A program made the translations under genes and the position numbers. Shown in pieces: positions 1 to 64,000 of a stretch of 64,000 nt of DNA (within the stretch, counting starts at the first letter, position 1; each line of letters opens with the position of its first letter). This DNA is from Flavobacteriales bacterium (GTDB lineage Bacteria > Bacteroidota > Bacteroidia > Flavobacteriales_F > PHOS-HE28), in NCBI GenBank assembly GCA_023957375.1, contig JAMLHB010000001.1, positions 1,154,245 through 1,218,244 on the forward strand, given 5' to 3'. The notes beneath the pieces were generated by a model. The model was given only the letters and a program-made list of their open reading frames with translations, was not told where the DNA came from and did no database searches.

Positions 1-8
1 TGCGCTTC

Positions 9-992
9 ATGCTCAATGGCGACCCGAACGCGGTGCCCAACTACGACACCAATTACGTGTCCAGCTATCGGAGCAACCTCACGCTTTCCCTGCTGGTGAA
101 ATATGAATCAGTGGATGTGGACATTGAACAGGACACGGGCGACGATCTTTCCTTTTCGGCCAACAATGCCGAGCAATATGGCGTGGGCCTCAACTTCAAA
201 TGGCTCAGTGCCGAGGCCACCTTCAACATTCCGGCATTGGACGACCAAGATCCCGCCCTGGGCGAGAGCCGATCGCGGGGCTTCGGCCTGGGCTATACCG
301 GGCGAAGACTGTGGGCACGGGGCTTTTGGAACCGGACCACCGGCTATTACCTGAACGACCCGCAGCGATGGACACCGGGATGGGAACCGGGTGACCAGCC
401 GGTGACGCGCGGCGACATCTCCAGCAACAGTTACATGCTCTCGGTCAACTATGCCCTGGGCAGGAAGAAGCGCTTCAGCCAAAATGCCGCCTTGTTCCAG
501 GTGGAACGCCAGAAGAAAAGCGCAGGCACCTTCGTACTTGGATTCTCGGGCTGGCGTTCCGTGGTTTCCGCAGACAGTTCCATCCTCAGCCCAGCCTTGG
601 TGGACACCTTCCAATTGGCCTCCGGGTTCAACGCGCTGGAACGCACCATGCTGGGCGTCACCATCGGCTATACGCACACGTTCACCTTTTGGCAAAAGGG
701 ATTCCTCCATGCGGCCTTGTTGCCGGGCCTGGGCTATGTACAACAGGTGATCAACGTGCCAGGGCCGGAAAAGCCCCAAGGGGCCGGCATCGGCGCAGTG
801 ACGGAACTGAAGATCGGCGCCGGGTACAACGGCGACCGGTGGTACGCGGCGCTCACCTTCGCCTACTACTACAGCACCACGGCCATTGCCGAACATCTCA
901 ACTTAGCCACCAACTACGGCTTCGGCCGGTTCGCCTTGGGCATCCGCTTAGGCGACCCGGGGATCAAGGCCTTGCAAAAGGTGGGATTGTAA
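9..992 (+). CDS. hypothetical outer-membrane/porin-like protein, 5'-partial (runs in from before the window)
   Basis: Long ORF with the alternating hydrophobic pattern, Gly/Tyr richness and aromatic C-terminus (…GIRLGDPGIKAL) typical of OM beta-barrels. No start codon within the window. Confidence 0.45.
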   Translation: MLNGDPNAVPNYDTNYVSSYRSNLTLSLLVKYESVDVDIEQDTGDDLSFSANNAEQYGVGLNFKWLSAEATFNIPALDDQDPALGESRSRGFGLGYTGRRLWARGFWNRTTGYYLNDPQRWTPGWEPGDQPVTRGDISSNSYMLSVNYALGRKKRFSQNAALFQVERQKKSAGTFVLGFSGWRSVVSADSSILSPALVDTFQLASGFNALERTMLGVTIGYTHTFTFWQKGFLHAALLPGLGYVQQVINVPGPEKPQGAGIGAVTELKIGAGYNGDRWYAALTFAYYYSTTAIAEHLNLATNYGFGRFALGIRLGDPGIKALQKVGL

Positions 993-1068
993 TGGCGGAG
1001 GCCTCCCATGGCGCCCGCCGCCCGTGCCATGTAAATTTGCACTGCCGGCAGCAGGCCCGGCCTACGAC

Positions 1069-2538
1069 ATGACCAATAGCGACCAGCACAGGGTGCAGCT
1101 CAGCGCAAACCAGAAGGCCAAGCGGATCAATGCCGACCCGGACATCTACGGCACCTTCGCGGAGATCGGCGTGGGGCAGGAAACGGTAAGGCACTTCTTC
1201 CGTGCGGGCGGGGCCTCCCAAACCATTGCGAAGGCCATGAGCGCCTATGACAAGGACTTCAGCAATGCCATCTACGGCGCCGAACCGGGCAACCGCTTCG
1301 TTTGCGAAAGCCGCCTGCGCAACATGATCCGCCATGAATACGGCCTGATCGTGGAACGGCTTGACCGCAAGGACCACCCCTCCAAGCGCTTCTTCAGCTT
1401 CGCCAACACCGTGGCCAGCAGCAATTACGAACGGCCCCACAGCGGGCATGGCTGGCTGGGCGTGCGTTTCCAAACCGCACATGACCGGCCCACCAACGAC
1501 GTCATCATCCACATCCGCCTGCACGACCCGGACATCAACCTGCAGCAGGAAAGCATCGGCATCCTTGGCGTCAACCTGATCTACGCCTGCTGTTTCCACT
1601 ACGACGATCCGGACCAGATGATGACCACCCTGTACGACAACGTGAGCCGGCACGTGGTGGAGATCGACATGATCCAAATGAACGGGCCCGACTTCAGCCA
1701 AGTGGACAACCGGCTGCTGAGCCTGCAGTTAGTGAAGCGCGGCTACACCGATGCGGTGATCTTCGGGCCCGACGGCCAAAACCTCCAGGCCACCGAGGTG
1801 CTCTACAAGAAGAACATCCTCGCCATCCGGGGAAGCTTCCGCCCGGTGACCAAGGTGAACATCGATATGATCATGAACGGCTACAACATGTTCATCAAGG
1901 AACAGCGTGTGGACCGCATGAACCTCCAAGTGCTTTTCGAGATCACCCTGAACAACCTGCAGGCCGACAGCGGAGCCGTGGACGAAAAGGATTTCATCGA
2001 CAGGGCGGACATCCTGTGTTCCCTGGGCCAAACCGTGTTGATCAGCAACTACCAGGAATACTATAAACTGGTGGAGTACTTCAGCCGCTACACCAAGGCT
2101 CGCATGGGCTTGATCATGGGCGTGAGCAACCTGATCGAGGTGTTCAATGAAAAGTACTACCGCAACCTCAACGGCGGCATGCTGGAAGCTTTCGGCATCC
2201 TCTTCACCCGCGACCTGAAGATGTACGTGTACCCCAGCAAGCCCAGTGACGAGGAACCGCTGATGACCCTGGACAACATGCCCATCCACCCGCGGCTGAG
2301 GCCACTGTACGACTACCTGATCAGCAATAAGCGCATGGTGGACATCGAAACCTTCGACCCCCAGGTGCTGCACATCTTCAGCAAGGCCGTACTGCACATG
2401 ATCCGCGAAGGGAAGCCCGGCTGGGAATCCCTGGTGCCTCCCTACGTGGACAACATGATCAAGGACAACCAGTTGTTTGGATACGATCCGCACCAGGGGC
2501 GCACCAAGGCTGGAAAAGCCCGGGTAAGCAAGGTGTGA
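1069..2538 (+). CDS. conserved hypothetical protein (~490 aa)
   Basis: Uninterrupted 504-aa ORF with coding-like codon bias. Likely start at MTNSDQ (1069). No family recognised with confidence. Confidence 0.5.
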   Translation: MTNSDQHRVQLSANQKAKRINADPDIYGTFAEIGVGQETVRHFFRAGGASQTIAKAMSAYDKDFSNAIYGAEPGNRFVCESRLRNMIRHEYGLIVERLDRKDHPSKRFFSFANTVASSNYERPHSGHGWLGVRFQTAHDRPTNDVIIHIRLHDPDINLQQESIGILGVNLIYACCFHYDDPDQMMTTLYDNVSRHVVEIDMIQMNGPDFSQVDNRLLSLQLVKRGYTDAVIFGPDGQNLQATEVLYKKNILAIRGSFRPVTKVNIDMIMNGYNMFIKEQRVDRMNLQVLFEITLNNLQADSGAVDEKDFIDRADILCSLGQTVLISNYQEYYKLVEYFSRYTKARMGLIMGVSNLIEVFNEKYYRNLNGGMLEAFGILFTRDLKMYVYPSKPSDEEPLMTLDNMPIHPRLRPLYDYLISNKRMVDIETFDPQVLHIFSKAVLHMIREGKPGWESLVPPYVDNMIKDNQLFGYDPHQGRTKAGKARVSKV

Positions 2539-2566
2539 CCATGCCGGTGAACAGGGCCGTGCCGCA

Positions 2567-3322
2567 CTACCCGCCGGCCCTTGGACGGCCTTGGCGGAAC
2601 ATCACCACCACCACAGCGGCAGCCAGGGCGCATGCGAACAGGAACCAAGGCCAGGAAAAATGCGAGGGCACGTAACCGGCCAAGGCAGGCATGGCCGTAG
2701 CCCCCATGATGCGCGCGGGTGCGGCCGCCAGCAAGTGATCCACCGGGCCGGCCATGAAGGTGTACAGGATAATGGCACCGGCCACCGAGAGCATGGCCCA
2801 CTGCCAACGCGAAGGCCCGAAGCCGGCCACCCTGCTGCGGCCCCGGAGGATGGCCGCGGCCAACGCCATCAAGCCCACTGAAACCATGCAGGGTGCCAGT
2901 ACCGGCCCCACCCAAACCGTGGGCAGCAGGAAAAGCACATCCCATGTCAGCAGGCTGGACGGCCACCCCAACAAGAATTTGAGAAAGGCGTAGTACGCCA
3001 GGTCCCACACGGCAAACGTCCAGCAGAACCAGGCAAAACGTTCCATGCGCCTGGGCGTTAACAACGCACCCGGCGCCATCAACATCACCAAGGTCGCCAG
3101 CTCGCGCAAAAGCTCGGTGAGCACCAATTGGCCGTCCAATGGTTGAAGCGGAAAACTGAACCCGCCCGGATACGCTAAGGCGCGCAGATAGACCACCACC
3201 GCAGCTTCCAGAAAGCCCATGGCCACCGCAAAGGCCGATACCCAGGGCAAAGCTGCCGCCCACGGCCTGCCGGGAACTTCCGGGGCGGGTCCTGCCTGTT
3301 CCCGATGCCTTTCCGGCACCAT
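2567..3322 (-). CDS. integral membrane protein (hypothetical)
   Basis: ORF with ~6 hydrophobic helices. The start may be internal (MGFLEA…, ~3220). Confidence 0.4.
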   Translation of the reverse strand: MVPERHREQAGPAPEVPGRPWAAALPWVSAFAVAMGFLEAAVVVYLRALAYPGGFSFPLQPLDGQLVLTELLRELATLVMLMAPGALLTPRRMERFAWFCWTFAVWDLAYYAFLKFLLGWPSSLLTWDVLFLLPTVWVGPVLAPCMVSVGLMALAAAILRGRSRVAGFGPSRWQWAMLSVAGAIILYTFMAGPVDHLLAAAPARIMGATAMPALAGYVPSHFSWPWFLFACALAAAVVVVMFRQGRPRAGG

Positions 3323-3331
3323 GATGGATGT

Positions 3332-4408
3332 TCAGGAAACGTGCACCACCCAACCGTACTTGTCCGGGGTGCGCCCCTTGCGGATGTCGTCCAGCATCCG
3401 GCCCAACCGGTGCACCTCGCTGTCCGCGCCCAGGTCGGGCAGTTCCAGGTCTTCGCCTTTGTAGGCGATCACCTTGATGGGGGCGATGGTGGCGGCGGTG
3501 CCCGCACCGAATGCCGCGGAAACCTTTCCGTTGCGCAACCCGGCAACCACTTCATCCACCGTCACTTTCCGCTCGGCCACGGGCATGCCCTTGTCCTTGG
3601 CGATGGTGAGGATGCTGTCCCGGGTGATGCCCGGCAAAATGGTACCGTCCAAGCTGGGCGTGGTGAGCACCCCGTCGATGATGAAGAAGACGTTCATGGT
3701 GCCACTTTCCTCAATGTACTTGTGCTCCATGGCATCGGTCCACAGTTGCTGGTGGTAGCCTTCATCCTGGCCCATCTTGGAGGGATAGAGCCCTCCTGCA
3801 TAGTTGCCCCCGCATTTCACTTCCCCGGTGCCACCAGGGAAGGCACGGCTGTATTCCAGCTCGAGCTTCACCCGCAACGGCTCTTGGTAATAGGCGCGCA
3901 CCGGGCTGATGAAGATCATGAACCGGTAGCCCTCGCTGGGCTTTACGCCGATGTACTCATCGCTGGCGAACATGAACGGCCTGATGTACAGCGAACCGTC
4001 TTCGCCGCTGGGAAGCCAGCCGCCATCCATGCGCACCAGCTCCTTCAGGCCGTGCAGAAAAGCGTCCTCCGGCAACGCCGGCATGCACATGCGCTTGGCG
4101 CTCCGGTTCATCCGCGCGATGTTGGCCTGCGGCCGGAAGAGGCTCACGTCGCCTTGCTGGCTGCGGTAAGCCTTCATGCCTTCGAATATGGTTTGCGCAT
4201 AATGCAGCACCAGCGTGGCCGGGCTGAGCTCCAAGTCCTGGAACGGCATGATGCGCGGGCGCTGCCAGGTGCCGTCCGCAAAATCCCATACGAGCATGTG
4301 GTCCGTGAACACACGTCCGAACTTCGGGTTGGCCAAGTCTGTTTCCGGCAGACGTGATTGCTTCACCCGTTGAATATCGATCTCTGTTGCAGTACTGATC
4401 ATGGCCAT
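3332..4408 (-). CDS. ilvE: branched-chain amino acid aminotransferase
   Basis: Class-IV BCAT sequence (…FGRVFTDHMLV…, …GGNYAGGLYPS…). Start MAMISTATE. The N-terminal 168 aa of the 524-aa track ORF are GC-shadow extension. Confidence 0.85.
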   Translation of the reverse strand: MAMISTATEIDIQRVKQSRLPETDLANPKFGRVFTDHMLVWDFADGTWQRPRIMPFQDLELSPATLVLHYAQTIFEGMKAYRSQQGDVSLFRPQANIARMNRSAKRMCMPALPEDAFLHGLKELVRMDGGWLPSGEDGSLYIRPFMFASDEYIGVKPSEGYRFMIFISPVRAYYQEPLRVKLELEYSRAFPGGTGEVKCGGNYAGGLYPSKMGQDEGYHQQLWTDAMEHKYIEESGTMNVFFIIDGVLTTPSLDGTILPGITRDSILTIAKDKGMPVAERKVTVDEVVAGLRNGKVSAAFGAGTAATIAPIKVIAYKGEDLELPDLGADSEVHRLGRMLDDIRKGRTPDKYGWVVHVS

Positions 4409-4478
4409 GCGGTTTGTGCCAAAGGTAAACCCTTCGGCGGGCATAGCCCGGGTGAAAGACCCGTATCCTTGTGGGCCG

Positions 4479-6266
4479 ATGCCGCGAGATATCCATGCCG
4501 TGCTCCGCGGGACGTGGGGGTACGAGCATTTCCGCCCCATGCAGGAGGAGGTGGTGCGCTCCGTAATGGAGGGGCGCGACACCCTGGCGCTGCTGCCCAC
4601 CGGCGGCGGAAAGAGCCTCTGCTTCCAAGTGCCCGCACTGGCCATGGGCAAGCTGTGCATCGTGGTATCGCCATTGATCGCGCTGATGAAGGACCAGGTG
4701 GCGCGCCTGCGCACACTGGGCGTGCGCGCCGTGGCGGTCACCAGCGCCATGGCACCGGTGGAGATCGACAATGCGTTGGAGAGCGCCGCCATGGGCAAGC
4801 TCGACTTCCTGTACCTCTCACCCGAACGGATCGGATCGGAACTCTTCAAGGCCCGGCTGCCGCGCATGCCCTTGGGCTTGATCGCCGTGGACGAGGCGCA
4901 CTGCATCAGCCAGTGGGGCTACGACTTCAGGCCGGCGTACCTGTTGATCGGCGCCTTGCGCGAAACACATCCCCAAGTGCCCGTATTGGCGCTCACCGCA
5001 TCGGCCACGCCGGAGGTGGCGAAGGACATCATGGAGCGGCTGGCCTTCCGGGCACCCAACTTGCTCCATGGTTCGTTCCGCCGGCCCGAACTGATCTTCT
5101 GGACAAGCCGCGGCGAGGACAAATTGGGCCGCCTGCTGCGCATCGCCGCGAACGTGCCCGGTACCGGGATCGTGTACCTGCGCGACCGGCGCGGAACCGT
5201 GCGCACGGCCCAGTTCCTGCAGCAGCACGGTATACGTGCGGCAGCCTACCATGCCGGCCTGAGCTTCGGGGAGCGCGACCGCGTACAGCAGGAATGGGCC
5301 TCGGGGAACGTGCGCTACGTGGCCGCCACCAACGCCTTCGGCATGGGCATCGACAAGGCCGACGTGCGGTGCGTGGTGCACCTGGAACCGCCACCCGACA
5401 TGGAGAGCTACTACCAGGAAGCAGGCCGGGCCGGGCGCGACGGCCAGCTGGCCTTTGCCTTCCTGCTGGCACACTCCTCCGACGAAGGCAAACTGCGCGA
5501 GCGGCTCGAGGCCTCCTTTCCTTCACTTGCCGAGGTGCGCAGGGTGTACCAAGCGCTTGCCGACATGCACCGCATCGCACTGGGCGCCGGACAGTACGAG
5601 GCCTATGACCTCGATCTGCCGAAATTGGCCCAACGCACCGCCCTGCCGGCAGGCAAGGTGCACAGCGCCCTGAAAACACTTGAGCTCAACGGCGACCTCG
5701 CCCTGTCCGACGGTGCACACAACCCTACCCGCGTGATGATCCGTGCATCCGGCGACACCATCCACCGCATGCGCGTGGAGGACGCGCGAACAGGCCCGCT
5801 GTTGGAGGTGCTGCTACGCATGTACGGCGGTCTGTTCGAGGAGCCCGCCATCATCGACGAGGAACGCATCTCCCAACTCCTGGGCAAATCCGTGGAGCAC
5901 GTACGCAGCCTGCTGCGCGAGATGGGACGCGACGGCCTGATCTTCCACCAACCGCGCAAAGACCTGCCCACCGCCACGCTGCTGATGCCGCGCCGCGATG
6001 CCGCCCAACTGGCCCTGGAGCCGCACGCCGTGCAACTGCGCATGGAACGGGCGCGCCATCGCCTGGAGGCGATGCTGGATTATGCCTTCCGTGAACGCGG
6101 CTGCCGCGAAGCCGCCGTGTTGCGCTACTTCGGCCAGCCCTCATTGGAGCGGTGCGGACGGTGCGACAATTGCCGGGCCATGGACAAGGCGGGCTTGGTG
6201 CAGGAGCCACCGCTGCGTTGGCGGTTGGACGAACGGGTCGGACCAGCAGGCGGAACAAACACATGA
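4479..6266 (+). CDS. recQ: ATP-dependent DNA helicase RecQ
   Basis: FRPMQ…TGGGKSLCFQ Walker A and the VDEAHCISQWGYDFRP DEAH box. Start chosen at MPRDIHAVLRGTWGYEHF rather than the upstream MAM. Confidence 0.85.
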   Translation: MPRDIHAVLRGTWGYEHFRPMQEEVVRSVMEGRDTLALLPTGGGKSLCFQVPALAMGKLCIVVSPLIALMKDQVARLRTLGVRAVAVTSAMAPVEIDNALESAAMGKLDFLYLSPERIGSELFKARLPRMPLGLIAVDEAHCISQWGYDFRPAYLLIGALRETHPQVPVLALTASATPEVAKDIMERLAFRAPNLLHGSFRRPELIFWTSRGEDKLGRLLRIAANVPGTGIVYLRDRRGTVRTAQFLQQHGIRAAAYHAGLSFGERDRVQQEWASGNVRYVAATNAFGMGIDKADVRCVVHLEPPPDMESYYQEAGRAGRDGQLAFAFLLAHSSDEGKLRERLEASFPSLAEVRRVYQALADMHRIALGAGQYEAYDLDLPKLAQRTALPAGKVHSALKTLELNGDLALSDGAHNPTRVMIRASGDTIHRMRVEDARTGPLLEVLLRMYGGLFEEPAIIDEERISQLLGKSVEHVRSLLREMGRDGLIFHQPRKDLPTATLLMPRRDAAQLALEPHAVQLRMERARHRLEAMLDYAFRERGCREAAVLRYFGQPSLERCGRCDNCRAMDKAGLVQEPPLRWRLDERVGPAGGTNT

Positions 6267-6847
6267 ACAAAAAATTGGAACGGTCATTCTATGCACGCCC
6301 CGACGTAGTGGCCGTGTCGCGCGAGTTGTTGGGCAAGGTGCTGGTCACGCACGTCAACGGGGTGACCACCGCAGGCATCATTACCGAGACAGAGGCCTAC
6401 ATGGGTGCCGTGGACCGGGCCTCGCACGCCTACGGAGGAAAGGTGACGCCCCGCAACAAGATCATGTACGGCCAGGCAGGCCATGCCTACATTTATTTGT
6501 GCTACGGCATCCACCACCTCTTCAATGTGGTGACCAACGCCGAGGGCGTGGCGCACGCCGTGCTGGTCCGCGCCATCCATCCGGTGGAAGGCTTGGCCAC
6601 CATGCTCAAACGGCGAAAAACGAAAACGCTTACCACTGGCGGCCCCGGCACGCTGACCCAAGCGCTCGGCATACGCACTTCACAGAACGGGGCCGACCTG
6701 CTCGGCAACCTGATCTGGATCGAAGAACGCCACATCGTTGTTCCGCAGGAAGCCATCATCACCGGACCGCGCATCGGCGTGGATTACGCCGGTGTGGATG
6801 CCCTGCTGCCCTACCGCTTTCATTTCAATCCACGCATACTTGCATGA
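6263..6847 (+). CDS. mpg: DNA-3-methyladenine glycosylase (Mpg/AAG family)
   Basis: pfam02245-like sequence (…ARPDVVAVSRELLGK…ETEAYMG…HAY…). ATGA overlap with the recQ stop. Confidence 0.8.
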   Translation: MNKKLERSFYARPDVVAVSRELLGKVLVTHVNGVTTAGIITETEAYMGAVDRASHAYGGKVTPRNKIMYGQAGHAYIYLCYGIHHLFNVVTNAEGVAHAVLVRAIHPVEGLATMLKRRKTKTLTTGGPGTLTQALGIRTSQNGADLLGNLIWIEERHIVVPQEAIITGPRIGVDYAGVDALLPYRFHFNPRILA

Positions 6848-7797
6848 ACAACCGCATCCTGTTCATGGGCACGCCGCAGTTCGCGGTAGCCCCGCTCAAT
6901 GCCCTGATCGGTGCCGGACTGGAGATCGCCGCAGTGGTAACCGCCCCCGACCGTCCGGCGGGCCGCGGACGCCAACTGCGCATGAGCGCCGTTAAGCAAC
7001 GCGCACTGGAACTGGGATTACCCCTGCTGCAACCAAGCAACCTGAAGGACCAGGAGTTTCTCGCCCAACTGGACGCCCTGGATGCATCCTTATATATAGT
7101 GGTCGCATTCCGCATGCTTCCCCGTGAGGTTTGGCAAAAGCCGAAACGCGGCACCGTGAACCTCCATGCCTCACTGCTGCCCAACTACCGCGGTGCCGCC
7201 CCGATCAACTGGGCACTGATCAACGGGGAGGAGCGCACAGGCCTCACCACCTTTCTCATCAATGACCACATCGACACCGGGGACATCCTGCTGCGTGAAG
7301 TGATCCACATTGCCCCCGACGAAAACGCAGGCCAACTGCACGACCGCATGATGGCCATTGGTGCAGGGCTGTTGGTACGGACCGTGAAAGACCTCATGGA
7401 CGGTACCGCGCAACCCCTGCGGCAAGATGCGTTCGTGGGCGATGACCGCAAGGAGGCACCCAAGCTCACACCGGCCAACTGCCGCATCAACTGGGCCGTG
7501 AATGCGGACCATGTGCACAACCTGGTACGCGGCCTTGCGCCTTCGCCTGGCGCTTGGACCACTTGGGCACAGGGCATCCATTCGGGGCAACAACTGAAGG
7601 TGCTCGCCACCAAGGTCGTATCCCGGCACCACCGCAGCCATCCCGGCACGGTGGAGTTTTCCAATGAGCGGATGCTCATCCATTGCGCCAGTGGCGCCGT
7701 GGAGGTGCTCGAACTGCAGTTGCAGGGAAAGCGCGCCATGAGCTGCGCAGATTTCCTCAACGGCTTGCGCGACCGCACGGCCGCAAGGGTGGAATAA
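6844..7797 (+). CDS. fmt: methionyl-tRNA formyltransferase
   Basis: [15 protein letters not shown]…, the [20 protein letters not shown] formyltransferase motif, and a C-terminal Fmt domain. ATGA overlap with mpg. Confidence 0.9.
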
Positions 7798-8009
7798 GTG
7801 CATGCCCGAACCGTGTTGCACGTTTCATCGAAAGTGCTTGGCGGCTTCCCCTGAAACCCTTGCTATCAGTACAAAAGCGGGCGACTTATGAACAAACACC
7901 CCCATTTTTCAACATTTCCGGGGTGGTGCGTCGGAAACCCTTGCCAGCAGCGGCTTTGCCGATACATTTGTGCGTGTTCCTCAAAACAAACACCAAAAAC
8001 CAAACGAAC

Positions 8010-8288
8010 ATGGGACTGAACAAAGCTGAACTGGTTGAATCAATCGCTGCTGAGGCAAAAATCTCCAAGGCTGACGCCAAGCGTGCTTTGGATGCTTTCG
8101 TGAGCAACACCACGAAGGCCCTGAAAAAGGGTGACCGCGTGGCCCTGGTGGGCTTCGGCACCTTCAGCGTAGCCAAGCGCGCCGCGCGCAAGGGACGCAA
8201 CCCGCAAACCGGCAAGGAGATCAAGATTGCTGCCAAGAAGGTGGTGAAGTTCAAGGCCGGCGCCGACCTGGCCAAGAAGGTGAAGTGA
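8010..8288 (+). CDS. hup: DNA-binding protein HU
   Basis: [13 protein letters not shown]…GFGTFSV…RNPQTG, a canonical HU/IHF fold, 92 aa. Confidence 0.9.
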
Positions 8289-8304
8289 TCCCCCTTTCCA
8301 CATT

Positions 8305-8340
8305 GAAAAGGTCCCCCATCAACGGGGGACCTTTTCTTTT
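8305..8340 (+). terminator. rho-independent terminator after hup
   Basis: GGTCCCCC-ATCAAC-GGGGGACC stem-loop followed by TTTTCTTTT. Confidence 0.65.
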
Positions 8341-8360
8341 GCACCACAGTCATCACTGCC

Positions 8361-9056
8361 ATGCCCAACCCAGCCGAACGGTATGCCCAACTTTCCGCGT
8401 TCATCTCGGAGAACAAACAACAACTGTTCAACCGGATCGCACCGCAACGCACGCGGCATGTGACCGTGGTGCTGGAGGACATCTACCAACCACACAATGC
8501 CAGCGCCGTGGTGCGCACTGCCGACCTCACCGGCGTGCAGGACGTCCACATCATCGAGAACCGCAACAAGTACACCGTCAACCCCGACGTCACCTTGGGT
8601 TCATCGAAGTGGATCGACATGATCCGCTACCGCGATCGCGGCAAGGACAATGCATTGGATTGCATGCAGGCGCTGAAGGCAAAGGGCTATTGCATCGTGG
8701 CCACTTCGCCGCGTGCGGACCATGTGACGCCAGAGAACATTCCCCTGGACAAGCCGCTGGCTTTCTGCTTTGGCACCGAGCTCACCGGCTTGACCAGCAC
8801 CATCCTGGACCAGGCGGAACTGTTCATGCGCATCCCCATGTATGGATTCACCGAGAGTTTCAACATCTCGGTCTCGGCGGCCATCACACTGTATACGGTG
8901 ATGCAGCGGCTGCGCGCCAGTGAAGTGCCCTGGCGCTTGACGCAGGCGGAGCTCGACGAGCTCAAGCTTTCATGGGCGAGAAAAACCGTGCAGTCAGCAC
9001 GGGAGATCGAGGGAAGACTGGATCGACCGAACGACGATCAAGCTCCATTGGCTTGA
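8361..9056 (+). CDS. SpoU/TrmH-family RNA 2'-O-methyltransferase
   Basis: SPOUT signatures (…VVLEDIYQPHNASAVVRTAD…, …FGTELTGLT…, …ESFNISVSAAI…). Confidence 0.75.
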   Translation: MPNPAERYAQLSAFISENKQQLFNRIAPQRTRHVTVVLEDIYQPHNASAVVRTADLTGVQDVHIIENRNKYTVNPDVTLGSSKWIDMIRYRDRGKDNALDCMQALKAKGYCIVATSPRADHVTPENIPLDKPLAFCFGTELTGLTSTILDQAELFMRIPMYGFTESFNISVSAAITLYTVMQRLRASEVPWRLTQAELDELKLSWARKTVQSAREIEGRLDRPNDDQAPLA

Positions 9057-9629
9057 ACCTGCATACCACTTAAGATGCAAGCATGCCGCCGGCATCATTG
9101 CACGATGCGTGCGTACCATGCGTCATGCATGCGGCCGCGCATCACGGCCCTTGTGCACGGCTGAGCAGTTCACGGACATGCGGCATTCCATCAAGCTGTG
9201 CATACAAAGTCATGCACCACATCCTTGCGCGCAGGGATGGTGACCACACACGCGCATCCTTCTCATCCGTGCTTCCAGCATCACCGCACACGCGGCAGGA
9301 TGCCTGTTATTCGATCTTCCATGTGCTTGATGATGGCCGTGTTCAAGAACAAATGCACTGTTCAATTCACGCATCATCGTAGTTCGGATGCCGGTGTTTC
9401 AATAATGCACTGCACTGTTGTTGGGATCAATGCAGGACTTTCCCGCGTTCATCGCGCGGGACTTCAATGTGCGCTGATCCATCAGTATTGGCGCCACTTT
9501 CATCGCGGCATCGATCTGCGATCGATCAACATGAAGCATTGCTTTTGCATGGAACAACACCACGGTTCTTAACATGCCTTCGTGGAGAAATGGAACCTGT
9601 CGAGGAATGTTCGCGTACCAGCACGCGGA

Positions 9630-9637
9630 TACATTTG
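9630..9637 (+). promoter_or_regulatory. putative Bacteroidota sigma-A -7 box (TACATTTG = TAnnTTTG) upstream of the H1-like gene
   Basis: Matches the Bacteroidetes -7 consensus ~26 nt upstream of the ATG at 9663. It lies at the end of a 600-bp low-GC non-coding stretch. Confidence 0.3.
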
Positions 9638-9662
9638 GATCAAATCCTAAACACTCCAAATC

Positions 9663-9899
9663 ATGGGTAAAGGTGATAAGAAGACGAAGAAAGGTAAGCG
9701 CACCGCCGGTAGCACTGGTAAGGCCCGTCCTGCCAAGCGCACGGTAGCCACCGCTAAGAAGGCCGCCGCCAAGAAGGCCGCGCCGAAGAAGAAGGCCGCG
9801 CCGAAGAAGAAGGCCGCTGCCAAGAAGGCTGCGCCGAAGAAGAAGGCTGCTGCCAAGAAGGCTGCGCCGAAGAAGAAGGCCGCTGCCAAGAAGAAGTAA
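9663..9899 (+). CDS. histone H1-like lysine/alanine-rich DNA-binding protein
   Basis: 78-aa K/A/P-rich ORF with ~3.5 tandem copies of AAKKAAPKKKAAA (33-nt DNA repeat), followed by a strong terminator. Confidence 0.7.
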   Translation: MGKGDKKTKKGKRTAGSTGKARPAKRTVATAKKAAAKKAAPKKKAAPKKKAAAKKAAPKKKAAAKKAAPKKKAAAKKK

Positions 9900-9920
9900 G
9901 CACATCAGCGCTACAGAAGC

Positions 9921-9955
9921 AAAGACCCCCGAGCGATCGGGGGTCTTCTGCTTTA
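9921..9955 (+). terminator. rho-independent terminator
   Basis: AGACCCCCG-AGCGATC-GGGGGTCT hairpin plus TCTGCTTT. Confidence 0.65.
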
Positions 9956-9974
9956 TGGCCGTTGCATGCGTGCT

Positions 9975-10619
9975 TCACGGTTGCAGCCGCATGCGTTGCC
10001 AACTTCCATCCCCGAAGCGTTCGTATGCCAGGCGGTCGTGCAGACGGTTCGCCCGCCCTTGCCACAGTTCGATCCGCACCGGCCGAACCAGTACCCCGCC
10101 CCAATGCTCCGGGCGGGGAACGTCTGCTCCTTCAAAGCGTTCGCTCCATCGCAGGAATCTTTCTTCCATTGCCCCCCGATCGGCCACGCTGCGGCTCTGG
10201 TCACTGCTCCATGCACCGATCCTGCTTTCCCGCGGACGGGTGGCGAAATAGGCATCGCTTTCTGCGGCGGGCAAATGTTCAGCCTTCCCTTCCACACGAA
10301 CCTGCCGCTCCAACCGGGGCCAAAAGAAGTTGAGCGCCACGCGCGGGTCGCGCTCCAAGTCCATGGCCTTGCGGCTGTTGTAATTGGTGTAGAACACGAA
10401 CCCGCGTTCATCCACTTGGCGCAGCAACACCACCCGGCTGCTGATGCTCATGCTCCCCACGGTGGACACCACCATGGCGTTGGGATCGGCGATCCCTCCC
10501 TGCTCCGCTTCGTCCAGCCACTTCATGAAGAGGTGCAGCGGATCGCTGCCCGCCTCCGCTTCGCTCAACGACGACCTCTTATAGTCATCGTGTCCTTTGA
10601 TGATGCGTTCTTCGCCCAT
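9975..10619 (-). CDS. pdxH: pyridoxamine 5'-phosphate oxidase
   Basis: …VVLLRQVDERGFVFYTNYNSRK…LNFFWP…WGG… PNPOx signature. Start chosen at MGEERII (214 aa); upstream ATGs (10658, 10697) are possible. Confidence 0.85.
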   Translation of the reverse strand: MGEERIIKGHDDYKRSSLSEAEAGSDPLHLFMKWLDEAEQGGIADPNAMVVSTVGSMSISSRVVLLRQVDERGFVFYTNYNSRKAMDLERDPRVALNFFWPRLERQVRVEGKAEHLPAAESDAYFATRPRESRIGAWSSDQSRSVADRGAMEERFLRWSERFEGADVPRPEHWGGVLVRPVRIELWQGRANRLHDRLAYERFGDGSWQRMRLQP

Positions 10620-10760
10620 GTGCCGTGTTCGGTTTGCGGCGAAGTTATCCTGCGCCATGATCCCGAGGAGCCAGGTACGGGCAACCGGCGGGCCCAACTC
10701 CCGATCGCATTCAGGGATGGTAGATTGAGTAGCGCCGGGTTGAACTACCTTGCCCCAACC

Positions 10761-11348
10761 ATGTCACAAGATCCATTGGAACTGGACCCGCCCAATCCGA
10801 TGCCGCCCGCGCCAGGAACCATCCTGGTGAGCGGCCCTTTCCTTCCTGACCCGTACTTCCACCGGTCGGTGGTGCTGCTGTGCATGCACGACGACGAAGG
10901 TTCCTTCGGCCTGGTGCTGAACCGCCCAACGGGCATGGGCGTTGCGGACCTGATGGAAGACATGCCCAAGCTCAGCTCACCCGTGGGCATCGGAGGCCCC
11001 GTGCAAGGCAGCAATCTCTTTTTTCTCCATACCCTGGGCAAACGGATCGAGGGCAGCTTGCCGGTGGTGGGCGACCTGTACTTGGGCGGCGATTATGGGC
11101 AGCTGCGCGACATGTTGTCCGCCGCACCCAAATTGGCGAAGCACGTGCGCTTCTTCGTAGGATACAGCGGATGGAACGGCGGTCAGTTGGGAAGCGAAGT
11201 GAAACAGCGTTCGTGGTTGATCCATCCGGCCACCAAGCAATTGGTGATGAACGGGCCGCCGGAGACGTTGTGGGGACGCGTGCTGCGTTCGATGGGCCCC
11301 CGCTACGCCCCGTTGGCCAACTTCCCCGAGGACCCCTCTTTGAACTAG
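10761..11348 (+). CDS. yqgE: YqgE/AlgH family protein (UPF0301)
   Basis: …GTILVSGPFLPDPYFHRSVVLLCMHDDEGSFGLVLNRP…FFVGYSGWNGGQL… Start at MSQDPLEL. The upstream part of the 460-aa track ORF is shadow. Confidence 0.8.
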   Translation: MSQDPLELDPPNPMPPAPGTILVSGPFLPDPYFHRSVVLLCMHDDEGSFGLVLNRPTGMGVADLMEDMPKLSSPVGIGGPVQGSNLFFLHTLGKRIEGSLPVVGDLYLGGDYGQLRDMLSAAPKLAKHVRFFVGYSGWNGGQLGSEVKQRSWLIHPATKQLVMNGPPETLWGRVLRSMGPRYAPLANFPEDPSLN

Positions 11349-11466
11349 CACAAATGCCCGGCACTGCCGAAGCGTCGGTCCGGTGTGCTGGTGCATTTGC
11401 CTGAGTTGGTCCGATGCCTGCATGTGATCGGGGCGGCAGGCACGACCGGATCACGTTGCCGCCGCG

Positions 11467-12309
11467 CTACGTCCGCACCTTCTCCACCAGCAGGTCCTGC
11501 AGGCGTAAGGCCATGCGGTGGCCATAACGCTTGGTGCGGTACGCGGCCACCCACTGCACGCCCAATGCGGCATTGGTGAAGAACAGCTCATCGGCCACCA
11601 GCAGATTCTGTGGGTTCAGTGAACTCTCATACACCTTGATGCGGTTCTCCAAGGCCAAATTGATCACCTGCATGCGCATGATCCCGCCGACGCACCCGTC
11701 GCTCAACGGAGGAGTGTACAACACCCCGTTGCTGACGATGAACATGTTGCCCGAGCTTCCTTCGATGATGTTTCCCCGGTCGTTCTGCACCAGACAGTCA
11801 TCCAGGTGGTGATCGATGCACCAAAGGCTGGCCATTACATACAGCTGTGCGCCCAAGGTCTTGTGCACCGAAAGCACGTTCACTGCTTTGCGCATTCCAG
11901 GGTACAGGTCCACCACGCCCCCTCGTTCATTCAGGATGAAGGTTTCATGGGGCACAGGGAACAGTTCCAAGGCAAAGGCACCTGCATTGCCGGTCGGCCG
12001 GTAATACCCTTCCGCATCCCTGAACACGGTGAGCCGGCACCGTGCATGGGGCATCTTGCTGCGTTCAGCCAGTTCGCCGATCGCCCGCTGGAGCCCTTCG
12101 CGGTCCAACAGGGGCGGCATCTCTATGCGCAACACGCGCAAGCCCTCGGTCAACCGGGCCCAGTGGGCATCCAGGAAGCATGCGCGGCCGTCCACCACCC
12201 TGATCGTTTCGAAGAGTCCGTCACCATAATGGAAGGCGCGGTTGTTCAATCCTATTGCCGGCTGGCCCGCCGGAAGGATCTTGCCGTTCAGGTTCACATA
12301 GGCTTCCAT
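11467..12309 (-). CDS. class IV aminotransferase (aminodeoxychorismate lyase / D-amino-acid aminotransferase-like)
   Basis: Fold-type IV PLP enzyme pattern (…NRAFHYGDGLFETIRV…, …EGSSGNMFIV…). Confidence 0.75.
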   Translation of the reverse strand: MEAYVNLNGKILPAGQPAIGLNNRAFHYGDGLFETIRVVDGRACFLDAHWARLTEGLRVLRIEMPPLLDREGLQRAIGELAERSKMPHARCRLTVFRDAEGYYRPTGNAGAFALELFPVPHETFILNERGGVVDLYPGMRKAVNVLSVHKTLGAQLYVMASLWCIDHHLDDCLVQNDRGNIIEGSSGNMFIVSNGVLYTPPLSDGCVGGIMRMQVINLALENRIKVYESSLNPQNLLVADELFFTNAALGVQWVAAYRTKRYGHRMALRLQDLLVEKVRT

Positions 12310-12806
12310 GAGGTCATACCTTCTTTAATGAGCACCGGCAACAAGGTGGTGTTTGGCTCCACCAACACCCCCCGTATCCCGGCTGCTGCGGCGGCGTCCA
12401 TGTCGCGTTGGCGGTCGCCCACCATCAGTGACCGGCCTGGATCGATGCCGAAACGGGCGATGGCCCGCTCAAAAAGCAGGCTTCCCGGCTTGCGGCACAA
12501 GCAGCGTCCTTGCGTGGGATGATGCGGGCAATAGTAGATCGCATCCAGGTCGGCACCCGCTTGGGCAAGACGTTCGGCGAGGGATGTGTGCAACCGCTCA
12601 ACGTCCGCATGCGTGTATAGGCCCAGGCCGATCCCGCTTTGGTTGGTGACCACCACCACCAGCAGGCCCGCCGCATGTGCTGCGTTCACGGCATCGGCAA
12701 CTCCGGGCAGCAGCTCGAAGTCCTCCATGCGCCAAGTGTGTGCACCCCGTTCGCGGTTGATCACCCCGTCCCGATCCAGGAAAAGCCCGCCCCGCCCCAT
12801 GATCAA
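12294..12806 (-). CDS. gmhB: HAD-IIIA hydrolase, D,D-heptose 1,7-bisphosphate phosphatase-like
   Basis: LFLDRDGVIN…VVVTNQSGI…YCPHHP…CLCRKP…MVGDRQRDMDAA — HAD motifs I–IV of GmhB. Confidence 0.7.
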   Translation of the reverse strand: MIMGRGGLFLDRDGVINRERGAHTWRMEDFELLPGVADAVNAAHAAGLLVVVVTNQSGIGLGLYTHADVERLHTSLAERLAQAGADLDAIYYCPHHPTQGRCLCRKPGSLLFERAIARFGIDPGRSLMVGDRQRDMDAAAAAGIRGVLVEPNTTLLPVLIKEGMTSWKPM

Positions 12807-13414
12807 AGGCCCACCAGGTTGAAAAACCGCGGCACCGACCCCGGGGCCAATACCGCCGTAAAGGCAATACCGTACAGTGCCCCGAAATAATGCGCATCAT
12901 GGGCGATACCGTCCCCTCCCCTCTTGCTCATGTACCACTCATAGGCCAAGTACAGCCCGCCGAAGATCCAAGCCGCCAGCGGAATGGGCAGGAAAATGAG
13001 CATCAGCTTGGTATCCGGATGCAGCAGGATGAAGGAGAACACCACGGCCGAGGTGGCACCGGAGGCGCCCACCGCACGATAGGCCGGATCGTGCCGGTGC
13101 TTGTAATACCCGGGGAGCGAGCTCAACACGATACCGCCCAGGTACAACACCAAATAAGGAAGCCAGGGCGAACTGCCGGTGATCTGCGCGTAAGCCTGCT
13201 CCACCGCAGTGCCAAACATCCACAGCACGTACATGTTCACCAGCAGGTGCAGCATGCCCCCATGCACGAACCCGTGGGTAATGAACCGGTACCAGTCGCG
13301 TTGTTCATGGATGATGAACGGTTGGAACAGCAAGCGTGAAAACAACGCCATATTGTTCAGTGCGGCCATTGAAACCACCACCGTAACGGCGATGATCACC
13401 AGGGTGATGGACAT
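12803..13414 (-). CDS. rhomboid family intramembrane serine protease
   Basis: Six-TM pattern with GASGA catalytic-Ser motif and a downstream His (…FGALYGIA…). Start at MSITLVII. Confidence 0.75.
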   Translation of the reverse strand: MSITLVIIAVTVVVSMAALNNMALFSRLLFQPFIIHEQRDWYRFITHGFVHGGMLHLLVNMYVLWMFGTAVEQAYAQITGSSPWLPYLVLYLGGIVLSSLPGYYKHRHDPAYRAVGASGATSAVVFSFILLHPDTKLMLIFLPIPLAAWIFGGLYLAYEWYMSKRGGDGIAHDAHYFGALYGIAFTAVLAPGSVPRFFNLVGL

Positions 13415-13530
13415 GGGCGAAAGATAGCCCCGCGCCCCGGTCGGCAAGCCCCGCCTGCCCCCCAATGTCCGACAAGCCCGTAACGAGCAGGCCCCCCAAG
13501 CGGGTGCTCGGAGGGCCGGAACCTGTAGGA

Positions 13531-13605
13531 GTAGCGCGAGAGTGACTTGAACACTCGACCTCAGGATTATGAATCCTGCGCTCTAACCAGCTGAGCTACC
13601 GCGCC
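13531..13605 (-). tRNA. tRNA with CAU anticodon (elongator Met; Ile2-lysidine type not excluded)
   Basis: Hand-folded cloverleaf: acceptor GGCGCGG/TCGCGCT, D-arm GCTC-AGCTGGTTA-GAGC, anticodon arm CAGGA-TTCATAA-TCCTG, T-arm GAGTG-TTCAAGT-CACTC, discriminator A. It is not the initiator type (no CGG start, no 3 G-C pairs in the anticodon stem). Confidence 0.8.
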
Positions 13606-13717
13606 AATTCGGGCGGCGAATATAGCGCGCCCCAGGATGTCGGTGGCGTAGCGGCCCACTTGCACGCCAAGTGTATCTTCTTATCTTTCCCCGCAACCCC
13701 AAAAAATTGTCCCGCCC

Positions 13718-14635
13718 ATGGCGCATCAAGCAAAGAAATCCAAGAGCAAAGCAGCAAAAACAGGCAAGGGTGTGGCCAAGGGCAAGCCGAAGACGGCCAA
13801 GGCGATGCCTGTGCGAAAGGCAATGGACAACAAAGGGGCAGCCAAGGCCCCCGCAAGCACCAAGAAGGCCCAACCGGCCACGCCCAAGAAGCGGGCCACC
13901 GGCACGGCCAAGAAGTCTCCGGCGAAGAAAGCTACCGCGAAAAAGACGTTGATCAAGAAAACAGCGGCCAAAAACAAGGTGGCGAAGAAGGTCCCCGCGA
14001 ACAAGGCCCCGTTCAAGAAAACTTCGCCCAAGAAGGTGGCTCTTGCCAAGGCACCAGTGGGCGGAAAGGCGGCAAAGAAGGTGGCGCCAACAAAGCCCCA
14101 AGTGAAGAAGGCACCGCTTAAGACACCGAACGCCACAAAAGCCCCGGTGCACAAACACCTGCAACGGCGATCTCCCGCCGGGAAGTCGGCCCATCAAGCG
14201 CCGGCCAAGGTGGTACCGGCACCGAAGCCCGCACCGCTTGCCCCGAAAGCCTTGAAGCAACGTTACCAGTTGGAGTTCTACCTCAATGCTTCACAGGCTT
14301 CCTTATATGAACTGATCAGCACTCCCAGCGGGTTCAGCGAGTGGTTCTGCGATGATGTGGACATGCACGAGAACAGGTACACCTTCAAATGGGGGGATGA
14401 GCAGGAACAGGCGGACTGCATCAGCCAGCGCTACGGGGAAAGCATCCGCTTCCGCTGGGTGGAAGACCTGGAGGAGGACCCCGCCGCCTATTTCGAGCTG
14501 CGGATACGGATCGACGGCATGACCAATGAAACCTGCCTAGTGGTGACCGACCATGCCTGGCCGCAGGACCTGATGGAGGAAAAAGCCCTTTGGGAAGCCC
14601 AGGTACAAACCCTGATCCGGGTGCTGGGCGCCTGA
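13718..14635 (+). CDS. fusion protein: N-terminal histone H1-like K/A/P-rich domain (~190 aa) plus C-terminal SRPBCC (AHSA1/START-like) domain
   Basis: The first ~190 aa are AKK/PKK low-complexity. The C-terminal 115 aa (YQLEFYLNASQASLYELISTPSGFSEWF…FRWVE…) resemble AHSA1/SRPBCC ligand-binding domains. Confidence 0.65.
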   Translation: MAHQAKKSKSKAAKTGKGVAKGKPKTAKAMPVRKAMDNKGAAKAPASTKKAQPATPKKRATGTAKKSPAKKATAKKTLIKKTAAKNKVAKKVPANKAPFKKTSPKKVALAKAPVGGKAAKKVAPTKPQVKKAPLKTPNATKAPVHKHLQRRSPAGKSAHQAPAKVVPAPKPAPLAPKALKQRYQLEFYLNASQASLYELISTPSGFSEWFCDDVDMHENRYTFKWGDEQEQADCISQRYGESIRFRWVEDLEEDPAAYFELRIRIDGMTNETCLVVTDHAWPQDLMEEKALWEAQVQTLIRVLGA

Positions 14636-14702
14636 CCTGGTGCAACGCCCCGTGCCCGGTTGTGCCCATGCCGGGCCCGGGGGCGATCTTTGCACACCGT
14701 GC

Positions 14703-16148
14703 ATGAAACGTTTGCACCGCATGATCATCGGGGTCTACTGGGGCCCCTTGTTCGTTACCTTCCTCATCGTGCTCTTCCTCTTCAGCATGCAATGGCTGTG
14801 GAAATGGGTGGATGACTTAATGGGCAAGGGCCTGCCGTGGGACGTATTGGCCAAGTTGATCGCCTACGCCACCTCGGCCTTCGTTCCCGCGGTATTGCCT
14901 TTGGCCGTGCTGCTGAGCTCGATCATGACCATGGGCGGATTGGGCGAGCGCTCCGAACTGACCCCCATGCGCTCCGCAGGCCTGGGCCTGTTCCGCATTC
15001 TGTCACCTTTGGTGGTCTTCGTGCTTGGCCTGGCCCTGTTCTCCTTCTACTTCAGCAACAATGTCCTGCCGGTGGCCAACCTCAAGTTCCAAAGCCTGCT
15101 GTGGGACGTTACCCGCGCGAAGCCCGCGCTGAACCTGCGGCCCGGCGTGTTTTACAACGGCATAGACGGCTTTTCCATCCGGGTGGGCGGAAAGGATGAT
15201 CGCACCGGCGAGCTCAGCGACGTGCTGATCTACGATCACCGCAAGCCGTTCCAGGCCAACCGCACCGTGCTGCGCGCCGAAAAAGGGACCATGGGCCGCA
15301 GCACCGACAACCGCTTTCTGGTGCTGGTCCTTGAACATGGCAGGACCTACGATGAACAGGGTGAGGGGCCCTCGCACTTGGCCGGCGGGCTGCCGCTGTT
15401 GCGCGGGAGCTTCCTGCGGCAGGAAATCCACATGGACCTCTCGGGCATGGGCATGAAACGCACCGACGAGGACCTGTTCAAAGACCACTACAAAATGCTC
15501 ACCTTGGGCCAGCTGGCCTATGTGGAAGACAGCCTGCGGAAGCGGTTGCAAGAGCGGGCCGACGACCAGGAACGACAGATCAAGGAAGGGCTATTCCCCA
15601 TGCGGGACAAGGGCCCCACCGGTACGCCGGGCCATGGCGGCGGCCTGTACGTTGATACCCCGGAAAAGGCCGCGCCTACCGCCTGGTACCCGATCGCTGC
15701 GGAGCAGGTGCGCCAAACCATCCAGGAACTGGACCGCATGGCCCTTGAGCAGGCGGACCGCAAAAGGCAGATCGCCAAATTCCAGGTGGAGTGGCACCGC
15801 AAACTGGTGCTGGCCGGGGCATGCATCGTGTTCTTCTTCATCGGGGCGCCATTGGGCGCCATCGTGCGCAAGGGTGGCATGGGCCTGCCCGCCATCATTG
15901 CCATCCTCTTCTTCCTGGTCTTCCACATCCTGAGCTATTCAACTGAACAGATGGTGAAGGCCGGTGATCTGCCCGCGTGGCCCGGCATGTGGATCAGTAC
16001 CTTGGTCCTGCTCCCGATCGGCATGTTCATCACCTGGAAAGCCGCAACCGACAGCCCCTTGTTCGACCGCGATGCGTATGATCGCATCCGGGAGCGGATC
16101 CGCCCACGTTCCAAGCCCCGCCATGCGCATCCTGCAATTGTGCCATAA
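14703..16148 (+). CDS. LptF/LptG family lipopolysaccharide export permease (YjgP/YjgQ)
   Basis: N-terminal three-TM block (IIGVYWGPLF…), a large periplasmic domain, and C-terminal TMs (…KLVLAGACIVFFFIGAPLGAI…). Start chosen at MKRLHRMI. Confidence 0.75.
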   Translation: MKRLHRMIIGVYWGPLFVTFLIVLFLFSMQWLWKWVDDLMGKGLPWDVLAKLIAYATSAFVPAVLPLAVLLSSIMTMGGLGERSELTPMRSAGLGLFRILSPLVVFVLGLALFSFYFSNNVLPVANLKFQSLLWDVTRAKPALNLRPGVFYNGIDGFSIRVGGKDDRTGELSDVLIYDHRKPFQANRTVLRAEKGTMGRSTDNRFLVLVLEHGRTYDEQGEGPSHLAGGLPLLRGSFLRQEIHMDLSGMGMKRTDEDLFKDHYKMLTLGQLAYVEDSLRKRLQERADDQERQIKEGLFPMRDKGPTGTPGHGGGLYVDTPEKAAPTAWYPIAAEQVRQTIQELDRMALEQADRKRQIAKFQVEWHRKLVLAGACIVFFFIGAPLGAIVRKGGMGLPAIIAILFFLVFHILSYSTEQMVKAGDLPAWPGMWISTLVLLPIGMFITWKAATDSPLFDRDAYDRIRERIRPRSKPRHAHPAIVP

Positions 16149-17322
16149 GCCGCCCTACCCGCCCATCGACGGCGGCACCAAGGCCATGCACAACATCACG
16201 CGCGGCCTGCTGGAAGCCGGCCACCAAGTGAAGGTGCTGTGCATCAGTACGGCCAAGCACCCCTTGAAGGTGGCGGCCATCCCCGCGGCGTACCGCAAGC
16301 AAACGGCCATTGAGGGGGTGTTCGTGGACACCGCCCTGAACGTCGTGGACGCCTTCACCGACCTGGTGACCGCCGACAATTACAACATCAGCCGGTTCTT
16401 TTCCCCGGACATGGACATTCGGCTGATCCAATTGCTCTCCCAGGAATCCTTTGACATCATCCATTTGGAGAGCTTGTTCGTCACCCCTTACATCCCCACC
16501 CTGCGCAGGTACTCCAAGGCCCCCATCGTGCTGCGCTCGCACAACATGGAGCATGCGATCCAGGAACGCATCGCCCAAGGGGAGCGCAACATCTTCAAGA
16601 AACCGTACCGCAAATACCTGGCGCGCCAGCTCAAGCAGTATGAGCAGGACGTGCTCGCGCTGGTTGACGGGGTGGCCGCCATTACCGCAGCGGACGCCGC
16701 GCAGATGGAACCGCACGGCAGCCCGTGCCCGATCACGGTGATCCCCTTCGGCGTGTGGCCCGGGGAATATGAATTCCCCGAGCCGGAAGGCCCGCCCATC
16801 TTCTTCCATTTGGGCAGCATGGATTGGCTGCCCAACGAGGAAGGCATCCGTTGGTTGTTGCGCCATGTGTGGCCCACTGTGCTGCAAAGCCATCCTGCGG
16901 CCAAGCTCCACCTGGCGGGCAACCGCATGCCGCGCGACATGATCCGCGCACGGCTGCCCGGCACCACCGTGGTGGGCCGCGTGCCGGATGCGGACCGCTA
17001 CATCGCCAAGCGCCATGTGATGCTCGTGCCCCTGTTCAGCGCGGGAGGCATGCGCGTGAAGATCATTGAGGGCATGGCCATGGGCAAGTGCATCATCAGC
17101 ACCACCATTGGGGCCGAGGGCATCAAGCACAAGCCCGGCCACAATATCCTGATCGCCGATACCGCAGCGGAATTCATCGCGCAAATGGAGTCCGTGCTGG
17201 ACAACCCCGGGCTGGCCGGGCAGATCGGGCGGCGGTCCGCGCAATTGGTCAAACAGCAGCACAACAACGTCGAGATCATCAAGGACCTGCTCGCCTTTTA
17301 TGCCTCCCTGAAGCGGAAATGA
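16123..17322 (+). CDS. glycosyltransferase family 4
   Basis: MRILQLCHKPPYPPIDGG… and the C-terminal GT4 catalytic core (…VPLFSAGGMRVKIIEGMAMGKCIISTTIGAEG…). Confidence 0.8.
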   Translation: MRILQLCHKPPYPPIDGGTKAMHNITRGLLEAGHQVKVLCISTAKHPLKVAAIPAAYRKQTAIEGVFVDTALNVVDAFTDLVTADNYNISRFFSPDMDIRLIQLLSQESFDIIHLESLFVTPYIPTLRRYSKAPIVLRSHNMEHAIQERIAQGERNIFKKPYRKYLARQLKQYEQDVLALVDGVAAITAADAAQMEPHGSPCPITVIPFGVWPGEYEFPEPEGPPIFFHLGSMDWLPNEEGIRWLLRHVWPTVLQSHPAAKLHLAGNRMPRDMIRARLPGTTVVGRVPDADRYIAKRHVMLVPLFSAGGMRVKIIEGMAMGKCIISTTIGAEGIKHKPGHNILIADTAAEFIAQMESVLDNPGLAGQIGRRSAQLVKQQHNNVEIIKDLLAFYASLKRK

Positions 17323-18557
17323 AGTTGCTCGTCGTGCTATCCCGGATGCCATACCCCTTGGAAAAAGGGGACAAGTTGCGCGCCTTCCATTTGGTCAAGC
17401 GCCTGTCCGAAAAGCATGAAGTATTCCTCTTCTGCCTCAGCGACCAGCGCGTAAAGGCCGATGACGAGGCACACCTCCGGGGGTACTTCAAGCACCTGCA
17501 CGTGGTGTACATCCCCTGGTGGCGGTTACTGCTTCGCCTTTGCGCCGCGCCGTTCTCAAGGCTCCCCTTCCAGGTCAGCTATTTCCACCACGGCCATGCC
17601 CAGCGGCAACTGGACCGCGTAGTGGCCGAATTCCGCCCCGACCACGTGCTGTGCCAGCTGGTGCGCACCACCGAATACGTGAGGCATCATTACCAGTTGC
17701 CCAAAACGCTGGATTACATGGACACCCTGAGCAAGGGCATGGAACGCAGGGCGGAAACAGCGCCCTTCCCCTTCAGCGCGGTGCTGCAAGCCGAAACTCG
17801 CAGGTTGATCGGCTACGAGAACCTGATGTTCGACCTGTTCGACCACCAGGTGATCATCAGTGCCCAGGACCGCGACCTCCTGTACCACCCGGACCGCCAC
17901 CAAGTGGTGGTGGTGCCCAACGGGGTGGACAACGAATACTTCGCACCCCAGCGGAAGGAAAAAACACATGACCTGCTCTTCACGGGCAACATGAACTATC
18001 CGCCCAACATCGACAGCGTACTGTTCCTGGTGCAGCGCGTGCTGCCCCTGGTGCAGGCCAAACGCCCCGGCACCACGCTGCTCATCGCGGGGGTGGACCC
18101 CGGCCAGCGGATCCTTCGGTTGGCAGCGGCCCACCCGGAGGTGACCGTAAGCGGCTGGATGAAGGACATCCGCCAGGCCTATGCCTCGGCACACGTCTTT
18201 GTGGCCCCGATGCAACTGGGCACCGGCCTGCAGAACAAGTTGCTCGAGGCCATGGCCATGGGCATGCCCTGCGTATCGTCGGACCTGGCCAACAATGCGG
18301 TGGGCGCCAGTCCGGGTACCTCGATCCTCATCGGCCATGAGCCCCAGGAATACGCCGACCATATCCTGCGCCTCTTGGAAAATCCCCAGGAAAGGGATGC
18401 CCTTGCACACCATGCCCTGCAATTCGTCCGCAGTTCCTTCAATTGGGAATCCGCTGCCAACCTGTTGGACGGCCTGATGTTCGGCCCTTCCCTACCGGCG
18501 GCGCAAACCGAAGGCCCAAACCATGCATCCGCAAGCATGGGCCCGGTGGCCCGGTAA
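17319..18557 (+). CDS. glycosyltransferase family 4 (second copy)
   Basis: [21 protein letters not shown]…[26 protein letters not shown]… ATGA overlap with the upstream GT4. Confidence 0.8.
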
Positions 18558-18625
18558 GGCCGCCATGGAAAGGGCGGGGGCATTGGCGTAAATTTGCACG
18601 CGCCCCCAACGGGCGGCAGGAAAAC

Positions 18626-19837
18626 ATGGGCGACACGGAGTTTGACAGCATTGAAAGCGCCATCGCCGATATCCAGGCGGGAAAACTGGTGATCGTGGTG
18701 GACGATGAAGACCGCGAGAACGAAGGCGACTTCATCACGGCGGCGCGCAATGCCACCCCCGAGGTGGTCAACTTCATGGCCACCCATGGGCGCGGCCTCA
18801 TTTGCGCCCCGCTCACCGAGGAGCGCTGCACCCAGTTGGGCCTCGACCTGATGGTGCACGATAACACGGCGCTGCACCAAACGCCCTTCACCGTAAGCGT
18901 GGACCTGCGCGGGCACGGCACCTCCACCGGCATCAGCGCCAGTGACCGCAGCAAGACCATCCTCTCCTTGATCGACCCGGCCACCACTCCCGCCGATCTG
19001 GGCCGGCCGGGCCACATCTTCCCCCTGAAGGCCCGCAATGGCGGCGTGCTGCGGCGCGCCGGGCATACCGAGGCCACCGTGGACCTGGCCCGATTGGCCG
19101 GACTGGAGCCTGCCGGGGTGCTGGTGGAGATCATGAACGCCGACGGCACCATGGCCCGCCTGCCGGAATTGCGCGAGGTGGCCCGCCGGTTCAACCTCAA
19201 GCTGATCACCATCGCCGACCTGGTGGCCTACCGCATGCGCACCGAGCGGTCGGTGGAACGCATCGTGGAGGTGAACATGCCCACCGACTACGGCGATTTC
19301 CACTTGGTGGCCTACCGGCAGAAGGACACCGGCGAAGAGCACCTGGCCTTGGTAAAGGGAACCTGGAAGCCGGAAGATGCCGTGCTGGTACGCATGCACA
19401 GCAGCTGCCTCACGGGCGATATTTTCGGGAGCCGCCGGTGCGATTGCGGCCCGCAGTTGCACGCCGCCATGGAAATGATCCAGCGCGAAGGCCGGGGCGT
19501 GGTGGTGTACATGCAGCAGGAGGGGCGCGGGATCGGCCTGGTGAACAAGTTGAAGGCGTACAAATTGCAGGAGCAGGGCGCGGACACGGTGGAGGCCAAC
19601 TTGATGCTGGGCTTCTCCATGGATGCCCGCGACTACGGCGTGGGTGCGCAGATCCTGCACGACCTGGGCGTGCGCAAGATCCGCCTGCTGACCAACAACC
19701 CCAAGAAGCGCAGCGGCCTGATCGGTTATGGGCTGCAGATCACCGAGAACGTGCCCATCCAAATAGCGCCCAACGAGTACAACCACAAGTACCTGCTCAC
19801 CAAGAAGCTGAAGATGGGCCACGAGCTGGACGTGTGA
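18626..19837 (+). CDS. ribBA: bifunctional 3,4-dihydroxy-2-butanone-4-phosphate synthase / GTP cyclohydrolase II
   Basis: DHBP synthase half (…[11 protein letters not shown]…GRPGHIFPL…) and GCH-II half with the CDCG zinc motif (…[10 protein letters not shown]…EGRGIGL…). Confidence 0.9.
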
Positions 19838-19876
19838 GGCGAAACCCGCGGGCAGGCCCCGTCAACCCCTGGTTCG

Positions 19877-22800
19877 TCAGGGCTTCTTCCGGCGGAACAT
19901 CCGGCCCAATTTGTGGAAAAACTCCTTCCAGGTATTGAATTCCTGGCGATAGGCCAACCCCACCCCTTGGGTGGTGTGTGCCTGGTCCACCATGTTCAGG
20001 TTGCGGTCATTGCTTTGGCTGAACGCCTTGAAGCGGAGCCTGCCATCCTGGGTGATGCTGTATTCCGCGGAAAAATCGCCGATCAGCGAATTGGCTCCCT
20101 GGGCGGTGCCGCCGGTGCCGTAGGCTACGCCCACATTGGTGTTCAGCTGAAGGCGGTCGTTGAAGATGGCTGTACTGACGGCCACCTCCACTTCATCCTG
20201 CGAGATGGCATCACCGGTGCGCCAGTTCACCCCAAGATCGAGGTTGCTGCTGAACGAACTGAGCCAGTTGCTCACCTGGTTGCTCAGTAGTTCGGTGCCC
20301 GTGGCCGAGGTGGCCCCGCCCAGGCCGCCCCCCTGCGATGAAGCCGTGGCCGCATCACTGGGCAGGAAGCGGTTCAGCACGATCAGCGCGAACACCTGCT
20401 TGTTCAAGTCGTCCGTGGTGGCCAACGCACTGTTCACCTGGGTGCGCACGGCTTCGTCCACCGTGGGCAGTTTCACCTCGAAACCGATGTCGGGGTTCAT
20501 CAGCTTCTGCGACAGGTGCATGTGCACTTCCACGGGGAAGCGTTTCTTGTAGGCCTCGGTGCGCAAGGCCGGGGGAATCACGTCGAACAGGCTGGTGCGC
20601 AACCGGTACACCGCGCCCACGTTGATGATGGCATCGAAGGGGTCCCCGTACCAGGTGATGTGGCCGCCGGGCTCCACGCCGAAGCGCTTGTTCACCAGGT
20701 TGCGCAAGGTGAACAGGTAGTCGCCGTCCACCAGTTCCACGTCGCCGTTCATGCTGAAATCACCGGAGGGCGTCACCGTCATCGCCAAGTTGCCGCTGCC
20801 CCTGCCCCGCATGATGTCGCCCACGGTGGGGTCGAAGATCAGCTCGAAACGGGCCTGCGGGGTGACCGCCACCTTCATGTCCAGCCTGATGCCGCTGAGG
20901 TCCACGTTTTCCTCATGCTGCCGGTCCGTACTGCCCAGTTCGGTGAAGTGCACGAACGGAATGCCTCCCACCTCTTGGCTGGCCCCCAAGGGGAAATGGA
21001 TGTCGGTGCCCTCGCCGGTGGCGGCATCCACGTTGATCTCCAGGTTGTCCGTGTAGCCGCTGATGCCAAGCATCCCGGTAGCGTATGCCTTTCCGTAATA
21101 CAGTTCGTTGTTGTTCGCGTCCGTGTCCAGCACCTTCAGCCCGGCCATGTCCATGTTCACGTCGAAGTTCCAATCCCTGAGGCCGTGATGGATGACCGTT
21201 CCGTTGGCAACGCCCCAATTGCCCTCGTCGTCCAACAGCTTCACCTGGTCGATGGCGAACATGTCGGGCAGGATGTTCACCCGGTGGGTGAAGTGGTAGG
21301 AGGTGTTCAGGTAGTCGATCCGCAAGCCCGCGTCCTCCAGGTCGGCATAGCCGTTGAGCTGCGGTTCATCCAGGCGGCCGGTAACGCTGACCTGGCCACT
21401 GACCTTGCCTTGGATGTTTCCGATGGAGGAGGGCAAATAGGGATCGATGAAGCGCAGGTCGAAGCGGTCCATGCTCAGGCGCAGGGCCAATTGCTGTTCC
21501 GCCCCGGGCTCAATGCGGCCGGTGAAGTCGAATGCGCGCAGATCGCCCCGCTGCAACGATCCGTTCACGTCGATGCTCTTCCCTTCTTCCCTGTAGGTTG
21601 CGGCAAAGCGAAGGTCGCCCACCTGGTGGTTTTCCACGGCCAGGCTGTCCACGCACAGATAGCTCAGCAGGTAGGGTTCGTTGTACAGGTTGAACAACCG
21701 GCCGTCGCCGCTGATCAGGCCGTGCACCACCGGGCCGTTGTACAATGGCTTGAGGTTTTCGCTGCGCACGTCCAACAATTCAAAGGACAGTGCTTGGGCC
21801 GGGTTGCGGCCGATGGTGCCGCCCAAGCCCACGAACTGGTCGCCGTTGTGCAGCACCAAGGTGTCCAGCACGATGGTGGTGCTGTCCACCTGGATGCGTG
21901 CGGTAAGGTCGTTGTGCCAGACGCCCTGGCCCAGGTCCACGCTGCTGGGTTCCAGCTCAATGCTGAAGGATGAAGGCCCCTGCACCAGGGCGTTGAGGTT
22001 GATGGTGCCCTGAACGCCCCCGCTGCTGCCGGCCCACTTGGCGGCGAGGCCCACCTCATCCTGGTAGGCCTTGCCGGTGATGTAAAGGCCACTGAGCGCA
22101 ATGCTGTCCAAAGCCACCTGTCCGATCCCTTCGGCGCTGAAGGCCAGCAGGTCCATGGTTTTGCCCATGGTGAGGTGCAGCGAATCCGCACCAAACCCGC
22201 CAAAGGCGAATGCGGGCAGGCGGGCATCCAGCGCAAGATCGAAGTTGCGGCTGTCGAACCGCCCGGACACCCCGGCCCCGTCGCCCACTTTCATGCCCGG
22301 CAGCACTAGGTCCAACACCGGCTGGGGATGTTTCAGAACGGCCGTGAACGAAAAGTTCTGGGGCTTCTGGTCATATTCCACCTTGGCCGACAGCGAGGGG
22401 AAGACGCTGAACAGGGTGCTTTGCAATGCTTCGGGAAGATGGGTGGGCAGGAAGGGGCCCTGCACTTTCGCATCGGCCACGGTGCTCACCAGCTCCAGCA
22501 CGGGCACGTTGCCGTCGTGACGCGCTTCCAAGGAAATGTCGCCCAGGTCCAGGTCCACGGTATCGTGGCAATAGCTTACCTGCCGCATGTGCAGCCAGCC
22601 CTGCAGGCTGTCAGGCGCCAGCAGGCCCTTGGCGTCCACCCTCATCTGCAGGTCGCTGTATCCCGCCCCCCCGATGAGGCCCAAGGCCCGCAGGTCCATG
22701 CGGTGCACATCGGCAACAAAATCCACCTCGGGCCACCGCCCGCGCAGGTCCGAAAGCCCGTTGAAATCAAGCAACAGCTTCGGGTCGTTGCAGTGTAGTT

Positions 22801-24334
22801 CGCCATTGAAGAGGTTCTTCTCCAGCTTGCCGTTCAGCGCGATGTTGCGGATGGTGTAGTGCTCCAGGCCCAGTTCGGGCACCTCCCCGTCAATCTCGGC
22901 TTCCAACGAGCCGGCATCCCGGCCGTGCACGGACACCTTTACGTCCATGGCGATCCTCCGCAAGGCCGGGCTGCCCAGCACCTGCCCCAGGTCGAACCCG
23001 CCCGTGGCCAACTTCCCCTTGAGGTCGAACATGCCCGAGGTGGTATCGCGCTCGTAGGAGATGTCGCTTTGCACGGTGCCCAGCGCCGTGGAGATCGTGC
23101 CATAGGTGGTGAAGGAATTCATGAACCCGGTGAAGTTCCCGGCGAACGTGATCGGGCCCGCCCGCTGCACTTCTGCCGGCACTTGCAAAGTCCCGCCCCG
23201 CTTGAACGGGGGCATGGGGAGCTGGCCCAGGTCCTTCGGGTCGGCCACCGCGCGTTCAGCATCCAACACGATGAAGGTGTTCGCGAAATCGGGCAGCCCG
23301 GTCATTTCCACATCCCCCTTGAAGTAGGACCTCCCGCCGGTCCGGAGGTCCATGTCCCGGCCTTTCAAGCTGTTCACCCGGCCATTCACTTGGCCGCTGA
23401 GTTCAATGACGTGATCCACCCCTTCGAGGTCCGGGGCGAATAGGGCCACATCGGCGAACTGCAACCGGGAACGGTGGAACCGGCCCTCCATGAACACTTT
23501 GGAGGTGAACTCACTGAAATCATCGTAATCCTTCGTCCGCAGGTCGATGTCGCCGCTGATGTTGCTCCCGGTGCTTCCCATGCGCTGCGGGCCGGTGACC
23601 AAGTGCAGGCCGGTGAACTTCACCCCGGCGGGTGATACACGGGCCTTTCCTTGCAGGGTGTCCACCACCAAGCCACTGTGGTCGGTGAGGCTCAACCCGG
23701 CAAAGGTGAACAGGATCGAATCCCCTGTCACCAGCAGGTCCCGTCCACTGATCTTCGCCGTGGCGATGTCTACGTGGGACAGGTCCACGCCGAAGGGGAT
23801 CGGTGCGTAGTGGTCATCATGGAAGGAGAAGTGGAGTTCCCTGACATCCACCTGCCCGCACCGGACGGTCCATGGCGCGGAGGGCTCTTTCTGCGCCGTC
23901 GGCGCAGCAGACAGCTTGTTGAGCAGCTCCGTGAGGTTGCTGTGCGCTTCATCCGCCGCCCGGGCCAAGGCAAAGCGCGCACGGTGCAGCTCCACGCGGC
24001 GCACTTGTACCAGGTGCCTCTTGGCATGCACCCGCAAGCCCCGCACCCAGATCTCGTCGGCGGCGATCAGCGTATCGCCCTTGAGGTCCTCCACCAGCAC
24101 GCCGTGCAACCTGTTGGGGCCGAAAAGCCTCAGTTCCACGCGCCCGATGCGGAACCGGGCTCCGGTATCCTCGCTGAGCATGGCGGCCAAGCGCTGAGCC
24201 AGCTCGGTTTGCACTACGGGCAGCAGCAAGGCCACCCCGGCGGCGCCCAGCAGCACACACAGCACCAGCACCACGCGGATCACGCGGCGGCTCGTGCGCC
24301 AGGGTCTGATCACCTTGTGTTTTTTACCGGCCAT
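19877..24334 (-). CDS. tamB: translocation and assembly module protein TamB-like (DUF490 family giant protein)
   Basis: 1485-aa ORF with an N-terminal signal-anchor (VIRVVLVLCVLLGAAGVALL), a long beta-rich repetitive body and a conserved C-terminal TamB/DUF490-like region. Confidence 0.7.
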   Translation of the reverse strand: MAGKKHKVIRPWRTSRRVIRVVLVLCVLLGAAGVALLLPVVQTELAQRLAAMLSEDTGARFRIGRVELRLFGPNRLHGVLVEDLKGDTLIAADEIWVRGLRVHAKRHLVQVRRVELHRARFALARAADEAHSNLTELLNKLSAAPTAQKEPSAPWTVRCGQVDVRELHFSFHDDHYAPIPFGVDLSHVDIATAKISGRDLLVTGDSILFTFAGLSLTDHSGLVVDTLQGKARVSPAGVKFTGLHLVTGPQRMGSTGSNISGDIDLRTKDYDDFSEFTSKVFMEGRFHRSRLQFADVALFAPDLEGVDHVIELSGQVNGRVNSLKGRDMDLRTGGRSYFKGDVEMTGLPDFANTFIVLDAERAVADPKDLGQLPMPPFKRGGTLQVPAEVQRAGPITFAGNFTGFMNSFTTYGTISTALGTVQSDISYERDTTSGMFDLKGKLATGGFDLGQVLGSPALRRIAMDVKVSVHGRDAGSLEAEIDGEVPELGLEHYTIRNIALNGKLEKNLFNGELHCNDPKLLLDFNGLSDLRGRWPEVDFVADVHRMDLRALGLIGGAGYSDLQMRVDAKGLLAPDSLQGWLHMRQVSYCHDTVDLDLGDISLEARHDGNVPVLELVSTVADAKVQGPFLPTHLPEALQSTLFSVFPSLSAKVEYDQKPQNFSFTAVLKHPQPVLDLVLPGMKVGDGAGVSGRFDSRNFDLALDARLPAFAFGGFGADSLHLTMGKTMDLLAFSAEGIGQVALDSIALSGLYITGKAYQDEVGLAAKWAGSSGGVQGTINLNALVQGPSSFSIELEPSSVDLGQGVWHNDLTARIQVDSTTIVLDTLVLHNGDQFVGLGGTIGRNPAQALSFELLDVRSENLKPLYNGPVVHGLISGDGRLFNLYNEPYLLSYLCVDSLAVENHQVGDLRFAATYREEGKSIDVNGSLQRGDLRAFDFTGRIEPGAEQQLALRLSMDRFDLRFIDPYLPSSIGNIQGKVSGQVSVTGRLDEPQLNGYADLEDAGLRIDYLNTSYHFTHRVNILPDMFAIDQVKLLDDEGNWGVANGTVIHHGLRDWNFDVNMDMAGLKVLDTDANNNELYYGKAYATGMLGISGYTDNLEINVDAATGEGTDIHFPLGASQEVGGIPFVHFTELGSTDRQHEENVDLSGIRLDMKVAVTPQARFELIFDPTVGDIMRGRGSGNLAMTVTPSGDFSMNGDVELVDGDYLFTLRNLVNKRFGVEPGGHITWYGDPFDAIINVGAVYRLRTSLFDVIPPALRTEAYKKRFPVEVHMHLSQKLMNPDIGFEVKLPTVDEAVRTQVNSALATTDDLNKQVFALIVLNRFLPSDAATASSQGGGLGGATSATGTELLSNQVSNWLSSFSSNLDLGVNWRTGDAISQDEVEVAVSTAIFNDRLQLNTNVGVAYGTGGTAQGANSLIGDFSAEYSITQDGRLRFKAFSQSNDRNLNMVDQAHTTQGVGLAYRQEFNTWKEFFHKLGRMFRRKKP

Positions 24335-24407
24335 GCCACAGGCTTCCGCGCATATCAGCGATCTTCGTGCCTGATCGCGGCCAAATTAACCTTGCCCGTC
24401 CCCTCCT

Positions 24408-25421
24408 GTGCATCCGGTGATCCTCGGTATTGAAAGCTCTTGTGATGAGACCGCCGCCGCAGTCATGGCCGGCGGGCTGCTTCGCTCCAACGTGGTGGCC
24501 TCCCAAGAAGTGCACGCCAAGTGGGGCGGGGTGGTGCCCGAACTGGCCAGCCGCGCCCACCAGGAACACATTGTGCCCGTGGTGCGCGAAGCCTTGGATG
24601 CGGCCGGCATTGCCGTGAAGGACTTGGATGCCGTGGCCTTCACGCGAGGCCCCGGCCTGATCGGCGCCCTGTTGGTGGGGGCCTGCTTCGCGCGGTCCAT
24701 GGCCCAGGCCCTGCGCGTCCCCCTGTTGGCCGTGGACCATGTGCAGGCGCACGTGATGGCCCATTTCATCCGCGATGGCGAAGACCGGCCAAGGCCCTCG
24801 TTCCCGTTCCTCAACCTCACCGTCAGCGGTGGCCACTCCCAATTGGTGCTCGTCCGCTCGCCGCTGGACATGCAGGTGGTGGGGCGCACCTTGGACGATG
24901 CCGCCGGCGAAGCCTTCGACAAGGGCGCCAAGGTGCTGGGCCTGCCCTACCCGGGCGGCCCCTTGGTGGACCGGAATGCCCGTTCGGGGGATGCCCTCCG
25001 CTTCGCCCTTCCAAAACCCGCCATCGAAGGACTGGACCTGAGCTTCAGCGGCATCAAGACCGCGTTCGTTGCCTTGGTGAACCGCGAGGAATTGCGCCAA
25101 CCGGGCTTCAAGGAAACCGAACGCGCCGATCTGTGCGCCTCGCTTCAACATGCCATCATCGACCACCTGATGGCCAAACTGCGGCGCGCCATACGCGAAC
25201 TGGGCGTGAACCAGGTGGGCATTGCCGGCGGCGTGGCTGCCAACAGCGGACTTCGCCTGCGTTTGGCCGAGCTGGGACGCCGGGAAGGAGTGGACGTGTT
25301 CGTGCCGCCCATGGCCTACTGCACCGACAATGCCGCCATGATCGCCATGGCCGGCCACCACCTGCTGGAAGCCGGGCAGTTCGCCCCCCTGGACGTGGTG
25401 CCCGTGCCCCGCACCCATTGA
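24408..25421 (+). CDS. tsaD: tRNA N6-adenosine threonylcarbamoyltransferase
   Basis: ILGIESSCDETAAAV…GPGLIGALLVG… plus the metal-binding HVQAHVMAH motif of Kae1/TsaD. Apparent GTG start. Confidence 0.9.
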   Translation: MHPVILGIESSCDETAAAVMAGGLLRSNVVASQEVHAKWGGVVPELASRAHQEHIVPVVREALDAAGIAVKDLDAVAFTRGPGLIGALLVGACFARSMAQALRVPLLAVDHVQAHVMAHFIRDGEDRPRPSFPFLNLTVSGGHSQLVLVRSPLDMQVVGRTLDDAAGEAFDKGAKVLGLPYPGGPLVDRNARSGDALRFALPKPAIEGLDLSFSGIKTAFVALVNREELRQPGFKETERADLCASLQHAIIDHLMAKLRRAIRELGVNQVGIAGGVAANSGLRLRLAELGRREGVDVFVPPMAYCTDNAAMIAMAGHHLLEAGQFAPLDVVPVPRTH

Positions 25422-25442
25422 CACCGGAACAGTGGACTAACT

Positions 25443-26402
25443 TTGCGCAGCATGACCAATGCACGCTCCCCACTTCTCCTGTCCGGCCTGCTATGCCTGT
25501 CGATGTCGGTCATGGCGCAGGATGCCCGGTTACTGGTGACCGAAGGGGACAGCCTGCTAGCGGCCGCCAGCCCGGCCAAGGCCATGGCCAAATTCAACGC
25601 GGCGGTGCAATTGTCGCCCTCCGCGGATACCTATGCCGCCCGCAGCAGCGGCTGGTACTACATGGGCAAGTACGACAAGTTCCTGGAAGACGTGCGCAAT
25701 GCCTTGGACCGGGACAGCCTGAACGTGCGCGCCAACCACCTGCGTGCACTCCATGCACTGCGCACCAACGACAACCCGGCCGCCATCCACTTTGCCACCC
25801 AAGCCATCGAGGGTAGCGCCAACAAGGAGCAGCACCTGCGCGCCATGATCGTGCGCGGTGAGGCGGAAGCCGCGCTGGGCATGACGGACAAGGCCATTGC
25901 CGACCTCTCGGCCGGGCTGGAAGAATGCCGGCCCGAGGACACCGAGGCAATGAAGATGCTGGCCAGGCTGTTGGATGCGGCCAATGACCCGGCGGGAAGC
26001 CTGGCGATGCTGGAAAAGCTCTGTGAGATGGAACCGGGCGACATCGGCAACTGGAGCAACAGAGGATTTGAACTGATCCGCCTCGAACGCTTTCAGGAAG
26101 CCGTGGACGTGCTGGACCGCGCCCTGAAGCTGGACAAGGACGAACCCGTGGTGCTGAGCAACAAGGCCTACGCCGTGCTCAAGTTGGGACGACCGGACGA
26201 AGCCTTTACCTTGGTGAGCCACAGCCTGCGCTCGGACAAGGCCAATCCGTACGCCTTGCGTACCCGGGCCCTGATCTATTTACGCAAGGGTGAACGCGGG
26301 AAGGCGTGCGACGACCTTACCCTCGCCAAGGCCATGGGCGGCGCACCCGAAGTGGATGCCTTGGTGAAGGAGCATTGCGCCGGCCTGCCCACCAAACCGT
26401 AA
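25443..26402 (+). CDS. secreted tetratricopeptide (TPR) repeat protein
   Basis: Signal peptide (LLLSGLLCLSMSVMAQ) followed by repeated TPR-like helix pairs. Confidence 0.65.
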   Translation: MRSMTNARSPLLLSGLLCLSMSVMAQDARLLVTEGDSLLAAASPAKAMAKFNAAVQLSPSADTYAARSSGWYYMGKYDKFLEDVRNALDRDSLNVRANHLRALHALRTNDNPAAIHFATQAIEGSANKEQHLRAMIVRGEAEAALGMTDKAIADLSAGLEECRPEDTEAMKMLARLLDAANDPAGSLAMLEKLCEMEPGDIGNWSNRGFELIRLERFQEAVDVLDRALKLDKDEPVVLSNKAYAVLKLGRPDEAFTLVSHSLRSDKANPYALRTRALIYLRKGERGKACDDLTLAKAMGGAPEVDALVKEHCAGLPTKP

Positions 26403-26474
26403 CTGCCACAACCACTGCGTGCACAAGCCCCTGCCAGCAAATTCGTAGTATTGGCACCCGATCAAAAAAATAAC

Positions 26475-27266
26475 ATGAACCTGCTTTGCCCCACCGACCT
26501 GAGCTTGGCGGCTGACATTGCCCTGAGCTATGCCGGACACATTGCTAAACATGCTTCCGGTGAGATCACCCTGTTCCATGCACTGGCCAAGAAAGAGGCG
26601 GCACCCGACGATACCGTCTTGGGCAAGGCCCATGAGGCGAACCTGGGGCAGTTGGCCACTGCAGGCGTGAAGGTGCACCAAGTGCTGCGGGCAGGTCCCT
26701 TCATGAAGGAGATCGCCGCCGAATCCGCCAAGGGCCACAGCTTGGTGGTGATGGGCACCCATGGTGTGCGCAGCCTGCGGCAGGAGATCCTGGGCTCCGA
26801 CATGCTCCGGTTGGTACGCTCCGTGGCCGCTCCTTCGTTGGTGGTGCAAGCCTATTCGCCCCGCCAGGTGCGGATGAAGAAGATCCTGATGCCCGTGGCC
26901 GCACATGACGACATTTCGCCCCTGCTGACCACGGTTTGCACCTTGGCCAGATCTTGCGGCTCCGAAGTGGAGGTCTACCAGCAGCTGGTGGAGGGGCAAT
27001 CCACCAGCAACCAGCTCCTGCTAAACAAGCAGCAGATGCTGCAGCGCCTGAAGAAGGAAGGCATTCCCTACAAGGAGGTGAATGAGCCGGTGGAGAAGTT
27101 CTACGAGGGCTTCGTGTTGCGCACCATCCGCTACGCGCGCAACAACAACGTGGATTGCATCGCCATCATGGCACAAGCCAGCGGCGAGCACAAGAAGATC
27201 GCTGACAAGGAAAAGCAGGAACTGCTCACCAACGAGCTGGGCGTGCCTGTGCTGTGCGCGGTGTAG
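26475..27266 (+). CDS. universal stress protein (tandem UspA domains)
   Basis: Two Usp modules, each ending in the G-x2-G-x9-G-S/T ATP-binding pattern (…VVMGTHGVRSLRQEILGS…, …IAIMAQASGEHKK…). Start taken at MNLLCPTD. Confidence 0.75.
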   Translation: MNLLCPTDLSLAADIALSYAGHIAKHASGEITLFHALAKKEAAPDDTVLGKAHEANLGQLATAGVKVHQVLRAGPFMKEIAAESAKGHSLVVMGTHGVRSLRQEILGSDMLRLVRSVAAPSLVVQAYSPRQVRMKKILMPVAAHDDISPLLTTVCTLARSCGSEVEVYQQLVEGQSTSNQLLLNKQQMLQRLKKEGIPYKEVNEPVEKFYEGFVLRTIRYARNNNVDCIAIMAQASGEHKKIADKEKQELLTNELGVPVLCAV

Positions 27267-27276
27267 GGCTGCGGCG

Positions 27277-28420
27277 CTACCCCCCGCTGAACTCCCCGGC
27301 CAGCATCTCCGCCTGCCGCAGCACCAGCTCCGTGGCCAGCTTCTGCATATCGGGAGGATAGCCGAAGTGCCGCAGTGTCCGCTTCACGATCACCTTCAGC
27401 TTCGCCTTCACGCTCTCCTTGATCGTCCAGTCGATACTGGCGTTCTGGCGCACGCGCTCGGTGAGGACCACGGCCAGTTCGCGGAGCTTCTCCTGTTGCA
27501 TCAGCTCCTTGGCGCTGTCATTGTTCGCCACGGCGGTGTAGAAGGCGTACTCGTATTCGCTGAGACCCATATCGGCGGCCTGCTTGTCGCCGGCGGTGAT
27601 CTCCTTGCTCACCTTGATCAGCTCCTCGATCACTTCGGCGGCGGTAAGGATCTTGTTGTGGTAGCGCTTGATGCTGTCCTCCAGCATGTCCATCAGTGAT
27701 CGGCTCTGCACAATGTTGGTGCGGGCGCGGGCCTTGATCTCGTCGTTCAGCAGCTTCTTTAGCACCTCGATGGCCACGTTCTTGTGCGCCATGCCTTTCA
27801 GCTCCAGAAGGAACTCATCGCTGAGCACGGAGATGTCCGGCTTCTTGATGCCTGCCGCGTCGTAGACGTCAATGACCTTCTCGCTCACGAGCGCTTGATC
27901 GATGACCTGCCGGATGGTGGTCTCCAATTCCTCATCGGTGCGACCGCTGCCGGTGCTGTCGAACTTCACGAGGCGGGCTTTCACGGCTTGGAAGAAGCCG
28001 ACCTCGTCCTTCACATCCATCGCCTGGTCGTGCGGGATGGCGATGGCGAAGGACTTGGACAGTGCAGTGACCTCGTTGATGTAACGGCGCTTGCCGTCCT
28101 CCAGACCCAGGATGTGCTCTTCGGCGCCGAGGATCATCGAGAGCTTCGTCGCCGTGTCCGCTCGGAAGTATTCCTCGTAGGGGAAGCCGCTGTACATGTT
28201 CGCCACCACCTCCAACTTCTCCAGCATCAGTGCCACGGCTTGTTCTTGCGCGATCGTTGGGTCGCCCTTACCGCCCGCATCGGAGTAGAACGAGAGCGCC
28301 TTCTTCAGGTCGGTTGCGATACCGAGGTAGTCCACCACCAGGCCGCCGGGCTTGTCCTGGAACACGCGGTTCACACGGGCGATGGCCTGCAGCAGGGCAG
28401 GGAAGAGCAGTGCGCCAAAG
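27277..28420 (-). pseudogene. truncated duplicate of the type I restriction enzyme R-subunit (hsdR) C-terminal ~380 codons
   Basis: The translation is collinear with the last 381 aa of the intact hsdR at 44212–47439. Nucleotide identity looks essentially complete over the 3'-terminal ~450 bp, then drops to roughly 85–90%. The N-terminus carries 37 unrelated residues (MKGICS…MKKLLPLAFGALLFPALLQ) before the join at AIARVNRVF. Confidence 0.85.
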
Positions 28421-28501
28421 GCGAGGGGTAAGAGCTTTTTCATGGGTTTGGGGTTTGTGTTGGTCATCGAGTTTGGTTTGGATGAAAAAATTGCGGTTTG
28501 C

Positions 28502-30157
28502 TCAATTCCTGGAGTAGAGCAGATACCCTTCATTCCGATGGACGAGGTGAGGGAACCAACGTCCGCGTTCGGGGTACTTCTCCGCCTCGCTTCGGCGAAT
28601 GAGCAAGTAGGTCACATCGTATGCTTGCAGCAGGCTGTCCATTTCAGGTGCAGGGGCCTCCAAGCCGGCGAACATTCCTGCTCTGGCCTGCTCGCGAGGC
28701 GCGGGGAGCACGTACGGATTCGCCATGGATGCGTTGGTGGCCACGGTCTTGCGGGCGGAGGCCATGAGGACCCGCATGGAGAGTTCGTCATCACAGAGCA
28801 CCACGGCTTCCCAAGGAAGTTGGTCCCGCATGAAATAGCACATGTCCGTTGCACCGGTGTCGGCCATTCGCAACAGGCACCGTTGCCGGGTGAGGACCAG
28901 GTCGGGCCGGTTGGCATAGGCAGGATATGCAAAGGCGGTTTGAACAAGGATCAGGGCCCCGAGGGTGAAGGTGGTCCTGGTCGTGGTCACTTGCGCATCT
29001 TCCGTGCGCTGTGGATACTGCCATGCACGCTTCACGGAAACCACCACGATATGAGCGAAGCCGATCGCCAATGCCGCCTTCAGGTAGAAGTAGAAGTGGA
29101 AGGTCGGTACCGCTGTGGGCAGCTTGATGCCATAATGCACGCCCAGTGTGACGGCCATGTACCCGAAAAAGCCGAAGAACAGGCACAGGAGGACCCATGA
29201 TCGCATCACCACCCGTGAAGCCTGCCCCTTGCCCCGGAACAGCCCCACCACCCCGATCACCGCTATCAGATTGAACAGTGAAGCGTTGTGGAAGAGGAAC
29301 AATTCCCAATTGCGCAGGGAAAGGGGCGTATAGGTATAGGCCGTCGGAATGCGGTTCACCTGGTCCAAACCATAGTGCCCGACCACATACCAGGTAAGCG
29401 GTAACGTGATGATGATGAACGCGGCAGCCGAAGCGAGCACGCATTTGATATGTGCACGGACCCCTGCACGATCCCCTGTGCGCCATGCCGTGACCATCGC
29501 GAAGATCAGGTGGAACGCCACCGTGCCCACCAAGATCATGGCAGGTGCGGCATGTGCGAGGAACAGGACACCCGCACCGGCGCCCATCCCCATCCATACC
29601 GGCCAGGCCGAGTAACGGAAGGAATGATGCAGCGCGATCACCAGAAGGTAGAACAAGCCCTGTGAGAACATCATCGGCAGGAGCCAGGGTGAGTAGGTGG
29701 CGATCGCCCAGCCCGGCTCCTGGCCAGGCAGCAGGAAGAGCAGCGCCCACAACGCCACGACGGCGACCAAGGGCTTGAACAACCGCCACACCATGAGAAA
29801 GAAGGCGATGGGGCCCAGCAGATTGAGGAAGGCCCCGGCCCGGGCCTGAAATACCTGAATGGAAACACCGGTGGCCTTCACGGCCAATGCCTCCATGGAG
29901 AATACGAGCGGAGTGAACCACATGACCTCATCGCGATACAAGGGATCCTCTCCGTAGTGTCCGTCCAGGATGCTCTGCGCGAACGAGGCGTCCCGGTCAA
30001 AGTCCACATAGGGTGGCCAGGTGAGGTCGCTGGTGGCCCGATGGCCGCCGGCGAACGCCAGGGCGATCAGGAATACGGCCAGAGCGGTGCAGATCAGGGA
30101 TCGCCGGTCCCGTCCGGAGTTCCTCGCTTGGGCCGGGTGAAGGTTGGACCGCTTCAT
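28502..30157 (-). CDS. polytopic membrane protein (GT-C/ArnT-like fold suspected)
   Basis: 551-aa ORF with more than 10 predicted TM helices and good coding bias. No catalytic motif confidently recognised. Confidence 0.5.
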   Translation of the reverse strand: MKRSNLHPAQARNSGRDRRSLICTALAVFLIALAFAGGHRATSDLTWPPYVDFDRDASFAQSILDGHYGEDPLYRDEVMWFTPLVFSMEALAVKATGVSIQVFQARAGAFLNLLGPIAFFLMVWRLFKPLVAVVALWALLFLLPGQEPGWAIATYSPWLLPMMFSQGLFYLLVIALHHSFRYSAWPVWMGMGAGAGVLFLAHAAPAMILVGTVAFHLIFAMVTAWRTGDRAGVRAHIKCVLASAAAFIIITLPLTWYVVGHYGLDQVNRIPTAYTYTPLSLRNWELFLFHNASLFNLIAVIGVVGLFRGKGQASRVVMRSWVLLCLFFGFFGYMAVTLGVHYGIKLPTAVPTFHFYFYLKAALAIGFAHIVVVSVKRAWQYPQRTEDAQVTTTRTTFTLGALILVQTAFAYPAYANRPDLVLTRQRCLLRMADTGATDMCYFMRDQLPWEAVVLCDDELSMRVLMASARKTVATNASMANPYVLPAPREQARAGMFAGLEAPAPEMDSLLQAYDVTYLLIRRSEAEKYPERGRWFPHLVHRNEGYLLYSRN

Positions 30158-30591
30158 GGTTCCATGGTTTCAAGGGTGAATTCCTCCAGGTCATCTGTTC
30201 CGGGCTGGTTCCTCCAGAACAGCTTGGGGCCGGTCCATCCGAGGTATCCCCGGATGCGACGGTCCAGCTCCGGCACATCGGAGCGGACCCAGCCTTCGGC
30301 ACGGTCCCATGTCCAGGTTCCCTCCAGGTCGAAGGCACCACCGGGCCCGCTGGTGCGTAGCCGGCCATCCGGGTGCAGTTCCACGGTGGCCGGTGCTTCC
30401 GTGTCCTGGAACAGGAGGGGCAGCTCCATTCGGTACGACCCCGCTACTTGTTCCCGGTCCAGCCGCGCGTGGGAGTGGTGGATCGCCAGCACGGCGAGCA
30501 GCACAAGGAGCACAAGCCCGCCAAGCTGGATGGCGATGATCTGCATTCGGGAGGATGTTGGCATGTTCATTTGGGTGGTCCGGTTCGTCAA
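30154..30591 (-). CDS. small membrane-anchored hypothetical protein
   Basis: A single N-terminal TM (IIAIQLGGLVLLVLLAVLAI) followed by a soluble domain. ATGA overlap with the downstream membrane-protein gene. Confidence 0.4.
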   Translation of the reverse strand: MTNRTTQMNMPTSSRMQIIAIQLGGLVLLVLLAVLAIHHSHARLDREQVAGSYRMELPLLFQDTEAPATVELHPDGRLRTSGPGGAFDLEGTWTWDRAEGWVRSDVPELDRRIRGYLGWTGPKLFWRNQPGTDDLEEFTLETMEP

Positions 30592-30658
30592 AATGATCGG
30601 TCGGTGTTACGCTTCGGGCGTGCATGGCAACCCGTGATCGGGATCCAGGCGGCTTGCC

Positions 30659-31945
30659 TCACATGTTCCCATGGTCGTGCCCCGCAGGCATGGGGCCACC
30701 CTGCGGCGACATCATGCTGGGCGCACCGCTCAATTGCGCGGCGGCATCCACCATGAACGTGCCATGGACCACGATCTCCTCACCGGCCTTCAGGCCGGAG
30801 GTGATCACCACATCGTCACCCATTACGGTGCCCAGCACCACCTCGCGCAAGCGGAACTGCCCTTCGCCCACACGGACGTACACCACCGAGCGCGGGCCGG
30901 TCCAGAGCACGGCGGTGCGCGGGACCGCCAAGGCCCCGGCATCGCCATGCCGGGGCTTCGCCTGTACGGTTCCGATGGCGAACATGCCCGGTTTCAATGC
31001 GCCTTGCGGATCGGCCAGCTCCATCCGGGCACGGGCCACGCGCGTTGCGGGGTCCACCATGGGGTCGATGAAGTCGATGCGGCCCTTGAAGGTCTTGCCG
31101 GGCAGGGAACGCACGGTGAACCGGACGGTATCGCCCTTCCGAATGCGGCCAAGGTCGCTCTCATAAAGGTCGAACAGGGCCCAAAGCCGGCTCAGGTCGG
31201 CCACTTCGTACAGCACATCGCCGCGCTTCACGTAGTCCCCGAGGTCCGTTTTCTTTTCCACCACCACGCCGCTTACGTCCGCCAGGATCGCCACCACGCC
31301 GTTCGCTGTTCCCGCCCTGATGATCGCATCGATCTGCGCATCGCTCAGCTTCCAGTTGCGCAGCTTTCCGCGCGCCGCGGCGTACAGGTAAGGCTGCGCT
31401 TCGCGCACGCGGTGGGCTTCCAGCAATTCCTCCTGCGCGGTCACCAGCTCGGGAGAGAACACCCGCGCCAGGACCTGTCCTTTCTGCACGGTCTCGCCGG
31501 TGAAGTTCACCAGCAATTCCTCCACCCGCCCCGCCACGTGCGAGGCCTGTGCATACACGCGCCGTTCATCCGGCACCACCTTTCCGGTCAGGCGCAGGCT
31601 GCCCGCACCTCCGCCCGTGCCCACCACCATGGTCTGCACGCTGGCGAGCTTCATGGCACTGGCCGTCATGTGAACGGACATCGGGTCCATATCCTCCTCC
31701 ATGGAGGCAAGCGGGATGAGGTCCATGCCGCAGATAGGGCAGGAGCCGGGCTCGTTCATGCGGATCTGCGGATGCATGGAGCAGGTCCAGATCTGGCCCG
31801 TTTCTCCGTGGTTCGCATGGGCCGCTGCGGATGATCCGGAAGAACCACCGCCGAAGAAGACCCGGCCGAGCAAGAGCCCTGCGATAAGGGCGATGCCGAC
31901 AAGCAACGCGGTGCGGTAACGGGAGAAGAAAGACTTGGTAGTCAT
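30659..31945 (-). CDS. cusB: Cu(I)/Ag(I) efflux RND periplasmic adaptor (CusB/CzcB family) with N-terminal heavy-metal-binding domain
   Basis: [28 protein letters not shown], then a membrane-fusion-protein barrel/lipoyl pattern, and a Met/His-rich C-terminus (…PQGGPMPAGHDHGNM). Confidence 0.85.
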   Translation of the reverse strand: MTTKSFFSRYRTALLVGIALIAGLLLGRVFFGGGSSGSSAAAHANHGETGQIWTCSMHPQIRMNEPGSCPICGMDLIPLASMEEDMDPMSVHMTASAMKLASVQTMVVGTGGGAGSLRLTGKVVPDERRVYAQASHVAGRVEELLVNFTGETVQKGQVLARVFSPELVTAQEELLEAHRVREAQPYLYAAARGKLRNWKLSDAQIDAIIRAGTANGVVAILADVSGVVVEKKTDLGDYVKRGDVLYEVADLSRLWALFDLYESDLGRIRKGDTVRFTVRSLPGKTFKGRIDFIDPMVDPATRVARARMELADPQGALKPGMFAIGTVQAKPRHGDAGALAVPRTAVLWTGPRSVVYVRVGEGQFRLREVVLGTVMGDDVVITSGLKAGEEIVVHGTFMVDAAAQLSGAPSMMSPQGGPMPAGHDHGNM

Positions 31946-32099
31946 GGTCGTGGAAGTTTGAATGGTCGTTGGAACTGTCTCCTTTTATCGGTGGGCGTGT
32001 ACTTGCGTTGCAATAGCTGCGGATGATGGCCCGGTACGCCCCTTGCATACCAGACCGATCGCATCCCGTCAGTGGAAAGTGTATCTGCCGACCGGCCCA

Positions 32100-32357
32100 T
32101 TACACCTCCTTCAAGTTCATTTTGCATACGGGGCAATTTCCTGCTTCCGTATAGGTTTTGTCGCCTTCGCACTTCATGGGGCATTGGTAAGTCGCCACTT
32201 GCTCATCGTGCGCATGTGCTGCACCATCGCTGTGGACTTCTTCCTGTTGGGCAGCATCCACTGCGGTGCCCGCTTCGTTGCCCGAAGTTCCGCATGCACT
32301 GAAAGCGATCAGCGCAAAGGCCATCAGGCCCATCTTGAACATGTTCCTCGTCTTCAT
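32100..32357 (-). CDS. small lipoprotein with heavy-metal-binding domain (HMBD)
   Basis: Lipobox (…FSAC), His-rich linker (AAHAHDE), then YQCPMKCEG…AGNCPVCKM. Confidence 0.65.
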   Translation of the reverse strand: MKTRNMFKMGLMAFALIAFSACGTSGNEAGTAVDAAQQEEVHSDGAAHAHDEQVATYQCPMKCEGDKTYTEAGNCPVCKMNLKEV

Positions 32358-32405
32358 CGTTGTTTGGTTTTTGGTTGTTGGTTGTTGTTACTTGGTTCTT
32401 TCGTG

Positions 32406-33634
32406 TCAAGGCCTCACGATCTGTTTGGCCGTGAGGTAGTCCAGTTGGGCAATGGCGGTGTGGTGTTCGCGCATGGCCGAGAGCCGCATAAGCCGGAAGC
32501 GCAATACTTGTTCCTGCATGCGCAGCACTTCCTCCAGGTCGTCGCCGCTGTTGCTGTACGCGTCCAGCAGCAGGTTCAGCGCTTGCTGGGCGATGCCGAT
32601 CTGCCGGTCCATCAGCTGCACGTTGAGCGCGGCCTTGTGTGCCTCGAAATAGGCCGTCTCGTAGGCGCTGCCCAGTTCGTTCGCGGTCTGTTGCCGCATC
32701 GCTTGCACGGCCTGCTCCAAGCTCTGTGCTTCCTCCACCGCGCTGCGGTATTTGTTGCGATAGATCGGCAGGCTCAGGCTCACCATGGGCATTACCTCGC
32801 CACTGCTCATGCCCGGCATCATCAGGGGCGAGCGCTTGTCCATCGCCATGTATTCCACGCCGAGCCCGAAGCGCGGCAGGCCCATCTTCCTCGCGGCCTC
32901 GGCCCGGGCCAATTCCGCGGATGCCTTTCGGTCCAGTTCGCCCAGTCGCGGGTTGTGCTCCAGGCTGTCCGTGGTATAGTTGGCCAGGTCCACGAGCTGC
33001 AAGCTGTCGCTCACGTCCACGATCACCGGCCCGGCATAGCCTACGGTGCTAGCGAAGGTGGCCTGCAAGGGCTTGCGCCGTTCTTCGAGGATCGCGATGT
33101 CGTTCTCTTCGGTGTTGATCAGGAGGTCGATGCGCAAGACGTCCACCATGCTCCCGGTGCCGCCCTTGAAGCGGGCCATGGCGAAGGCCCTGTAGCTGCG
33201 CAGGATGGCCAGGTCGTCCTTGGCAATGGCGATGTCGCGCCCCAGTTCATGCAAGGGGTAGTAGGCCACGCGGACCTTGTAGAAGAGCTCGTTCCGCGCA
33301 CTGAGGAAGGCCTCGTAACGTGCTTCGGCCTGGCGGTCGGCCACTTCCGCTTGCGCACCCAGCGTACCGAACCAGGGGAACATCTGCATCAGCGAGAAGC
33401 GCGCCCGTTCAGCGTTCATCAGCTTTTCCGGCGGCGTGAGGGAGAAACCCGCAGTGAGCGTTGGATCGGGCAAGCCCCGGACCTGGGCGGAACGCTTGAG
33501 CGCCGCTTGGAATTCCGCATAGCGCGCCTGTACAGCGGGGTTCAGTTCCGCGGCAGCGCGCAGGTGCGCGTCCAGGTCCTGCGCGGATGCTTGCGACAGC
33601 GCCAGGGAGCAGAGGAAAAGCAGGAGGATCGTTC

Positions 33635-33638
<4 letters not shown>
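32406..33638 (-). CDS. cusC: TolC-family outer-membrane efflux protein (CusC/CzcC)
   Basis: Signal peptide followed by the two-repeat OEP helical/beta pattern. Overlaps cusA by 4 nt. Confidence 0.8.
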
Positions 33639-37435
<3,797 letters not shown>

Positions 37436-37468
37436 GGGTCAAGGGGGAATGGCATCGGGGATCAACGA

Positions 37469-38035
37469 TCAATGGTGGTGGTCCTCGTCGTGGTCGTCAT
37501 CATCATCATCATGGTGGTGGTCCCCGTCGTGGTGATCTCCATCGTGGTCCTCGTCCACGTCCCCGCCGTGATGGTGGTGATGGTGACCTTCCACTACCTC
37601 CGGAGCCAGTATCGCAGGGTCCACACCTGCACCGCCGCGATACACGATCCAAGCGCCGAGGTAGGAGCCCACGATCAGCAGCATCGCCGCCGACACTGAG
37701 AGGAAGAGGGACTGCGGGGTGGCCAAGCTTTTTCTGCGCTTCCAACGCAGCAGGCACATCAGCCCGAACACGCCGATGGCGATCGACTGGATCCAGATGT
37801 GCCAGGTCATCCGCTCATGCGCCGCTTCCGTGTGGGCGGGCACCGTGTAGTAGGCCATGATGCCGGTGATGATGGTCAAGAGGCCCATGATCACGCCCGC
37901 CACCATCAGCCCGAACGCCACGCGCGCCAGGTCCTCCCGTTGCTTTCGCCAACCGTAGAGGTCGAGTATCACGCCGCTCAACAGCAAGGCGATCGGAAAG
38001 TGTACGAATGCCGGATGAAGTTCCCAGGTGTTCAT
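37469..38035 (-). CDS. DUF2231-like membrane protein with His/Asp-rich C-terminal tail
   Basis: 4-TM core (start MNTWELHPAFVHFPIALL) and a 45-aa tail HHHHHHGGDVDEDHDGDHHDGDHHHDDDDDDHDEDHHH. Positioned as the first gene of the cus transcription unit. Confidence 0.6.
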   Translation of the reverse strand: MNTWELHPAFVHFPIALLLSGVILDLYGWRKQREDLARVAFGLMVAGVIMGLLTIITGIMAYYTVPAHTEAAHERMTWHIWIQSIAIGVFGLMCLLRWKRRKSLATPQSLFLSVSAAMLLIVGSYLGAWIVYRGGAGVDPAILAPEVVEGHHHHHHGGDVDEDHDGDHHDGDHHHDDDDDDHDEDHHH

Positions 38036-38060
38036 GGTCGTTCGGGTTATTGGTTGGTGT

Positions 38061-38288
38061 TCAGTCGACGGGTTGGAGGAACATGCCGCACTTCGAGCAT
38101 TTGTCCCCTTCCTTGCCGGTGACCTCCGGGTGCATCGGGCAGGCGTATGCCAATTCCTCGGATGCTTGCGTGGCGGTGCTGTCGCCCGTTGCATGGGCAG
38201 GGACTTGTTCGTTGGTGGAGGTGGGGCTGCCACAAGCGGTCCACGTGGTGGCGGCCAGGGCGAGAATGATCAGGCTGTACTTGGTCAT
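38061..38288 (-). CDS. lipoprotein with heavy-metal-binding domain (HMBD)
   Basis: MTKYSLIILALAATTWTACGS lipobox, then YACPMHPEV…CSKCGM. Confidence 0.6.
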   Translation of the reverse strand: MTKYSLIILALAATTWTACGSPTSTNEQVPAHATGDSTATQASEELAYACPMHPEVTGKEGDKCSKCGMFLQPVD

Positions 38289-38447
38289 GGTCGTGTTGTA
38301 TTGGTCCGTTGAGGGGCACCATATGTGCCTTCTGCGGTTCCCGCAGGGAAGTCGCTCAATCGTCGTAAGTGAATGGAAAGGGCACGGGAAAGCGCGATGG
38401 GCCATGCCATCATGCGCAACGGACCATGGGGCCCGCAGATTCGATCC

Positions 38448-38843
38448 TTAGACGCGGAAAACCTGAAGGTCCGCCAAACGGGCGCTCATGGAGCGAGGAG
38501 GGCGGTACTGTGGCCTTGCTGAAAAGGTGTGCCCGGAACGAGGTGCGACGGTCACTGTTCCCCAAGCGACCACTATGGCCTGCACTGGAGCAGGTGCTAC
38601 GACCTTATCGAAGATGAATGTTGGAATCTCAGCTTGCACGCTGAAGAACTCACAGCAGTTAAAGCTCAGATGTGGATCCGTACTCTCAGGGGTCGGACAG
38701 CAATCACGGGCATCGCCAATCTGAACCGAACTGCGCCCGCTGGAAGTGCAGGTCATCCGTGAAAGCTTTGGAGCCACCGTTGCCAGCAATAGCAACAGCA
38801 CCAAGGGCCACAGGGCCGATCGCCGCTTTCTGATGGATGACAT
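38448..38843 (-). CDS. possible small secreted cysteine-rich protein
   Basis: In a low-GC (~50%) patch: MSSIRKRRSALWPLVLLLLLATVAPK signal peptide, then 8 Cys including CC pairs. Embedded in a longer GC-shadow ORF, so weak. Confidence 0.3.
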   Translation of the reverse strand: MSSIRKRRSALWPLVLLLLLATVAPKLSRMTCTSSGRSSVQIGDARDCCPTPESTDPHLSFNCCEFFSVQAEIPTFIFDKVVAPAPVQAIVVAWGTVTVAPRSGHTFSARPQYRPPRSMSARLADLQVFRV

Positions 38844-39048
38844 CTTCCACATACGGTAGCCAAGGTATTGCGAAATGGACAGAAGGAGTTCCTTTTTGCT
38901 GCGAGGCTTGGAATTGCAGCGGCACCGGAAACGTGTTCCAAATACCCGCATCCCCGGATGTGGGCAGAAGGCGAAGGACGAAAGCTTCACCTTCGGGGCC
39001 GCATTCGAACCAGCTGGACAATTAGAACAATTTAACGTACTTCGCCGC

Positions 39049-40134
39049 ATGAGAATGAACGGACGCAACCCGGTGCTTCTGCTCTGCGCAGGCTTGTTCA
39101 CGCTGTACGCTTGCCAACGTGATGCGGAACAGGCGCAACCTGCCGGTGAGGAATGGAACGGCCCCACGCCCTATCAGTTGTCCTTTCCCGAATGGGCCAC
39201 GGACGCCTCACATGTGTTGATGATGCCCGCGGACAACCCCTTGACGGAGGAAGGGGTCGCGCTGGGCCGGAAGTTGTTTTATGAGAAAGCACTATCCAAC
39301 GATTACTCGATGTCCTGCGCCACCTGCCACCAGCAGGATCATGCATTCACGGATCCGAGGGTCGTTTCCCTGGGCACGGACGGCTCCCCCGGACGGCGGA
39401 ATTCCATGGCCATCGTGAACCCCGCATGGGACCAATTCTTTTTCTGGGACGGCCGCGCGCCCAGCCTGGAGATGCAGGCCTTCGGTCCCGTGGCCAATCC
39501 GGTGGAAATGCACAACACCTGGCCCGAAGTGGTGGATCGCTTGGCCGCGGATCCCGTGTATCCCTTGCTGTTCGAACACGCCTTCGGATCGCCCGGCGTG
39601 GACAGCATGCGCGTGGTGAAAGCGATCGCACAGTTCGAACGGACGTTCATCTCCTTCAACTCCCGCTTCGACCGATTCGAGTACGGCGGGGACAGCACCG
39701 CGTTGACCGCGCAGGAACAGGCCGGAAGGAACTTGTTCTTCGATGGCGCCCATTGCAACATCTGCCATGTGGCCCCCTTCTTCTCGGACAACCGCATGTT
39801 CAACATCGGTTCAACGGTGGGCTTCGGGGACCTGGGCCAGGAGGAAGCGACGGGGCAGCACTCCGATTTCGGCAAGTTCAAGAACACCACCCTCCGCAAC
39901 ATAGAGGTCACGGCGCCTTACATGCACGATGGCCGTTTTGCGACCTTGGAAGAGGTGGTGGATTTCTACGCGGACTCCATCGTCTCCTCGCCCGGCCTGG
40001 ACAACCACATGTTCCCCTTCCTCAATGGAGGGACCCCGCTCGACGCCGCGGACCGCGCGGCCTTGGTGGCGTTCATGAAGACGCTTACGGACACGGAGTT
40101 CCTGAACAACCCGGCGTACTCGGATCCCAATTGA
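39049..40134 (+). CDS. ccp: di-haem cytochrome c peroxidase (CCP/MauG family)
   Basis: Two CxxCH haem sites (CATCH, CNICH) and the conserved …FFFWDGRAPSLE… and …PYMHDGRFATLEEVVDFY… blocks. Lipoprotein-type signal (LLCAGLFTLYAC). Confidence 0.8.
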   Translation: MRMNGRNPVLLLCAGLFTLYACQRDAEQAQPAGEEWNGPTPYQLSFPEWATDASHVLMMPADNPLTEEGVALGRKLFYEKALSNDYSMSCATCHQQDHAFTDPRVVSLGTDGSPGRRNSMAIVNPAWDQFFFWDGRAPSLEMQAFGPVANPVEMHNTWPEVVDRLAADPVYPLLFEHAFGSPGVDSMRVVKAIAQFERTFISFNSRFDRFEYGGDSTALTAQEQAGRNLFFDGAHCNICHVAPFFSDNRMFNIGSTVGFGDLGQEEATGQHSDFGKFKNTTLRNIEVTAPYMHDGRFATLEEVVDFYADSIVSSPGLDNHMFPFLNGGTPLDAADRAALVAFMKTLTDTEFLNNPAYSDPN

Positions 40135-40183
40135 GGGGTGAGCGATAACGCTCACTTCAACTTCTTCCCCCGCGATCATGAAC

Positions 40184-40385
40184 GCGCTCGGCTATTTGCC
40201 GAGCGCATGATCGCTTAGGGCCTCCGGCCTGTCCCATCCTCGCAATGCACGCGCTCGGCTATTTGCCGATCGCGTGATCGCTTAGGGCCTCCGGCCTGTC
40301 CCATCCTCTTCGGATATGCACATGAGCAAGGCGGGCCGGAGGCCCTAGCAGCCTACTCACTCGGCAAAATAGCCGAGCGAGTGTG
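40184..40385. repeat. cluster of hairpin-forming repeats (two direct ~60-bp copies plus one inverted partial copy)
   Basis: CGCGCTCGGCTATTTGCCGAGCGCATGATCGCTTAGGGCCTCCGGCCTGTCCCATCCTC occurs at ~40184 and ~40248. An inverted partial copy (GGCCGGAGGCCCTAG…CTCGGCAAAATAGCCGAGCG) lies at ~40335–40384. Confidence 0.6.
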
Positions 40386-40402
40386 GGGAGTGCGGAGGGG
40401 AT

Positions 40403-43168
40403 TCAGTCGTCGAACCGCTTTCCCCGCAGGCGCAAGGAATTCGAGATCACGCTCACGCTACTGAAGCTCATGGCCGCAGCGGCGATGATGGGCGAGAGCA
40501 GCCAGCCGAACACCGGGTACAGCAGTCCGGCGGCGATGGGGATGCCCAAGGCGTTGTAGCCGAAGGCGAAGAAGAGGTTCTGCTTGATGTTGCGCATCAC
40601 GGCCTGCGAGAGGCGGCGTGCGCGCAGGATGCCGGTGAGGTCGCCCTTCACCAGGGTGATGCCCGCGCTTTCCATGGCCACATCGGTGCCGTGCCCCATG
40701 GCGATGCCCACGTCGGCGGCGGCCAGTGCGGGCGCATCGTTCACGCCGTCGCCGGCCATGGCCACGATGCGGCCTTCCTGCTGGAGACGTTGCACCACGG
40801 CGCTCTTCCGCTCGGGCAGCACGCCGGCCTCCACTTCCGTGATGCCGAGGCGCTTGGCAACTGCATCGGCGGTTCCCTGTGCATCGCCGGTCAGCATGAC
40901 GATGTGCAGCCCTTGCTTCCGCAGGCCGTCCAACGCTTTTGCGGTGGTGGGCTTGATCGCATCGGCGATGGCCAGCATGCCCGCGACCTTGTCATCGATG
41001 CCGACGAAGATCACCGTGGCGCCTTCACGCCTGCGGTCCGCCGCCAGTTTGGAATGCCGCTCCGTATCGATCGCATGCTCCTTCAGGAAATCCGCGCTGC
41101 CGAGGAGCACGCGCTTGCCTTCCACCGTGCCCATCACGCCTTTGCCTGTGGGCGAATCGAAATCTGTGACGGCCGGCACTTGTACCTCCTTCTCGCGCGC
41201 CACACTGACGATGGCCTTGGCATACGGATGCTCGGAAAGCCGCTCCACCGCTGCGGAGAAGCGCAATACTTCCTCTTCCGTAAACCCTTCTTCCGGAAAG
41301 ACATGCGTGAGGCTCGGCTTGCCTTCGGTGAGCGTGCCGGTCTTGTCCACCACCAGCGTATCCACCTTCTCCATGCGTTCCAGCGCTTCCGCATCGTGGA
41401 TCAGCACGCCCATGCCGGCGCCTTTCCCCACGCCCACCATGATGCTCATCGGCGTGGCCAGGCCCAATGCGCACGGGCATGCGATGATGAGCACGGACAC
41501 CGCGGCAACCAGCGCGTAAGTGAAGCGCGGCTCAGGTCCCACGAACATCCAGACGATGAAGATGAGCACGGCCACGCCGATCACGATCGGCACGAACCAG
41601 CCGGAAACCTTGTCGGCCATGCGCTGGATCGGTGCGCGGGAACGCTGGGCGGAGGCCACGAGATGCACGATGCGCGAGAGCACCGTATCGGCGCCCACTT
41701 TTCCCGCCTTCACCACCAAGGCGCCGGAGCTGTTCATGGTGCCACCGATCACGGCATCGCCCACGGTGCGGGTCACCGGCATGGATTCGCCGGTGATCAT
41801 GCTCTCGTCGATGGAGGAACGTCCTTCCAGCACTTCGCCGTCCACCGGCACTTTTTCCCCGGGCCGCACACGGAGACGATCGCCCACCGTGATGCTGTCC
41901 AGGGCCACTTCCTCGTCCGTGCCATCCGCATTGATGCGCATCGCGGTGGTGGGTGCCAGGTCCAGCAAGGCCTTGATGGCGCCGGACGTGCTTTCGCGTG
42001 CACGCAGCTCCAGCACTTGGCCCAGCAGCACCAGCACGGTGATCACGGCCGCGGCCTCGAAGTAGACGCCCACCACGCCCGGCGCGACATGGAATGCCTC
42101 CGGGAAGAGGCCCGGTGCGAACAGCGCGACCACGCTGTAGAGCCACGCTACGCCCACGCCCATGGCGATCAGCGTGAACATGTTGAGGTTGCGGTTGACC
42201 ACGGAAGCCCAACCGCGTTGCAGCAAGGGCCAACCCGCCCAGAGCACCACGGGCGTGGCCAGGATGAACTGGATCCACGCGGAGAGTTGCGGCGAAACGA
42301 TGTGATGCAACGCCGGGAAGATGTGCGATCCCATCTCCAGCACGAACACCGGGATGGAGAGCGCCACGCCGATCCAGAACCGACGCGTCATGTCGATCAG
42401 CTCCTCGTTGGGACCGGTGTCCGCGCTGTACACTTCCGGCTCCAGCGCCATGCCGCAGATGGGGCAGCTGCCCGGGCCCACCTGCCGGATCTCCGGATGC
42501 ATGGGGCAGGTGTAGATGGCCTCCTTGTTCACTGGCACTGCCGTGGCCGCATGCTGTTCAGGATGCAGGTAGCGCTCGGGATCGGCCTCGAATTTCGTTT
42601 TGCATCCGGCGGAACAGAAGTAATGGGAATGGCCGGCGTGTTCCGTGGAATACTTCGCCGTCTTCGGGTCCACGTCCATGCCGCAGACGAGGTCCTTCAC
42701 CTTGTTTCCTGTGGAAGAAGATGGTCCCGTGAGGTAGTGTTCCGGATCGGCCTCGAACTTCGTTTTGCAACCGGCGGAACAGAAGTAGTAGGTATGGCCC
42801 GCATGCGTAGTGGAATGCTTGGCGGTCTTCGGGTCCACGTCCATGCCGCAGACGGGGTCTCTCACCTTTTGCCCTGCGGAACCGGCGACTGGCAGGTACT
42901 GGGCGGGATCGACCTCGAACTTGGCCTTGCAACCCGCCGAACAGAAGTAATAGGTGTGCCCTGCGTGTTCGCTGGAATGCGTGGCGGTCTTCGGGTCCAC
43001 GTCCATGCCGCAGACCAAGTCCTTCACCTTGCCCTTGCCGATGGCGGGCATGGGGGGCAGCGCCGGTTCCATCCCTGTTCCGCAGCAACTGCCGCCGGAC
43101 TTCGCTTCGTGGGTGTGGCTTTCGCCGTGTTTCTTCTCCATGTCATCCTGGATCGCAGCACAAAGCAC
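40403..43168 (-). CDS. copA: copper-translocating P1B-type ATPase with three N-terminal YHS/TRASH modules and one HMBD
   Basis: Three [11 protein letters not shown]…HAGH(T/S)YYFCSAGCK modules plus YTCPMHPEI…CPICGM. Then CPC ([12 protein letters not shown]), [13 protein letters not shown], and the Cu-type TM motifs GYNALGIP and MSFSSVS. Confidence 0.9.
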
Positions 43169-43565
43169 GGTACTGCGGGGGTATTTGGGGTTACAGGATT
43201 ATGGGGAAGGGTTATATCGTGGGGGTTGGGGCGGGTTCTTGGGGTGCTGGGTTATGGATGCGGCTGCGTCAGTTTCGCAAGGCGGAGCTTTTTCAGGATG
43301 CTGCGTTCAAGCGTTCGGTGCTGATGCAACCCTGCATATATGGAACTGAAACACAAATTGCCGGTCATGTCCCGCCGAGTTCACGCCATCGAAATGGCAT
43401 GGGCCACAGGGATCCGGTACCAGTCTTGCCCCAGCGCAAGGGCCAGGTCCTTCGGCGATGGCAGGTAGGCCACCAGCACGTTGTTCTTTTCCGTATCGAG
43501 GATGATCTCGTGCATGGTGGGGGCTATGTGTTTCACAAAAAGGGGATAAGTATCATATCGGGCTA

Positions 43566-43627
43566 CCCCCCACTGAACTCCCCCCGCCAGCATCTCCGCC
43601 TGCCGCAGCACCAGGTCCGTGGCCAGC
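43566..43627. repeat. ~60-bp remnant of the hsdR 3' end (third copy)
   Basis: CCCCACTGAACTCCCCCCGCCAGCATCTCCGCCTGCCGCAGCACCAGGTCCGTGGCCAGC matches the 3' terminus of the 27277 copy, including its specific C-terminal codons. The chimeric ORF 43381–43611 reads through it. Confidence 0.65.
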
Positions 43628-43739
43628 TACGGTATCCGGCGGGCAGCCAGCGTATAGCAGGGTCCATCTATACACCCTGCGATGACTCGAAGGGAGGGTA
43701 GGTCTCTTGGATGAGACCCAACCGCGGATAAAGCATTCG

Positions 43740-44228
43740 CTACTTCCCGTATTTCTCTTTCAACTCGAGCTTCTTGATGCGCGAAGCGATCGCGCCTGGA
43801 TCGCGTCCGAAGATCACCGCGAGTTCCTTGTTCTTCTTGCCTTCGCAATACAGCTGCTCCAAGCGTGTATCATCCTCAGCCGTCCATCGCGCGTAGGCAT
43901 GCGGATGCTTCTCGCGGATCACTTCGACACTGTACGCCTTGTCGTCCCCCATGGTGAACGATTTCTTCTTGAACGCGTGCGCCATCAAGCGCCGTACAGC
44001 ATCCGCCATCGCCTCCAGCAGGTCCTCCGCGTGGTCCTTATCCACCATGATGTGGCTGTGCTCGAAGCGCTTGCCGGACTGCGTGCTCTCCGAAAGTTTC
44101 AAGTACGGCTCACCGCTCTTTGTTTCCTGCACATCCACGAAGTAGGTCTTGAGACCGGCGCGGAGGCGGGTGCTGTAGATCTCTTTGTCAGGCATCTTGT
44201 ACTGTATTGGTTCAATTCGCGAATTCAT
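43740..44228 (-). CDS. DUF3276 (PUR-alpha-like) family protein with extra C-terminal HTH-like region
   Basis: …KEIYSTRLRAGLKTYFVDVQETKSGEPYLKLSES… is the Bacteroidota-specific DUF3276 pattern. The C-terminal 50 aa (TAEDDTRLEQLY…IASRIKKLEL) resemble a sigma-region-4-like HTH. Overlaps the hsdR stop by 17 nt. Confidence 0.6.
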   Translation of the reverse strand: MNSRIEPIQYKMPDKEIYSTRLRAGLKTYFVDVQETKSGEPYLKLSESTQSGKRFEHSHIMVDKDHAEDLLEAMADAVRRLMAHAFKKKSFTMGDDKAYSVEVIREKHPHAYARWTAEDDTRLEQLYCEGKKNKELAVIFGRDPGAIASRIKKLELKEKYGK

Positions 44229-47200
44229 TCGCCAGCATCTCCGCCTGCCTTAACACCAGCTCCGTGGCCAGCTTCTGCATATCGGGAGGATAGCCGAAGT
44301 GCCGCAGTGTCCGCTTCACGATCACCTTCAGCTTCGCCTTCACGCTCTCCTTGATCGTCCAGTCGATACTGGCGTTCTGGCGCACGCGCTCGGTGAGGAC
44401 CACGGCCAGTTCGCGGAGCTTCTCCTGTTGCATCAGCTCCTTGGCGCTGTCATTGTTCGCCACGGCGGTGTAGAAGGCGTACTCGTATTCGCTGAGACCC
44501 ATATCGGCGGCCTGCTTGTCGCCGGCGGTGATCTCCTTGCTCACCTTGATCAGCTCCTCGATCACTTCGGCGGCGGTAAGGATCTTGTTGTGGTAGCGCT
44601 TGATGCTGTCCTCCAGCATGTCCATCAGTGATCGGCTCTGCACAATGTTGGTGCGGGCGCGGGCCTTGATCTCGTCGTTCAGCAACTTCTTGAGCACTTC
44701 AATGGCCACGTTCTTGTGCGCCATGCCCTTCAGCTCAAACAGGAATTCCTCGCTGAGCACGGAGATGTCCGGCTTCTTGATGCCCGCCGCATCGTACACG
44801 TCGATCACCTTGTCACTCACCAACGCCTGGTCGATCACCTGCCGGATGGTGGTCTCCAACTCCTCATCGGTACGACCGCCTCCGGTACCGTCGAACTTCA
44901 CGAGACGGGCCTTCACGGCTTGGAAGAAGCCGACCTCGTCCTTCACGTCCATCGCCTGGTCGTGCGGGATGGCGATGGCGAAGGCCTTGCTGAGCGCCGT
45001 GACCTCGTTTATGTACCGCCGCTTGCCGTCCTCCAGGCCGAGGATGTGTTCTTCAGCGGCAAGGATCAGCGACAACTTCTTCGCCGTATCCGCTTGGAAG
45101 TAGTCCTCGTAGGGGAAGCCGCTGTACAGGTTGGCGACCACTTCCAATTTCTCCAGCATCAGCGTAACAGCCTGCTCCTGTGCGATGGTGGGGTCACCCT
45201 TGCCACCGGCATCGGAATAGAAGCTGAGCGCCTTCTTCAGGTCGGCGGCGATGCCGAGGTAATCCACCACAAGGCCGCCGGGCTTGTCATGGAACACGCG
45301 GTTCACGCGGGCGATGGCCTGCATCAGGTTGTGCCCCTTCATCGGCTTGTCGATGTAGAGCGTATGCATACTGGGGGCATCGAAACCGGTGAGCCACATA
45401 TCGCGCACGATCACTAATTGCAGCGGATCGTTGGGGTCCTTCATGCGGTCGGCCAGGGCGCGGCGCTGCTCCTTGGTGCTGTGGTGCCGGGCCATGGCCG
45501 GGCCATCCGATGAAGCGGCCGTCATCACCACTTTGATCTTGCCCTTGCCCAGGTCGTCGTCGTGCCACTCCGGGCGCAGGGCCACGATCTCCCGGTACAG
45601 TTCCGCGGCGATCCTTCGGCTCATGGCCACGATCATGCCCTTGCCCTCAAAGACCTCCTGCCGCTGCTCGAAGTGCGCCACGATGTCGCGCGCCACGTTC
45701 TTGATCCGGTTCTCGCTGCCGATCAGCGCCTCCAATTGGGTCCACTTGGCCTTGGCCTTCTGTGTGTCGGTGAGTTCCTCCTTGCCCAACTCATCGTCCA
45801 GGTCTTTGATCAGCTGCTTGCCTTCCTCGCTCAGGTTCACCTTGGCCAAGCGGCTCTCGTAGTAGATGCGCACGGTGGCGCCGTCCTCCACGGCCTGCGC
45901 GATGTCGTACACATCCACGTAGTTCCCGAAGACCGCAGGGGTGTTCACATCGGTGCTCTCGATGGGCGTGCCGGTGAAACCCAGGTAGGTGGCCTTGGGC
46001 AGCGCATCGCGCAGGTACTTGGCGAAGCCGTAGACGATCTTGCTGCCGACCACTTCGCCCGCTTCGTCCTTCACATCCACGTTGCGGGCCTTGAAACCGT
46101 ATTGTGTGCGGTGCGCTTCGTCGGCGATCACCACGATGTTCTCGCGGGCGCTCAACTGATCATACACGTTTCCCTCCTCGGGCTGGAACTTCTGGATGGT
46201 CGTGAACACCACGCCGCCGCTGGCCACCTTCAGCAACTCCTTCAGGTGGTCGCGGCTTTCGGCCTGCACGGGTTCCTGCCGCAGCAGTTGCACGCTTGCC
46301 GCGAAGGTGTCGAAGAGCTGGTCGTCCAGGTCGTTGCGGTCGGTGATCACAACGATGGTCGGATTGTTCAGCGCCAGCACGATCTTGCCGGTGTAGAACA
46401 CCATGCTCAGGCTTTTGCCGCTGCCTTGGGTGTGCCATACCACACCGCCTTTGCGGTCACCGGTGGGTTGCTGGTTTACACCGGGTAGGCCATAGCTCTC
46501 CGGTGATTCCGCCACCATCGACACATCGCCCGTGGTGCTCGTTGACGGAGCCTTGTAGCCTGCCGCCCTGAGCGTGCTCGCCACCGCCCGGTTCACCGCG
46601 TAGTACTGGTGGTACGCGGCGATCTTCTTTACCGTGGTGATGGTGTTGATGCCCGTCTTCGGGTCTTCCTTCTTGCTGCGCTCGAACACGATGAAGTGGC
46701 GCACCAGATCGAGCAGCGTCTCCTTGTTGAGCATGCCCACGATCAGCGTTTCCAACTGACCGATCAACGGCGAGGCTTCCACCTTGCCATCGCTGGTCTT
46801 CCAGCTCATGTACCGGCTATAACCGCTGCTCACCGTGCCGGCCTTGGCCTCCAGGCCGTCGCTGATCACCGTCACACAGTTGTAGGTGAACAGGCCGGGG
46901 ATGGTCTCCTTGTAGGTCTCCACCTGCTTGTAGGCGCTGCGGATGCTCGCCTTCTCATCGGCGGCGTTCTTCAGCTCCATCAGCACCAGCGGCAGGCCGT
47001 TCACGAACAGCAGTACATCCGGCCGCTTGTTCTTGCCGTTCTCCACCACGGTGTATTGGTTCACCACTAATAAGTCGTTGTTGGCGGGGTCGGTGAAATC
47101 CACCAGCCACACCAGGTCGCCGCGGGTGTTGCCGTCCTGCTGGTAGTCCACCTTCACGCCTTCGGTGAGCATGCGGTGGAAGACCTCGTTGTTCACCAGC

Positions 47201-47439
47201 AGCTCCGGGCTGGCGATGCGCGCCACCTGCTTCACCGCCTCCTCCTGTGCCGCTGCCGGTATGCGCGGGTTGATGCGCCGCACGGCCGCGCGCAGGCGCT
47301 CCATCAGCAGCACCGGCTCGTGGCTGGCACGCTCGGGCTGCTCGCCGTCGTGCGCGATGCAGGGCCCGTACTGGTAGGCGTAGCCCAGCTCGCGCAAGCG
47401 CCCAATGGCGAACTGTTCGATCTGGTCTTCGGTCATCAC
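44212..47439 (-). CDS. hsdR: type I restriction enzyme R subunit (HsdR)
   Basis: 1075 aa with an N-terminal nuclease/res domain, a DEAD-like helicase (…VITDRNDLDDQ…, …VVIADEAHRTQYG…) and a C-terminal HsdR_C region. GTG/ATG start 1 nt after the upstream ORF's stop. Confidence 0.9.
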   Translation of the reverse strand: MMTEDQIEQFAIGRLRELGYAYQYGPCIAHDGEQPERASHEPVLLMERLRAAVRRINPRIPAAAQEEAVKQVARIASPELLVNNEVFHRMLTEGVKVDYQQDGNTRGDLVWLVDFTDPANNDLLVVNQYTVVENGKNKRPDVLLFVNGLPLVLMELKNAADEKASIRSAYKQVETYKETIPGLFTYNCVTVISDGLEAKAGTVSSGYSRYMSWKTSDGKVEASPLIGQLETLIVGMLNKETLLDLVRHFIVFERSKKEDPKTGINTITTVKKIAAYHQYYAVNRAVASTLRAAGYKAPSTSTTGDVSMVAESPESYGLPGVNQQPTGDRKGGVVWHTQGSGKSLSMVFYTGKIVLALNNPTIVVITDRNDLDDQLFDTFAASVQLLRQEPVQAESRDHLKELLKVASGGVVFTTIQKFQPEEGNVYDQLSARENIVVIADEAHRTQYGFKARNVDVKDEAGEVVGSKIVYGFAKYLRDALPKATYLGFTGTPIESTDVNTPAVFGNYVDVYDIAQAVEDGATVRIYYESRLAKVNLSEEGKQLIKDLDDELGKEELTDTQKAKAKWTQLEALIGSENRIKNVARDIVAHFEQRQEVFEGKGMIVAMSRRIAAELYREIVALRPEWHDDDLGKGKIKVVMTAASSDGPAMARHHSTKEQRRALADRMKDPNDPLQLVIVRDMWLTGFDAPSMHTLYIDKPMKGHNLMQAIARVNRVFHDKPGGLVVDYLGIAADLKKALSFYSDAGGKGDPTIAQEQAVTLMLEKLEVVANLYSGFPYEDYFQADTAKKLSLILAAEEHILGLEDGKRRYINEVTALSKAFAIAIPHDQAMDVKDEVGFFQAVKARLVKFDGTGGGRTDEELETTIRQVIDQALVSDKVIDVYDAAGIKKPDISVLSEEFLFELKGMAHKNVAIEVLKKLLNDEIKARARTNIVQSRSLMDMLEDSIKRYHNKILTAAEVIEELIKVSKEITAGDKQAADMGLSEYEYAFYTAVANNDSAKELMQQEKLRELAVVLTERVRQNASIDWTIKESVKAKLKVIVKRTLRHFGYPPDMQKLATELVLRQAEMLANEFAN

Positions 47440-48719
47440 TAGCTGGACTTAGGGAGGTACCCTGTTAAACCCCATGAGTTCCACACCTGTGAAAACGGAC
47501 ACACTGACCCTTCATCGATTCTTGTCCAAGGTTCAGAACTGCACCGATAATCAGTGGATTGCCCCCTGTACTGACACGGGGTAAGTAGTTCGCAGCCGTG
47601 CTGCATGTTCCGCAATACCCGTTGTATCTGGTTGATGCCTAGAACATACATCTGCTCTGGTATGTCACCACGGCCCTTGGGGTCCATAACGGTGACCTCT
47701 CCAACGTTGTTTACCACCAGTGGTGAACCCACGGAACGCATGAAATGCGCGAGAACTCGGTTTTGCGCTATTGTGCCTCCGCTCGCAATCAAGGCAGGGA
47801 ACCCAAGCGCCTTTGAGCGAAACGCATGTGCATCCTTCACTAAGTCACAAAGCCAATTCACAACAGGCTTGAACTCTTCAGCGGGAAAATACTCAGCCAG
47901 TCGGGCCACAGCATTCGCGGCTTGGGCACTAAGGCGACCTTGTATATCGAAACCATCCCAACAAGCAGCGTACACATCCCAGCAGCTACGAAGCTCAATC
48001 CGTTCATCACGGATCCTCTCAAGAGTTCGAAGAAATGCGAGACCTGGGTTTAAATGCATGAGGGAGGCGTCGCAAAGAGCAATCAACCCATCCTCAACGT
48101 TTAATAGACTCGGAAGAACAAGCTCCGATAATCGTCGAGCGCCCAAGTATGGTAGCTCACGGCTAGGCGTTGGTGTGCCATAACAAGCATGCTCTATCTC
48201 AAAGGCCATACTTTCAAGTACTGAGAAACCGCCAAAGCGATACTTCACTTCTACACCATCCCTTCCTGCATAGGTCGTTTCCACGACTTCCACCCGGACG
48301 TCGCCACCGTGCGTTAGCACAGTCTCATGGACGATTGCCACACGTTTGCATTCTCCGCCCATTGCTTTGCCATCACCTGCAAAGACATTTGCGAACGAGT
48401 AGTTTGCATGGACGTTATCTGCTGCCTTTGGAGTTGGTTGCACCGGAGCCTTGAAGTCACCTTGAGTTAGCGAGCGTATTTGGGCCACAGCGCCCTTCAT
48501 ATACTCCGTCATTACGTGAATCAAGTTCAGGCCATAGACGGTTGATACATCCTGCACGAAATGGATGTACTCGTGGAGGTATGCCGCTTCCAAGTCTGCG
48601 TCACCGAGTGCATTTAAGTCCTTCAAGGACTTTGAAGTGTCGAGAAACACTCGCATGAATGTCGGGCGGTAATATCCGCCCGTAAACTCTAGGACATCGG
48701 TGAGTGCGCTTCTGTTCAT
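47439..48719 (-). CDS. hypothetical protein with HExxH motif (putative metallopeptidase-like), low-GC
   Basis: 426-aa ORF, AT-richer than its surroundings. AYLHEYIHFVQD has HExxH with a Glu ~25 aa downstream, and the C-terminus is Cys-rich (CELLTPCQYRG…YRCSS…CPF). It sits between hsdS and hsdR in the same operon. Confidence 0.5.
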   Translation of the reverse strand: MNRSALTDVLEFTGGYYRPTFMRVFLDTSKSLKDLNALGDADLEAAYLHEYIHFVQDVSTVYGLNLIHVMTEYMKGAVAQIRSLTQGDFKAPVQPTPKAADNVHANYSFANVFAGDGKAMGGECKRVAIVHETVLTHGGDVRVEVVETTYAGRDGVEVKYRFGGFSVLESMAFEIEHACYGTPTPSRELPYLGARRLSELVLPSLLNVEDGLIALCDASLMHLNPGLAFLRTLERIRDERIELRSCWDVYAACWDGFDIQGRLSAQAANAVARLAEYFPAEEFKPVVNWLCDLVKDAHAFRSKALGFPALIASGGTIAQNRVLAHFMRSVGSPLVVNNVGEVTVMDPKGRGDIPEQMYVLGINQIQRVLRNMQHGCELLTPCQYRGQSTDYRCSSEPWTRIDEGSVCPFSQVWNSWGLTGYLPKSS

Positions 48720-48799
48720 GATGCGATTAGGTTTGCACGTGCTTGACTGGACACCTCACAGGTTATTGACTTCATGCGCACTACCGAGACAGATGAATG

Positions 48800-51049
48800 C
48801 TAGAAGGGCAGGTCATCGTCATCGGCACTTGAAGATGGTGCACCTGGCAGCAAGGGTGCAGGCGGAACCACCTTTGGTGGTGGCGCATGCAATGCCCTGA
48901 ATGCGTCGCGAAACTTGTTCTGGTCGTTCAGTCGAATGAGAACAGGATTCTCACATGACGATGCCTTGCCGAAGAATACAGCGTGCCTCTCTGGAAGAGT
49001 GGAAAGAGTCCCGGCGTAGTCGTCGCCGATATAGTTTGAAAGGAACTCCATGCCTGTCGAATCGAAAGACCGCATAGCAAAGACGGTATTGCATTGGTTC
49101 AGAATCGTCTTCGTCACGTTTGCTGTTCGCTGCGTGATAAGCAAGCAACCCATGCCATACTTCCTGCCTTGGAGAATCGCCCTTGCAGTTCCATTGGTCG
49201 CGCCTCGATCACCTTCGGCAGCAGCAGCATTCCATTCGGGCACTAGCGAGTGCGCCTCCTCAAAGACTAAGCACAGTCGAGCCTGATCCACCATCTTATC
49301 CTGAACAATGGAAAGGGCAGCCTCAGTGACCATCCGGGTGACTTCAACCGGTGTCACATCCCAAATCCCAGCGGAGCGTTGCCAAGCACCTCCTTCCTGA
49401 TATGAGCGCGGTTCTTGCAGTTGTTTGGTTGCAGTGAACTCCGAAGGATTATAGATCTTGAGCTTCGCCGGATTTGTGGGCTTCATGAACTCAGCCAAGT
49501 CCGCATGTATGGCATTTTCCAAGTTCTGTGCGCTTCCTCCTTCTTGCGGGTTATTCTTGATCTGGTCCGCATCCTTGGTTGCCGCTTCTTGAAGTTTCGC
49601 CATTCGTGCAGTCTCTCCTTCCGCGTCATAGTAGTCTGAAAGCTCCTTCGCGTACTGATTGGTAAGATCCAGGCATACCACCTTAATCCCGGCAGCCATC
49701 ATTCGCTCAACAAGCTCGATAGATAGCATTGACTTTCCGACCCCGAGTATCCCTAGGATAGCAGTATTGTGCGTGACAAGTGCGTTGATGTCCTTAATGC
49801 TCACACAGTAGTCCGTCTTCGGGAAATGACCGATGGCATCTGGATCAGGCGTGGGTTCAGTAGCCTTCAGCAGCTTCACTGGCTCGTTCATATTGGGCAG
49901 CCACTTGACCAATTCGAAGCGCTTCTTCGTAGCGTCCCAGCGGCCGATCTTCTGGGCTTGTGCTCTCGCGAATCCATAGGTGTTCTTGTCCTTCACCGGC
50001 TCGTCCTGCAGCAGTCCCTTGATGACTTGATAGATGACGGACTTCCCCGCGATAGTCGTTTGCACAAGACGCCCTTCTTCGATCTCTGAGTCGGGGATAG
50101 TTTCGATGAACAACTTCTCCAAGGTTGAGTCCTTGGCGGTAATGCCAACAATGGCCTCTGCCTCGGCAACAAGCGCCCCCCGGTGCGACTGGTCGCCATC
50201 AAGGACAATTGCAGCGCTCCCTGGCAGGGACTTCAGTACAGCGATCGTGTCTTTGTCAGGCTCTGTGTCCAGTTTGATGACCCGTGCCAATTGATTGTGG
50301 TCACGACCTACATGGTTCAGCACCAAGCCAAGACGGTGGCCATCCACGGGGTCATTGATGGCAATAACCTGCCGTGGCAGTAGTGCTTGCCCATCAGCTT
50401 GGCGCACGAGGTAGACATTGGGATCCTGGGATGCAGCAAGTTCACCTGTAGCGAAGTTCAATGGCACGCCGGAAAAGAGGGCTCGAATTCTGGCAAAGAG
50501 CATGAGTCCTGTTTCGATAGGGGCAAATGCCGCAACGAGAATCCATGTAAGCAGGATCAAGAGCACTTCAGTAGCAGAGTGCCTGTGGAACGAGATAACG
50601 GCAAACACGACAAGCACGGAGAAGACAGCTCGCGGCGTGCCCAGCGCCTGAGCAATCTCCTTTGTTGCGGTACTCAAACGCTGTGTCCATTGTGCCTTAA
50701 GGTCGAATGTGAGAATAGCTATACCACCTGCAATCACAATGATTGCGCAGTATGCTAGAGCAATGTCAAATGCAGTTCGCTCAACCTGGCTCCAAGCATC
50801 CCAGTCTCGTACTAGGAACAACCCAAAGACTGCTGGCAGAGCATATAGCACAGCATCAGCTGGTTTGACAAAGTGCGGTGTATCCAGGCGCGAGCCGAGG
50901 ATCAATCCGAAGAGCGCGCTATAGAACCAAAAGCCCTTCTCATCAATCGGCGGAAACCACACACCGAAGGCCAACCGACTTCCTGCGCAAAGTATGAATA
51001 GCTCAGTAAGGAGAATGATGAATCGCCAACGTTGATTGAGGCTACGCAT
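48800..51049 (-). CDS. membrane-anchored HerA/FtsK-superfamily (DUF87-like) P-loop ATPase, low-GC
   Basis: Six N-terminal TM helices (~200 aa), a beta-rich HAS-barrel-like segment, then Walker A ILGILGVGKSML, Walker B CLVFEEAHSLVPE, and …GCLLITQRTANVT… Overlaps the hsdS stop by 8 nt. Confidence 0.6.
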   Translation of the reverse strand: MRSLNQRWRFIILLTELFILCAGSRLAFGVWFPPIDEKGFWFYSALFGLILGSRLDTPHFVKPADAVLYALPAVFGLFLVRDWDAWSQVERTAFDIALAYCAIIVIAGGIAILTFDLKAQWTQRLSTATKEIAQALGTPRAVFSVLVVFAVISFHRHSATEVLLILLTWILVAAFAPIETGLMLFARIRALFSGVPLNFATGELAASQDPNVYLVRQADGQALLPRQVIAINDPVDGHRLGLVLNHVGRDHNQLARVIKLDTEPDKDTIAVLKSLPGSAAIVLDGDQSHRGALVAEAEAIVGITAKDSTLEKLFIETIPDSEIEEGRLVQTTIAGKSVIYQVIKGLLQDEPVKDKNTYGFARAQAQKIGRWDATKKRFELVKWLPNMNEPVKLLKATEPTPDPDAIGHFPKTDYCVSIKDINALVTHNTAILGILGVGKSMLSIELVERMMAAGIKVVCLDLTNQYAKELSDYYDAEGETARMAKLQEAATKDADQIKNNPQEGGSAQNLENAIHADLAEFMKPTNPAKLKIYNPSEFTATKQLQEPRSYQEGGAWQRSAGIWDVTPVEVTRMVTEAALSIVQDKMVDQARLCLVFEEAHSLVPEWNAAAAEGDRGATNGTARAILQGRKYGMGCLLITQRTANVTKTILNQCNTVFAMRSFDSTGMEFLSNYIGDDYAGTLSTLPERHAVFFGKASSCENPVLIRLNDQNKFRDAFRALHAPPPKVVPPAPLLPGAPSSSADDDDLPF

Positions 51050-52229
51050 TGGCAGAATTGCTTTCGTTGACCCTCACCTCCCCGCTCATCAGCTTCGGCA
51101 GCAGCGTGTCGCGGAGCTTCGTGAGGCTCTGGGTTTGTATTTGATTCGACTTAACCTTATCGAACAACGACTCAACGACCTGATCAAACTCCTCGACCCG
51201 CTCCTTGGGGGGAATGATGAACTCGATAGTCTTAAAGGCCGACTTACTGATCTCTTGGAACGTGGAACCGTTCGCATGGCCCTTCACCGTCTCCATATTG
51301 GCTTTGAGCCAGAGGTGGATAAAGCGGTTCGAGTAGCCTTCATTCCCATTGATCGCGATGTAGCCTTGATTGACGGCCATGGGCACCGCAGCGAATGCCA
51401 TGTACCCGACAGGTGCCCGCGAAGACAGAAGCAACGTGCCTACAGGCTGGAGCCCTGAGCCGATCTGCTTCAACCCATCCTCAGTGATCTTTCTTGCCGT
51501 GTCAAAGAGGTAGAGGTGTTGATCCCCGGACAAGTCCTTCGGTGTAGTCCAGCAGAACTCACCATCCCAATAGGCCGCGTTCGCGGTGCTTGGGGTCGTA
51601 CCTCCCTTCACTTCCATGATGTCACCTAACGTTCCATCCTCCCACCCCTCCTCCGCCTCCTCCACGAACCACTGCCTGAACAGCGCCTCCGCCATCCCCT
51701 CCAAGGTCTTGTTCTGCCGGTGCAGCAGGTCGATCTTGGCATCCAGGCTGCTGAGCACCGAGGCGATGGCGCGTTGCTCGACTACTTCAGGTACAATCAC
51801 GTCCAGTTGGTCAAAGGCCTCCTTTGCAACACGCTGGCGCCCTGAAGTTCCTTGCAGATTGTTTGATGCGTATTCTTTGATCTCGCTCCACTTCGAGAAG
51901 TAGAGGATGAAGTCTTCATGTGATACTCCTGGTTTGGCGCGGAACACGAGGAACTCTGTTGACCCATACCCAAGTTCACCATTGAGTCCGGCCGCCTGAT
52001 TGATATTGCCCTTCTCTGTGCAAGGACTAATCCTCGCGAATAGAGTGTCACCCTCAGCAAAGCGACTTCCTCCTTGCAATGGTCTTTTCCTTTTGGGGTA
52101 GGCAAAACGTCGTGAAGGATCCATGTCCTGCATCTCGATGTAGAAATGCTCCTTTGACCGAGACAGGGTGATCGGTGGATTGATGTCCACGAATTCGCTA
52201 AACTTCATTTCCTTCCACTCACCCATCAA
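51042..52229 (-). CDS. hsdS: type I restriction-modification specificity subunit (HsdS)
   Basis: Two target-recognition domains separated by the conserved central coiled-coil (…[37 protein letters not shown]…) and a C-terminal conserved helix. Confidence 0.85.
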
Positions 52230-54231
52230 CCTTCACGCTTTTCAGGTTCTTCAGGATGGCGCTGTTCAGTTCGGCCTCTTCCTTCAGCTGCGCGGCGAAC
52301 TCGGCTTGCAGCGCCGCGAAGCGCTCGGCGAACACGAAGTCGTCCTCTTCCTCGGCCAGGCCCACGTAGCGGCCGGGGGTAAGCACGTAGTCCAATTCCT
52401 TCACCCTGCTGAGCGGTGCCGCGCAGCAGAAGCCCGGCACGTCTACATAACCACCCCGCCCTTCGGGCACCCCTCCAGGGGAGGGGAATTTGTTGCGCCA
52501 GTTGTGGTAGGTGTCTGCAATGGTGTTGATGTCGGCCTCGCTGAACTCGCGCGTACGGCGGTTCACCAGGTGGCCCAGGTGGCGGGCATCAATGAATAAT
52601 ATCTCCCCCTCCCGGCCTCCCCCACGGGGGGAGGTGGAATGCGACCCAGCTATCTGAGCTGTACTGCGGAGGGAGGAGGAATGCGCGGCTTCGGCGATCT
52701 TGTCGAGAACACCGTTCGGGTCTTCGGCCCATTGGCTGTTGGGGAAGCGTAGCACGGTAAGCCCCATAGTGGTGAGGTACGCATCACGCTTCTTGTCGTG
52801 CTTCATTCGTGCCTCTTCGCTGTGTGGTGCACCGTCAAGCTCAACGACCAGCTTGGCTTCGTGGCAGTAGAAATCCACGATGTAGTTCCCGAACTGATGT
52901 TGCCGACGGAACTTCAAGTCCATGAACTGCTTGTTGCGCAGTGTTTCCCACATCGCCTCTTCGGCCGGTGTTTGCTTTCGACGCAATTCGCGTGCGCGTT
53001 CCACCAAACCAGCGAAGTGGAACCCACCGCGATAGTCGCGCGCGCTCCCTCTCCCCGAGGGAGAGGGCTGGGGTGAGGGCTTTTTCCTCGAAAAGAACCA
53101 GAGGCTGGCGGGGATCTGGGTGTTGAGGAAGAGCTTGGCGGGCAGGTTCACGATACAATCGATGAGGCCGGCTTCCACCATGGCCTTGCGGATGTCGCCT
53201 TCGCCGCTGCTCTTGCTGGTGAGGGCGCCCTTGCTGAGCACCACACCCGCCTGCCCATTGGGGCTGAGGTGGTAGATGAAGTGCTGCATCCACGCGAAGT
53301 TGGCGTTGCCCTCGGGCGGCACACCGTATTGCCAGCGGCCGTCGTTCCGCAGCAGTTCGCCGCTCCAGTCGCTCACGTTGAAGGGCGGGTTGGCAATGAT
53401 GTAGTCGGCCTTCAGGTCGGGGTGGGCATCGTTGAGGAAGGAGCCCTCGCTGTTCCACTTCACCTGCGAGCTGTCGATGCCGCGGATGGCGAGGTTCATC
53501 TTGGCCAGCCGCCAGGTGGTCTGGTTGCTCTCCTGCCCGTAGATGCTGATGTCGTTGACCTTGCCCTGGTGCTCGGTGACGAACTTCTCGCTTTGCACGA
53601 ACATGCCGCCGCTGCCGCAGCAGGGGTCGAACACGCGGCCCTTGTACGGTTCCAGCATGGCCACCAGCAGTTCCACCACGCTGCGCGGGGTGTAGAACTG
53701 GCCGCCCTTCTTGCCCTCGGCCAGTGCGAACTCGCCCAGGAAGTACTCGAACACGTGGCCCAGCACGTCGGCGCTGCGGCTCTTGGCATCGCCCAGGGCG
53801 ATGTTGCCGATCAGGTCGATGAGGCCGCCGAGGCTGGTGGGGTCCAGGTTCTGCCGGGCGTACACCTTGGGCAGCACGCCCTTCAGCGATTCGTTCTCCC
53901 GCTCGATGGCATCCATGGCATCATCGACGGTCTTACCGATGCTGGGCTGCTTGGCGTGGCTTTGCAAAAAGCTCCACCGCGCGCCGGGCGGCACGAAGAA
54001 GACGTTCTCGGCCTTGTACTCGTCCTTGTCCTCGGGGTCGGCGCCTTCGGCTTCCTCGGCCTTCAGCCTGTCGTACAGCTCCACGAAGGCATCGCTGATG
54101 TACTTGAGGAAAACGAGGCCGAGCACGATGTGCTTGTACTCGGCAGCATCGATGTTCTTGCGCAGCTTGTCGGCGGTTTTCCAGAGCTGCTTTTCGATGG
54201 GTTCTTCGGGGGATTCCTTCTTCTTGGCCAT
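52219..54231 (-). CDS. hsdM: type I RM N6-adenine DNA methyltransferase (HsdM) carrying an in-frame DUF559/Vsr-like endonuclease domain insertion
   Basis: HsdM_N (…[17 protein letters not shown]…), motif [11 protein letters not shown] and motif [10 protein letters not shown]. An internal ~165-aa block …[43 protein letters not shown]…LTVLRF… matches DUF559. Start at [10 protein letters not shown]. Confidence 0.85.
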
Positions 54232-54408
54232 GCGGCATAAATGGATGGCAAGGTAGAGATCGGGTAGCGGTGGATGCACGGTGTGGCACGGGCATCGATC
54301 AACAATTCGTCCGGACCTGCAGCCATGCCCGGCTCCAAGTACCGGTCAAGGGCATTTGCGCGCTGCCCATGCCCCACATGCGGGCTGGTTACGTGGAGCC
54401 GTTGCCGC

Positions 54409-54707
54409 CTATGCCCCCCGTAGCAGCACGCACCGCGCCTCCACCAGGCCCTGAAAGCCGGAGACACGGCCGCGAGGTCCACTACATCCACCTTGATGGG
54501 CAGGTCGCTGTCCGAGAGGTCCTGCTCCAGCAGGGCCAGGGTGGCCATGCCCAGTGGGCGGCCCGCATCAATGGCAATATCCAGGTCGCTGAATTTTTGC
54601 GCAGTGCCCTTCACCCGGCTTCCGAACGCCCATACGGAAACTCCGGGCACATGCTTGCCCAAGATGGGAAGTAGCATGTCCAAATGCCGTTGCTCCAGGT
54701 CAAGCAT
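54409..54707 (-). pseudogene. MNT-type nucleotidyltransferase (HI0073-like antitoxin), apparently frameshifted near its 3' end
   Basis: …AFGSRVKGTAQKFSDLDIAI…VDVVDLAAVSPAF… is the pfam01909 pattern. After SPAFRA the annotated frame runs on for >100 codons over hsdM. A +2 frame gives a plausible C-terminus LVEARCVLLRGA* with a stop at ~54409. Confidence 0.55.
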
Positions 54708-55215
54708 GGCGGTCGATCAATTCATCCAGCAATTTCCGGGCATGGGGCACGAACGAAAGGGCAACCTGGTAGGTCTCCCCGGCCTTGTCCGTGTCGTAGT
54801 TGTGGCTGGTGAGGTTGCGTGCCCGCTGGAAGGTGAACCAACCTTCGGGGTCATCGATCAAGCCCCTGCGGGCCGCTTCCCTGAACAATTCCCTTCTGCC
54901 CAACAGGTCCGCATCCCCGGCTTCCATCAATACTAACTGGCGGCGCATCATCTTCCAGTACAGCTCATAAGTGTACTCAAACCGCTGGATGCATCCATCA
55001 CGCTCCAAGTCGTTCGCCGGCACTGTTGGCGAACGCCTCTTCCAAGCGCAAAAACCGCATTCAACAAACTGGACAGGTCCAAGCGTTCCGGATCCATGGT
55101 TGCTAAGATAAATGCCTGCACCTACTTCGCTGTGCCAAGGCTCCTTATGCAGCGCCTTGTCAATCCAGCCCCAGGTCCATCTGCTTGCCCGGCTTATAAC
55201 CGATGATCGGATCAT
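54700..55215 (-). CDS. nucleotidyltransferase substrate-binding protein, HI0074/HEPN-like family
   Basis: …IQRFEYTYELYWKMMRRQL…RELFREAARRGLIDDPEGWFTFQRARNLTSHNYD… Start uncertain: the annotated N-terminal ~40 aa look non-homologous, so the true start may be internal or non-ATG. Confidence 0.55.
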   Translation of the reverse strand: MIRSSVISRASRWTWGWIDKALHKEPWHSEVGAGIYLSNHGSGTLGPVQFVECGFCAWKRRSPTVPANDLERDGCIQRFEYTYELYWKMMRRQLVLMEAGDADLLGRRELFREAARRGLIDDPEGWFTFQRARNLTSHNYDTDKAGETYQVALSFVPHARKLLDELIDRHA

Positions 55216-57919
55216 CCGGCGAGCGGTCCTCCTTGCCCACCTTTTCCACCTTGTGGTTCTTCCGGAATTCTTCCATGGGCGATCGCTCCAGGCCTTCCGA
55301 TTCCGGCGGGGGCAGATGGCCGATCTCCTCCTTGGTGATCAGCATGTGTTGCTGTTCCTCCAGTTCGGGCGTCATCACGGTGAACACGTCGCCGTTCAGT
55401 TTCAGGTCCTTCACCTTGTAGGGTGTCAGGCGGTTACCCAGGGCCTTCACCCCTTTCACGGCAATGAACTCCGAGAGCGCGATGTCCTCGTCGGGCCGGT
55501 CGTTGGTGCGCTTGTCGAAGGCGATGTGCAGGCCGGTTTCCGGCACAAGGGAGTGCAGCACCAGCTTGCTTTCCGGGTGGTCGGTGATGAAGAGCACGGG
55601 GTCGCGTGCGGCCTCGGGCAGGAAACGCTTCACGTTGTACTGCTGCTTCTCCCCTTCCCAGTACACGGCGGTGATGGGCATTTCCGGGTCCCACTTCACG
55701 ATGGTGAGGGCCTCGTCGGGGAAGTGTGTGCCCAGCGCGAAGGGGAACAGTTGATAGTGGCCGGTGGAGAGGATGCCGAGGATCTTGTCCTCCCCGCTGA
55801 AGCGGCCCAAGTAGCGGCCGTGCCCGGCCTCGTTGAGGCGGCGCACAGTGTCATCGAACCATACGGGGATGGCGCCGAGCGTGCTGCCGCCGCGTTCCTT
55901 CTGCACCACCTTGTGTACAATATGGCGCGTGAGCAAGTTGCCCTTGCTGCCACGGCCTTTCACGGCTAGTGCTCCGAAGTCCACGTCGAACTGCGTTTTG
56001 CGCAGGTTGGGGCGCGGGCGCAGGTTGATGCGCACCACTTCCGAGGCGCCGTCCGGGTTGGCGGTGAAGTAGAGCACCTTGCTGCCTTTGCTACCGTTAG
56101 TGAGGTCGTACTCCTTGTCGCGCGTGATGCCGGTGACGGCAAAGCGCTTCATGTAGCTCGGCCCCTGCGATCCGTCCTGGTAGATCAGGTGGTAAATGGT
56201 GCGCTCATCCCCCTTCTTCCACACGGCCGCATGCAGCACGCCCTTGCCCACGAATTTCTTATCCGCCACCTTGGTCACCAGCATGGTGCCGTCGGCGCGG
56301 AACACGATGATGTCGTCGATCTCCGAGCATTCGTCCACCTGCTCGAAGCTGCGCAGGCTCCAGCCGATGAAGCCTTCCCCGCGATCGAGGTAGAGCTTCT
56401 TGTTGGCCACGGCCACTGCGGTGGCCACGATGGTGTCGAAGGCGCGCAGTTCGGTCTTGCGTTCGCGGCCAGCGCCATACTTGCGCTTGAGTTCCTTGAA
56501 GTAGTCGATGGCGTAGTCCACCAGTGCATTGAGCTTGGCTTGCACGTCGCCCAGTTGCTCCTCCAAGCCCTTGATGTGTTCATCGGCCTTGAAGCTGTCG
56601 AACTTGCTGATGCGCTTGATGCGGATCTCCGTCAATCGCACGATGTCCTCTTCGGTCACCGCACGGCGCAGCTCTTTCACGTAGGGCTTCAAGCCCTTGT
56701 CGATGAAGCTGATCACCTGTTCCCAGGTCTCGGCCTCCTCGATCTTGCGGTACACTTTCTTCTCGATGAAGATGCGCTCCAGCGAGGCGAAGTGCCATTG
56801 CTCCTGCAACTCGCGCTCCTTGATCTGCAACTCCAGCTCCAGCAGGCGCAGCGTGTTTTCGGTGCTGGCCTTCAGCAGTTCGCCCACGCCCACGAAGCGT
56901 GGCTTGTCGTTCTCGATCACCACGGCGTTGGGCGCGATGCTCAGCTCGCAGTCGGTGAAGGCGAAGAGCGCGTCGATGGTGTTGTCCGGCGATACGCCGG
57001 GTGCGAGGTGGATCTGGATCTCGGCGTTGGCGGCCGTGTTGTCCTCAATGTGGCGCACCTTGATCTTGCCCTTGTCGTTGGCCTTGATGATGCTCTCGAT
57101 GAGGCTGGCGGTGGTGGTGCCGAAGGGGATCTCGGTGATCACCAGCGTCTTGTTGTCCTCCTTGCGGATGCGCGCGCGGCAGCGGATGCGCCCGCCGCGC
57201 CGGCCTTCGTCGTAGTTGTCGGCATCGGCCAGGCCGGCCGTTGGGAAATCGGGCAGCAGCTTGGGGTTCTTGCCCTTCAGCACGGCGATGCTGGCGTCGA
57301 TCAGCTCATTGAAGTTGTGCGGCAGCACCTTGCAGCTGAGGCCCACGGCGATGCCCTCACCGCCTTGCGCCAACAGCAGCGGGAATTTCACCGGCAGGAA
57401 GACCGGCTCCTTGTTGCGGCCGTCGTAGCTGCTTTGCCATTCGGTGGTCTTCGGGTTGAAGACGACATCGTTGGCGAACTTGCTCAGGCGTGCCTCGATG
57501 TAGCGCGGGGCGGCGGCGCTGTCACCGGTGAGGGTGTTGCCCCAGTTGCCCTGCATGTCGATCAGCAGGTCCTTCTGGCCGAGTTGCACCAGCGCGTCGC
57601 CGATGCTGGCGTCGCCATGCGGGTGGTACTGCATGGTGTGGCCGATGATGTTGGCCACCTTGTTGTAGCGCCCGTCGTCCAGCACCTTCATGCTGTGCAG
57701 GATGCGGCGCTGCACGGGCTTCAGGCCATCGTACAAAGCGGGCACGGCGCGCTCCAGGATCACATAGCTCGCGTAATCCAAAAACCATTCGCGGTACATG
57801 CCGCTCACGCTGAAGGTGCCCGCCTGGCCGGTGCCAGGAACGCCTTCGGGGGATGCGGCGCCAGTGCAGCCCGTCTCTTCAACGTCGTCGTTCAATTGCT
57901 CTTCGGGTTCGTCGCTCAT
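55160..57919 (-). CDS. parC: DNA topoisomerase IV subunit A (ParC; GyrA-paralogue)
   Basis: …LDYASYVILERAVPALYDGLKPVQRRILH…HPHGD… active-site region and a C-terminal beta-pinwheel. 919 aa. Confidence 0.8.
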   Translation of the reverse strand: MSDEPEEQLNDDVEETGCTGAASPEGVPGTGQAGTFSVSGMYREWFLDYASYVILERAVPALYDGLKPVQRRILHSMKVLDDGRYNKVANIIGHTMQYHPHGDASIGDALVQLGQKDLLIDMQGNWGNTLTGDSAAAPRYIEARLSKFANDVVFNPKTTEWQSSYDGRNKEPVFLPVKFPLLLAQGGEGIAVGLSCKVLPHNFNELIDASIAVLKGKNPKLLPDFPTAGLADADNYDEGRRGGRIRCRARIRKEDNKTLVITEIPFGTTTASLIESIIKANDKGKIKVRHIEDNTAANAEIQIHLAPGVSPDNTIDALFAFTDCELSIAPNAVVIENDKPRFVGVGELLKASTENTLRLLELELQIKERELQEQWHFASLERIFIEKKVYRKIEEAETWEQVISFIDKGLKPYVKELRRAVTEEDIVRLTEIRIKRISKFDSFKADEHIKGLEEQLGDVQAKLNALVDYAIDYFKELKRKYGAGRERKTELRAFDTIVATAVAVANKKLYLDRGEGFIGWSLRSFEQVDECSEIDDIIVFRADGTMLVTKVADKKFVGKGVLHAAVWKKGDERTIYHLIYQDGSQGPSYMKRFAVTGITRDKEYDLTNGSKGSKVLYFTANPDGASEVVRINLRPRPNLRKTQFDVDFGALAVKGRGSKGNLLTRHIVHKVVQKERGGSTLGAIPVWFDDTVRRLNEAGHGRYLGRFSGEDKILGILSTGHYQLFPFALGTHFPDEALTIVKWDPEMPITAVYWEGEKQQYNVKRFLPEAARDPVLFITDHPESKLVLHSLVPETGLHIAFDKRTNDRPDEDIALSEFIAVKGVKALGNRLTPYKVKDLKLNGDVFTVMTPELEEQQHMLITKEEIGHLPPPESEGLERSPMEEFRKNHKVEKVGKEDRSPDDPIIGYKPGKQMDLGLD

Positions 57920-58067
57920 GGAATTTCCGCGTTGGGCGGAAGGGAAAGGTCAGTATGTTCGTGCAGGGCGATGCCGTGGACCGCCATGGCGGTAAAATTA
58001 GCCCCCCTGAGGGCTGGCCAAGCATGGGGGGATCTCAATTTTACCCACATACCGGGGGCTCCTGCCG

Positions 58068-58340
58068 TCACGGCCCGAACTTCCTGCTGGGCTCGCGGCT
58101 GGTGCGGCGTACCTGGTAGATGTAGATGGTGTTTCCTTCCACCTCGTACACCACGCGGCACTTCAACTTGTGCAGTGGCACATGGCGGTACGCATACTTG
58201 CGGACCTGATGGCCGAAAGGGTTGGCAAGGATGGTCTTGTAGCACTCGGTCAAGGCTTCCAGAAAGCGGTTTCCGCTACCCTTGCCTTGCTTCTTCTCCC
58301 GATAGAGATAGATTTCACTTCCTTGTGAACGTTTGGTGCG
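58068..58340 (-). CDS. RelE/ParE-family toxin (type II TA)
   Basis: …LHKLKCRVVYEVEGNTIYIYQVRRTSRE is the RelE/ParE C-terminal signature. The track ORF starts at a TTG; the frame stays open upstream (…YRKQGKGSGNRFLEAL…), so the real start lies further 5'. Low-GC patch. Confidence 0.5.
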   Translation of the reverse strand, partial: RTKRSQGSEIYLYREKKQGKGSGNRFLEALTECYKTILANPFGHQVRKYAYRHVPLHKLKCRVVYEVEGNTIYIYQVRRTSREPSRKFGP

Positions 58341-58356
58341 GCCTCCAAGCGGTACC

Positions 58357-58617
58357 TCATCGGCACTCCGCCGCGATCAACCGTTGGATCTCCGCCATGG
58401 ACTCCTTCTCGGTGAGGAACTTCACTTCGCCACGCAGCCGCTTGGCCCTCATATCCTCGAACGCTGCATATTCCTCATCCGTGATGTCGTCACCATCGCC
58501 CGCCATGACCTCCGGAAACGCTCTACGCAACATCGTTGCGATCCGTTTGATGACGGCTTCGTCCTTGACGCTGGCCAAACGTTCCATCAGTTCCAGTTTG
58601 ATCGCCGCGCTTGTCAT
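58357..58617 (-). CDS. putative antitoxin / addiction-module component
   Basis: Small acidic helical protein (MTSAAIKLELMERLAS…DITDEEYAAFEDMRAKRLRGE…) immediately upstream of the RelE-like toxin on the same strand. Confidence 0.4.
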   Translation of the reverse strand: MTSAAIKLELMERLASVKDEAVIKRIATMLRRAFPEVMAGDGDDITDEEYAAFEDMRAKRLRGEVKFLTEKESMAEIQRLIAAECR

Positions 58618-58664
58618 GTGACCGTGAATTGACCAGTAAAGTTGGGCAAGGCCCATTTCTGGCG

Positions 58665-59389
58665 TGAGCGTCCACGCTCGTGCCTATTCCAGATCAAGTA
58701 AGCGCGGCCTTCGACAATTCTGTAGCGTTTGCCTTTGATGGTGAAGGTGGTGGCTTCGCGGTGAAGACACGAGCGCGGACGCTCGCGTCAGACAGGAGCC
58801 TTCAAAAGGACACAAGCGTGGGTGTCCGTGCCAGACAGGATGCGTGGTGTGCAGCGTGATTCCTACGGCCCCGCCACCGTGCAGTACCGCCACGCCTTCG
58901 TCAGTGAGAACTGCACCTTGAGTTGGTAATCGAAACAGTAGGACGTGCCCGCAACCACGTGGTGGTAGCTGTGGTCATCCGGTGGCGGCAGCTCACTGCC
59001 ATAGTCGAGCACCTGGCCGGTGTTCACCTGTGTGATGTACAGTTTCCACGTGGTGCCTGCGGGCAGCAGGTCGGTGCGCACATGGATGGTCTGCTCCACC
59101 ACCGTATCGATGGGCTGGCCGCCACCGTAAATGATGCGCGTAGTGTCCGAAACAAGTTCGACCAATGCCGGGCCGCTGTAATCCGGGTCCAGCGGGTTGC
59201 CGGTGAGCGCGGCGGGATCCAGGTCGTCCTTCAAGCAGCCCGACAGACCGAATGCCACAGGGAGAAGCAGGAACAGCGCGCGTTTCATCGGCCCGTATTA
59301 AAACTTGCGCGAGCGTCCACGCTCGTGCCAATCACTATCCAACTCACCCTCCCAAGAGCAATGAGAAGCACGAGCGTGGACGCTCGCGC
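58665..59389. repeat. four copies of a ~22-bp palindromic element arranged as two inverted pairs
   Basis: Element core G(C/T)GAGCGTCCACGCTCGTGCC. Copies at 58665–58685 and 59307–59329 are direct; 58768–58789 and 59367–59389 are inverted. The c/d pair is a perfect 22-bp stem with a 37-nt loop. Confidence 0.7.
58863..59288 (-). CDS. hypothetical lipoprotein
   Basis: MKRALFLLLPVAFGLSGC lipobox. No recognisable family. Flanked on both sides by paired palindromic repeats. Confidence 0.5.
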   Translation of the reverse strand: MKRALFLLLPVAFGLSGCLKDDLDPAALTGNPLDPDYSGPALVELVSDTTRIIYGGGQPIDTVVEQTIHVRTDLLPAGTTWKLYITQVNTGQVLDYGSELPPPDDHSYHHVVAGTSYCFDYQLKVQFSLTKAWRYCTVAGP

Positions 59390-59412
59390 AAGGGAAATTT
59401 CAAATGCGCGCT

Positions 59413-60150
59413 TCATCGGGTCATATTCCATGTAAGCCCGCCTTGCCACGTGCCGCCGTTTGGCCCCGGCATCCAACTCAGGCCATCGAAGCGCAGTTTC
59501 TCCTTGTCGATGAACTCCGGCTTGGCCCGCTGGCCGGAGCGCCAGTACAGGTAGGCGGTAGTGCCCGCAAAGAGCGCCGTAACGCCCGCCGAAACCGCAA
59601 ACTTGTTCCGTGCCTTCCGGAAGGCCTCCTTGTCCGCTGGCATGGTCTGCTCCTTCAGCACCGTGATTGCGTGGGGTGAAGGTGCAACATCGTACGCGGC
59701 GCGGTCGTCGTCCAGCACGTCGTGTGCCTTCTTCATGTTGGCAAACTGGAAACCCGTGTACACCAAGGCGCCGACGGTGAGGATTGCTGGCAACGTGCGC
59801 ATCAGGCGCATTTGCTTCTGGTAGGCATCCAGGTCGCGCTGGTACACCAAGTACTCCGTGGAGAACGGCAAGCGTAAAGTGAAGGTGGAGGCCCGGTTTC
59901 CAATGATGGTGAGCGTGGTGTCCACCACCTTGCGTTGCGGCGCCCAAAAGCTGAAGCGGTGCGGGCCTTCCAGCAGTTCCACCTCGTTTTTCTGCAAGGT
60001 GAACCGGTGGTCTAAGCGATACATGTAACCGGGCGGGTCGATCTGTAGCCGCAGCTTGCCGGAGGTTTGGGCATAAAGCGCGGAGGCGGGAACCAAGGCC
60101 GCCAAGGCCAACGTCTGAAGGGTGATGCGCAAGTTCATCAAGGAATCCAA
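59413..60150 (-). CDS. hypothetical secreted protein
   Basis: Signal peptide (LRITLQTLALAALVPASALYAQ), then an ORF with a predicted TM segment mid-protein. No family recognised. Confidence 0.45.
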   Translation of the reverse strand: MDSLMNLRITLQTLALAALVPASALYAQTSGKLRLQIDPPGYMYRLDHRFTLQKNEVELLEGPHRFSFWAPQRKVVDTTLTIIGNRASTFTLRLPFSTEYLVYQRDLDAYQKQMRLMRTLPAILTVGALVYTGFQFANMKKAHDVLDDDRAAYDVAPSPHAITVLKEQTMPADKEAFRKARNKFAVSAGVTALFAGTTAYLYWRSGQRAKPEFIDKEKLRFDGLSWMPGPNGGTWQGGLTWNMTR

Positions 60151-60176
60151 AGGTAGGGTCCCAACTTCGCCCTACG

Positions 60177-60620
60177 TCAAGGTCCGCTCCGCGAGACCTT
60201 GATGGAGCCAATACAATTCCCTCAGAGTTCCCTCAAGGTCTCCCGAAGGGAACCTTGCAGGAGAAGCACCTGGCATCAAGGTCCGCTCCGCGAGACCTTG
60301 ATGGGACCAATACAATTCCCTCAGAGTTCCCTCAAGGTCTCCCGAAGGGAACCTTGCAGGAGCAACATCCCTACGTCAAGGTCCGCTCCGCGAGGCTTTG
60401 ATGGAGCCAATACAATTCCCTCAGAGTTCCCTCAAGGTCCTCCCGAAGGGGACCTTGCAGGAGCAACATTCCTACGTCAAGGTCCGCTCCGCGAGACCTT
60501 GATGGGACCAATACAATTCCCTCAGAGTTCCCTCAAGGTCTCCCGAAGGGAACCTTGCAGGAGAAGCACCTGGCATCAAGGTCCGCTCCGCGAGACCTTG
60601 ATGGCACCAATCTCCCACCA
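60177..60620. repeat. intergenic tandem repeat, ~100-bp unit x ~4.4 copies
   Basis: Unit TCAAGGTCCGCTCCGCGAGACCTTGATGG(AG/GA)CCAATACAATTCCCTCAGAGTTCCCTCAAGGTCTCCCGAAGGGAACCTTGCAGGAG plus a 12–13-nt segment (AAGCACCTGGCA or CAACAT(C/T)CCTACG). Each unit has two internal hairpins. ORF 60199–60633 is an artefact of it. Confidence 0.85.
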
Positions 60621-60651
60621 CCTGATCATCTGATCCTCCAATTGTCCGACC

Positions 60652-62574
60652 CTACTCCTCCACTTCGTTCATCTCCAGTTTCTCCGCGATGGAGCGCACT
60701 GCGGCCGTCCTCGCCTCCTCGGCACTTTCCTCGGCAATGTCCTTCTCCACTTTCAGGTTGCCGATGATGAATTCCTGCCGCTGCGGGGTGTTCTTGCCCA
60801 TATAGAAGCCGAGCAGGTCGTTCACCTTGGCGTCCTTGGTGATCATCACCGGCTCTAAGCGGATGTCCGGGCCGATGAAGTGCTTGAACTCGTCGGGGCT
60901 GATCTCGCCCAAGCCCTTGAACCGCGTGATCTCCGCGCTCTTGCCCAGCTTGGCGATGGCGCGCTGCCGCTCCTCGTCGCTGTAGCAGTAGATGGTCTCC
61001 TTTTTGTTGCGCACGCGGAATAACGGCGTTTGCAGGATGTAGAGGTGGTCGTTCTTCACCAGGTCCGGGAAGAACTGCAGGAAGAAGGTCATCAACAGCA
61101 GGCGGATGTGCATGCCGTCCACGTCGGCATCGGTGGCGATGACGATCTTGTTGTAGCGCAGTCCGTCCATGCCGTCCTCGATGTCCAGCGCGGCCTGGAT
61201 CAGGTTGAACTCCTCGTTCTCGTACACGATCTTCTTGGTGAGGCCGAAGCTGTTGAGCGGCTTTCCCTTCAGGCTGAACACGGCCTGTGTTTCCACGTCG
61301 CGGCTTTTGGTGATGCTGCCGCTGGCGCTGTCGCCCTCGGTGATGAAGAGGGTGCTTTCCTCACGCCGGTCCTCCTTCTTGGAGGCATCGCTGAGGTGGA
61401 TGCGGCAATCGCGGAGTTTCTTGTTGTGCAGGCTGGATTTCTTGGCGCGCTCGCGGGCCAGCTTGCGGATGCCGCTGAGCTCCTTGCGTTCGCGCTCATT
61501 CTGCAAAATGCGCGCTTGCAGCACCTCCGCCACCGCCGGGTTCTTGTGGAGGAAGTTGTCCAGCTCGCGCCCGAGGAAGTCGCCCACGAAGCTGCGCATG
61601 CTTTGCCCGCCGGGCTCCACCTCCAGGCTGCCCAGCTTGGTCTTGGTCTGGCTCTCGAACACGGGCTCCACCACCTTCACGCTCACGGCCGCTACGATGC
61701 CCGTGCGGCAATCACCGGCCTCCCAGTCCTTCTTGAAGAATTCCTTGATGGTCTTGGCCACGGCTTCGCGGAAGGCGCCTTGGTGCGTGCCGCCCTGTGT
61801 GGTGTGCTGGCCGTTCACGAAGCTGTAGTATTCCTCGCCGTAGTGGTTGGCATGGGTGATGGCCACTTCGATGTCGTCGCCGATCAGGCGGATGATGGGG
61901 TACAGCGGCTCGCCGTCCATCTTGGTCTCCAGCAGGTCCAGCAGGCCGTTCTTGCTCTGGAAACGGCGCCCGTTGTACACGATGGTGAGGCCGGTGTTCA
62001 GGTAGCAGTAGTTCCACAGCAGGCGTTCGATGTGCTGCTCGCGGAACTGGTATTGCTTGAACATCTGGTCGTCCGGCTCGAAGACCACGCGAGTGCCGTT
62101 GGCTTCTTCGCTCTTCACCAGTTTTTCATCCTTGCGCAGCACTCCGCGGTCGAACTCGGCGCGCTTCATCTGCCCGTCGCGGTAGCTCTCGATCTTGAAC
62201 CAGGTGCTCAGGGCGTTCACCGCCTTGGTGCCCACGCCGTTGAGACCCACGCTTTTCTTGAAGGCCTTGCTGTCGTACTTGGCGCCGGTGTTGATCTTGC
62301 TCACCACGTCGATCACCTTGCCCAAGGGCACGCCGCGCCCGTAGTCGCGCACTTCCACGCGCGGCCCTTCGATGGTGACCTCCACCTTTTTTCCGTGGCC
62401 CATCACGAATTCATCGATGCAGTTGTCCAGCACTTCCTTCAGCAGGATGTAAATGCCGTCGTCGTAGCTGCTGCCGTCGCCCAGCTTGCCGATGTACATG
62501 CCCGGCCGCAGCCGGATGTGTTCCTTCCAGTCCAGCGACCGGATAGTGTCTTCGCCGTAGTTCGTCTCGCTCAT
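60652..62574 (-). CDS. parE: DNA topoisomerase IV subunit B (ParE; GyrB-paralogue)
   Basis: GHKL ATPase N-terminus (…[11 protein letters not shown]…GRGVP…), TOPRIM (…EGDSASGS…), and …IATDADVDG…. The length (640 aa) fits ParE rather than GyrB. Confidence 0.85.
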
Positions 62575-62726
62575 GGATCGTTGGGAACCTCAATGCCAGT
62601 AAGGGTTCCCATTGGGTGGCTCAAAGATAATCGGCACCCGGCGCGGAGTTTCGGGCGGGGAATCGCCGCATTATCAACGATCGGGAGCGGGTTTTCAACA
62701 GAAAACCCAAGGAACCCAGCCCGATA

Positions 62727-64000
62727 TCACGGTAGCTGCTCCGTTATTGTGCTGGTCGGGGATGCGCCGACCAGGTTGTTCAGGATCATGTCCCGGTCGT
62801 TCCCGCTGCCGGTGTATTTCACCGCGCCGTCCAAGGTCACATCGGCACCGTGGTAGCCACTTACCGTGTTGGTGGGTGCGGTTCCGCCTACGGCATTGAG
62901 GATGGCATCCCGGTCGTTGTTCGCGCCGGTGTACTTCACTTCGGCATCGCGCACCACGTTGCCGCTCCACAGCAATGCAATGCCTCCATTCAACTTGCGG
63001 GCGTTGGTGCCCCAGGTGGCCGTTGCTGGCAGACTGAAATCAACCACAGTGGCCGTGGCACTGAGCAGAACAGGCTGCGCGGTCATGGCGCCCAAGTGGT
63101 TGCGGTGGCGGACGGCCACATAATAGTCACCACCAGCTTGGCAGAAGCCCAACGGTGACATGCCGTCCACGCCCACCACATCGCCATCGCGCTGTAGCAA
63201 GGCCACACGGCTTTCCAGTACTTGCGATGGCGTGGTGGCCGAGCGCAGTTCCACCAGCACCCAATCCACGATGGCATCGTTGCCGGTGATGGCAAGCACC
63301 GGTGCGGTGGTGAGCGTGTCGCCTGCCGGTGCGAAGCCCAGCACGGTGTATGGCTCGCGCAGCGGCAACAGGTTCAACTTGCGCAGGCTGTCCACCATCA
63401 ACATGCCACCATCGCGCCATGCGCCGTCCAACAGCGCCTTGGCGGCCACCACCGTAGGCGGCACCTCATCGCAAGGCGGGTCCAATGTGGTGAAGAGGGT
63501 GGATACGCTCCACTCTGAAGCGATCCCCTGCGACCCCTCTCCTTGGCAAATGGTGCGCACCTGGAACTCATGCTCCGTGCCCCACTCCAGCCCATTGAGC
63601 ATGTGGTTCGTATCGACGATCCCCTGCACCACGTTCCAATCGGCAAGGGCGGTTTTCTTCCAGCGTACGTCGTATGAACTGGCTCCCTCCACCATGGTCC
63701 AATTCATCTGCGCACCAATGTATGTGATGTCCGAGGTCCAATGTTCACCGGGCCAAGGACAGTTGGCGGTATACGCGTTGATGAAAAGCGAATAGCAGGC
63801 AACGGGATTGTTGGCCCCGTTGTAGCCCCACACGTGCAACACGTAGCTGCCCGACCCTTGATTGATCCTGCTGATGTACTCGCTGTTGGTCCCTGCATTC
63901 TGGCTCATGGCGATCTGCACGCCGGAGCTGTTCAACAGCTCCATGTCGTAATCAGCAGGAAGGCCGGACATGCTGATGTAGAGGTTGCTTGTTGCGGCCA
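62727..64000 (-). CDS. large secreted multidomain protein, 5'-partial in window (FN3 and pre-peptidase-C-terminal-like domains)
   Basis: The ORF is open to the window edge. FN3-like block (…SYDVRWKKTALADWNVVQGI…HEFQVRTIC…), a PPC-like C-terminal domain, and internal repeats VKYTG(A/S)NNDRD(A/M)ILN. Confidence 0.55.
   Translation of the reverse strand, partial: AATSNLYISMSGLPADYDMELLNSSGVQIAMSQNAGTNSEYISRINQGSGSYVLHVWGYNGANNPVACYSLFINAYTANCPWPGEHWTSDITYIGAQMNWTMVEGASSYDVRWKKTALADWNVVQGIVDTNHMLNGLEWGTEHEFQVRTICQGEGSQGIASEWSVSTLFTTLDPPCDEVPPTVVAAKALLDGAWRDGGMLMVDSLRKLNLLPLREPYTVLGFAPAGDTLTTAPVLAITGNDAIVDWVLVELRSATTPSQVLESRVALLQRDGDVVGVDGMSPLGFCQAGGDYYVAVRHRNHLGAMTAQPVLLSATATVVDFSLPATATWGTNARKLNGGIALLWSGNVVRDAEVKYTGANNDRDAILNAVGGTAPTNTVSGYHGADVTLDGAVKYTGSGNDRDMILNNLVGASPTSTITEQLP

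Follow-up and report, generated by a model that had tools for sequence, protein, structure and literature searches.

A putative copper-efflux gene cluster lies between copies of the 3' end of the type I restriction gene hsdR in a 64-kb stretch of DNA from a Flavobacteriales bacterium (the window). The features of the locus are listed below; copy A and copy B are the 5'-truncated and the intact hsdR copy, respectively.

26475..27266, plus strand: USP gene (Pfam Usp), the native left flank, convergent with hsdR
27277..27752, minus strand: 3' end of the native 'C' allele of hsdR in copy A, with 0 mismatches to contigs L001/L002/L003/L006
27753..28396, minus strand: fragment of a foreign 'F' allele of hsdR, 5'-truncated in helicase motif VI, with ~87% identity to both L001 and the intact copy
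28384..28396, minus strand: illegitimate junction with the microhomology TGCAGGCC, 8 nt perfect or 13 nt with one mismatch
28397..28467, minus strand: start of a secreted-protein gene, 24-28 codons with the signal peptide MTNTNPKPMKKLLPLAFGALLFPALLQA, fused in frame to the hsdR fragment
28502..30157, minus strand: ORF of a 551-aa polytopic membrane protein, no family match
30659..37435, minus strand: RND metal-efflux operon (MFP, HMBD protein, outer-membrane factor, pump; the next four entries)
30659-31945, minus strand: CusB-like MFP with HMBD and HlyD_D23 (CusB barrel-sandwich) domains
about 32103-32336, minus strand: small HMBD protein
32406-33638, minus strand: outer-membrane factor (OEP)
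33635-37435, minus strand: CusA/CzcA-family RND pump (TIGR00914, 755 bits against a cutoff of 701)
37469-38233, minus strand: DUF2231 membrane protein (Pfam/NCBIfam)
38875-40134, plus strand: MbnH/MauG-like di-haem enzyme (Pfam/NCBIfam)
40403-43168, minus strand: P1B-type copper ATPase carrying YHS/HMBD repeats (593 bits for TIGR01511, cutoff 397)
43562..43648, minus strand: frameshifted 3'-end remnant of another hsdR ('G'), its own native downstream DNA still attached
43740..44228, minus strand: DUF3276 gene (Pfam PF11680), overlapping the hsdR stop codon
44212..44253, minus strand: final 14 codons of the intact hsdR, imported (…ANEFAN*); crossover interval 44254-44259
44254..47439, minus strand: hsdR body of the intact copy, native 'C' allele to 45627 or further

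Self-BLAST of the window aligned three copies of the hsdR 3' end at the nucleotide level, all on the minus strand: the intact gene, copy A (27277-28396, 1.12 kb) and a scar of ~87 nt. Positions 27299-28396 formed an ungapped 1098-nt alignment with 44231-45328 at 92.1% identity (E=0), and 27276-27363 matched 43562-43648 at 86.5% over 89 nt (E=2e-21), so that the homology of the repeats is far above chance. Positions 27322-27752 were 100% identical over 431 nt to their counterpart in the intact gene, 44254-44684. Beyond 27752, the identity of copy A to the intact gene was ~76-98% per 50-nt bin until the homology ended at 28396. An earlier reading of the letters of the window alone (the sequence-only reading) had described three hsdR 3' copies in one orientation, including a remnant of ~60 bp, and a terminal identity of ~450 bp followed by divergence; the alignments bear out both descriptions, except that it had extended the truncated copy to 28420. 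It had also stated that the copies bracket all of the Cu/Ag genes, which agrees with the gene content, because every copper-efflux gene sits between hsdR copies. The insert is thus flanked by direct repeats, one a full-length and the other a truncated hsdR. The intact HsdR (44212-47439) has 1075 aa and a complete domain set, and the copy A ORF contains the T1RH-like_C domain only (Pfam/NCBIfam). Copy A ends in ...AGEFSGG* and the intact gene in ...ANEFAN*; the short remnant at 43562-43648 ends in GEFSGG* and carries a 1-nt frameshift.

The copper-translocating ATPase and the CusA/CzcA-family pump reached the curated thresholds of TIGR01511 and TIGR00914, whereas the CusB equivalog score was 112, under the cutoff of 390. 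Family membership and the metal-binding domains suggest that the efflux genes are specific for Cu/Ag. Self-BLAST found one copy only of each copper gene in the window. The 551-aa membrane protein had no Pfam, NCBIfam or PADLOC match, and its L084 homologue differs from it by 10-20% in nucleotide sequence. Exact-protein look-ups gave no match for this protein, the di-haem enzyme, DUF3276, a 426-aa protein, an NTase-binding (HEPN-like) protein or ParE. The relatives used for comparison were metagenome contigs throughout. Two of them match the copper region at 100% over stretches of kilobases, with 3 differing positions between 30.1-37.5 kb and L084 and 7 between 38.5-42.5 kb and L010. In L010, an intact hsdR is followed directly downstream by the same ATPase, di-haem enzyme and DUF2231 genes. 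Positions 43397-43648 of the window matched L010 10644-10896 at 90.9%, and this L010 segment comprises the end of the intact hsdR and its downstream region. By this alignment, the ~87-nt remnant appears to be an older scar in its own right, derived from an L010-like hsdR, and not a sister of copy A. A 99%-identical DUF3276 protein was present on 24 contigs. A plasmid origin was considered and rejected, as PLSDB megablast of 28397-43740 matched only the ATPase at ~70-75%.

Pfam scans of the large ORFs between 26 and 55 kb, which cover nearly all of the coding space, detected no integrase, transposase or relaxase domain, as the sequence-only reading had stated for the island. The sole tRNA gene of the window lies at 13.5 kb, and none is near the island. 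No terminal inverted repeats were found at the boundaries, and there was no GC anomaly (58-65% inside the block, ~60% outside). A transposon, an IS or a Tn7-like island was rejected because both terminal inverted repeats and a transposase are missing.

To assign the two long hsdR copies to alleles, L001, L002, L003 and L006 were taken to define the resident allele and L085-L090 the incoming right-hand DNA. Copy A had 0 mismatches to the four same-species contigs up to 27752 and then ~89 in 644 nt. The flank 16475-27752 was ~99.7% identical to L001, in which the tail of copy A and the USP junction are contiguous exactly as in the window. On the other side, L001 differs from the intact copy at 44250, 44251 and 44253 and identity sets in at 44254; from there the intact copy was L001-like (5 mismatches per 1100 nt) until the L001 remnant ended at 45627, and the identity of the intact hsdR body to this remnant was 99.2-100%. 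The foreign stretch on the side of the intact gene was 99.7% identical to contigs L085-L090. L085, L086, L088 and L090 had 3 mismatches to the window across 43159-44259 and 40 across 44260-44680, that is, 99.7% identity to the intact copy left of 44260 and differences at 40 of 421 positions on the right. Copy A is therefore C followed by F and the intact copy F' followed by C, a pattern of reciprocal hybrids.

These comparisons indicate that the two long copies are reciprocal hybrids of a donor and a recipient hsdR. The truncated hybrid next to the USP gene would consist of 644 imported and 476 resident nt, and the intact hsdR of the resident body plus 14 imported last codons, which probably arrived together with the DUF3276 gene. 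The 431-nt block is native sequence on both sides. The sequence-only reading had explained the divergence by a foreign allele plus recent gene conversion; the foreign allele stands at 27753-28396, but the identical block is native in both copies. It had likewise recognized both tails and reversed their origin: AGEFSGG* is the native and common one, and ANEFAN* is imported. Its island limits of 28.4-43.6 kb are also too narrow, since the foreign block proper extends over 27753-44253. The donor of the F allele was not among 80 genome loci, of which L004 was the closest to 27753-28396 at 91%. A search of 5.8 billion proteins with the F-part peptide returned only fragments, whose identity was no higher than 86% where they spanned most of the query; at three-quarter coverage it was 92%. 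Three junctions were seen only in the window, namely C-to-F (27753), F to the secreted-protein gene (28384-28396) and F'-to-C (44254-44259). Exact-pattern scans of JGI metagenome contigs found neither the 28.39-kb junction nor the junction between the remnant and DUF3276, and the fused copy A ORF had no entry in the protein index.

The relatives showed how hsdR is arranged elsewhere. In L014, which belongs to another species, an hsdR of at least 725 aa is followed directly by USP and the site is empty. L001, L002 and L006 contain USP and a C-allele hsdR 3' remnant that is 5'-truncated at another point, and no copper genes. The comparison with related genomes suggested by the sequence-only reading thus yielded an empty site, as USP adjoins hsdR in L014 and L001/L006 lack the copper genes. 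A same-species genome with a full-length hsdR beside USP was not found among the relatives compared. The exact USP protein was present on 23 metagenome contigs. L001 and L085 have a common 5' truncation junction of hsdR, whereas their downstream DNA differs. In L013, L095 and L096, hsdR is followed by DUF3276 with the same overlap as in the window. The 3' part of hsdR accordingly has shuffled flanks among the relatives, and the window, L001 and L011 retain intact stand-alone HsdR C-terminal ORFs.

The left end of the cargo is an illegitimate junction for which both parent sequences are available. L084 is collinear with the window from 37597 to 28384 and beyond this point enters an intact gene for a 186-aa secreted protein (9128-9688). 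The window switches from L084-like DNA to hsdR within CCTG(C/A)TGCAGGCC; the L084 alignment stops at 28384 and the hsdR alignment begins at 28396. The fusion truncates both the secreted-protein gene and hsdR. Its partners are L084-like DNA and the foreign F-allele hsdR (87% to the resident), not recipient sequence. Since the junction joins two foreign segments, it must predate the integration. L095 and L096 start within 6 nt of the copy A breakpoint and were examined as a possible second occurrence of this junction, but both open with hsdR-type bases; these starts are more likely a graph break in the conserved helicase motif VI.

We consider it probable that the 16.5-kb copper block entered by homologous recombination in hsdR, as a circularised or ends-in chromosomal segment in a Campbell-type event. 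Acquisition through hsdR homology, one of the routes named in the sequence-only reading, is favored by the observed repeats and reciprocal mosaic, the empty sites in L014 and L001/L006, the microhomology junction with its two parents, and the copper genes behind hsdR in L010. The island (27753-44253) would be chromosomal DNA of a related Flavobacteriales lineage in which a copper cluster lay directly downstream of a type I hsdR. Before entry, the far end of the cluster, within the signal-peptide codons of the secreted-protein gene, would have been joined to an internal point of the donor lineage's own hsdR through the 8-nt microhomology, as expected for an excised circle or for one unit of a tandem duplication. 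The unit would have had the order hsdR (3' 1.1 kb), DUF3276, old hsdR scar and copper genes; the scar at 43562-43648 would be older, a trace of the replacement of the donor lineage's former L010-like hsdR by an hsdR-DUF3276 segment. The target would have been the resident hsdR, tail-to-tail with the USP gene, and ordinary RecA-type recombination within the 3' third of hsdR would have inserted the unit, either by a single crossover in a block identical in both alleles or by ends-in integration with a gap of ~431 nt repaired from the resident. The predicted outcome is an intact hybrid hsdR on one side, a 5'-truncated hybrid beside USP on the other, and the resident 431-nt block on both. The duplication of native sequence over 431 nt needs an extra assumption, namely that the donor equalled the resident over the block, or that gap repair or heteroduplex correction took place. 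A site-specific recombinase would have had no part in the event, and the insertion would be reversible by the same pathway through the direct repeats. Our inferences concern the form of the intermediate (circular or ends-in), the sequence of events, how the DNA was transferred, and the placement of the donor in another strain or species rather than at a second locus of the same genome.

The arrangement could also have arisen by rearrangement within one genome with two hsdR loci, which we regard as unlikely. A microhomology deletion would have fused the USP-linked remnant to the secreted-protein gene, and conversion plus import would have made the mosaic; the ancestor's second locus would, just as doubtfully, have had the order secreted-protein gene, copper cluster, DUF3276 and full hsdR. 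The join at 28384-28396 is equally expected from a deletion, separate remnant loci occur on same-lineage contigs (L001, L085), the GC content is uniform, and the identity of the copper region to L084 and L010 implies that donor and recipient were close relatives. Such a history nevertheless takes three or more events: the remnant would have to convert the full copy and acquire the F patch by import, in addition to the deletion. Moreover, the segment 2100-2752 is F in copy A and C in copy B, whereas non-reciprocal conversion gives no reciprocal pattern. We think it rather improbable that the assembler threaded two co-occurring strains through the 431-nt block or through shorter k-mers, so that the linkage of USP to copy A or of copy B to the RM operon would be false. 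An exact repeat of this length could mislead an assembler on a strain mixture, L003 breaks off inside hsdR as is typical of such mixtures, the contigs with the DUF3276/remnant region are short (at most 3.4 kb) and, like all of the relatives, come from metagenomes, and abrupt switches between 100% and ~90% identity are also seen in chimeric assemblies. However, the window is contiguous over 64 kb with both repeats included, and a k-mer graph cannot create the 8-nt microhomology junction, so that the fusion of truncated hsdR to the copper region exists regardless; the other threading would give an empty site plus a replicon-less circle of 16.9 kb, i.e., the same element excised.

It seems very unlikely that the hsdR-3'/copper unit was duplicated in tandem or amplified in situ under metal selection, with copy A as the join point. 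Classic join points are generally known to show a truncated gene copy that microhomology links to the far end of the unit, but here USP lies left of copy A without a second copper unit, the continuity of the copy A tail with USP is exactly that of L001, and each copper gene is single-copy. The sequence-only reading had compared the geometry to attL/attR, and this fits a site-specific island with its attachment site in the hsdR 3' end: a gene 3' end is occupied, direct repeats are present, and the target gene is regenerated by imported sequence (the 1075-aa HsdR with its last 14 codons), as in known islands at trmE, dusA and recA (PMC8409611, PMC4405046). Several findings conflict with it and make it extremely improbable in our view. 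The 26-55 kb region encodes neither an integrase nor an excisionase, and the repeats measure 431-1098 nt and not tens of nt. The native/foreign boundaries differ in their position in hsdR (27753 and 44254-44259); they are ~435 nt apart and hence share no core. At the left, the cargo ends in a microhomology fusion by which two genes are cut short.

The proposed Campbell-type insertion is a clear natural example of an already known mechanism. In the Campbell model, as in the single crossover of a suicide plasmid, non-replicating circular DNA integrates by homology, and Orr-Weaver, Szostak and Rothstein reportedly described gap repair and the 'ends-in' integration of gapped DNA. As in these cases, the insert lies between direct repeats of the homologous segment, the copies are reciprocal hybrids of which one is full length and the other 5'-truncated, the gap or crossover block has resident sequence in both copies, and the insertion would be RecA-reversible. 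The differences are that the event is a natural one in an uncultured Flavobacteriales lineage with a putative intermediate, and that the 'vector' would be a chromosomal segment closed through 8 nt of microhomology, with no plasmid. In natural transformation, de Vries and Wackernagel are said to have described in 2002 homology-facilitated illegitimate recombination, in which, as here, one homologous anchor and one microhomology junction import non-homologous cargo; in the window, however, the junction is foreign-foreign and not donor-recipient, and both insertion ends are homologous. The term is also used in PMC6382021 and PMC8504540.

Integrase-driven islands that sit at the 3' end or in the body of a gene and bring a replacement copy of it include SGI1 at trmE and those at dusA (PMC8409611); in Vibrio cholerae, the island at recA carries a divergent recA (PMC4405046). 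The window resembles these islands in that the end of a conserved gene is occupied, the gene is kept intact by import, and a displaced partial copy lies at the far end. It differs from them in the lack of an integrase or a short att core, and in repeats that are hundreds of nt long, mosaic and staggered at their boundaries by ~435 nt.

In gene duplication-amplification, a RecA-independent microhomology join is followed by RecA-dependent expansion or loss. The window shares with such join points a microhomology that joins the 3' part of one gene to a distal gene and long direct repeats able to drive loss or amplification; unlike them, it has one unit, and another chromosomal context (USP) lies beyond the truncated copy. 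Copper/silver islands of Enterobacteria carry pco/sil clusters and are often borne by Tn7-like elements. The cargo is similar in its CopA-type P1B ATPase, Cus-type tripartite RND pump and metal-binding accessory proteins. It differs in gene set and order, with a DUF2231 protein, an MbnH-like di-haem enzyme and the 551-aa membrane protein; no pco/sil regulators or transposition genes were seen in the window, and similarity to known plasmids is limited to the ATPase.

The 3' third of hsdR has ~90% nucleotide identity among these Flavobacteriales and ~80% protein identity across phyla. It is conceivable, if doubtful, that this conserved third serves as a portable 'homology handle' and that such units form a recombinase-free class of mobile cargo. 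RecA acting on hsdR repeats, or else microhomology, may allow DNA downstream of hsdR to loop out, and the looped-out cargo may re-enter any genome with a related hsdR. The stand-alone HsdR C-terminal ORFs left behind might dampen restriction by competing for the methylase core.

For these bacteria, the proposed insertion would mean that a metal-resistance cluster can move between related environmental strains or species without an integrase, a transposase or a plasmid, given only a highly conserved restriction gene as common homology and one microhomology join, and for most of the junctions both parental sequences are in hand. Screens based on integrases, tRNA sites or GC skew would overlook such insertions. 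The direct repeats of 0.43-1.1 kb predict RecA-mediated loss or amplification of the copper cluster. The locus suggests that restriction-modification genes, which are widely transferred, can act as recombination anchors that shuffle their neighbours.

A BLAST search of the window against itself aligned 27299-28396 with 44231-45328 (92.1% identity over 1098 nt, ungapped) and 27276-27363 with 43562-43648 (86.5% identity over 89 nt), which confirms the sequence-only reading that three same-strand copies of the hsdR 3' end lie around the copper genes. All hsdR copies in the window are on the minus strand. When the long pair was compared in 50-nt bins, 431 nt at 27322-27752 were 100% identical; beyond 27752 the identity was 76-98% per bin, and the homology ended sharply at 28396. 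The features of the region are as follows.

26475-27266, plus strand, USP gene
27277-28396, minus strand, copy A, 5'-truncated hsdR 3' end whose ORF retains the C-terminal domain only (Pfam)
between the hsdR copies, 551-aa membrane protein
between the hsdR copies, CusB-like adaptor with a heavy-metal-binding domain
between the hsdR copies, small HMBD protein
between the hsdR copies, outer-membrane factor
between the hsdR copies, CusA/CzcA-family pump (score above the NCBIfam cutoff)
between the hsdR copies, DUF2231 protein
between the hsdR copies, MbnH/MauG-like di-haem enzyme
between the hsdR copies, copper-type P1B ATPase (score above cutoff)
43562-43648, minus strand, ~87-nt remnant of a third hsdR 3' end
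43740-44228, DUF3276 gene
44212-47439, minus strand, copy B, intact HsdR of 1075 aa with HSDR_N, SWI2/SNF2, D3-like and T1RH-like_C domains (Pfam)

Pfam found no integrase or transposase domain in any of the ORFs tested from 26 to 55 kb, the sole tRNA gene of the window is at 13.5 kb, and the GC content of the copper block was not unusual. Two local repeats were seen in the block: a 64-nt unit that occurs twice in tandem, downstream of the gene for the di-haem enzyme (40178-40308), and three ~165-nt repeats coding for the YHS domains of the ATPase (42567-43043).

The exact USP protein was present on 23 metagenome contigs. Window positions 16475-27752 were ~99.7% identical to the same-species contigs L001, L002 and L003 and the genome contig L006, in which USP and an hsdR 3' remnant are followed by an unrelated 184-aa ORF, MerR, DUF4397 and carotenoid genes, and no copper genes follow the remnant. 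In a more distant species (L014), USP directly follows an hsdR of at least 725 aa, so the ancestral, empty state is USP and hsdR lying tail to tail. The contig L010 carries the ATPase, di-haem enzyme and DUF2231 genes directly after an intact hsdR, matching the set of the window with only 7 mismatches over 38.5-42.5 kb. Its hsdR end and downstream DNA align to 43397-43648 (90.9% identity), so the ~87-nt remnant is a scar left where an L010-like hsdR formerly abutted the copper genes. The tails of hsdR also differ among relatives: in L013, L095 and L096 a tail ending in ANEFAN* overlaps the DUF3276 gene as in copy B, and AGEFSGG* is the usual tail elsewhere.

Copy A showed no mismatch to L001, L002, L003 and L006 up to 27752 and then ~89 mismatches in 644 nt; the closest allele to this 644-nt foreign part was just 91% identical. 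From 44254 up to 45627, where the L001 remnant stops, copy B essentially matched L001, and the first 1.1 kb showed 5 mismatches. Four contigs retrieved through a 99%-identical DUF3276 protein (L085, L086, L088 and L090) differed from the window at 3 positions in 43159-44259 and at 40 in 44260-44680, and L001 differed at 44250, 44251 and 44253. The match of the L085 type to 44259 and the last L001 mismatch at 44253 place the right-hand crossover within the 6 nt 44254-44259. The left-hand switch is at 27753 or slightly to the left of it, and the two switch points delimit a foreign block of 16.5 kb (27753-44253), which has the native 431-nt block on either side. Judged from these alignments, copies A and B are reciprocal hybrids.

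The left end of the cargo was resolved with L084 (GCA_036788775.1), which was found via an identical CusB. L084 is collinear with window positions 37597-28384, with 3 mismatches over 30.1-37.5 kb and 10-20% divergence in the 551-aa membrane-protein gene. Past the matching part it has the gene of a 186-aa secreted protein (MTNTNPKPMKKLLPLAFGALLFPALLQAQVPITV...) in intact form. The window tracks L084 as far as ...CCCTGCTGCAGGCC and continues with ATCGCCCGTGTGAACCGC, which is hsdR helicase motif VI. At the copy A breakpoint every hsdR allele reads CCTGATGCAGGCC|ATCGCC. The sequences overlap perfectly over 8 nt at the join, or over 13 nt if one mismatch is allowed. The left end is an illegitimate, microhomology junction.

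Independent signs suggest that the hsdR 3' part has repeatedly served as a substrate for recombination in this clade. L001 and L085/L086 share a 5' truncation junction between the 184-aa ORF and hsdR and differ in the downstream DNA. In L011 (9935-13822) hsdR was independently truncated at its 5' end, 33 nt from the breakpoint of the window; a 380-aa ORF stays open there, and a different P-type ATPase (44% identity) comes after it. The hsdR alleles are visibly mosaic.

ORFs that encode the HsdR C-terminus on its own are a recurring feature, seen in the window, L001 and L011. The C-terminal domain retains ~77-83% protein identity in Proteobacteria, Chlorobi, Cyanobacteria, Spirochaetes and others (L015-L083), and this type I system has been transferred very widely. 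Two independent Logan contigs of the hsdR-DUF3276 type (L095 1-10 and L096 1-5) start at most 6 nt from the copy A truncation position. Because their first bases are hsdR-type, the starts are probably a graph break in the conserved helicase motif VI and not another occurrence of the copy A junction. In L085, and also in L086, L088 and L090, the hsdR remnant is interrupted by 196 inserted nt (L085 1593-1788) whose terminal inverted repeats are perfect over 20 nt (GGGTGGTTCGGATCACCTCG); the insertion is probably a MITE and is absent from the window.

Several features were observed in the neighbouring restriction-modification operon. The hsdM gene (52219-54279, minus strand) contains an in-frame DUF559 (Vsr-like endonuclease) domain (PF04480, E=4e-36) at ~52687-53001, which interrupts the N6_Mtase domain. 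The insert is absent from the hsdM of L007 and L009, and a homologue is in-frame within hsdR (~aa 300-307) of L004 (8423-8680), L007 (8354-8680) and L012 (1370-1627); the pattern resembles that of a mobile domain cassette moving between restriction-modification subunits. Between hsdR and hsdS (47439-51049, minus strand), a family-less 426-aa protein and a 749-aa HerA/DUF87-like ATPase form a candidate defence gene pair within the type I operon, with a GC content of 51-55% versus ~61% elsewhere. The genes hsdM and parC are separated by a nucleotidyltransferase/NTase-substrate-binding (MNT/HEPN-like) pair (54063-55215, minus strand), whose NTase ORF overlaps the annotated hsdM 5' end. Elsewhere, four ~100-nt tandem units lie between two ORFs (60171-60611), and a Lys/Ala-rich (AKKA) coding repeat is at 9738-9896.

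We consider it rather probable that the copper block was inserted by a single homologous exchange of a closed unit with the resident hsdR. If the foreign block is closed on itself, a contiguous hsdR 3' fragment (the foreign part and tail) would lead into DUF3276, then the old scar, then the copper genes and lastly the initial codons of the secreted-protein gene. Such a unit would be the content of a circle cut from a donor chromosome through the TGCAGGCC microhomology, and a single repeat of a tandem duplication would have the same content. One exchange between its hsdR fragment and the resident hsdR beside USP would give exactly the arrangement of the window, in which the hybrid hsdR next to the operon is intact and the one beside USP is 5'-truncated. 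For the 431-nt native block, the donor allele may already have been identical there, a natural place for a RecA crossover, or the incoming DNA may have had a break or gap there that was filled in from the resident copy (ends-in gap repair). Either would be a textbook outcome. The donor of the foreign allele was not found (the best of 80 genome loci was 91% identical). Exact-pattern scans of JGI metagenome contigs gave no match to the 28.39-kb junction or the remnant/DUF3276 junction, and the protein index holds no record of the fused copy A ORF; in these searches the three recombinant junctions were seen in this window only.

A deletion through microhomology between two hsdR loci of one genome, accompanied by conversions, is unlikely: it requires more events and does not produce the reciprocal pattern. 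Slightly less likely still is an assembly chimera via the exact repeat. The microhomology fusion would be real in any case, as a k-mer assembler could not make the 8-nt junction, and the other threading is merely the excised form. A simple tandem duplication in situ is contradicted by the USP gene beside copy A and seems very improbable. Least credible of all is site-specific integration at the hsdR 3' end, for which the repeats had been read as possible attL/attR; this option fell, as neither an integrase nor an att core was found and the boundary geometry does not fit. The alternative raised with it, homologous recombination via hsdR, is supported by the reciprocal hybrid copies and the empty site of relatives.

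SGI1 at trmE, the dusA islands and the recA island of V. cholerae are inserted by an integrase and restore the gene that they target (PMC8409611, PMC4405046). The copper block resembles them superficially in that the target gene is regenerated, but its structure fails their defining tests. Nor does it fit homology-facilitated illegitimate recombination, since the illegitimate join here is foreign-to-foreign. The single homologous exchange works in the same way as Campbell or ends-in insertion, and the structure would be a new natural instance of a known mechanism, and an unusually well documented one.

Follow-up and report, generated by a model that had tools for sequence, protein, structure and literature searches.

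A DUF559 nuclease cassette translated through in hsdM: a probable homing-like mobile element bounded by BoxC/TMECO-type motifs

I-Bth0305I and the EDxHD family of Vsr-like homing endonucleases were reportedly described by Taylor and colleagues in 2011. A short palindromic repeat named BoxC, PIT element or TMECO intrastrand triplex motif is said to have been described by Bergler in 1992 and by Hoyne and Maher in 2000. This repeat has been shown to form triplexes and to mark unstable loci. Its consensus is CCCTCNCCC-N3-6-GGGNGAGGG-N3-GGGNGAGGG (Holder et al., 2015, PMC4666352). BoxC/TMECO is linked to local rearrangement in E. coli. It is known from intergenic DNA of proteobacteria and cyanobacteria, as an orphan repeat that has no partner protein and no mobility mechanism (PMC4666352). 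In one passage of another paper, the EDxHD/I-Bth0305I family is cited as a novel homing endonuclease family regarding a DUF559-containing gene (PMC9403480).

We analyzed a stretch of 64 kb (the window) that contains a type I restriction-modification (R-M) operon. Its hsdM gene carries an in-frame block made of a BoxC/TMECO-type motif in C-C-G order, a DUF559 nuclease ORF and an inverted motif in C-G-G order. We consider this block to be probably (at roughly 0.6) a selfish, homing-like and horizontally mobile cassette, which is translated through and not spliced. A literature search on DUF559 and ycjD found no link of DUF559 to BoxC and no report of in-frame insertions in R-M genes.

The host gene and its inserted nuclease domain

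The hsdM ORF encodes 670 residues from an ATG at 54231 (MAKKK...) or 686 residues from a GTG at 54279, and ends at 52219. In its product, Pfam finds HsdM_N, N6_Mtase in two separate stretches, and DUF559. The product is also matched by TIGR00497 hsdM and PADLOC MTase_I. HsdM_N and N6_Mtase, motif I (DPCCGSGG), motif IV (NPPF) and the nearby hsdS and hsdR identify it as HsdM. The 3' end of hsdM is overlapped by hsdS. The HsdS and HsdR of the window were used as insert-free references for mapping insertion sites. Positions of all features are listed in the table.

Table. Features of the R-M operon and of the cassette in the window.
Feature	Position	Strand	Basis or description
hsdM, type I R-M methyltransferase subunit, cassette host	52219..54231	minus	ORF; Pfam HsdM_N, N6_Mtase
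Whole in-frame cassette (left BoxC-type motif, DUF559 ORF, right BoxC-type motif)	52603..53079	minus	477 nt, 159 aa; edges from alignment of L001, L002 and L003
Left three-arm motif	53047..53079	minus	CCCTCACCC-CAG-CCCTCTCCC-TCG-GGGAGAGGG; C-C-G order on the gene strand; encodes 11 residues
DUF559 nuclease core (Vsr-like PD-(D/E)XK)	52687..53034	minus	116 aa; Pfam PF04480
Right three-arm motif	52605..52634	minus	CCTCCCCC-CGT-GGGGGAGG-CC-GGGAGGGGG; C-G-G order on the gene strand
Solo palindromic/three-arm motif, HsdM loop 'site B'	52451..52486	minus	CCCCTCC-CCT-GGAGGGG-(TGCCCGAAGGGC)-GGGGTGG; encodes 13 residues
Rest of the operon	44212..52229	minus	ORFs, domain searches; all insert-free
hsdS	51042-52229	minus	Without insert
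DUF87/HerA-like ATPase	48800-51049	minus	Without insert
426-aa ORF	47439-48719	minus	Without insert
hsdR	44212-47439	minus	HSDR_N, SWI2_SNF2, ResIII and T1RH-like_C domains; without insert

The cassette comprises residues 385-543 of the 670-aa HsdM. Its composition is foreign to the host gene, with a GC3 of 0.68 versus 0.88 in the rest of hsdM. The DUF559 profile PF04480 matches the insert with 123.5 bits (cut-off 20.6; E 4e-36) over profile positions 5-107 of 109. NF007294, the NCBIfam YcjD family, matches at E 6e-24, below its equivalog cut-off, and PDB 3HRL matches by sequence at E 1e-19. The core motifs are VDFYC (D453) and ELDGAPH (E464, D466 and H470, numbered as in the 670-aa HsdM). All 18 invariant columns of an alignment of 53 DUF559 sequences are kept in the window copy, including insert residues D69, E80, D82 and G83. 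The nearly invariant H86 is also kept. For the insert, dN/dS is 0.04 and 0.06, versus 0.15-0.30 for hsdM, indicating that the inserted protein is under purifying selection. Together with the conserved residues, these values suggest that the DUF559 domain is probably an active endonuclease.

An AlphaFold2 (AF2) model of the insert (pLDDT 81; 81.4 before rounding) has a predicted Vsr-like alpha/beta fold. In a Foldseek search its best match was 3HRL (TM 0.86), followed by the I-Bth0305I catalytic domain 3R3P (TM 0.73-0.79, E 3e-5); matches to Vsr (1VSR/1CW0) were weaker (E 0.07-0.09). The AF2 model of full-length HsdM is mediocre (pLDDT 65, pTM 0.51) and served for domain and linker boundaries only. 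In it, both linkers have pLDDT below 50 and are located between strands 375-381 and 543-548. The cassette is thus predicted to occupy the turn joining two neighboring beta strands of the methyltransferase domain, in a surface loop.

These results refine an earlier note made on this DNA from the letters alone. Its in-frame DUF559 domain inside hsdM is confirmed by the Pfam match, and so is its remark that HsdM, at ~670 aa, is longer than usual (~511 aa without the insert). The block it placed at 52590-53110 is indeed an in-frame insert, but is 159 aa long (52603-53079) and not ~165 aa. It correctly located the block between LWFFSRKK and the next host segment; however, the two segments are not contiguous in ordinary HsdM, since insert-free homologues have a loop of 12-20 aa at this site, for example SRNRANGKFRSRTSE. 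The Vsr-like catalytic residues, which it had marked for checking, can be traced, as every family-invariant residue is retained. This and the low dN/dS of the insert make an inactivated parasite, one of its three suggestions, a disfavored reading.

Three-arm motifs at the cassette ends

The GC-rich palindromes that had been noticed at the two junctions are both present (CCCTCTCCCCGAGGGAGAGGG at 53047-53067 and CCTCCCCCACGGGGGGAGG at 52616-52634; 0 and 0.06 matches, respectively, expected from shuffles). Each is only part of a longer three-arm motif. Their palindromy had been recognized, whereas their BoxC/TMECO identity, a third motif at 52451-52486 and their wide occurrence had been missed. 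On the plus strand, the left motif matches the TMECO/BoxC consensus exactly. The window contains no other exact match, and chance alone would give 0. The right motif, which encodes SPRGGGREG, is inverted relative to the left one and is an arm variant. Its arms also flank a stand-alone DUF559 gene on plasmid pDEIPR03 of Deinococcus proteolyticus.

The third motif is a solo copy at site B, a second HsdM loop between TYHNWRN and YVDVPGFC. It is unique in the window and is shared by the window and L001, an allele that lacks the cassette. Like the right motif, it keeps the three-arm order and differs from the BoxC/TMECO consensus in arm sequence and loop length. Among homologues, site B holds a DUF559 cassette in 17 and extra motif sequence in 71. 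The site-B motif belongs to a distinct and very common motif family, so it may be a scar of the window cassette or an independent colonization.

The left, right and site-B motifs are the only hairpins with GC-rich homopyrimidine arms and a stem of at least 7 in the 64-kb window (0-1 in shuffles). The search for other copies of the palindromes and of DUF559, proposed in the earlier note, found no further motif and no second DUF559 within the window; related cassettes are common in other genomes. The motifs here lie inside an ORF, whereas BoxC is an intergenic, multi-copy repeat, and with no more copies in the 64-kb window they are probably not a genome-wide repeat. Predicted single-stranded DNA hairpins of the motifs have energies of -9.8 to -11.4 kcal/mol. 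These are unexceptional for the composition (z -0.8 to -2.1 versus composition-matched shuffles), and were therefore discarded as evidence; the significance of the motifs rests on comparative evidence.

The motifs are stop-free in the frames used and encode linkers that are rich in Pro, Ser and Gly and predicted to be disordered. HsdM is therefore expected to gain a nuclease domain that is attached by flexible tethers, leaving the host gene intact.

Allelic states and recurrence in other genomes

Filled and empty alleles of the site occur in close relatives. The cassette is present in the window, L002 and L003. L001, which is 92.6% identical to the window in DNA, has a native loop in its position. 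Homologues with 92-95% identity lack the block. At site A, 26 of 120 homologues are filled and 58 have native loops. In many homologues, solo motifs occupy the same loops, with exactly the host junctions of the filled alleles. The window lineage does not show a clean difference of insert versus nothing, as part of its native loop is replaced; this counts against a homing-like origin.

The sequences around the cassette are mosaic. At informative sites, the window agrees with the filled L003 over a stretch that starts ~90 nt upstream of the cassette (mixed until ~40 nt) and reaches 6 nt downstream of it. Beginning 12 nt downstream, the agreement is with the empty L001, by 21:0 (sites 1641-1800). 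This is compatible with a short conversion tract, as the resemblance to the filled allele stops within 12 nt of the cassette on its 3' side. However, hsdM is mosaic in other parts too, so the recombination need not be nuclease-driven, which again weakens a homing-like interpretation. In the clade of the window, L002 and L003, insert dS is similar to host dS. This similarity and the clustering of copies by site fit vertical co-inheritance on that time scale.

Related copies were collected as the best 80 of at least 577 GTDB loci, scored against the hsdM-embedded query and mostly from metagenome-assembled genomes. The GTDB scan yielded no relative with more than 64% identity, and an exact look-up of the 670-aa protein had no match. 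Among the 82 DUF559 copies in these loci, 79 are inside hsdM, hsdR or hsdS, where they occupy about 10 discrete sites; this embedded fraction is biased upward because the loci are the best scorers to an embedded query and are mostly such assemblies. The copy is in frame on both sides in 74 of 82 cases. Two hsdR genes contain two copies each. Cassettes are found in R-M genes of many bacterial phyla. A library of representatives of clusters at 50% identity adds further hosts, most of them R-M enzymes of the MmeI/Eco57I type or of type ISP; occasionally the host is unrelated (EarP, a histidine kinase, a class I tRNA synthetase). An R-M protein bearing a cassette is called 'DUF559 domain-containing protein', and JGI records label stand-alone DUF559 genes 'type I restriction enzyme R subunit'.

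Host and insert identities can be mismatched. In one pair the hosts are 92% identical and the inserts only 66%, and in another the inserts are 82% and the hosts 49% identical. Such mismatches point to independent acquisitions. Copies embedded in hsdR are 83-84% identical to a stand-alone copy. On the other hand, the nearest DUF559 neighbor is at the same insertion site for 61 of 86 copies, which counts against homing-like spread.

The flanks of these 86 copies are strongly oriented. The left flank is C-C-G in 50 and C-G-G in 5, and the right flank is C-G-G in 66 and C-C-G in 1. Hairpins with a stem of at least 7 are found in 74-79% of flanks versus 5% in shuffles. Motifs number 6.9/kb within 130 nt of DUF559, compared with 0.19/kb in the remainder of these loci. 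The exact BoxC/TMECO consensus flanks DUF559 in 36 of 95 fetched loci. A divergent DUF559 subfamily has the identical architecture with all three arms altered. Motif and nuclease are therefore tightly associated and co-vary.

The same motifs are found away from R-M genes. Stand-alone DUF559 genes of Deinococcus, Picosynechococcus and Neisseria have them on both sides. In E. coli, a degenerate hairpin overlies the ycjD stop codon and a full BoxC follows ~170 bp downstream, with none upstream. The gene ycjD is present in 3378 E. coli genomes and absent from 2048, and Holder et al. count 1 to 29 BoxC copies per strain. Because the flanks recur around stand-alone genes in unrelated neighborhoods, they belong to the element. 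The DUF559 family is large, with ~25,000 clusters at 50% identity, including YcjD. Phage carriage was considered and rejected, with only 2 distant matches among 2.9 million viral contigs. Plasmid carriage as a trait was also rejected: DUF559 is present in 45 of 72,556 plasmid records, always as a stand-alone gene.

The earlier note had taken the block for the footprint of a mobile cassette and not an ancient domain architecture. The alleles of 92-95% identity that lack it, the ~10 sites and the recurrence of its flanks at stand-alone genes support this claim. The block is neither uniform among relatives nor free of palindromic flanks.

Alternative explanations and known systems

The DUF559 domain might have been exapted as an accessory domain. 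It would then be an R-M module that benefits the host, for instance by tethered extra nicking or cleavage, acquired a few times and kept by selection, with motifs that are now mere linkers. We regard this as unlikely. The low dN/dS of the insert relative to the host gene would be expected, and the intact host ORFs with 74 of 82 copies in frame on both sides also fit. The hosts are overwhelmingly enzymes that target nucleic acids, namely R-M enzymes of types I, ISP and IIG, and DUF559 copies group mainly by site. Strong purifying selection and a near-universal in-frame state could equally mean that the domain benefits the R-M complex. However, at least 10 insertion points across three subunits, with two copies in some hsdR genes, argue against it. 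Presence or absence varies between alleles of 92-95% identity, and stand-alone genes within unrelated intergenic DNA are framed by the identical architecture. Unrelated hosts and a foreign composition also argue against exaptation, and the palindromy of the DNA is kept across phyla, which would be unexpected for mere linkers.

A second alternative, which we find improbable, is that spread is passive and driven by the motifs. Unstable or recombinogenic three-arm motifs (non-B DNA; stalling, slippage, template switching) would colonize loops, and the DUF559 ORF would be a passenger without a catalytic role, moved by ordinary homologous or illegitimate recombination. Consistent with this idea, solo motifs, which fall into several families and in part form tandem arrays, far outnumber cassettes at the same loops (71 versus 17 at site B), and hsdM is mosaic in general. 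TMECO has also been tied to local genomic instability, with replication slippage as the proposed cause (Holder et al., 2015, PMC4666352). However, a dN/dS of ~0.05 and the retention of every invariant residue in different phyla are not expected of a passenger ORF. The arms also change in step with the DUF559 subfamily, which points to specific protein-motif recognition. In addition, the strict orientation of the motifs around the ORF is hard to obtain by random capture.

It is very improbable that the cassette is an invertible on/off switch, in which the inverted motif pair flips it, breaks the hsdM frame and makes the R-M system phase-variable. The flanks are inverted repeats, and inversion in silico brings in stop codons. 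In addition, the name 'DUF559 domain-containing protein' is overrepresented, with an odds ratio of 14.3, in predicted targets of programmed inversion (PMC9881135), an enrichment explained more simply by R-M specificity proteins that take their name from their DUF559 insert. Among the 86 copies, no case of inversion within a host ORF was seen, all having been recovered in frame with the host, and no recombinase gene lies beside the window cassette.

A spliced element (group I/II intron or intein) removed from mature HsdM can practically be dismissed: a nuclease that occurs sporadically, at conserved sites in conserved genes, recalls inteins and homing endonucleases encoded by introns, and the fold is similar to that of intron-encoded I-Bth0305I, but an Rfam scan of 52000-54500 found no family even at E up to 1 other than a chance snoRNA match (E 0.92), Pfam finds only DUF559/MTES_1575 and no Hint/intein domain in the insert, the flanks are just 30-33 nt, the junctions are Lys-Pro and Glu-Ile (K|PSP, GE|ILF) instead of the Cys/Ser/Thr nucleophiles of inteins, and the block always keeps the frame and contains no stop, neither of which splicing would demand.

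We therefore return to a homing-like cassette that is read through by the ribosome, so that HsdM would keep an extra, tethered nuclease domain. To persist and spread, the nuclease may nick or cut at or near the motif or the empty site, and recombinational repair may then copy the cassette from a filled allele. Loss could proceed by recombination of the two directly repeated hairpin cores, leaving a solo motif. The substrate, copying by repair and the cause of the preference for R-M genes are what we infer from the comparisons. Between homing and auxiliary nicking, the other two suggestions of the earlier note, the distribution favors homing.

More tentatively, BoxC/TMECO-type motifs may serve DUF559 nucleases as cis-acting ends or targets. 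Motif and nuclease would together form a widespread class of prokaryotic mobile elements, previously unrecognized, which would follow a REP/RAYT-like logic with a Vsr-like nuclease, be able to live as translated, unspliced in-frame inserts and prefer R-M genes. If so, two old orphans would be joined, the BoxC/PIT/TMECO repeat, orphan since 1992, and the very large DUF559 nuclease family, and both would gain a function. Beside intron and intein splicing, a nuclease-encoding selfish element would have a third lifestyle in an essential frame, namely read-through of stop-free palindromic ends in a surface loop. R-M genes of types I, ISP and IIG would be a preferred habitat of a selfish element, which would bear on annotation and on how length variation of R-M enzymes is read. 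The permissive insertion loops in HsdM, HsdR and HsdS could be used for protein engineering.

The window cassette shares with I-Bth0305I and the EDxHD Vsr-like homing endonucleases (3R3P) the small Vsr-like PD-(D/E)XK domain, the location inside conserved host genes and a sporadic presence. I-Bth0305I rides a self-splicing group I intron and its relatives ride inteins, whereas no splicing element was detected in the window cassette, which is translated through in the host protein, bracketed by inverted BoxC-type motifs and only 23-24% identical in sequence. It is neither within a self-splicing intron or intein nor free-standing between genes, but fused in frame on both sides. In classical homing the recognition site is destroyed by insertion, whereas the presumed recognition motifs survive here, which counts against a homing-like mechanism. 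Inteins with a homing endonuclease are likewise in frame, sporadic and at recurrent sites of conserved proteins, with an encoded nuclease and possibly several per host. They differ in having a Hint domain and splice nucleophiles and in being inserted in active-site motifs; the cassette lies in loop turns and presumably stays in the mature protein.

E. coli YcjD and N. gonorrhoeae NGO0050 (3HRL) belong to the same family as the insert and have BoxC-type motifs nearby. Both are encoded by separate genes (104-117 aa) that have a start codon of their own, and neither is part of a host protein. Unlike described BoxC, motifs of the window type lie in coding sequence, are translated, form an inverted pair around a nuclease gene and occur in many more phyla. 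Rickettsia palindromic elements are also short palindromic repeats in frame in coding genes, translated and tolerated in surface-exposed segments. They have no enzyme, are found only in Rickettsia, measure ~100-150 bp and are not three-arm GC-rich motifs. REP/RAYT systems (REPtrons) similarly combine a single-copy nuclease gene, inverted short GC-rich palindromic repeats and dispersed solo copies, with repeats that co-vary with the enzyme lineage. RAYT is an HUH/Y1 transposase of the IS200/IS605 type and REPs are extragenic, whereas here the enzyme is a Vsr-like PD-(D/E)XK nuclease and the motifs are translated within ORFs.

The DUF559 domain in hsdM and its operon

The reading frame of the window hsdM gene is open throughout. 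Its product contains HsdM_N and an N6_Mtase domain split into two stretches, with DUF559 located between them (Pfam; E 4e-36, 123.5 bits against a cut-off of 20.6). The in-frame DUF559 domain proposed in the earlier note was therefore borne out, with a length of the extra block of 159 aa, not ~165 aa. The block is foreign in composition. Its G+C content falls to 53-57%, compared to 63-67% in the flanking gene, and its GC3 is 0.68, compared to 0.88 in the host gene. Both GC-rich palindromes quoted for its junctions are present, and neither is expected by chance.

The operon is a complete type I operon with hsdM, hsdS, a DUF87-like ATPase, a 426-aa ORF and hsdR, preceded by a HEPN/MNT pair. The latter consists of an MNT nucleotidyltransferase (Polbeta/NTP_transf_2) and a HEPN-type NTase_sub_bind protein. 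Their genes overlap each other directly upstream of hsdM, and the arrangement is suggestive of a toxin-antitoxin-like pair within the R-M locus. In P0024, a 660-aa HsdM homologue, NTase domains are found inside the same protein. The ATPase between hsdS and hsdR is a 749-aa membrane-anchored DUF87/HerA-like protein, and no Pfam match was found for the 426-aa ORF next to it. Genes of similar kind (724 and 426 aa) follow hsdS in L003, a locus with a filled hsdM allele, and the pair may be a conserved module that is accessory to this type I system. Elsewhere in the window, a protein with an extreme His/Asp-rich tail (HHHHHHGGDVDEDHDGDHHDGDHHHDDDDDDHDEDHHH) neighbors a P-type ATPase with three N-terminal repeats of a Cys-rich motif (...YYFCSAGCK). 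This region looks like an ordinary metal-resistance cluster.

Features of the hsdM locus and other regions of the window
Feature	Position	Strand	Remark
hsdM ORF	ATG 54231 (MAKKK..., more plausible start) or GTG 54279, to 52219	minus	ORF scan
DUF559 insert	52603-53079	minus	residues 385-543; between LWFFSRKK and a 10-letter host segment
Palindromes	53047-53067; 52616-52634
Solo three-arm GC-rich motif, HsdM site B	52451-52486	minus	13-letter peptide between TYHNWRN and YVDVPGFC
MNT and HEPN genes	54063-55215	minus
ATPase and 426-aa ORF	47439-51049	minus
His/Asp-tailed protein and P-type ATPase region	37469-38233; 40403-43168	minus

Filled and empty alleles, hosts and sites

A whole-protein search found homologues that are 92-95% identical over the host part yet lack DUF559 (516-543 aa), together with two homologues that have the insert in common. 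The window was compared at the DNA level with L001, an empty allele, and with the filled alleles L002 and L003. L001 shares 92.6% identity with the window gene, and has a native loop, SRNRANGKFRNRTDE, where the cassette would be. These alignments confirm that the block is absent from some close relatives. However, the host segments claimed to be contiguous in ordinary HsdM proteins are separated by the native loop in L001, and part of this loop has been replaced in the window lineage.

At informative sites around the cassette, the window agrees with the filled L003 over a stretch that starts ~90 nt upstream, with mixed agreement until ~40 nt, and ends 6 nt downstream. Starting 12 nt downstream, it sides with the empty L001, 21:0 over sites 1641-1800. 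This switch indicates that the cassette and a very short flank were exchanged between backgrounds. Since hsdM is mosaic at other places too, the mosaic flank supports transfer by recombination and is no proof of transfer driven by the nuclease. The DUF559 domain is under strong purifying selection, with no decay. Between filled alleles, dN/dS of its core is 0.04 and 0.06, compared to 0.15-0.30 for the host gene.

With the insert as the sole query, 3837 matches were obtained, including fragments fused to HsdM_N, N6_Mtase, HSDR_N, SWI2_SNF2 and ResIII segments. When one genome was scanned for each GTDB species, at least 577 relatives were found, and the 80 best were studied. They belong to Verrucomicrobiota, Planctomycetota, Acidobacteriota, Nitrospirota, Desulfobacterota, Elusimicrobiota and Cyanobacteria, plus three archaeal MAGs. 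Of the 82 DUF559 copies at these 80 loci, 79 are embedded in type I R-M genes, and for 74 the reading frame of one protein continues through both junctions. The embedded share is biased upward, since the query was itself embedded and the loci are its best scorers, most of them from MAGs. Mapped onto the insert-free HsdM, HsdR and HsdS of the window, the copies fall at discrete sites. In HsdM these are ~384 (site A, as in the window; 22 further loci), ~423 (site B; 4 copies), ~146 (5) and ~270 (1). In HsdR they are ~100 (3), ~220 (5), ~255 (4), ~290-330 (21) and ~420-430 (12), and in HsdS ~190 (2). Two Verrucomicrobiota hsdR genes (L021 and L024) contain two cassettes each at different sites, plus solo motifs without a nuclease ORF at further sites. 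A 377-aa metagenomic protein (P0241) is composed of three tandem DUF559 domains. At a few loci (L064, L070, L074 and L033), the frame of the hsd gene continues into the cassette on one side only, or the host ORF breaks off soon afterwards (L033). Host genes of this kind may be split or pseudogenes, so some insertions are not harmless.

The DUF559 family has 25,351 members at E <= 1e-3 (50%-identity cluster representatives). Proteins of more than 300 aa make up 63 of the best 145 new representatives. Hosts among the long ones are HsdS (32), HsdM (10), HsdR (4), MmeI/Eco57I-type (8) and type ISP (3) proteins, and a few are unrelated (EarP, a histidine kinase, a class I tRNA synthetase and a Toprim protein). 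Stand-alone copies are found in unrelated intergenic contexts. Viral contigs are essentially devoid of the element, which is also rare on plasmids. On two plasmids, from Synechocystis sp. B12 (L095) and Picosynechococcus PCC 7002 (pAQ6, L092), DUF559 genes lie inside or adjoin genes for DUF1156, a putative DNA methylase. A DUF1156-like motif is still encoded downstream of the cassette in L095, so the methylase appears to be either interrupted or split into separate CDSs by annotation. Many stand-alone 125-180-aa DUF559 proteins in JGI are named ‘type I restriction enzyme R subunit’, which looks like annotation spill-over.

The nearest neighbor of a DUF559 copy is at the same site for 61 of 86 copies (13.6 expected), which fits either co-inheritance or site-specific homing. 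Discordances between host and insert are found in both directions. Inserts in L008 and L043 are 66% identical in hosts that are 92% identical, and hosts in L048 and L074 are 49% identical around inserts that are 82% identical. The stand-alone copy in L006 is 83-84% identical to hsdR-embedded copies. These discordances point to independent acquisitions that occurred repeatedly at the same hot spots, with occasional site switching.

The flanking BoxC motifs

In 74% of left and 79% of right flanks of the 86 copies there is a perfect hairpin with a stem of at least 7, either CCCTCTCCC-NNN-GGGAGAGGG or a symmetric variant, compared to 5% in shuffles. Hairpin energies were not significant compared to shuffles. 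Each hairpin around DUF559 has a third arm. On the gene strand, the C-rich and G-rich arms of the left flank are ordered C-C-G in 50 of the 86 copies (C-G-G in 5), and those of the right flank C-G-G in 66 (C-C-G in 1). The DUF559 ORF is thus bracketed by an inverted motif pair. In a sequence-based search of publications, the motif was identified as TMECO, also called BoxC or PIT element, 5'-CCCTCNCCC-N3-6-GGGNGAGGG-N3-GGGNGAGGG, which is associated with local genomic instability and has no known protein partner or mechanism (Holder et al. 2015, PMC4666352). The left flank in the window matches this consensus exactly, the sole match in 64 kb. Exact matches are found in 36 of 95 fetched loci, mostly directly upstream of the DUF559 ORF. 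Motif density is 6.9/kb within 130 nt of DUF559 and 0.19/kb elsewhere in the same loci.

A divergent DUF559 subfamily at HsdM site B (35-40% identity) keeps the C-C-G/C-G-G order, with every arm changed to CCCCC/GGGGG. A perfect inverted pair, with arms identical to the window right motif, surrounds a stand-alone DUF559 gene on Deinococcus proteolyticus pDEIPR03, and copies in Picosynechococcus PCC 7002 and N. gonorrhoeae have motifs at both sides. The recurrence of the flanks, their density and the subfamily-specific arms indicate that motif and nuclease form one unit whose sequences co-vary. In E. coli K-12, a degenerate hairpin is found at the stop codon of the DUF559 gene ycjD, and a full BoxC follows ~170 bp downstream. 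The gene lies in the envM (fabI) region, exactly where BoxC was first described, and 3378 of 5426 complete E. coli genomes (62%) have it. About 40 nt of the ycjD 3' end (GGAGACGGTGCTGGAGAATATTC...) are duplicated between this hairpin and the full motif (~4240-4420 in the K-12 locus L087), which may have been left by a rearrangement or stem from a second copy.

Both HsdM loops are also hot spots for nuclease-free motifs. Among 120 HsdM homologues, site A is native in 58, has extra sequence without DUF559 in 34 and a cassette in 26; the numbers for site B are 27, 71 and 17. The solo motif at site B in the window belongs to a separate family of translated palindromic repeats, which recurs at either loop in dozens of homologues, sometimes in 3-4 tandem copies (P0040 and P0097). 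At HsdR site ~100, the solo motif in L021 has both host junctions in common with filled alleles, and looks like a left motif followed by what is left of the right outer arm. Such a residue would be expected after recombination between the two hairpin cores, which are directly repeated. Solo motifs could equally be landing pads. The three-arm motif has no stop in any of the three frames of its C-rich strand, and peptides from all three are found inside hsd proteins (e.g., PHPNPLPxGEG and LTPALSHGERE).

Probable origin of the cassette and predicted fold of the nuclease domain

Polymorphism, mosaic flanks and recurrence at discrete sites favor the proposal of the earlier note that the block is the footprint of a mobile cassette, rather than ancient architecture. 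The best-supported interpretation is that BoxC-DUF559-BoxC is a selfish cassette, which would be translated through as a loop domain of the host protein and would spread by a homing-like, recombination-dependent process. It presupposes nuclease activity, a substrate for it and dependence of the transfer on the nuclease. The R-M preference may stem from high sequence conservation combined with frequent horizontal exchange, from dispensability, and from large proteins with permissive loops. The main rival explanation, that DUF559 was exapted as a useful accessory nuclease of R-M enzymes, is compatible with the strong selection on the domain and with the host spectrum. Exaptation and a mobile origin need not exclude each other.

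Neither a link between DUF559 and BoxC nor in-frame cassettes in R-M genes were found in the openly searchable literature. ‘DUF559 domain-containing protein’ is enriched among predicted programmed-inversion targets (PMC9881135, Table 1), probably due to R-M proteins named after their DUF559 insert.

All 18 residues invariant in a 53-sequence alignment are present in the window DUF559, including the D...ExDG..H motif. No intron or ribozyme was found, nor a Hint domain (Pfam), in line with the expectation that the insert is not excised like an intein. In the full-length HsdM model (pLDDT 65, used for topology only), DUF559 is compact (pLDDT 75-90), both linkers are below 50, and the insertion lies between adjacent strands 375-381 and 543-548.

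The window DUF559 matches the YcjD family and PDB 3HRL (E 1e-19). The AF2 model of the insert (pLDDT 81) superimposes best on 3HRL (TM 0.86), followed by the catalytic domain of the homing endonuclease I-Bth0305I (TM 0.73-0.79, E 3e-5), and more weakly on Vsr.

Follow-up and report, generated by a model that had tools for sequence, protein, structure and literature searches.

In E. coli operons, REPs (repetitive extragenic palindromes) stabilise the upstream mRNA, and the BIME-2 arrays of this bacterium bind DNA gyrase. BIME-2 arrays are built from imperfect palindromes of ~35–40 nt (the Y and Z2 REPs), which alternate strictly, are joined by two kinds of linker and are repeated in tandem. They lie between co-directional operon genes, and their copy number differs between lineages. 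The same traits were found in an array of an uncultured Flavobacteriales bacterium, at positions 60170–60611 of the window (the whole 64-kb stretch of DNA analysed here). The likeness is one of architecture: the array has no sequence similarity to BIME-2 and no conserved GTAG foot, its linkers are longer (100-nt doublet), and its host is a member of the Flavobacteriales, not an enterobacterium.

BIMEs and REPINs are defined by an architecture of inverted REP doublets repeated in tandem (PMC6006769). In the REPIN and RAYT system of the Pseudomonas fluorescens type (Bertels and Rainey 2011, PMC3116915), the inverted doublet folds as one long hairpin, the RAYT gene is flanked by its cognate REPs, and singleton REPs resemble doublet remnants. 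We recognized counterparts of all three, the flanked RAYT genes being in related contigs and the singleton REP at the locus L026. Unlike in that system, the doublets of the array are amplified in tandem and not dispersed singly, and the RAYT appears to fall into another group, of Bacteroidota type. For the TnpA-REP enzymes, a mechanism has been described in which the folded single strand is recognised, cut and rejoined (Ton-Hoang 2012; Messing 2012; summarised in PMC6006769).

TnpA-REP subclass 2.6 (Bertels group 5) occurs mostly in Bacteroidetes. Its proteins have about 179 aa and the motifs NH[LIV]H and YIH[QN]NP, and flanking its genes there are "atypical secondary structures", which recur in the genome and have no conserved GT[AG]G (Quentin et al. 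2018, PMC6006769). Tandem arrays like the one in the window are not described there. The CGTC-tagged REPs (Di Nocera et al. 2013, PMC3733652), a class also reported in Bacteroidetes, have a CGTC/CCTC end by an AA...TT stem of ~9–10 bp with a short loop, and are mostly inverted dimers, as are the REPs of the array. The array differs from this class, to which it is likened by description, in its tail (GAT/GCA, not CCA), its bulged stem and its loops of 3–4 nt, and clusters, rare in the CGTC class, are usual here. In the literature searched we found no paper linking REPINs or RAYTs with Flavobacteria past incidental mentions.

Our best explanation, held with high confidence, is that the array is a REP/BIME-type cluster of a RAYT-associated family, with the mobility and site history proposed below. 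It has a period of 99–101 nt and 4.4 units, amounting to nine REPs. Tandem Repeats Finder placed it at 60177–60611 (period 99, 4.4 copies, 90% matches, score 705), bearing out the ~100-bp tandem repeat of 4.4 copies reported in an earlier note on this DNA, and found a second, overlapping period of 201 nt. Hairpin 1 (TCAAGGTCCGCTCCGCGAGACCTTGA) was present at all five unit starts given in that note, i.e., at 60177, 60276, 60376 (two mismatches), 60477 and 60576, where shuffled sequences lead one to expect 0 copies. Hairpin 2 was found exactly at 60234, 60333 and 60534, and as a variant at 60433 (0 to 0.08 expected in shuffles). Neither hairpin had a copy elsewhere in the 64-kb window. The ORFs agreed with the noted position between the 3′ end of parE and the start of a secreted-protein gene, and both genes are on the minus strand, which the note had missed. 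Its dismissal of CRISPR also stands, with units of 99–101 nt and a variable segment of only 12–13 nt in two types, compared with CRISPR repeats of about 24–48 nt and unique spacers of like length. The same applies to its view of the array as non-coding. A 144-aa plus-strand ORF exists (60199–60633), but the successive unit lengths (99, 100, 101 and 99 nt) shift the frame and there is no protein repeat.

The tails of 12–13 nt, described earlier as alternating between successive units, do not do so. They run A, B, B, A, unit 1 being preceded by a B-like sequence, and the part of the units that alternates is instead a GAG/GGA variant following hairpin 1. Units 1 and 4 are 98% identical, compared with 87–93% for the other unit pairs, and 60171–60311 matches 60471–60611 over 141 nt at 98%. 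This similarity points to a recent duplication of a ~300-nt block within the array. The features of the array and its borders, with the covariance-model scores explained below, are as follows.

60652–62574, minus strand: parE, topoisomerase IV subunit B, the upstream neighbour (ORF; homologue names; Pfam HATPase_c, DNA_gyraseB and Toprim in homologues)
60612–60651, minus strand: non-repeat leader from the parE stop to the first REP; GATCAGATGAT is common to the one-REP locus L026 (partial sharing)
60170–60611, no strand assigned: whole REP cluster, BIME/REPIN-type (Tandem Repeats Finder, repeat search and covariance-model matches)
60569–60608, minus strand: REP 9 (hairpin 1, partial unit 5), 47.4 bits; in the direction of transcription, the first REP past the parE stop
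60526–60565, plus strand: REP 8 (hairpin 2, unit 4), 54.3 bits
60470–60509, minus strand: REP 7 (hairpin 1, unit 4), 53.1 bits
60425–60465, plus strand: REP 6 (hairpin 2, unit 3), 48.3 bits
60369–60408, minus strand: REP 5 (hairpin 1, unit 3), decayed, 39 bits
60325–60364, plus strand: REP 4 (hairpin 2, unit 2), 55.3 bits
60269–60308, minus strand: REP 3 (hairpin 1, unit 2), 52.2 bits
60226–60265, plus strand: REP 2 (hairpin 2, unit 1), 54.3 bits on the plus vs. 14.4 on the minus strand
60170–60209, minus strand: REP 1 (hairpin 1, unit 1), 51.8 bits on the minus vs. 16.9 on the plus strand; the "forward" REP orientation is minus
60139–60169, minus strand: non-repeat junction from the last REP to the downstream ATG, kept in L024
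59413–60138, minus strand: 241-aa gene, the downstream neighbour, with a signal-peptide-like N-terminus; 100% identical to MCO5274280.1 (Flavobacteriales MAG)

The two stem-loops per unit seen in the earlier note are both present, but they are not two structures. Both are the same element, read in opposite directions: an imperfect palindrome of ~40 nt whose 10-bp stem has one bulge. Hairpin 1 is the reverse complement of hairpin 2 (81% complementary over 31 nt in the repeat search). Read on the minus strand, hairpin 1 (CCATCAAGGTCTCGCGGAGCGGACCTTGACG) aligns with plus-strand hairpin 2 (CCCTCAAGGTCTCCCGAAGGGAACCTTGCAG), and in the family consensus the 5′ arm of both hairpins carries the identical bulged T. 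When compared in inverted orientation, the two share seven of ten inner-stem and loop positions, against three of ten in direct comparison.

A covariance model built from 22 family members was run unfiltered on the window and recognized exactly nine REPs, in the strict order − + − + − + − + −. Each REP scored 39–55 bits in one orientation and 14–19 bits in the other, a difference of about 20 to 40 bits. Outside the array, the best match of the model in the 64-kb window reached 14 bits (E ~0.07), and the array is its single cluster there. Across the 22 members, 96.8% of the stem cells were paired, and both-side changes were found at three stem pairs (15 cells). In a control, with the structure slid by one to three columns, pairing was 23–46%. 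The second, divergent REP of locus L019 (stem CTCAGCGATC) was misaligned by one column in MAFFT and was excluded from the pair counts.

The single hairpins folded with −15 to −21 kcal/mol, except for REP 5. This REP has two transitions in one arm; the plus strand can still pair there through G-T wobbles (fold energy −16.4 kcal/mol), whereas the minus strand has mismatches (−3.8 kcal/mol). In REP 6, 1 nt is inserted and an A-to-G change matches it, so that the stem is kept (−19.5/−20.7 kcal/mol). On the sense strand, a whole unit folded into one long hairpin of −52 kcal/mol, the two REPs pairing with each other. The array region folded far better than its shuffles, with z of −6.5 for the minus and −7.8 for the plus strand. 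The foot tetranucleotide was GTAG after three of the five minus-forward REPs, and GCAG in the copies from sludge contigs (L013–L017). Judged by these feet, the GT[AG]G guide is not conserved. The array is thereby set apart from the canonical REP classes of enterobacteria and pseudomonads, though not from REPs as a kind, since subclass 2.6 is reported to lack the guide too (PMC6006769). The short (20–40 nt) palindrome, the inverted doublet and the extragenic position that mark REPs are all found in the array.

The family was also found at other loci. An exact scan for the 24 nt of hairpin 1, in one genome per species, retrieved a single contig, L001, from a Flavobacteriales MAG. It carries 41-nt tandem arrays at both contig ends, with all REPs in one orientation. 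Because its closely related hairpin combines the loop of hairpin 1 with the flanks of hairpin 2, L001 ties the two hairpins together independently. By a degenerate scan of metagenome contigs we obtained four array contigs (L014–L017), of which three belong to a single activated-sludge assembly. The four have a nearly identical hairpin pair with other linkers, and their units repeat every 84, 90, about 97 and about 128 nt. In addition, a small cluster of four REPs was present on a fifth contig, L013. Altogether the family was present at six or more unrelated metagenome loci, and its other members were positioned beside tsf or sucC, or between other genes. The contigs L001, L014–L017 and L024/25 end inside arrays; most array contigs do so, in keeping with a dispersed repeat on which assemblies break. 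In the ~10 kb around parE in relatives, the REP model detected no REP cluster; with a single cluster in 64 kb of the window, the family may have few copies in this genome. Two metagenome/viral matches, L012 and L018, did not fit the REP model and were discarded as chance hits.

The downstream 241-aa gene has an alternative start at 60150, giving 245 aa, and a Pfam search with its protein returned no family. Next come a 141-aa gene, other small ORFs and then parC (55160–57919). The order in relatives is parE, a 243–245-aa gene, a 141-aa gene and parC, and their parE stop overlaps the next start or is 2–3 nt apart from it. From this gene layout we take parE-X-Y-parC of the relatives to be a tight operon. 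In the window, 513 nt lie between parE and the downstream gene, measured from the ATG at 60138. The array separates two genes that overlap or abut in the relatives' operon. The junction between array and ATG holds TACCTTTG (60155–60148), which fits TAnnTTTG, the −7 promoter consensus of Bacteroidetes, and whose end is 9 nt ahead of the ATG. On the minus strand TAnnTTTG has only three matches in 64 kb, and the junction copy is kept in L024. By its fit to the consensus, TACCTTTG is a possible independent promoter of the downstream gene. In the array itself (60170–60611), a terminator scan of both strands gave no terminator-like site, and a scan for promoters of the sigma-70 type gave none.

The site downstream of parE had different occupants in different lineages. 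In L002, with a parE 98.9% identical (nt), we found an unrelated element of ~120 nt made of CACGGAT motifs, and in L003 (parE 88% identical, nt) this element in duplicate, with 0 REPs in both. L004–L011 (ParE 93–94% identical in aa, parE about 90% in nt) had no spacer and 0 REPs. In L026–L031 (parE 93.7%, nt) there was one REP, with 44 nt that are 95% identical to part of the window unit, and then the CACGGAT element, which is absent from the window. The contig of L024/25 (88% over 1.3 kb) starts inside a REP, followed by the window's junction sequence, and thus has at least one REP. A REP is present at the junction of parE and the downstream gene in several lineages. The copy number at the site, for which the earlier note had proposed a comparison of relatives, varies from 0 in most relatives through 1 and at least 1 to the 9 of the window. 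Judging by these sequences, the site is a hot spot with a lineage-dependent number of REPs. Since the REP count at the orthologous site differs between lineages, we read the array as a mobile element that can expand and was inserted into a once tight operon, and not as a conserved RNA specific to this locus. Between the window and L002, the gene adjoining the array has an identity of only 77%, whereas its flanks reach 94–99%, suggesting that the allele of this gene was replaced together with the array.

The alternative that survives best is nevertheless a function selected at this locus, and we consider it unlikely. The array would then be a cis-regulatory element or structured RNA, in the 3′UTR of parE or the 5′UTR of the downstream gene, kept, for instance, for differential mRNA stability, for attenuation or as a supercoiling-responsive gyrase/topoisomerase IV site, and not for mobility. 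Such a role would suit the common strand of the two neighbours, their operon in relatives, the folding of the array beyond that of its shuffles and the REP at the parE site in at least three lineages, and the gyrase binding and mRNA stabilisation by E. coli REPs are precedents for it. However, the site is empty in L004–L011 and, despite a parE identity of 98.9%, taken by an unrelated element in L002. Unrelated loci and the surroundings of transposase genes carry these hairpins as well, linkers and copy number vary freely, and REP 5 is decayed on the sense strand, the one that would be transcribed. A check against Rfam, named in the earlier note, likewise yielded no family. With Rfam 15, the array had no match at the gathering score, and a permissive search gave chance-level matches only (E ≥ 0.12).

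The same observations decide between the possibilities that the earlier note had listed. A locus-specific structured RNA is not supported, in view of the hairpins at unrelated loci and beside RAYT genes, of their lack in the relative with 98.9% parE identity and of the Rfam result. A phase-variable promoter spacer was rejected on the anatomy of the array, the dispersed hairpins and their place beside RAYT genes, and a dedicated protein-binding array finds no support in view of this dispersal and of the site without REPs in a relative. The REP/BIME-like array, listed with them, gained support from the alternating REPs, the dispersal and the link to RAYT. A dispersed REP family without positional conservation, which the note had set against its own locus-specific view, is in kind what we found, with members at other loci and a variable site.

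By analogy with the gyrase-binding BIME-2 of E. coli, the host might also have co-opted the array for control of the topoisomerase IV operon, as a binding/cleavage site of a type II topoisomerase or as a supercoiling-sensitive hairpin barrier. We rate this as slightly less likely again than a function selected at the locus. If it were true, DNA topology would govern the balance between parE on the one hand and the downstream genes and parC on the other.

The enzyme expected for a REP family was recognized on contig L016, where an ORF lies between two REP arrays and has REPs on both sides. It matched Pfam Y1_Tnp (PF01797) with 25.1 bits (cut-off 23). Its best NCBIfam match was the REP-associated tyrosine transposase (E 1.4e-15, profile positions 7–146 of 146), with a score of 57.5 bits, below the curated cut-off of 80. 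Several homologues are named "REP element-mobilizing transposase RayT" by JGI. Two residues were invariant among 13 homologues, namely the first histidine of the HUH motif (MPNH) and the Y-I-H-x-N-P tyrosine; the I was nearly invariant, and the second HUH histidine was kept in at least 90%. In a search of solved structures, the RAYT gave marginal IS200-type matches only (E about 0.5). By motifs, size and phylum, the partner RAYT resembles subclass 2.6 (PMC6006769). It comes from the same phylum and has the NH[LIV]H and YIHxNP motifs, and its gene is flanked by structures without a conserved GT[AG]G that recur elsewhere. It is 186–190 aa long, compared with about 179 aa, and the motifs YIH[QN]NP and WQ of the subclass read here YIH[RAHLF]NP and W-R (or F).

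Two further contigs encoded RAYT homologues next to REPs. In L019 the homologue (66% identity) has arrays of about 64–71 nt on both sides, and of its REP pair one is unchanged, while the other has a different stem yet is palindromic. In L023 the homologue (58% identity) is flanked by REPs in which AAGG/CCTT is replaced by AGGG/CCCT, a compensatory change. Co-variation of REP and enzyme is the signature of a REPtron (PMC6006769), and REPtrons were seen in L016, L019 and L023, contigs other than the window's. A tblastn search with the RAYT over the 64-kb window found none. A protein identical to the L016 RAYT (100%) was P0121 (MCO5273357.1), and the protein matching the 241-aa neighbour of the array was P0198 (MCO5274280.1, locus tag M9900_05105). 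Both are listed with a longest contig of 1,936,661 nt, in a Flavobacteriales MAG, their accession numbers being 923 apart, so that the window's own chromosome appears to encode an L016-type RAYT, about 920 genes away. By analogy with described REPtrons, the REP family is probably the cognate non-autonomous partner of this RAYT, an HUH/Y1 tyrosine transposase, by which it would be mobilised.

It is very unlikely that the RAYT genes are near the family by coincidence, the array being a hairpin satellite or MITE that owes its spread to another transposase or to recombination only. For the CGTC-tagged REPs, also those of a flavobacterium, no dedicated transposase was found (Di Nocera et al. 2013, PMC3733652). 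The window REPs are much like this class, starting with CGTC or CCTC and then an AA...TT stem, and have no conserved GTAG guide. The window family, in contrast, flanks RAYT genes: three RAYT homologues (100%, 66% and 58%) each have REPs on both sides, and the REP stems differ between the RAYT loci, with a compensatory difference at the 58% locus L023, as in the REPtron signature (PMC6006769). The window REPs could be of the CGTC type, with a dedicated RAYT that was absent from the 2013 survey. Least likely of all is an assembly artefact, with the array or its copy number mis-expanded or mis-collapsed in the MAG: the relatives' short-read contigs that break inside arrays (L001, L014–L017, L024/25) show how hard these are to assemble, but the units differ by specific substitutions and indels (87–98% identity) and both junctions are unique sequence, one of them common to L024.

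For a REP/BIME-type cluster we propose the following mechanism. By analogy with TnpA-REP of E. coli, the RAYT would bind the folded single-stranded REP hairpin, cut and rejoin it, and in this way seed REPs in intergenic DNA. In the window lineage, the doublet would have been amplified in tandem by block duplication, via unequal recombination or slippage, and the 98% identity of units 1 and 4 may be taken as showing this block amplification in part. The sense (minus) transcript would form either nine hairpins, which are stable, or four long ones of the REPIN type. Because the REP hairpins have no U-tail, they are not expected to be intrinsic terminators. The hairpins would shield the parE mRNA from 3′ exonucleases, do away with the translational coupling found in relatives and let fewer transcripts read through into the downstream gene, which may instead use the TAnnTTTG box in the junction.

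The array is no new kind of system but an element of the ordinary bacterial "junk" sort. It is a tidy example in a little-studied phylum, in which RAYT-flanking structures have so far been called only "atypical", and it documents a well-defined REP/RAYT pair for an uncultured, GC-rich Flavobacteriales lineage. Short-read assemblies break at members of this family, which matters for binning such genomes from activated sludge, and the covariance model is usable for a census of the family. For the biology of the host lineage, the array is an example of such elements invading, and expanding within, an essential-gene operon (parE...parC).

The 241-aa exported-protein gene (59413-60138, minus strand) is the neighbour of the REP array, downstream of parE in the sense of transcription. 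Between the window and L002, the corresponding locus of a relative, the DNA identity of this gene was only 77%, compared with 98.9% for parE and 94% for the downstream region, a difference which suggests that the allele was replaced or that the gene evolves fast. The Pfam search recognized no family in the encoded protein. In front of the gene there was a promoter-like box:

60148-60155, minus strand: TACCTTTG, match to the Bacteroidetes -7 promoter consensus TAnnTTTG

The box ends 9 nt before the ATG, is one of only three matches to the consensus on the minus strand of the 64 kb, and is conserved in L024, a locus that starts inside a REP and continues into the junction sequence of the window. 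Judged by its sequence, TACCTTTG is a candidate promoter, which may free the 241-aa gene from parE read-through.

A REP related to the family in the window formed tandem arrays at both ends of L001, a 2.7 kb Flavobacteriales MAG contig:

L001, 1-347: related REP, 41-nt period, 8.5 copies
L001, 2636-2749: related REP, 41-nt period, 2.8 copies

The REPs in these arrays had one orientation throughout. Head-to-tail REP arrays have been described as rare (PMC3733652).

Other repeats in the window are listed here, with the ATPase gene that holds one of them:

9738-9896: AAGAAGGCCGC(C/T)GCC-type repeats, 15-18 nt each
27299-27598 and 44231-44530: 300-nt direct repeat, 99% identity, copies 16.9 kb apart
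40178-40308: 67-nt tandem duplication, 95% identity
40403-43168, minus strand: 921-aa P-type ATPase
42567-43043: 165-nt repeat, 2.9 copies at 79%, coding

The AAGAAGGCCGC(C/T)GCC-type repeats, with a weaker copy at 13985, are likely to code for a low-complexity stretch of protein rich in lysine and alanine. Each copy of the 300-nt repeat forms the 3' end of a gene: at 44231-44530 the gene has 1075 aa (44212-47439, minus strand) and resembles the R subunit of a type I restriction enzyme, and at 27299-27598 it is a truncated duplicate of 418 aa (27277-28533, minus strand). The DNA between the two copies, including a heavy-metal P-type ATPase gene, may be an inserted island. The 165-nt repeat encodes three repeated metal-binding modules at the N-terminus of the 921-aa ATPase. 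Just beyond the low-coordinate end of this ORF (40403), which is the 3' end of the gene, lies the 67-nt duplication, carrying the hairpin GCGCTCGGC-TATTT-GCCGAGCGC in each copy and unrelated to the REP family of the array at 60170-60611.

In relatives, a second small element, unrelated to the REP, occupied the same parE-downstream site:

L002, 5700-5830: CACGGAT element
L003, 5924-6230: CACGGAT element, duplicated
L026, 2555-2640 and about 2960-2990: CACGGAT element

Its building blocks are the inverted motifs CACGGAT(G/A)AACACGGAT ... CATTCATCCGTGTGGATCCG. A search for the element in the window gave no match. The parE-downstream site has the appearance of a hot spot at which more than one family of repeats inserts.
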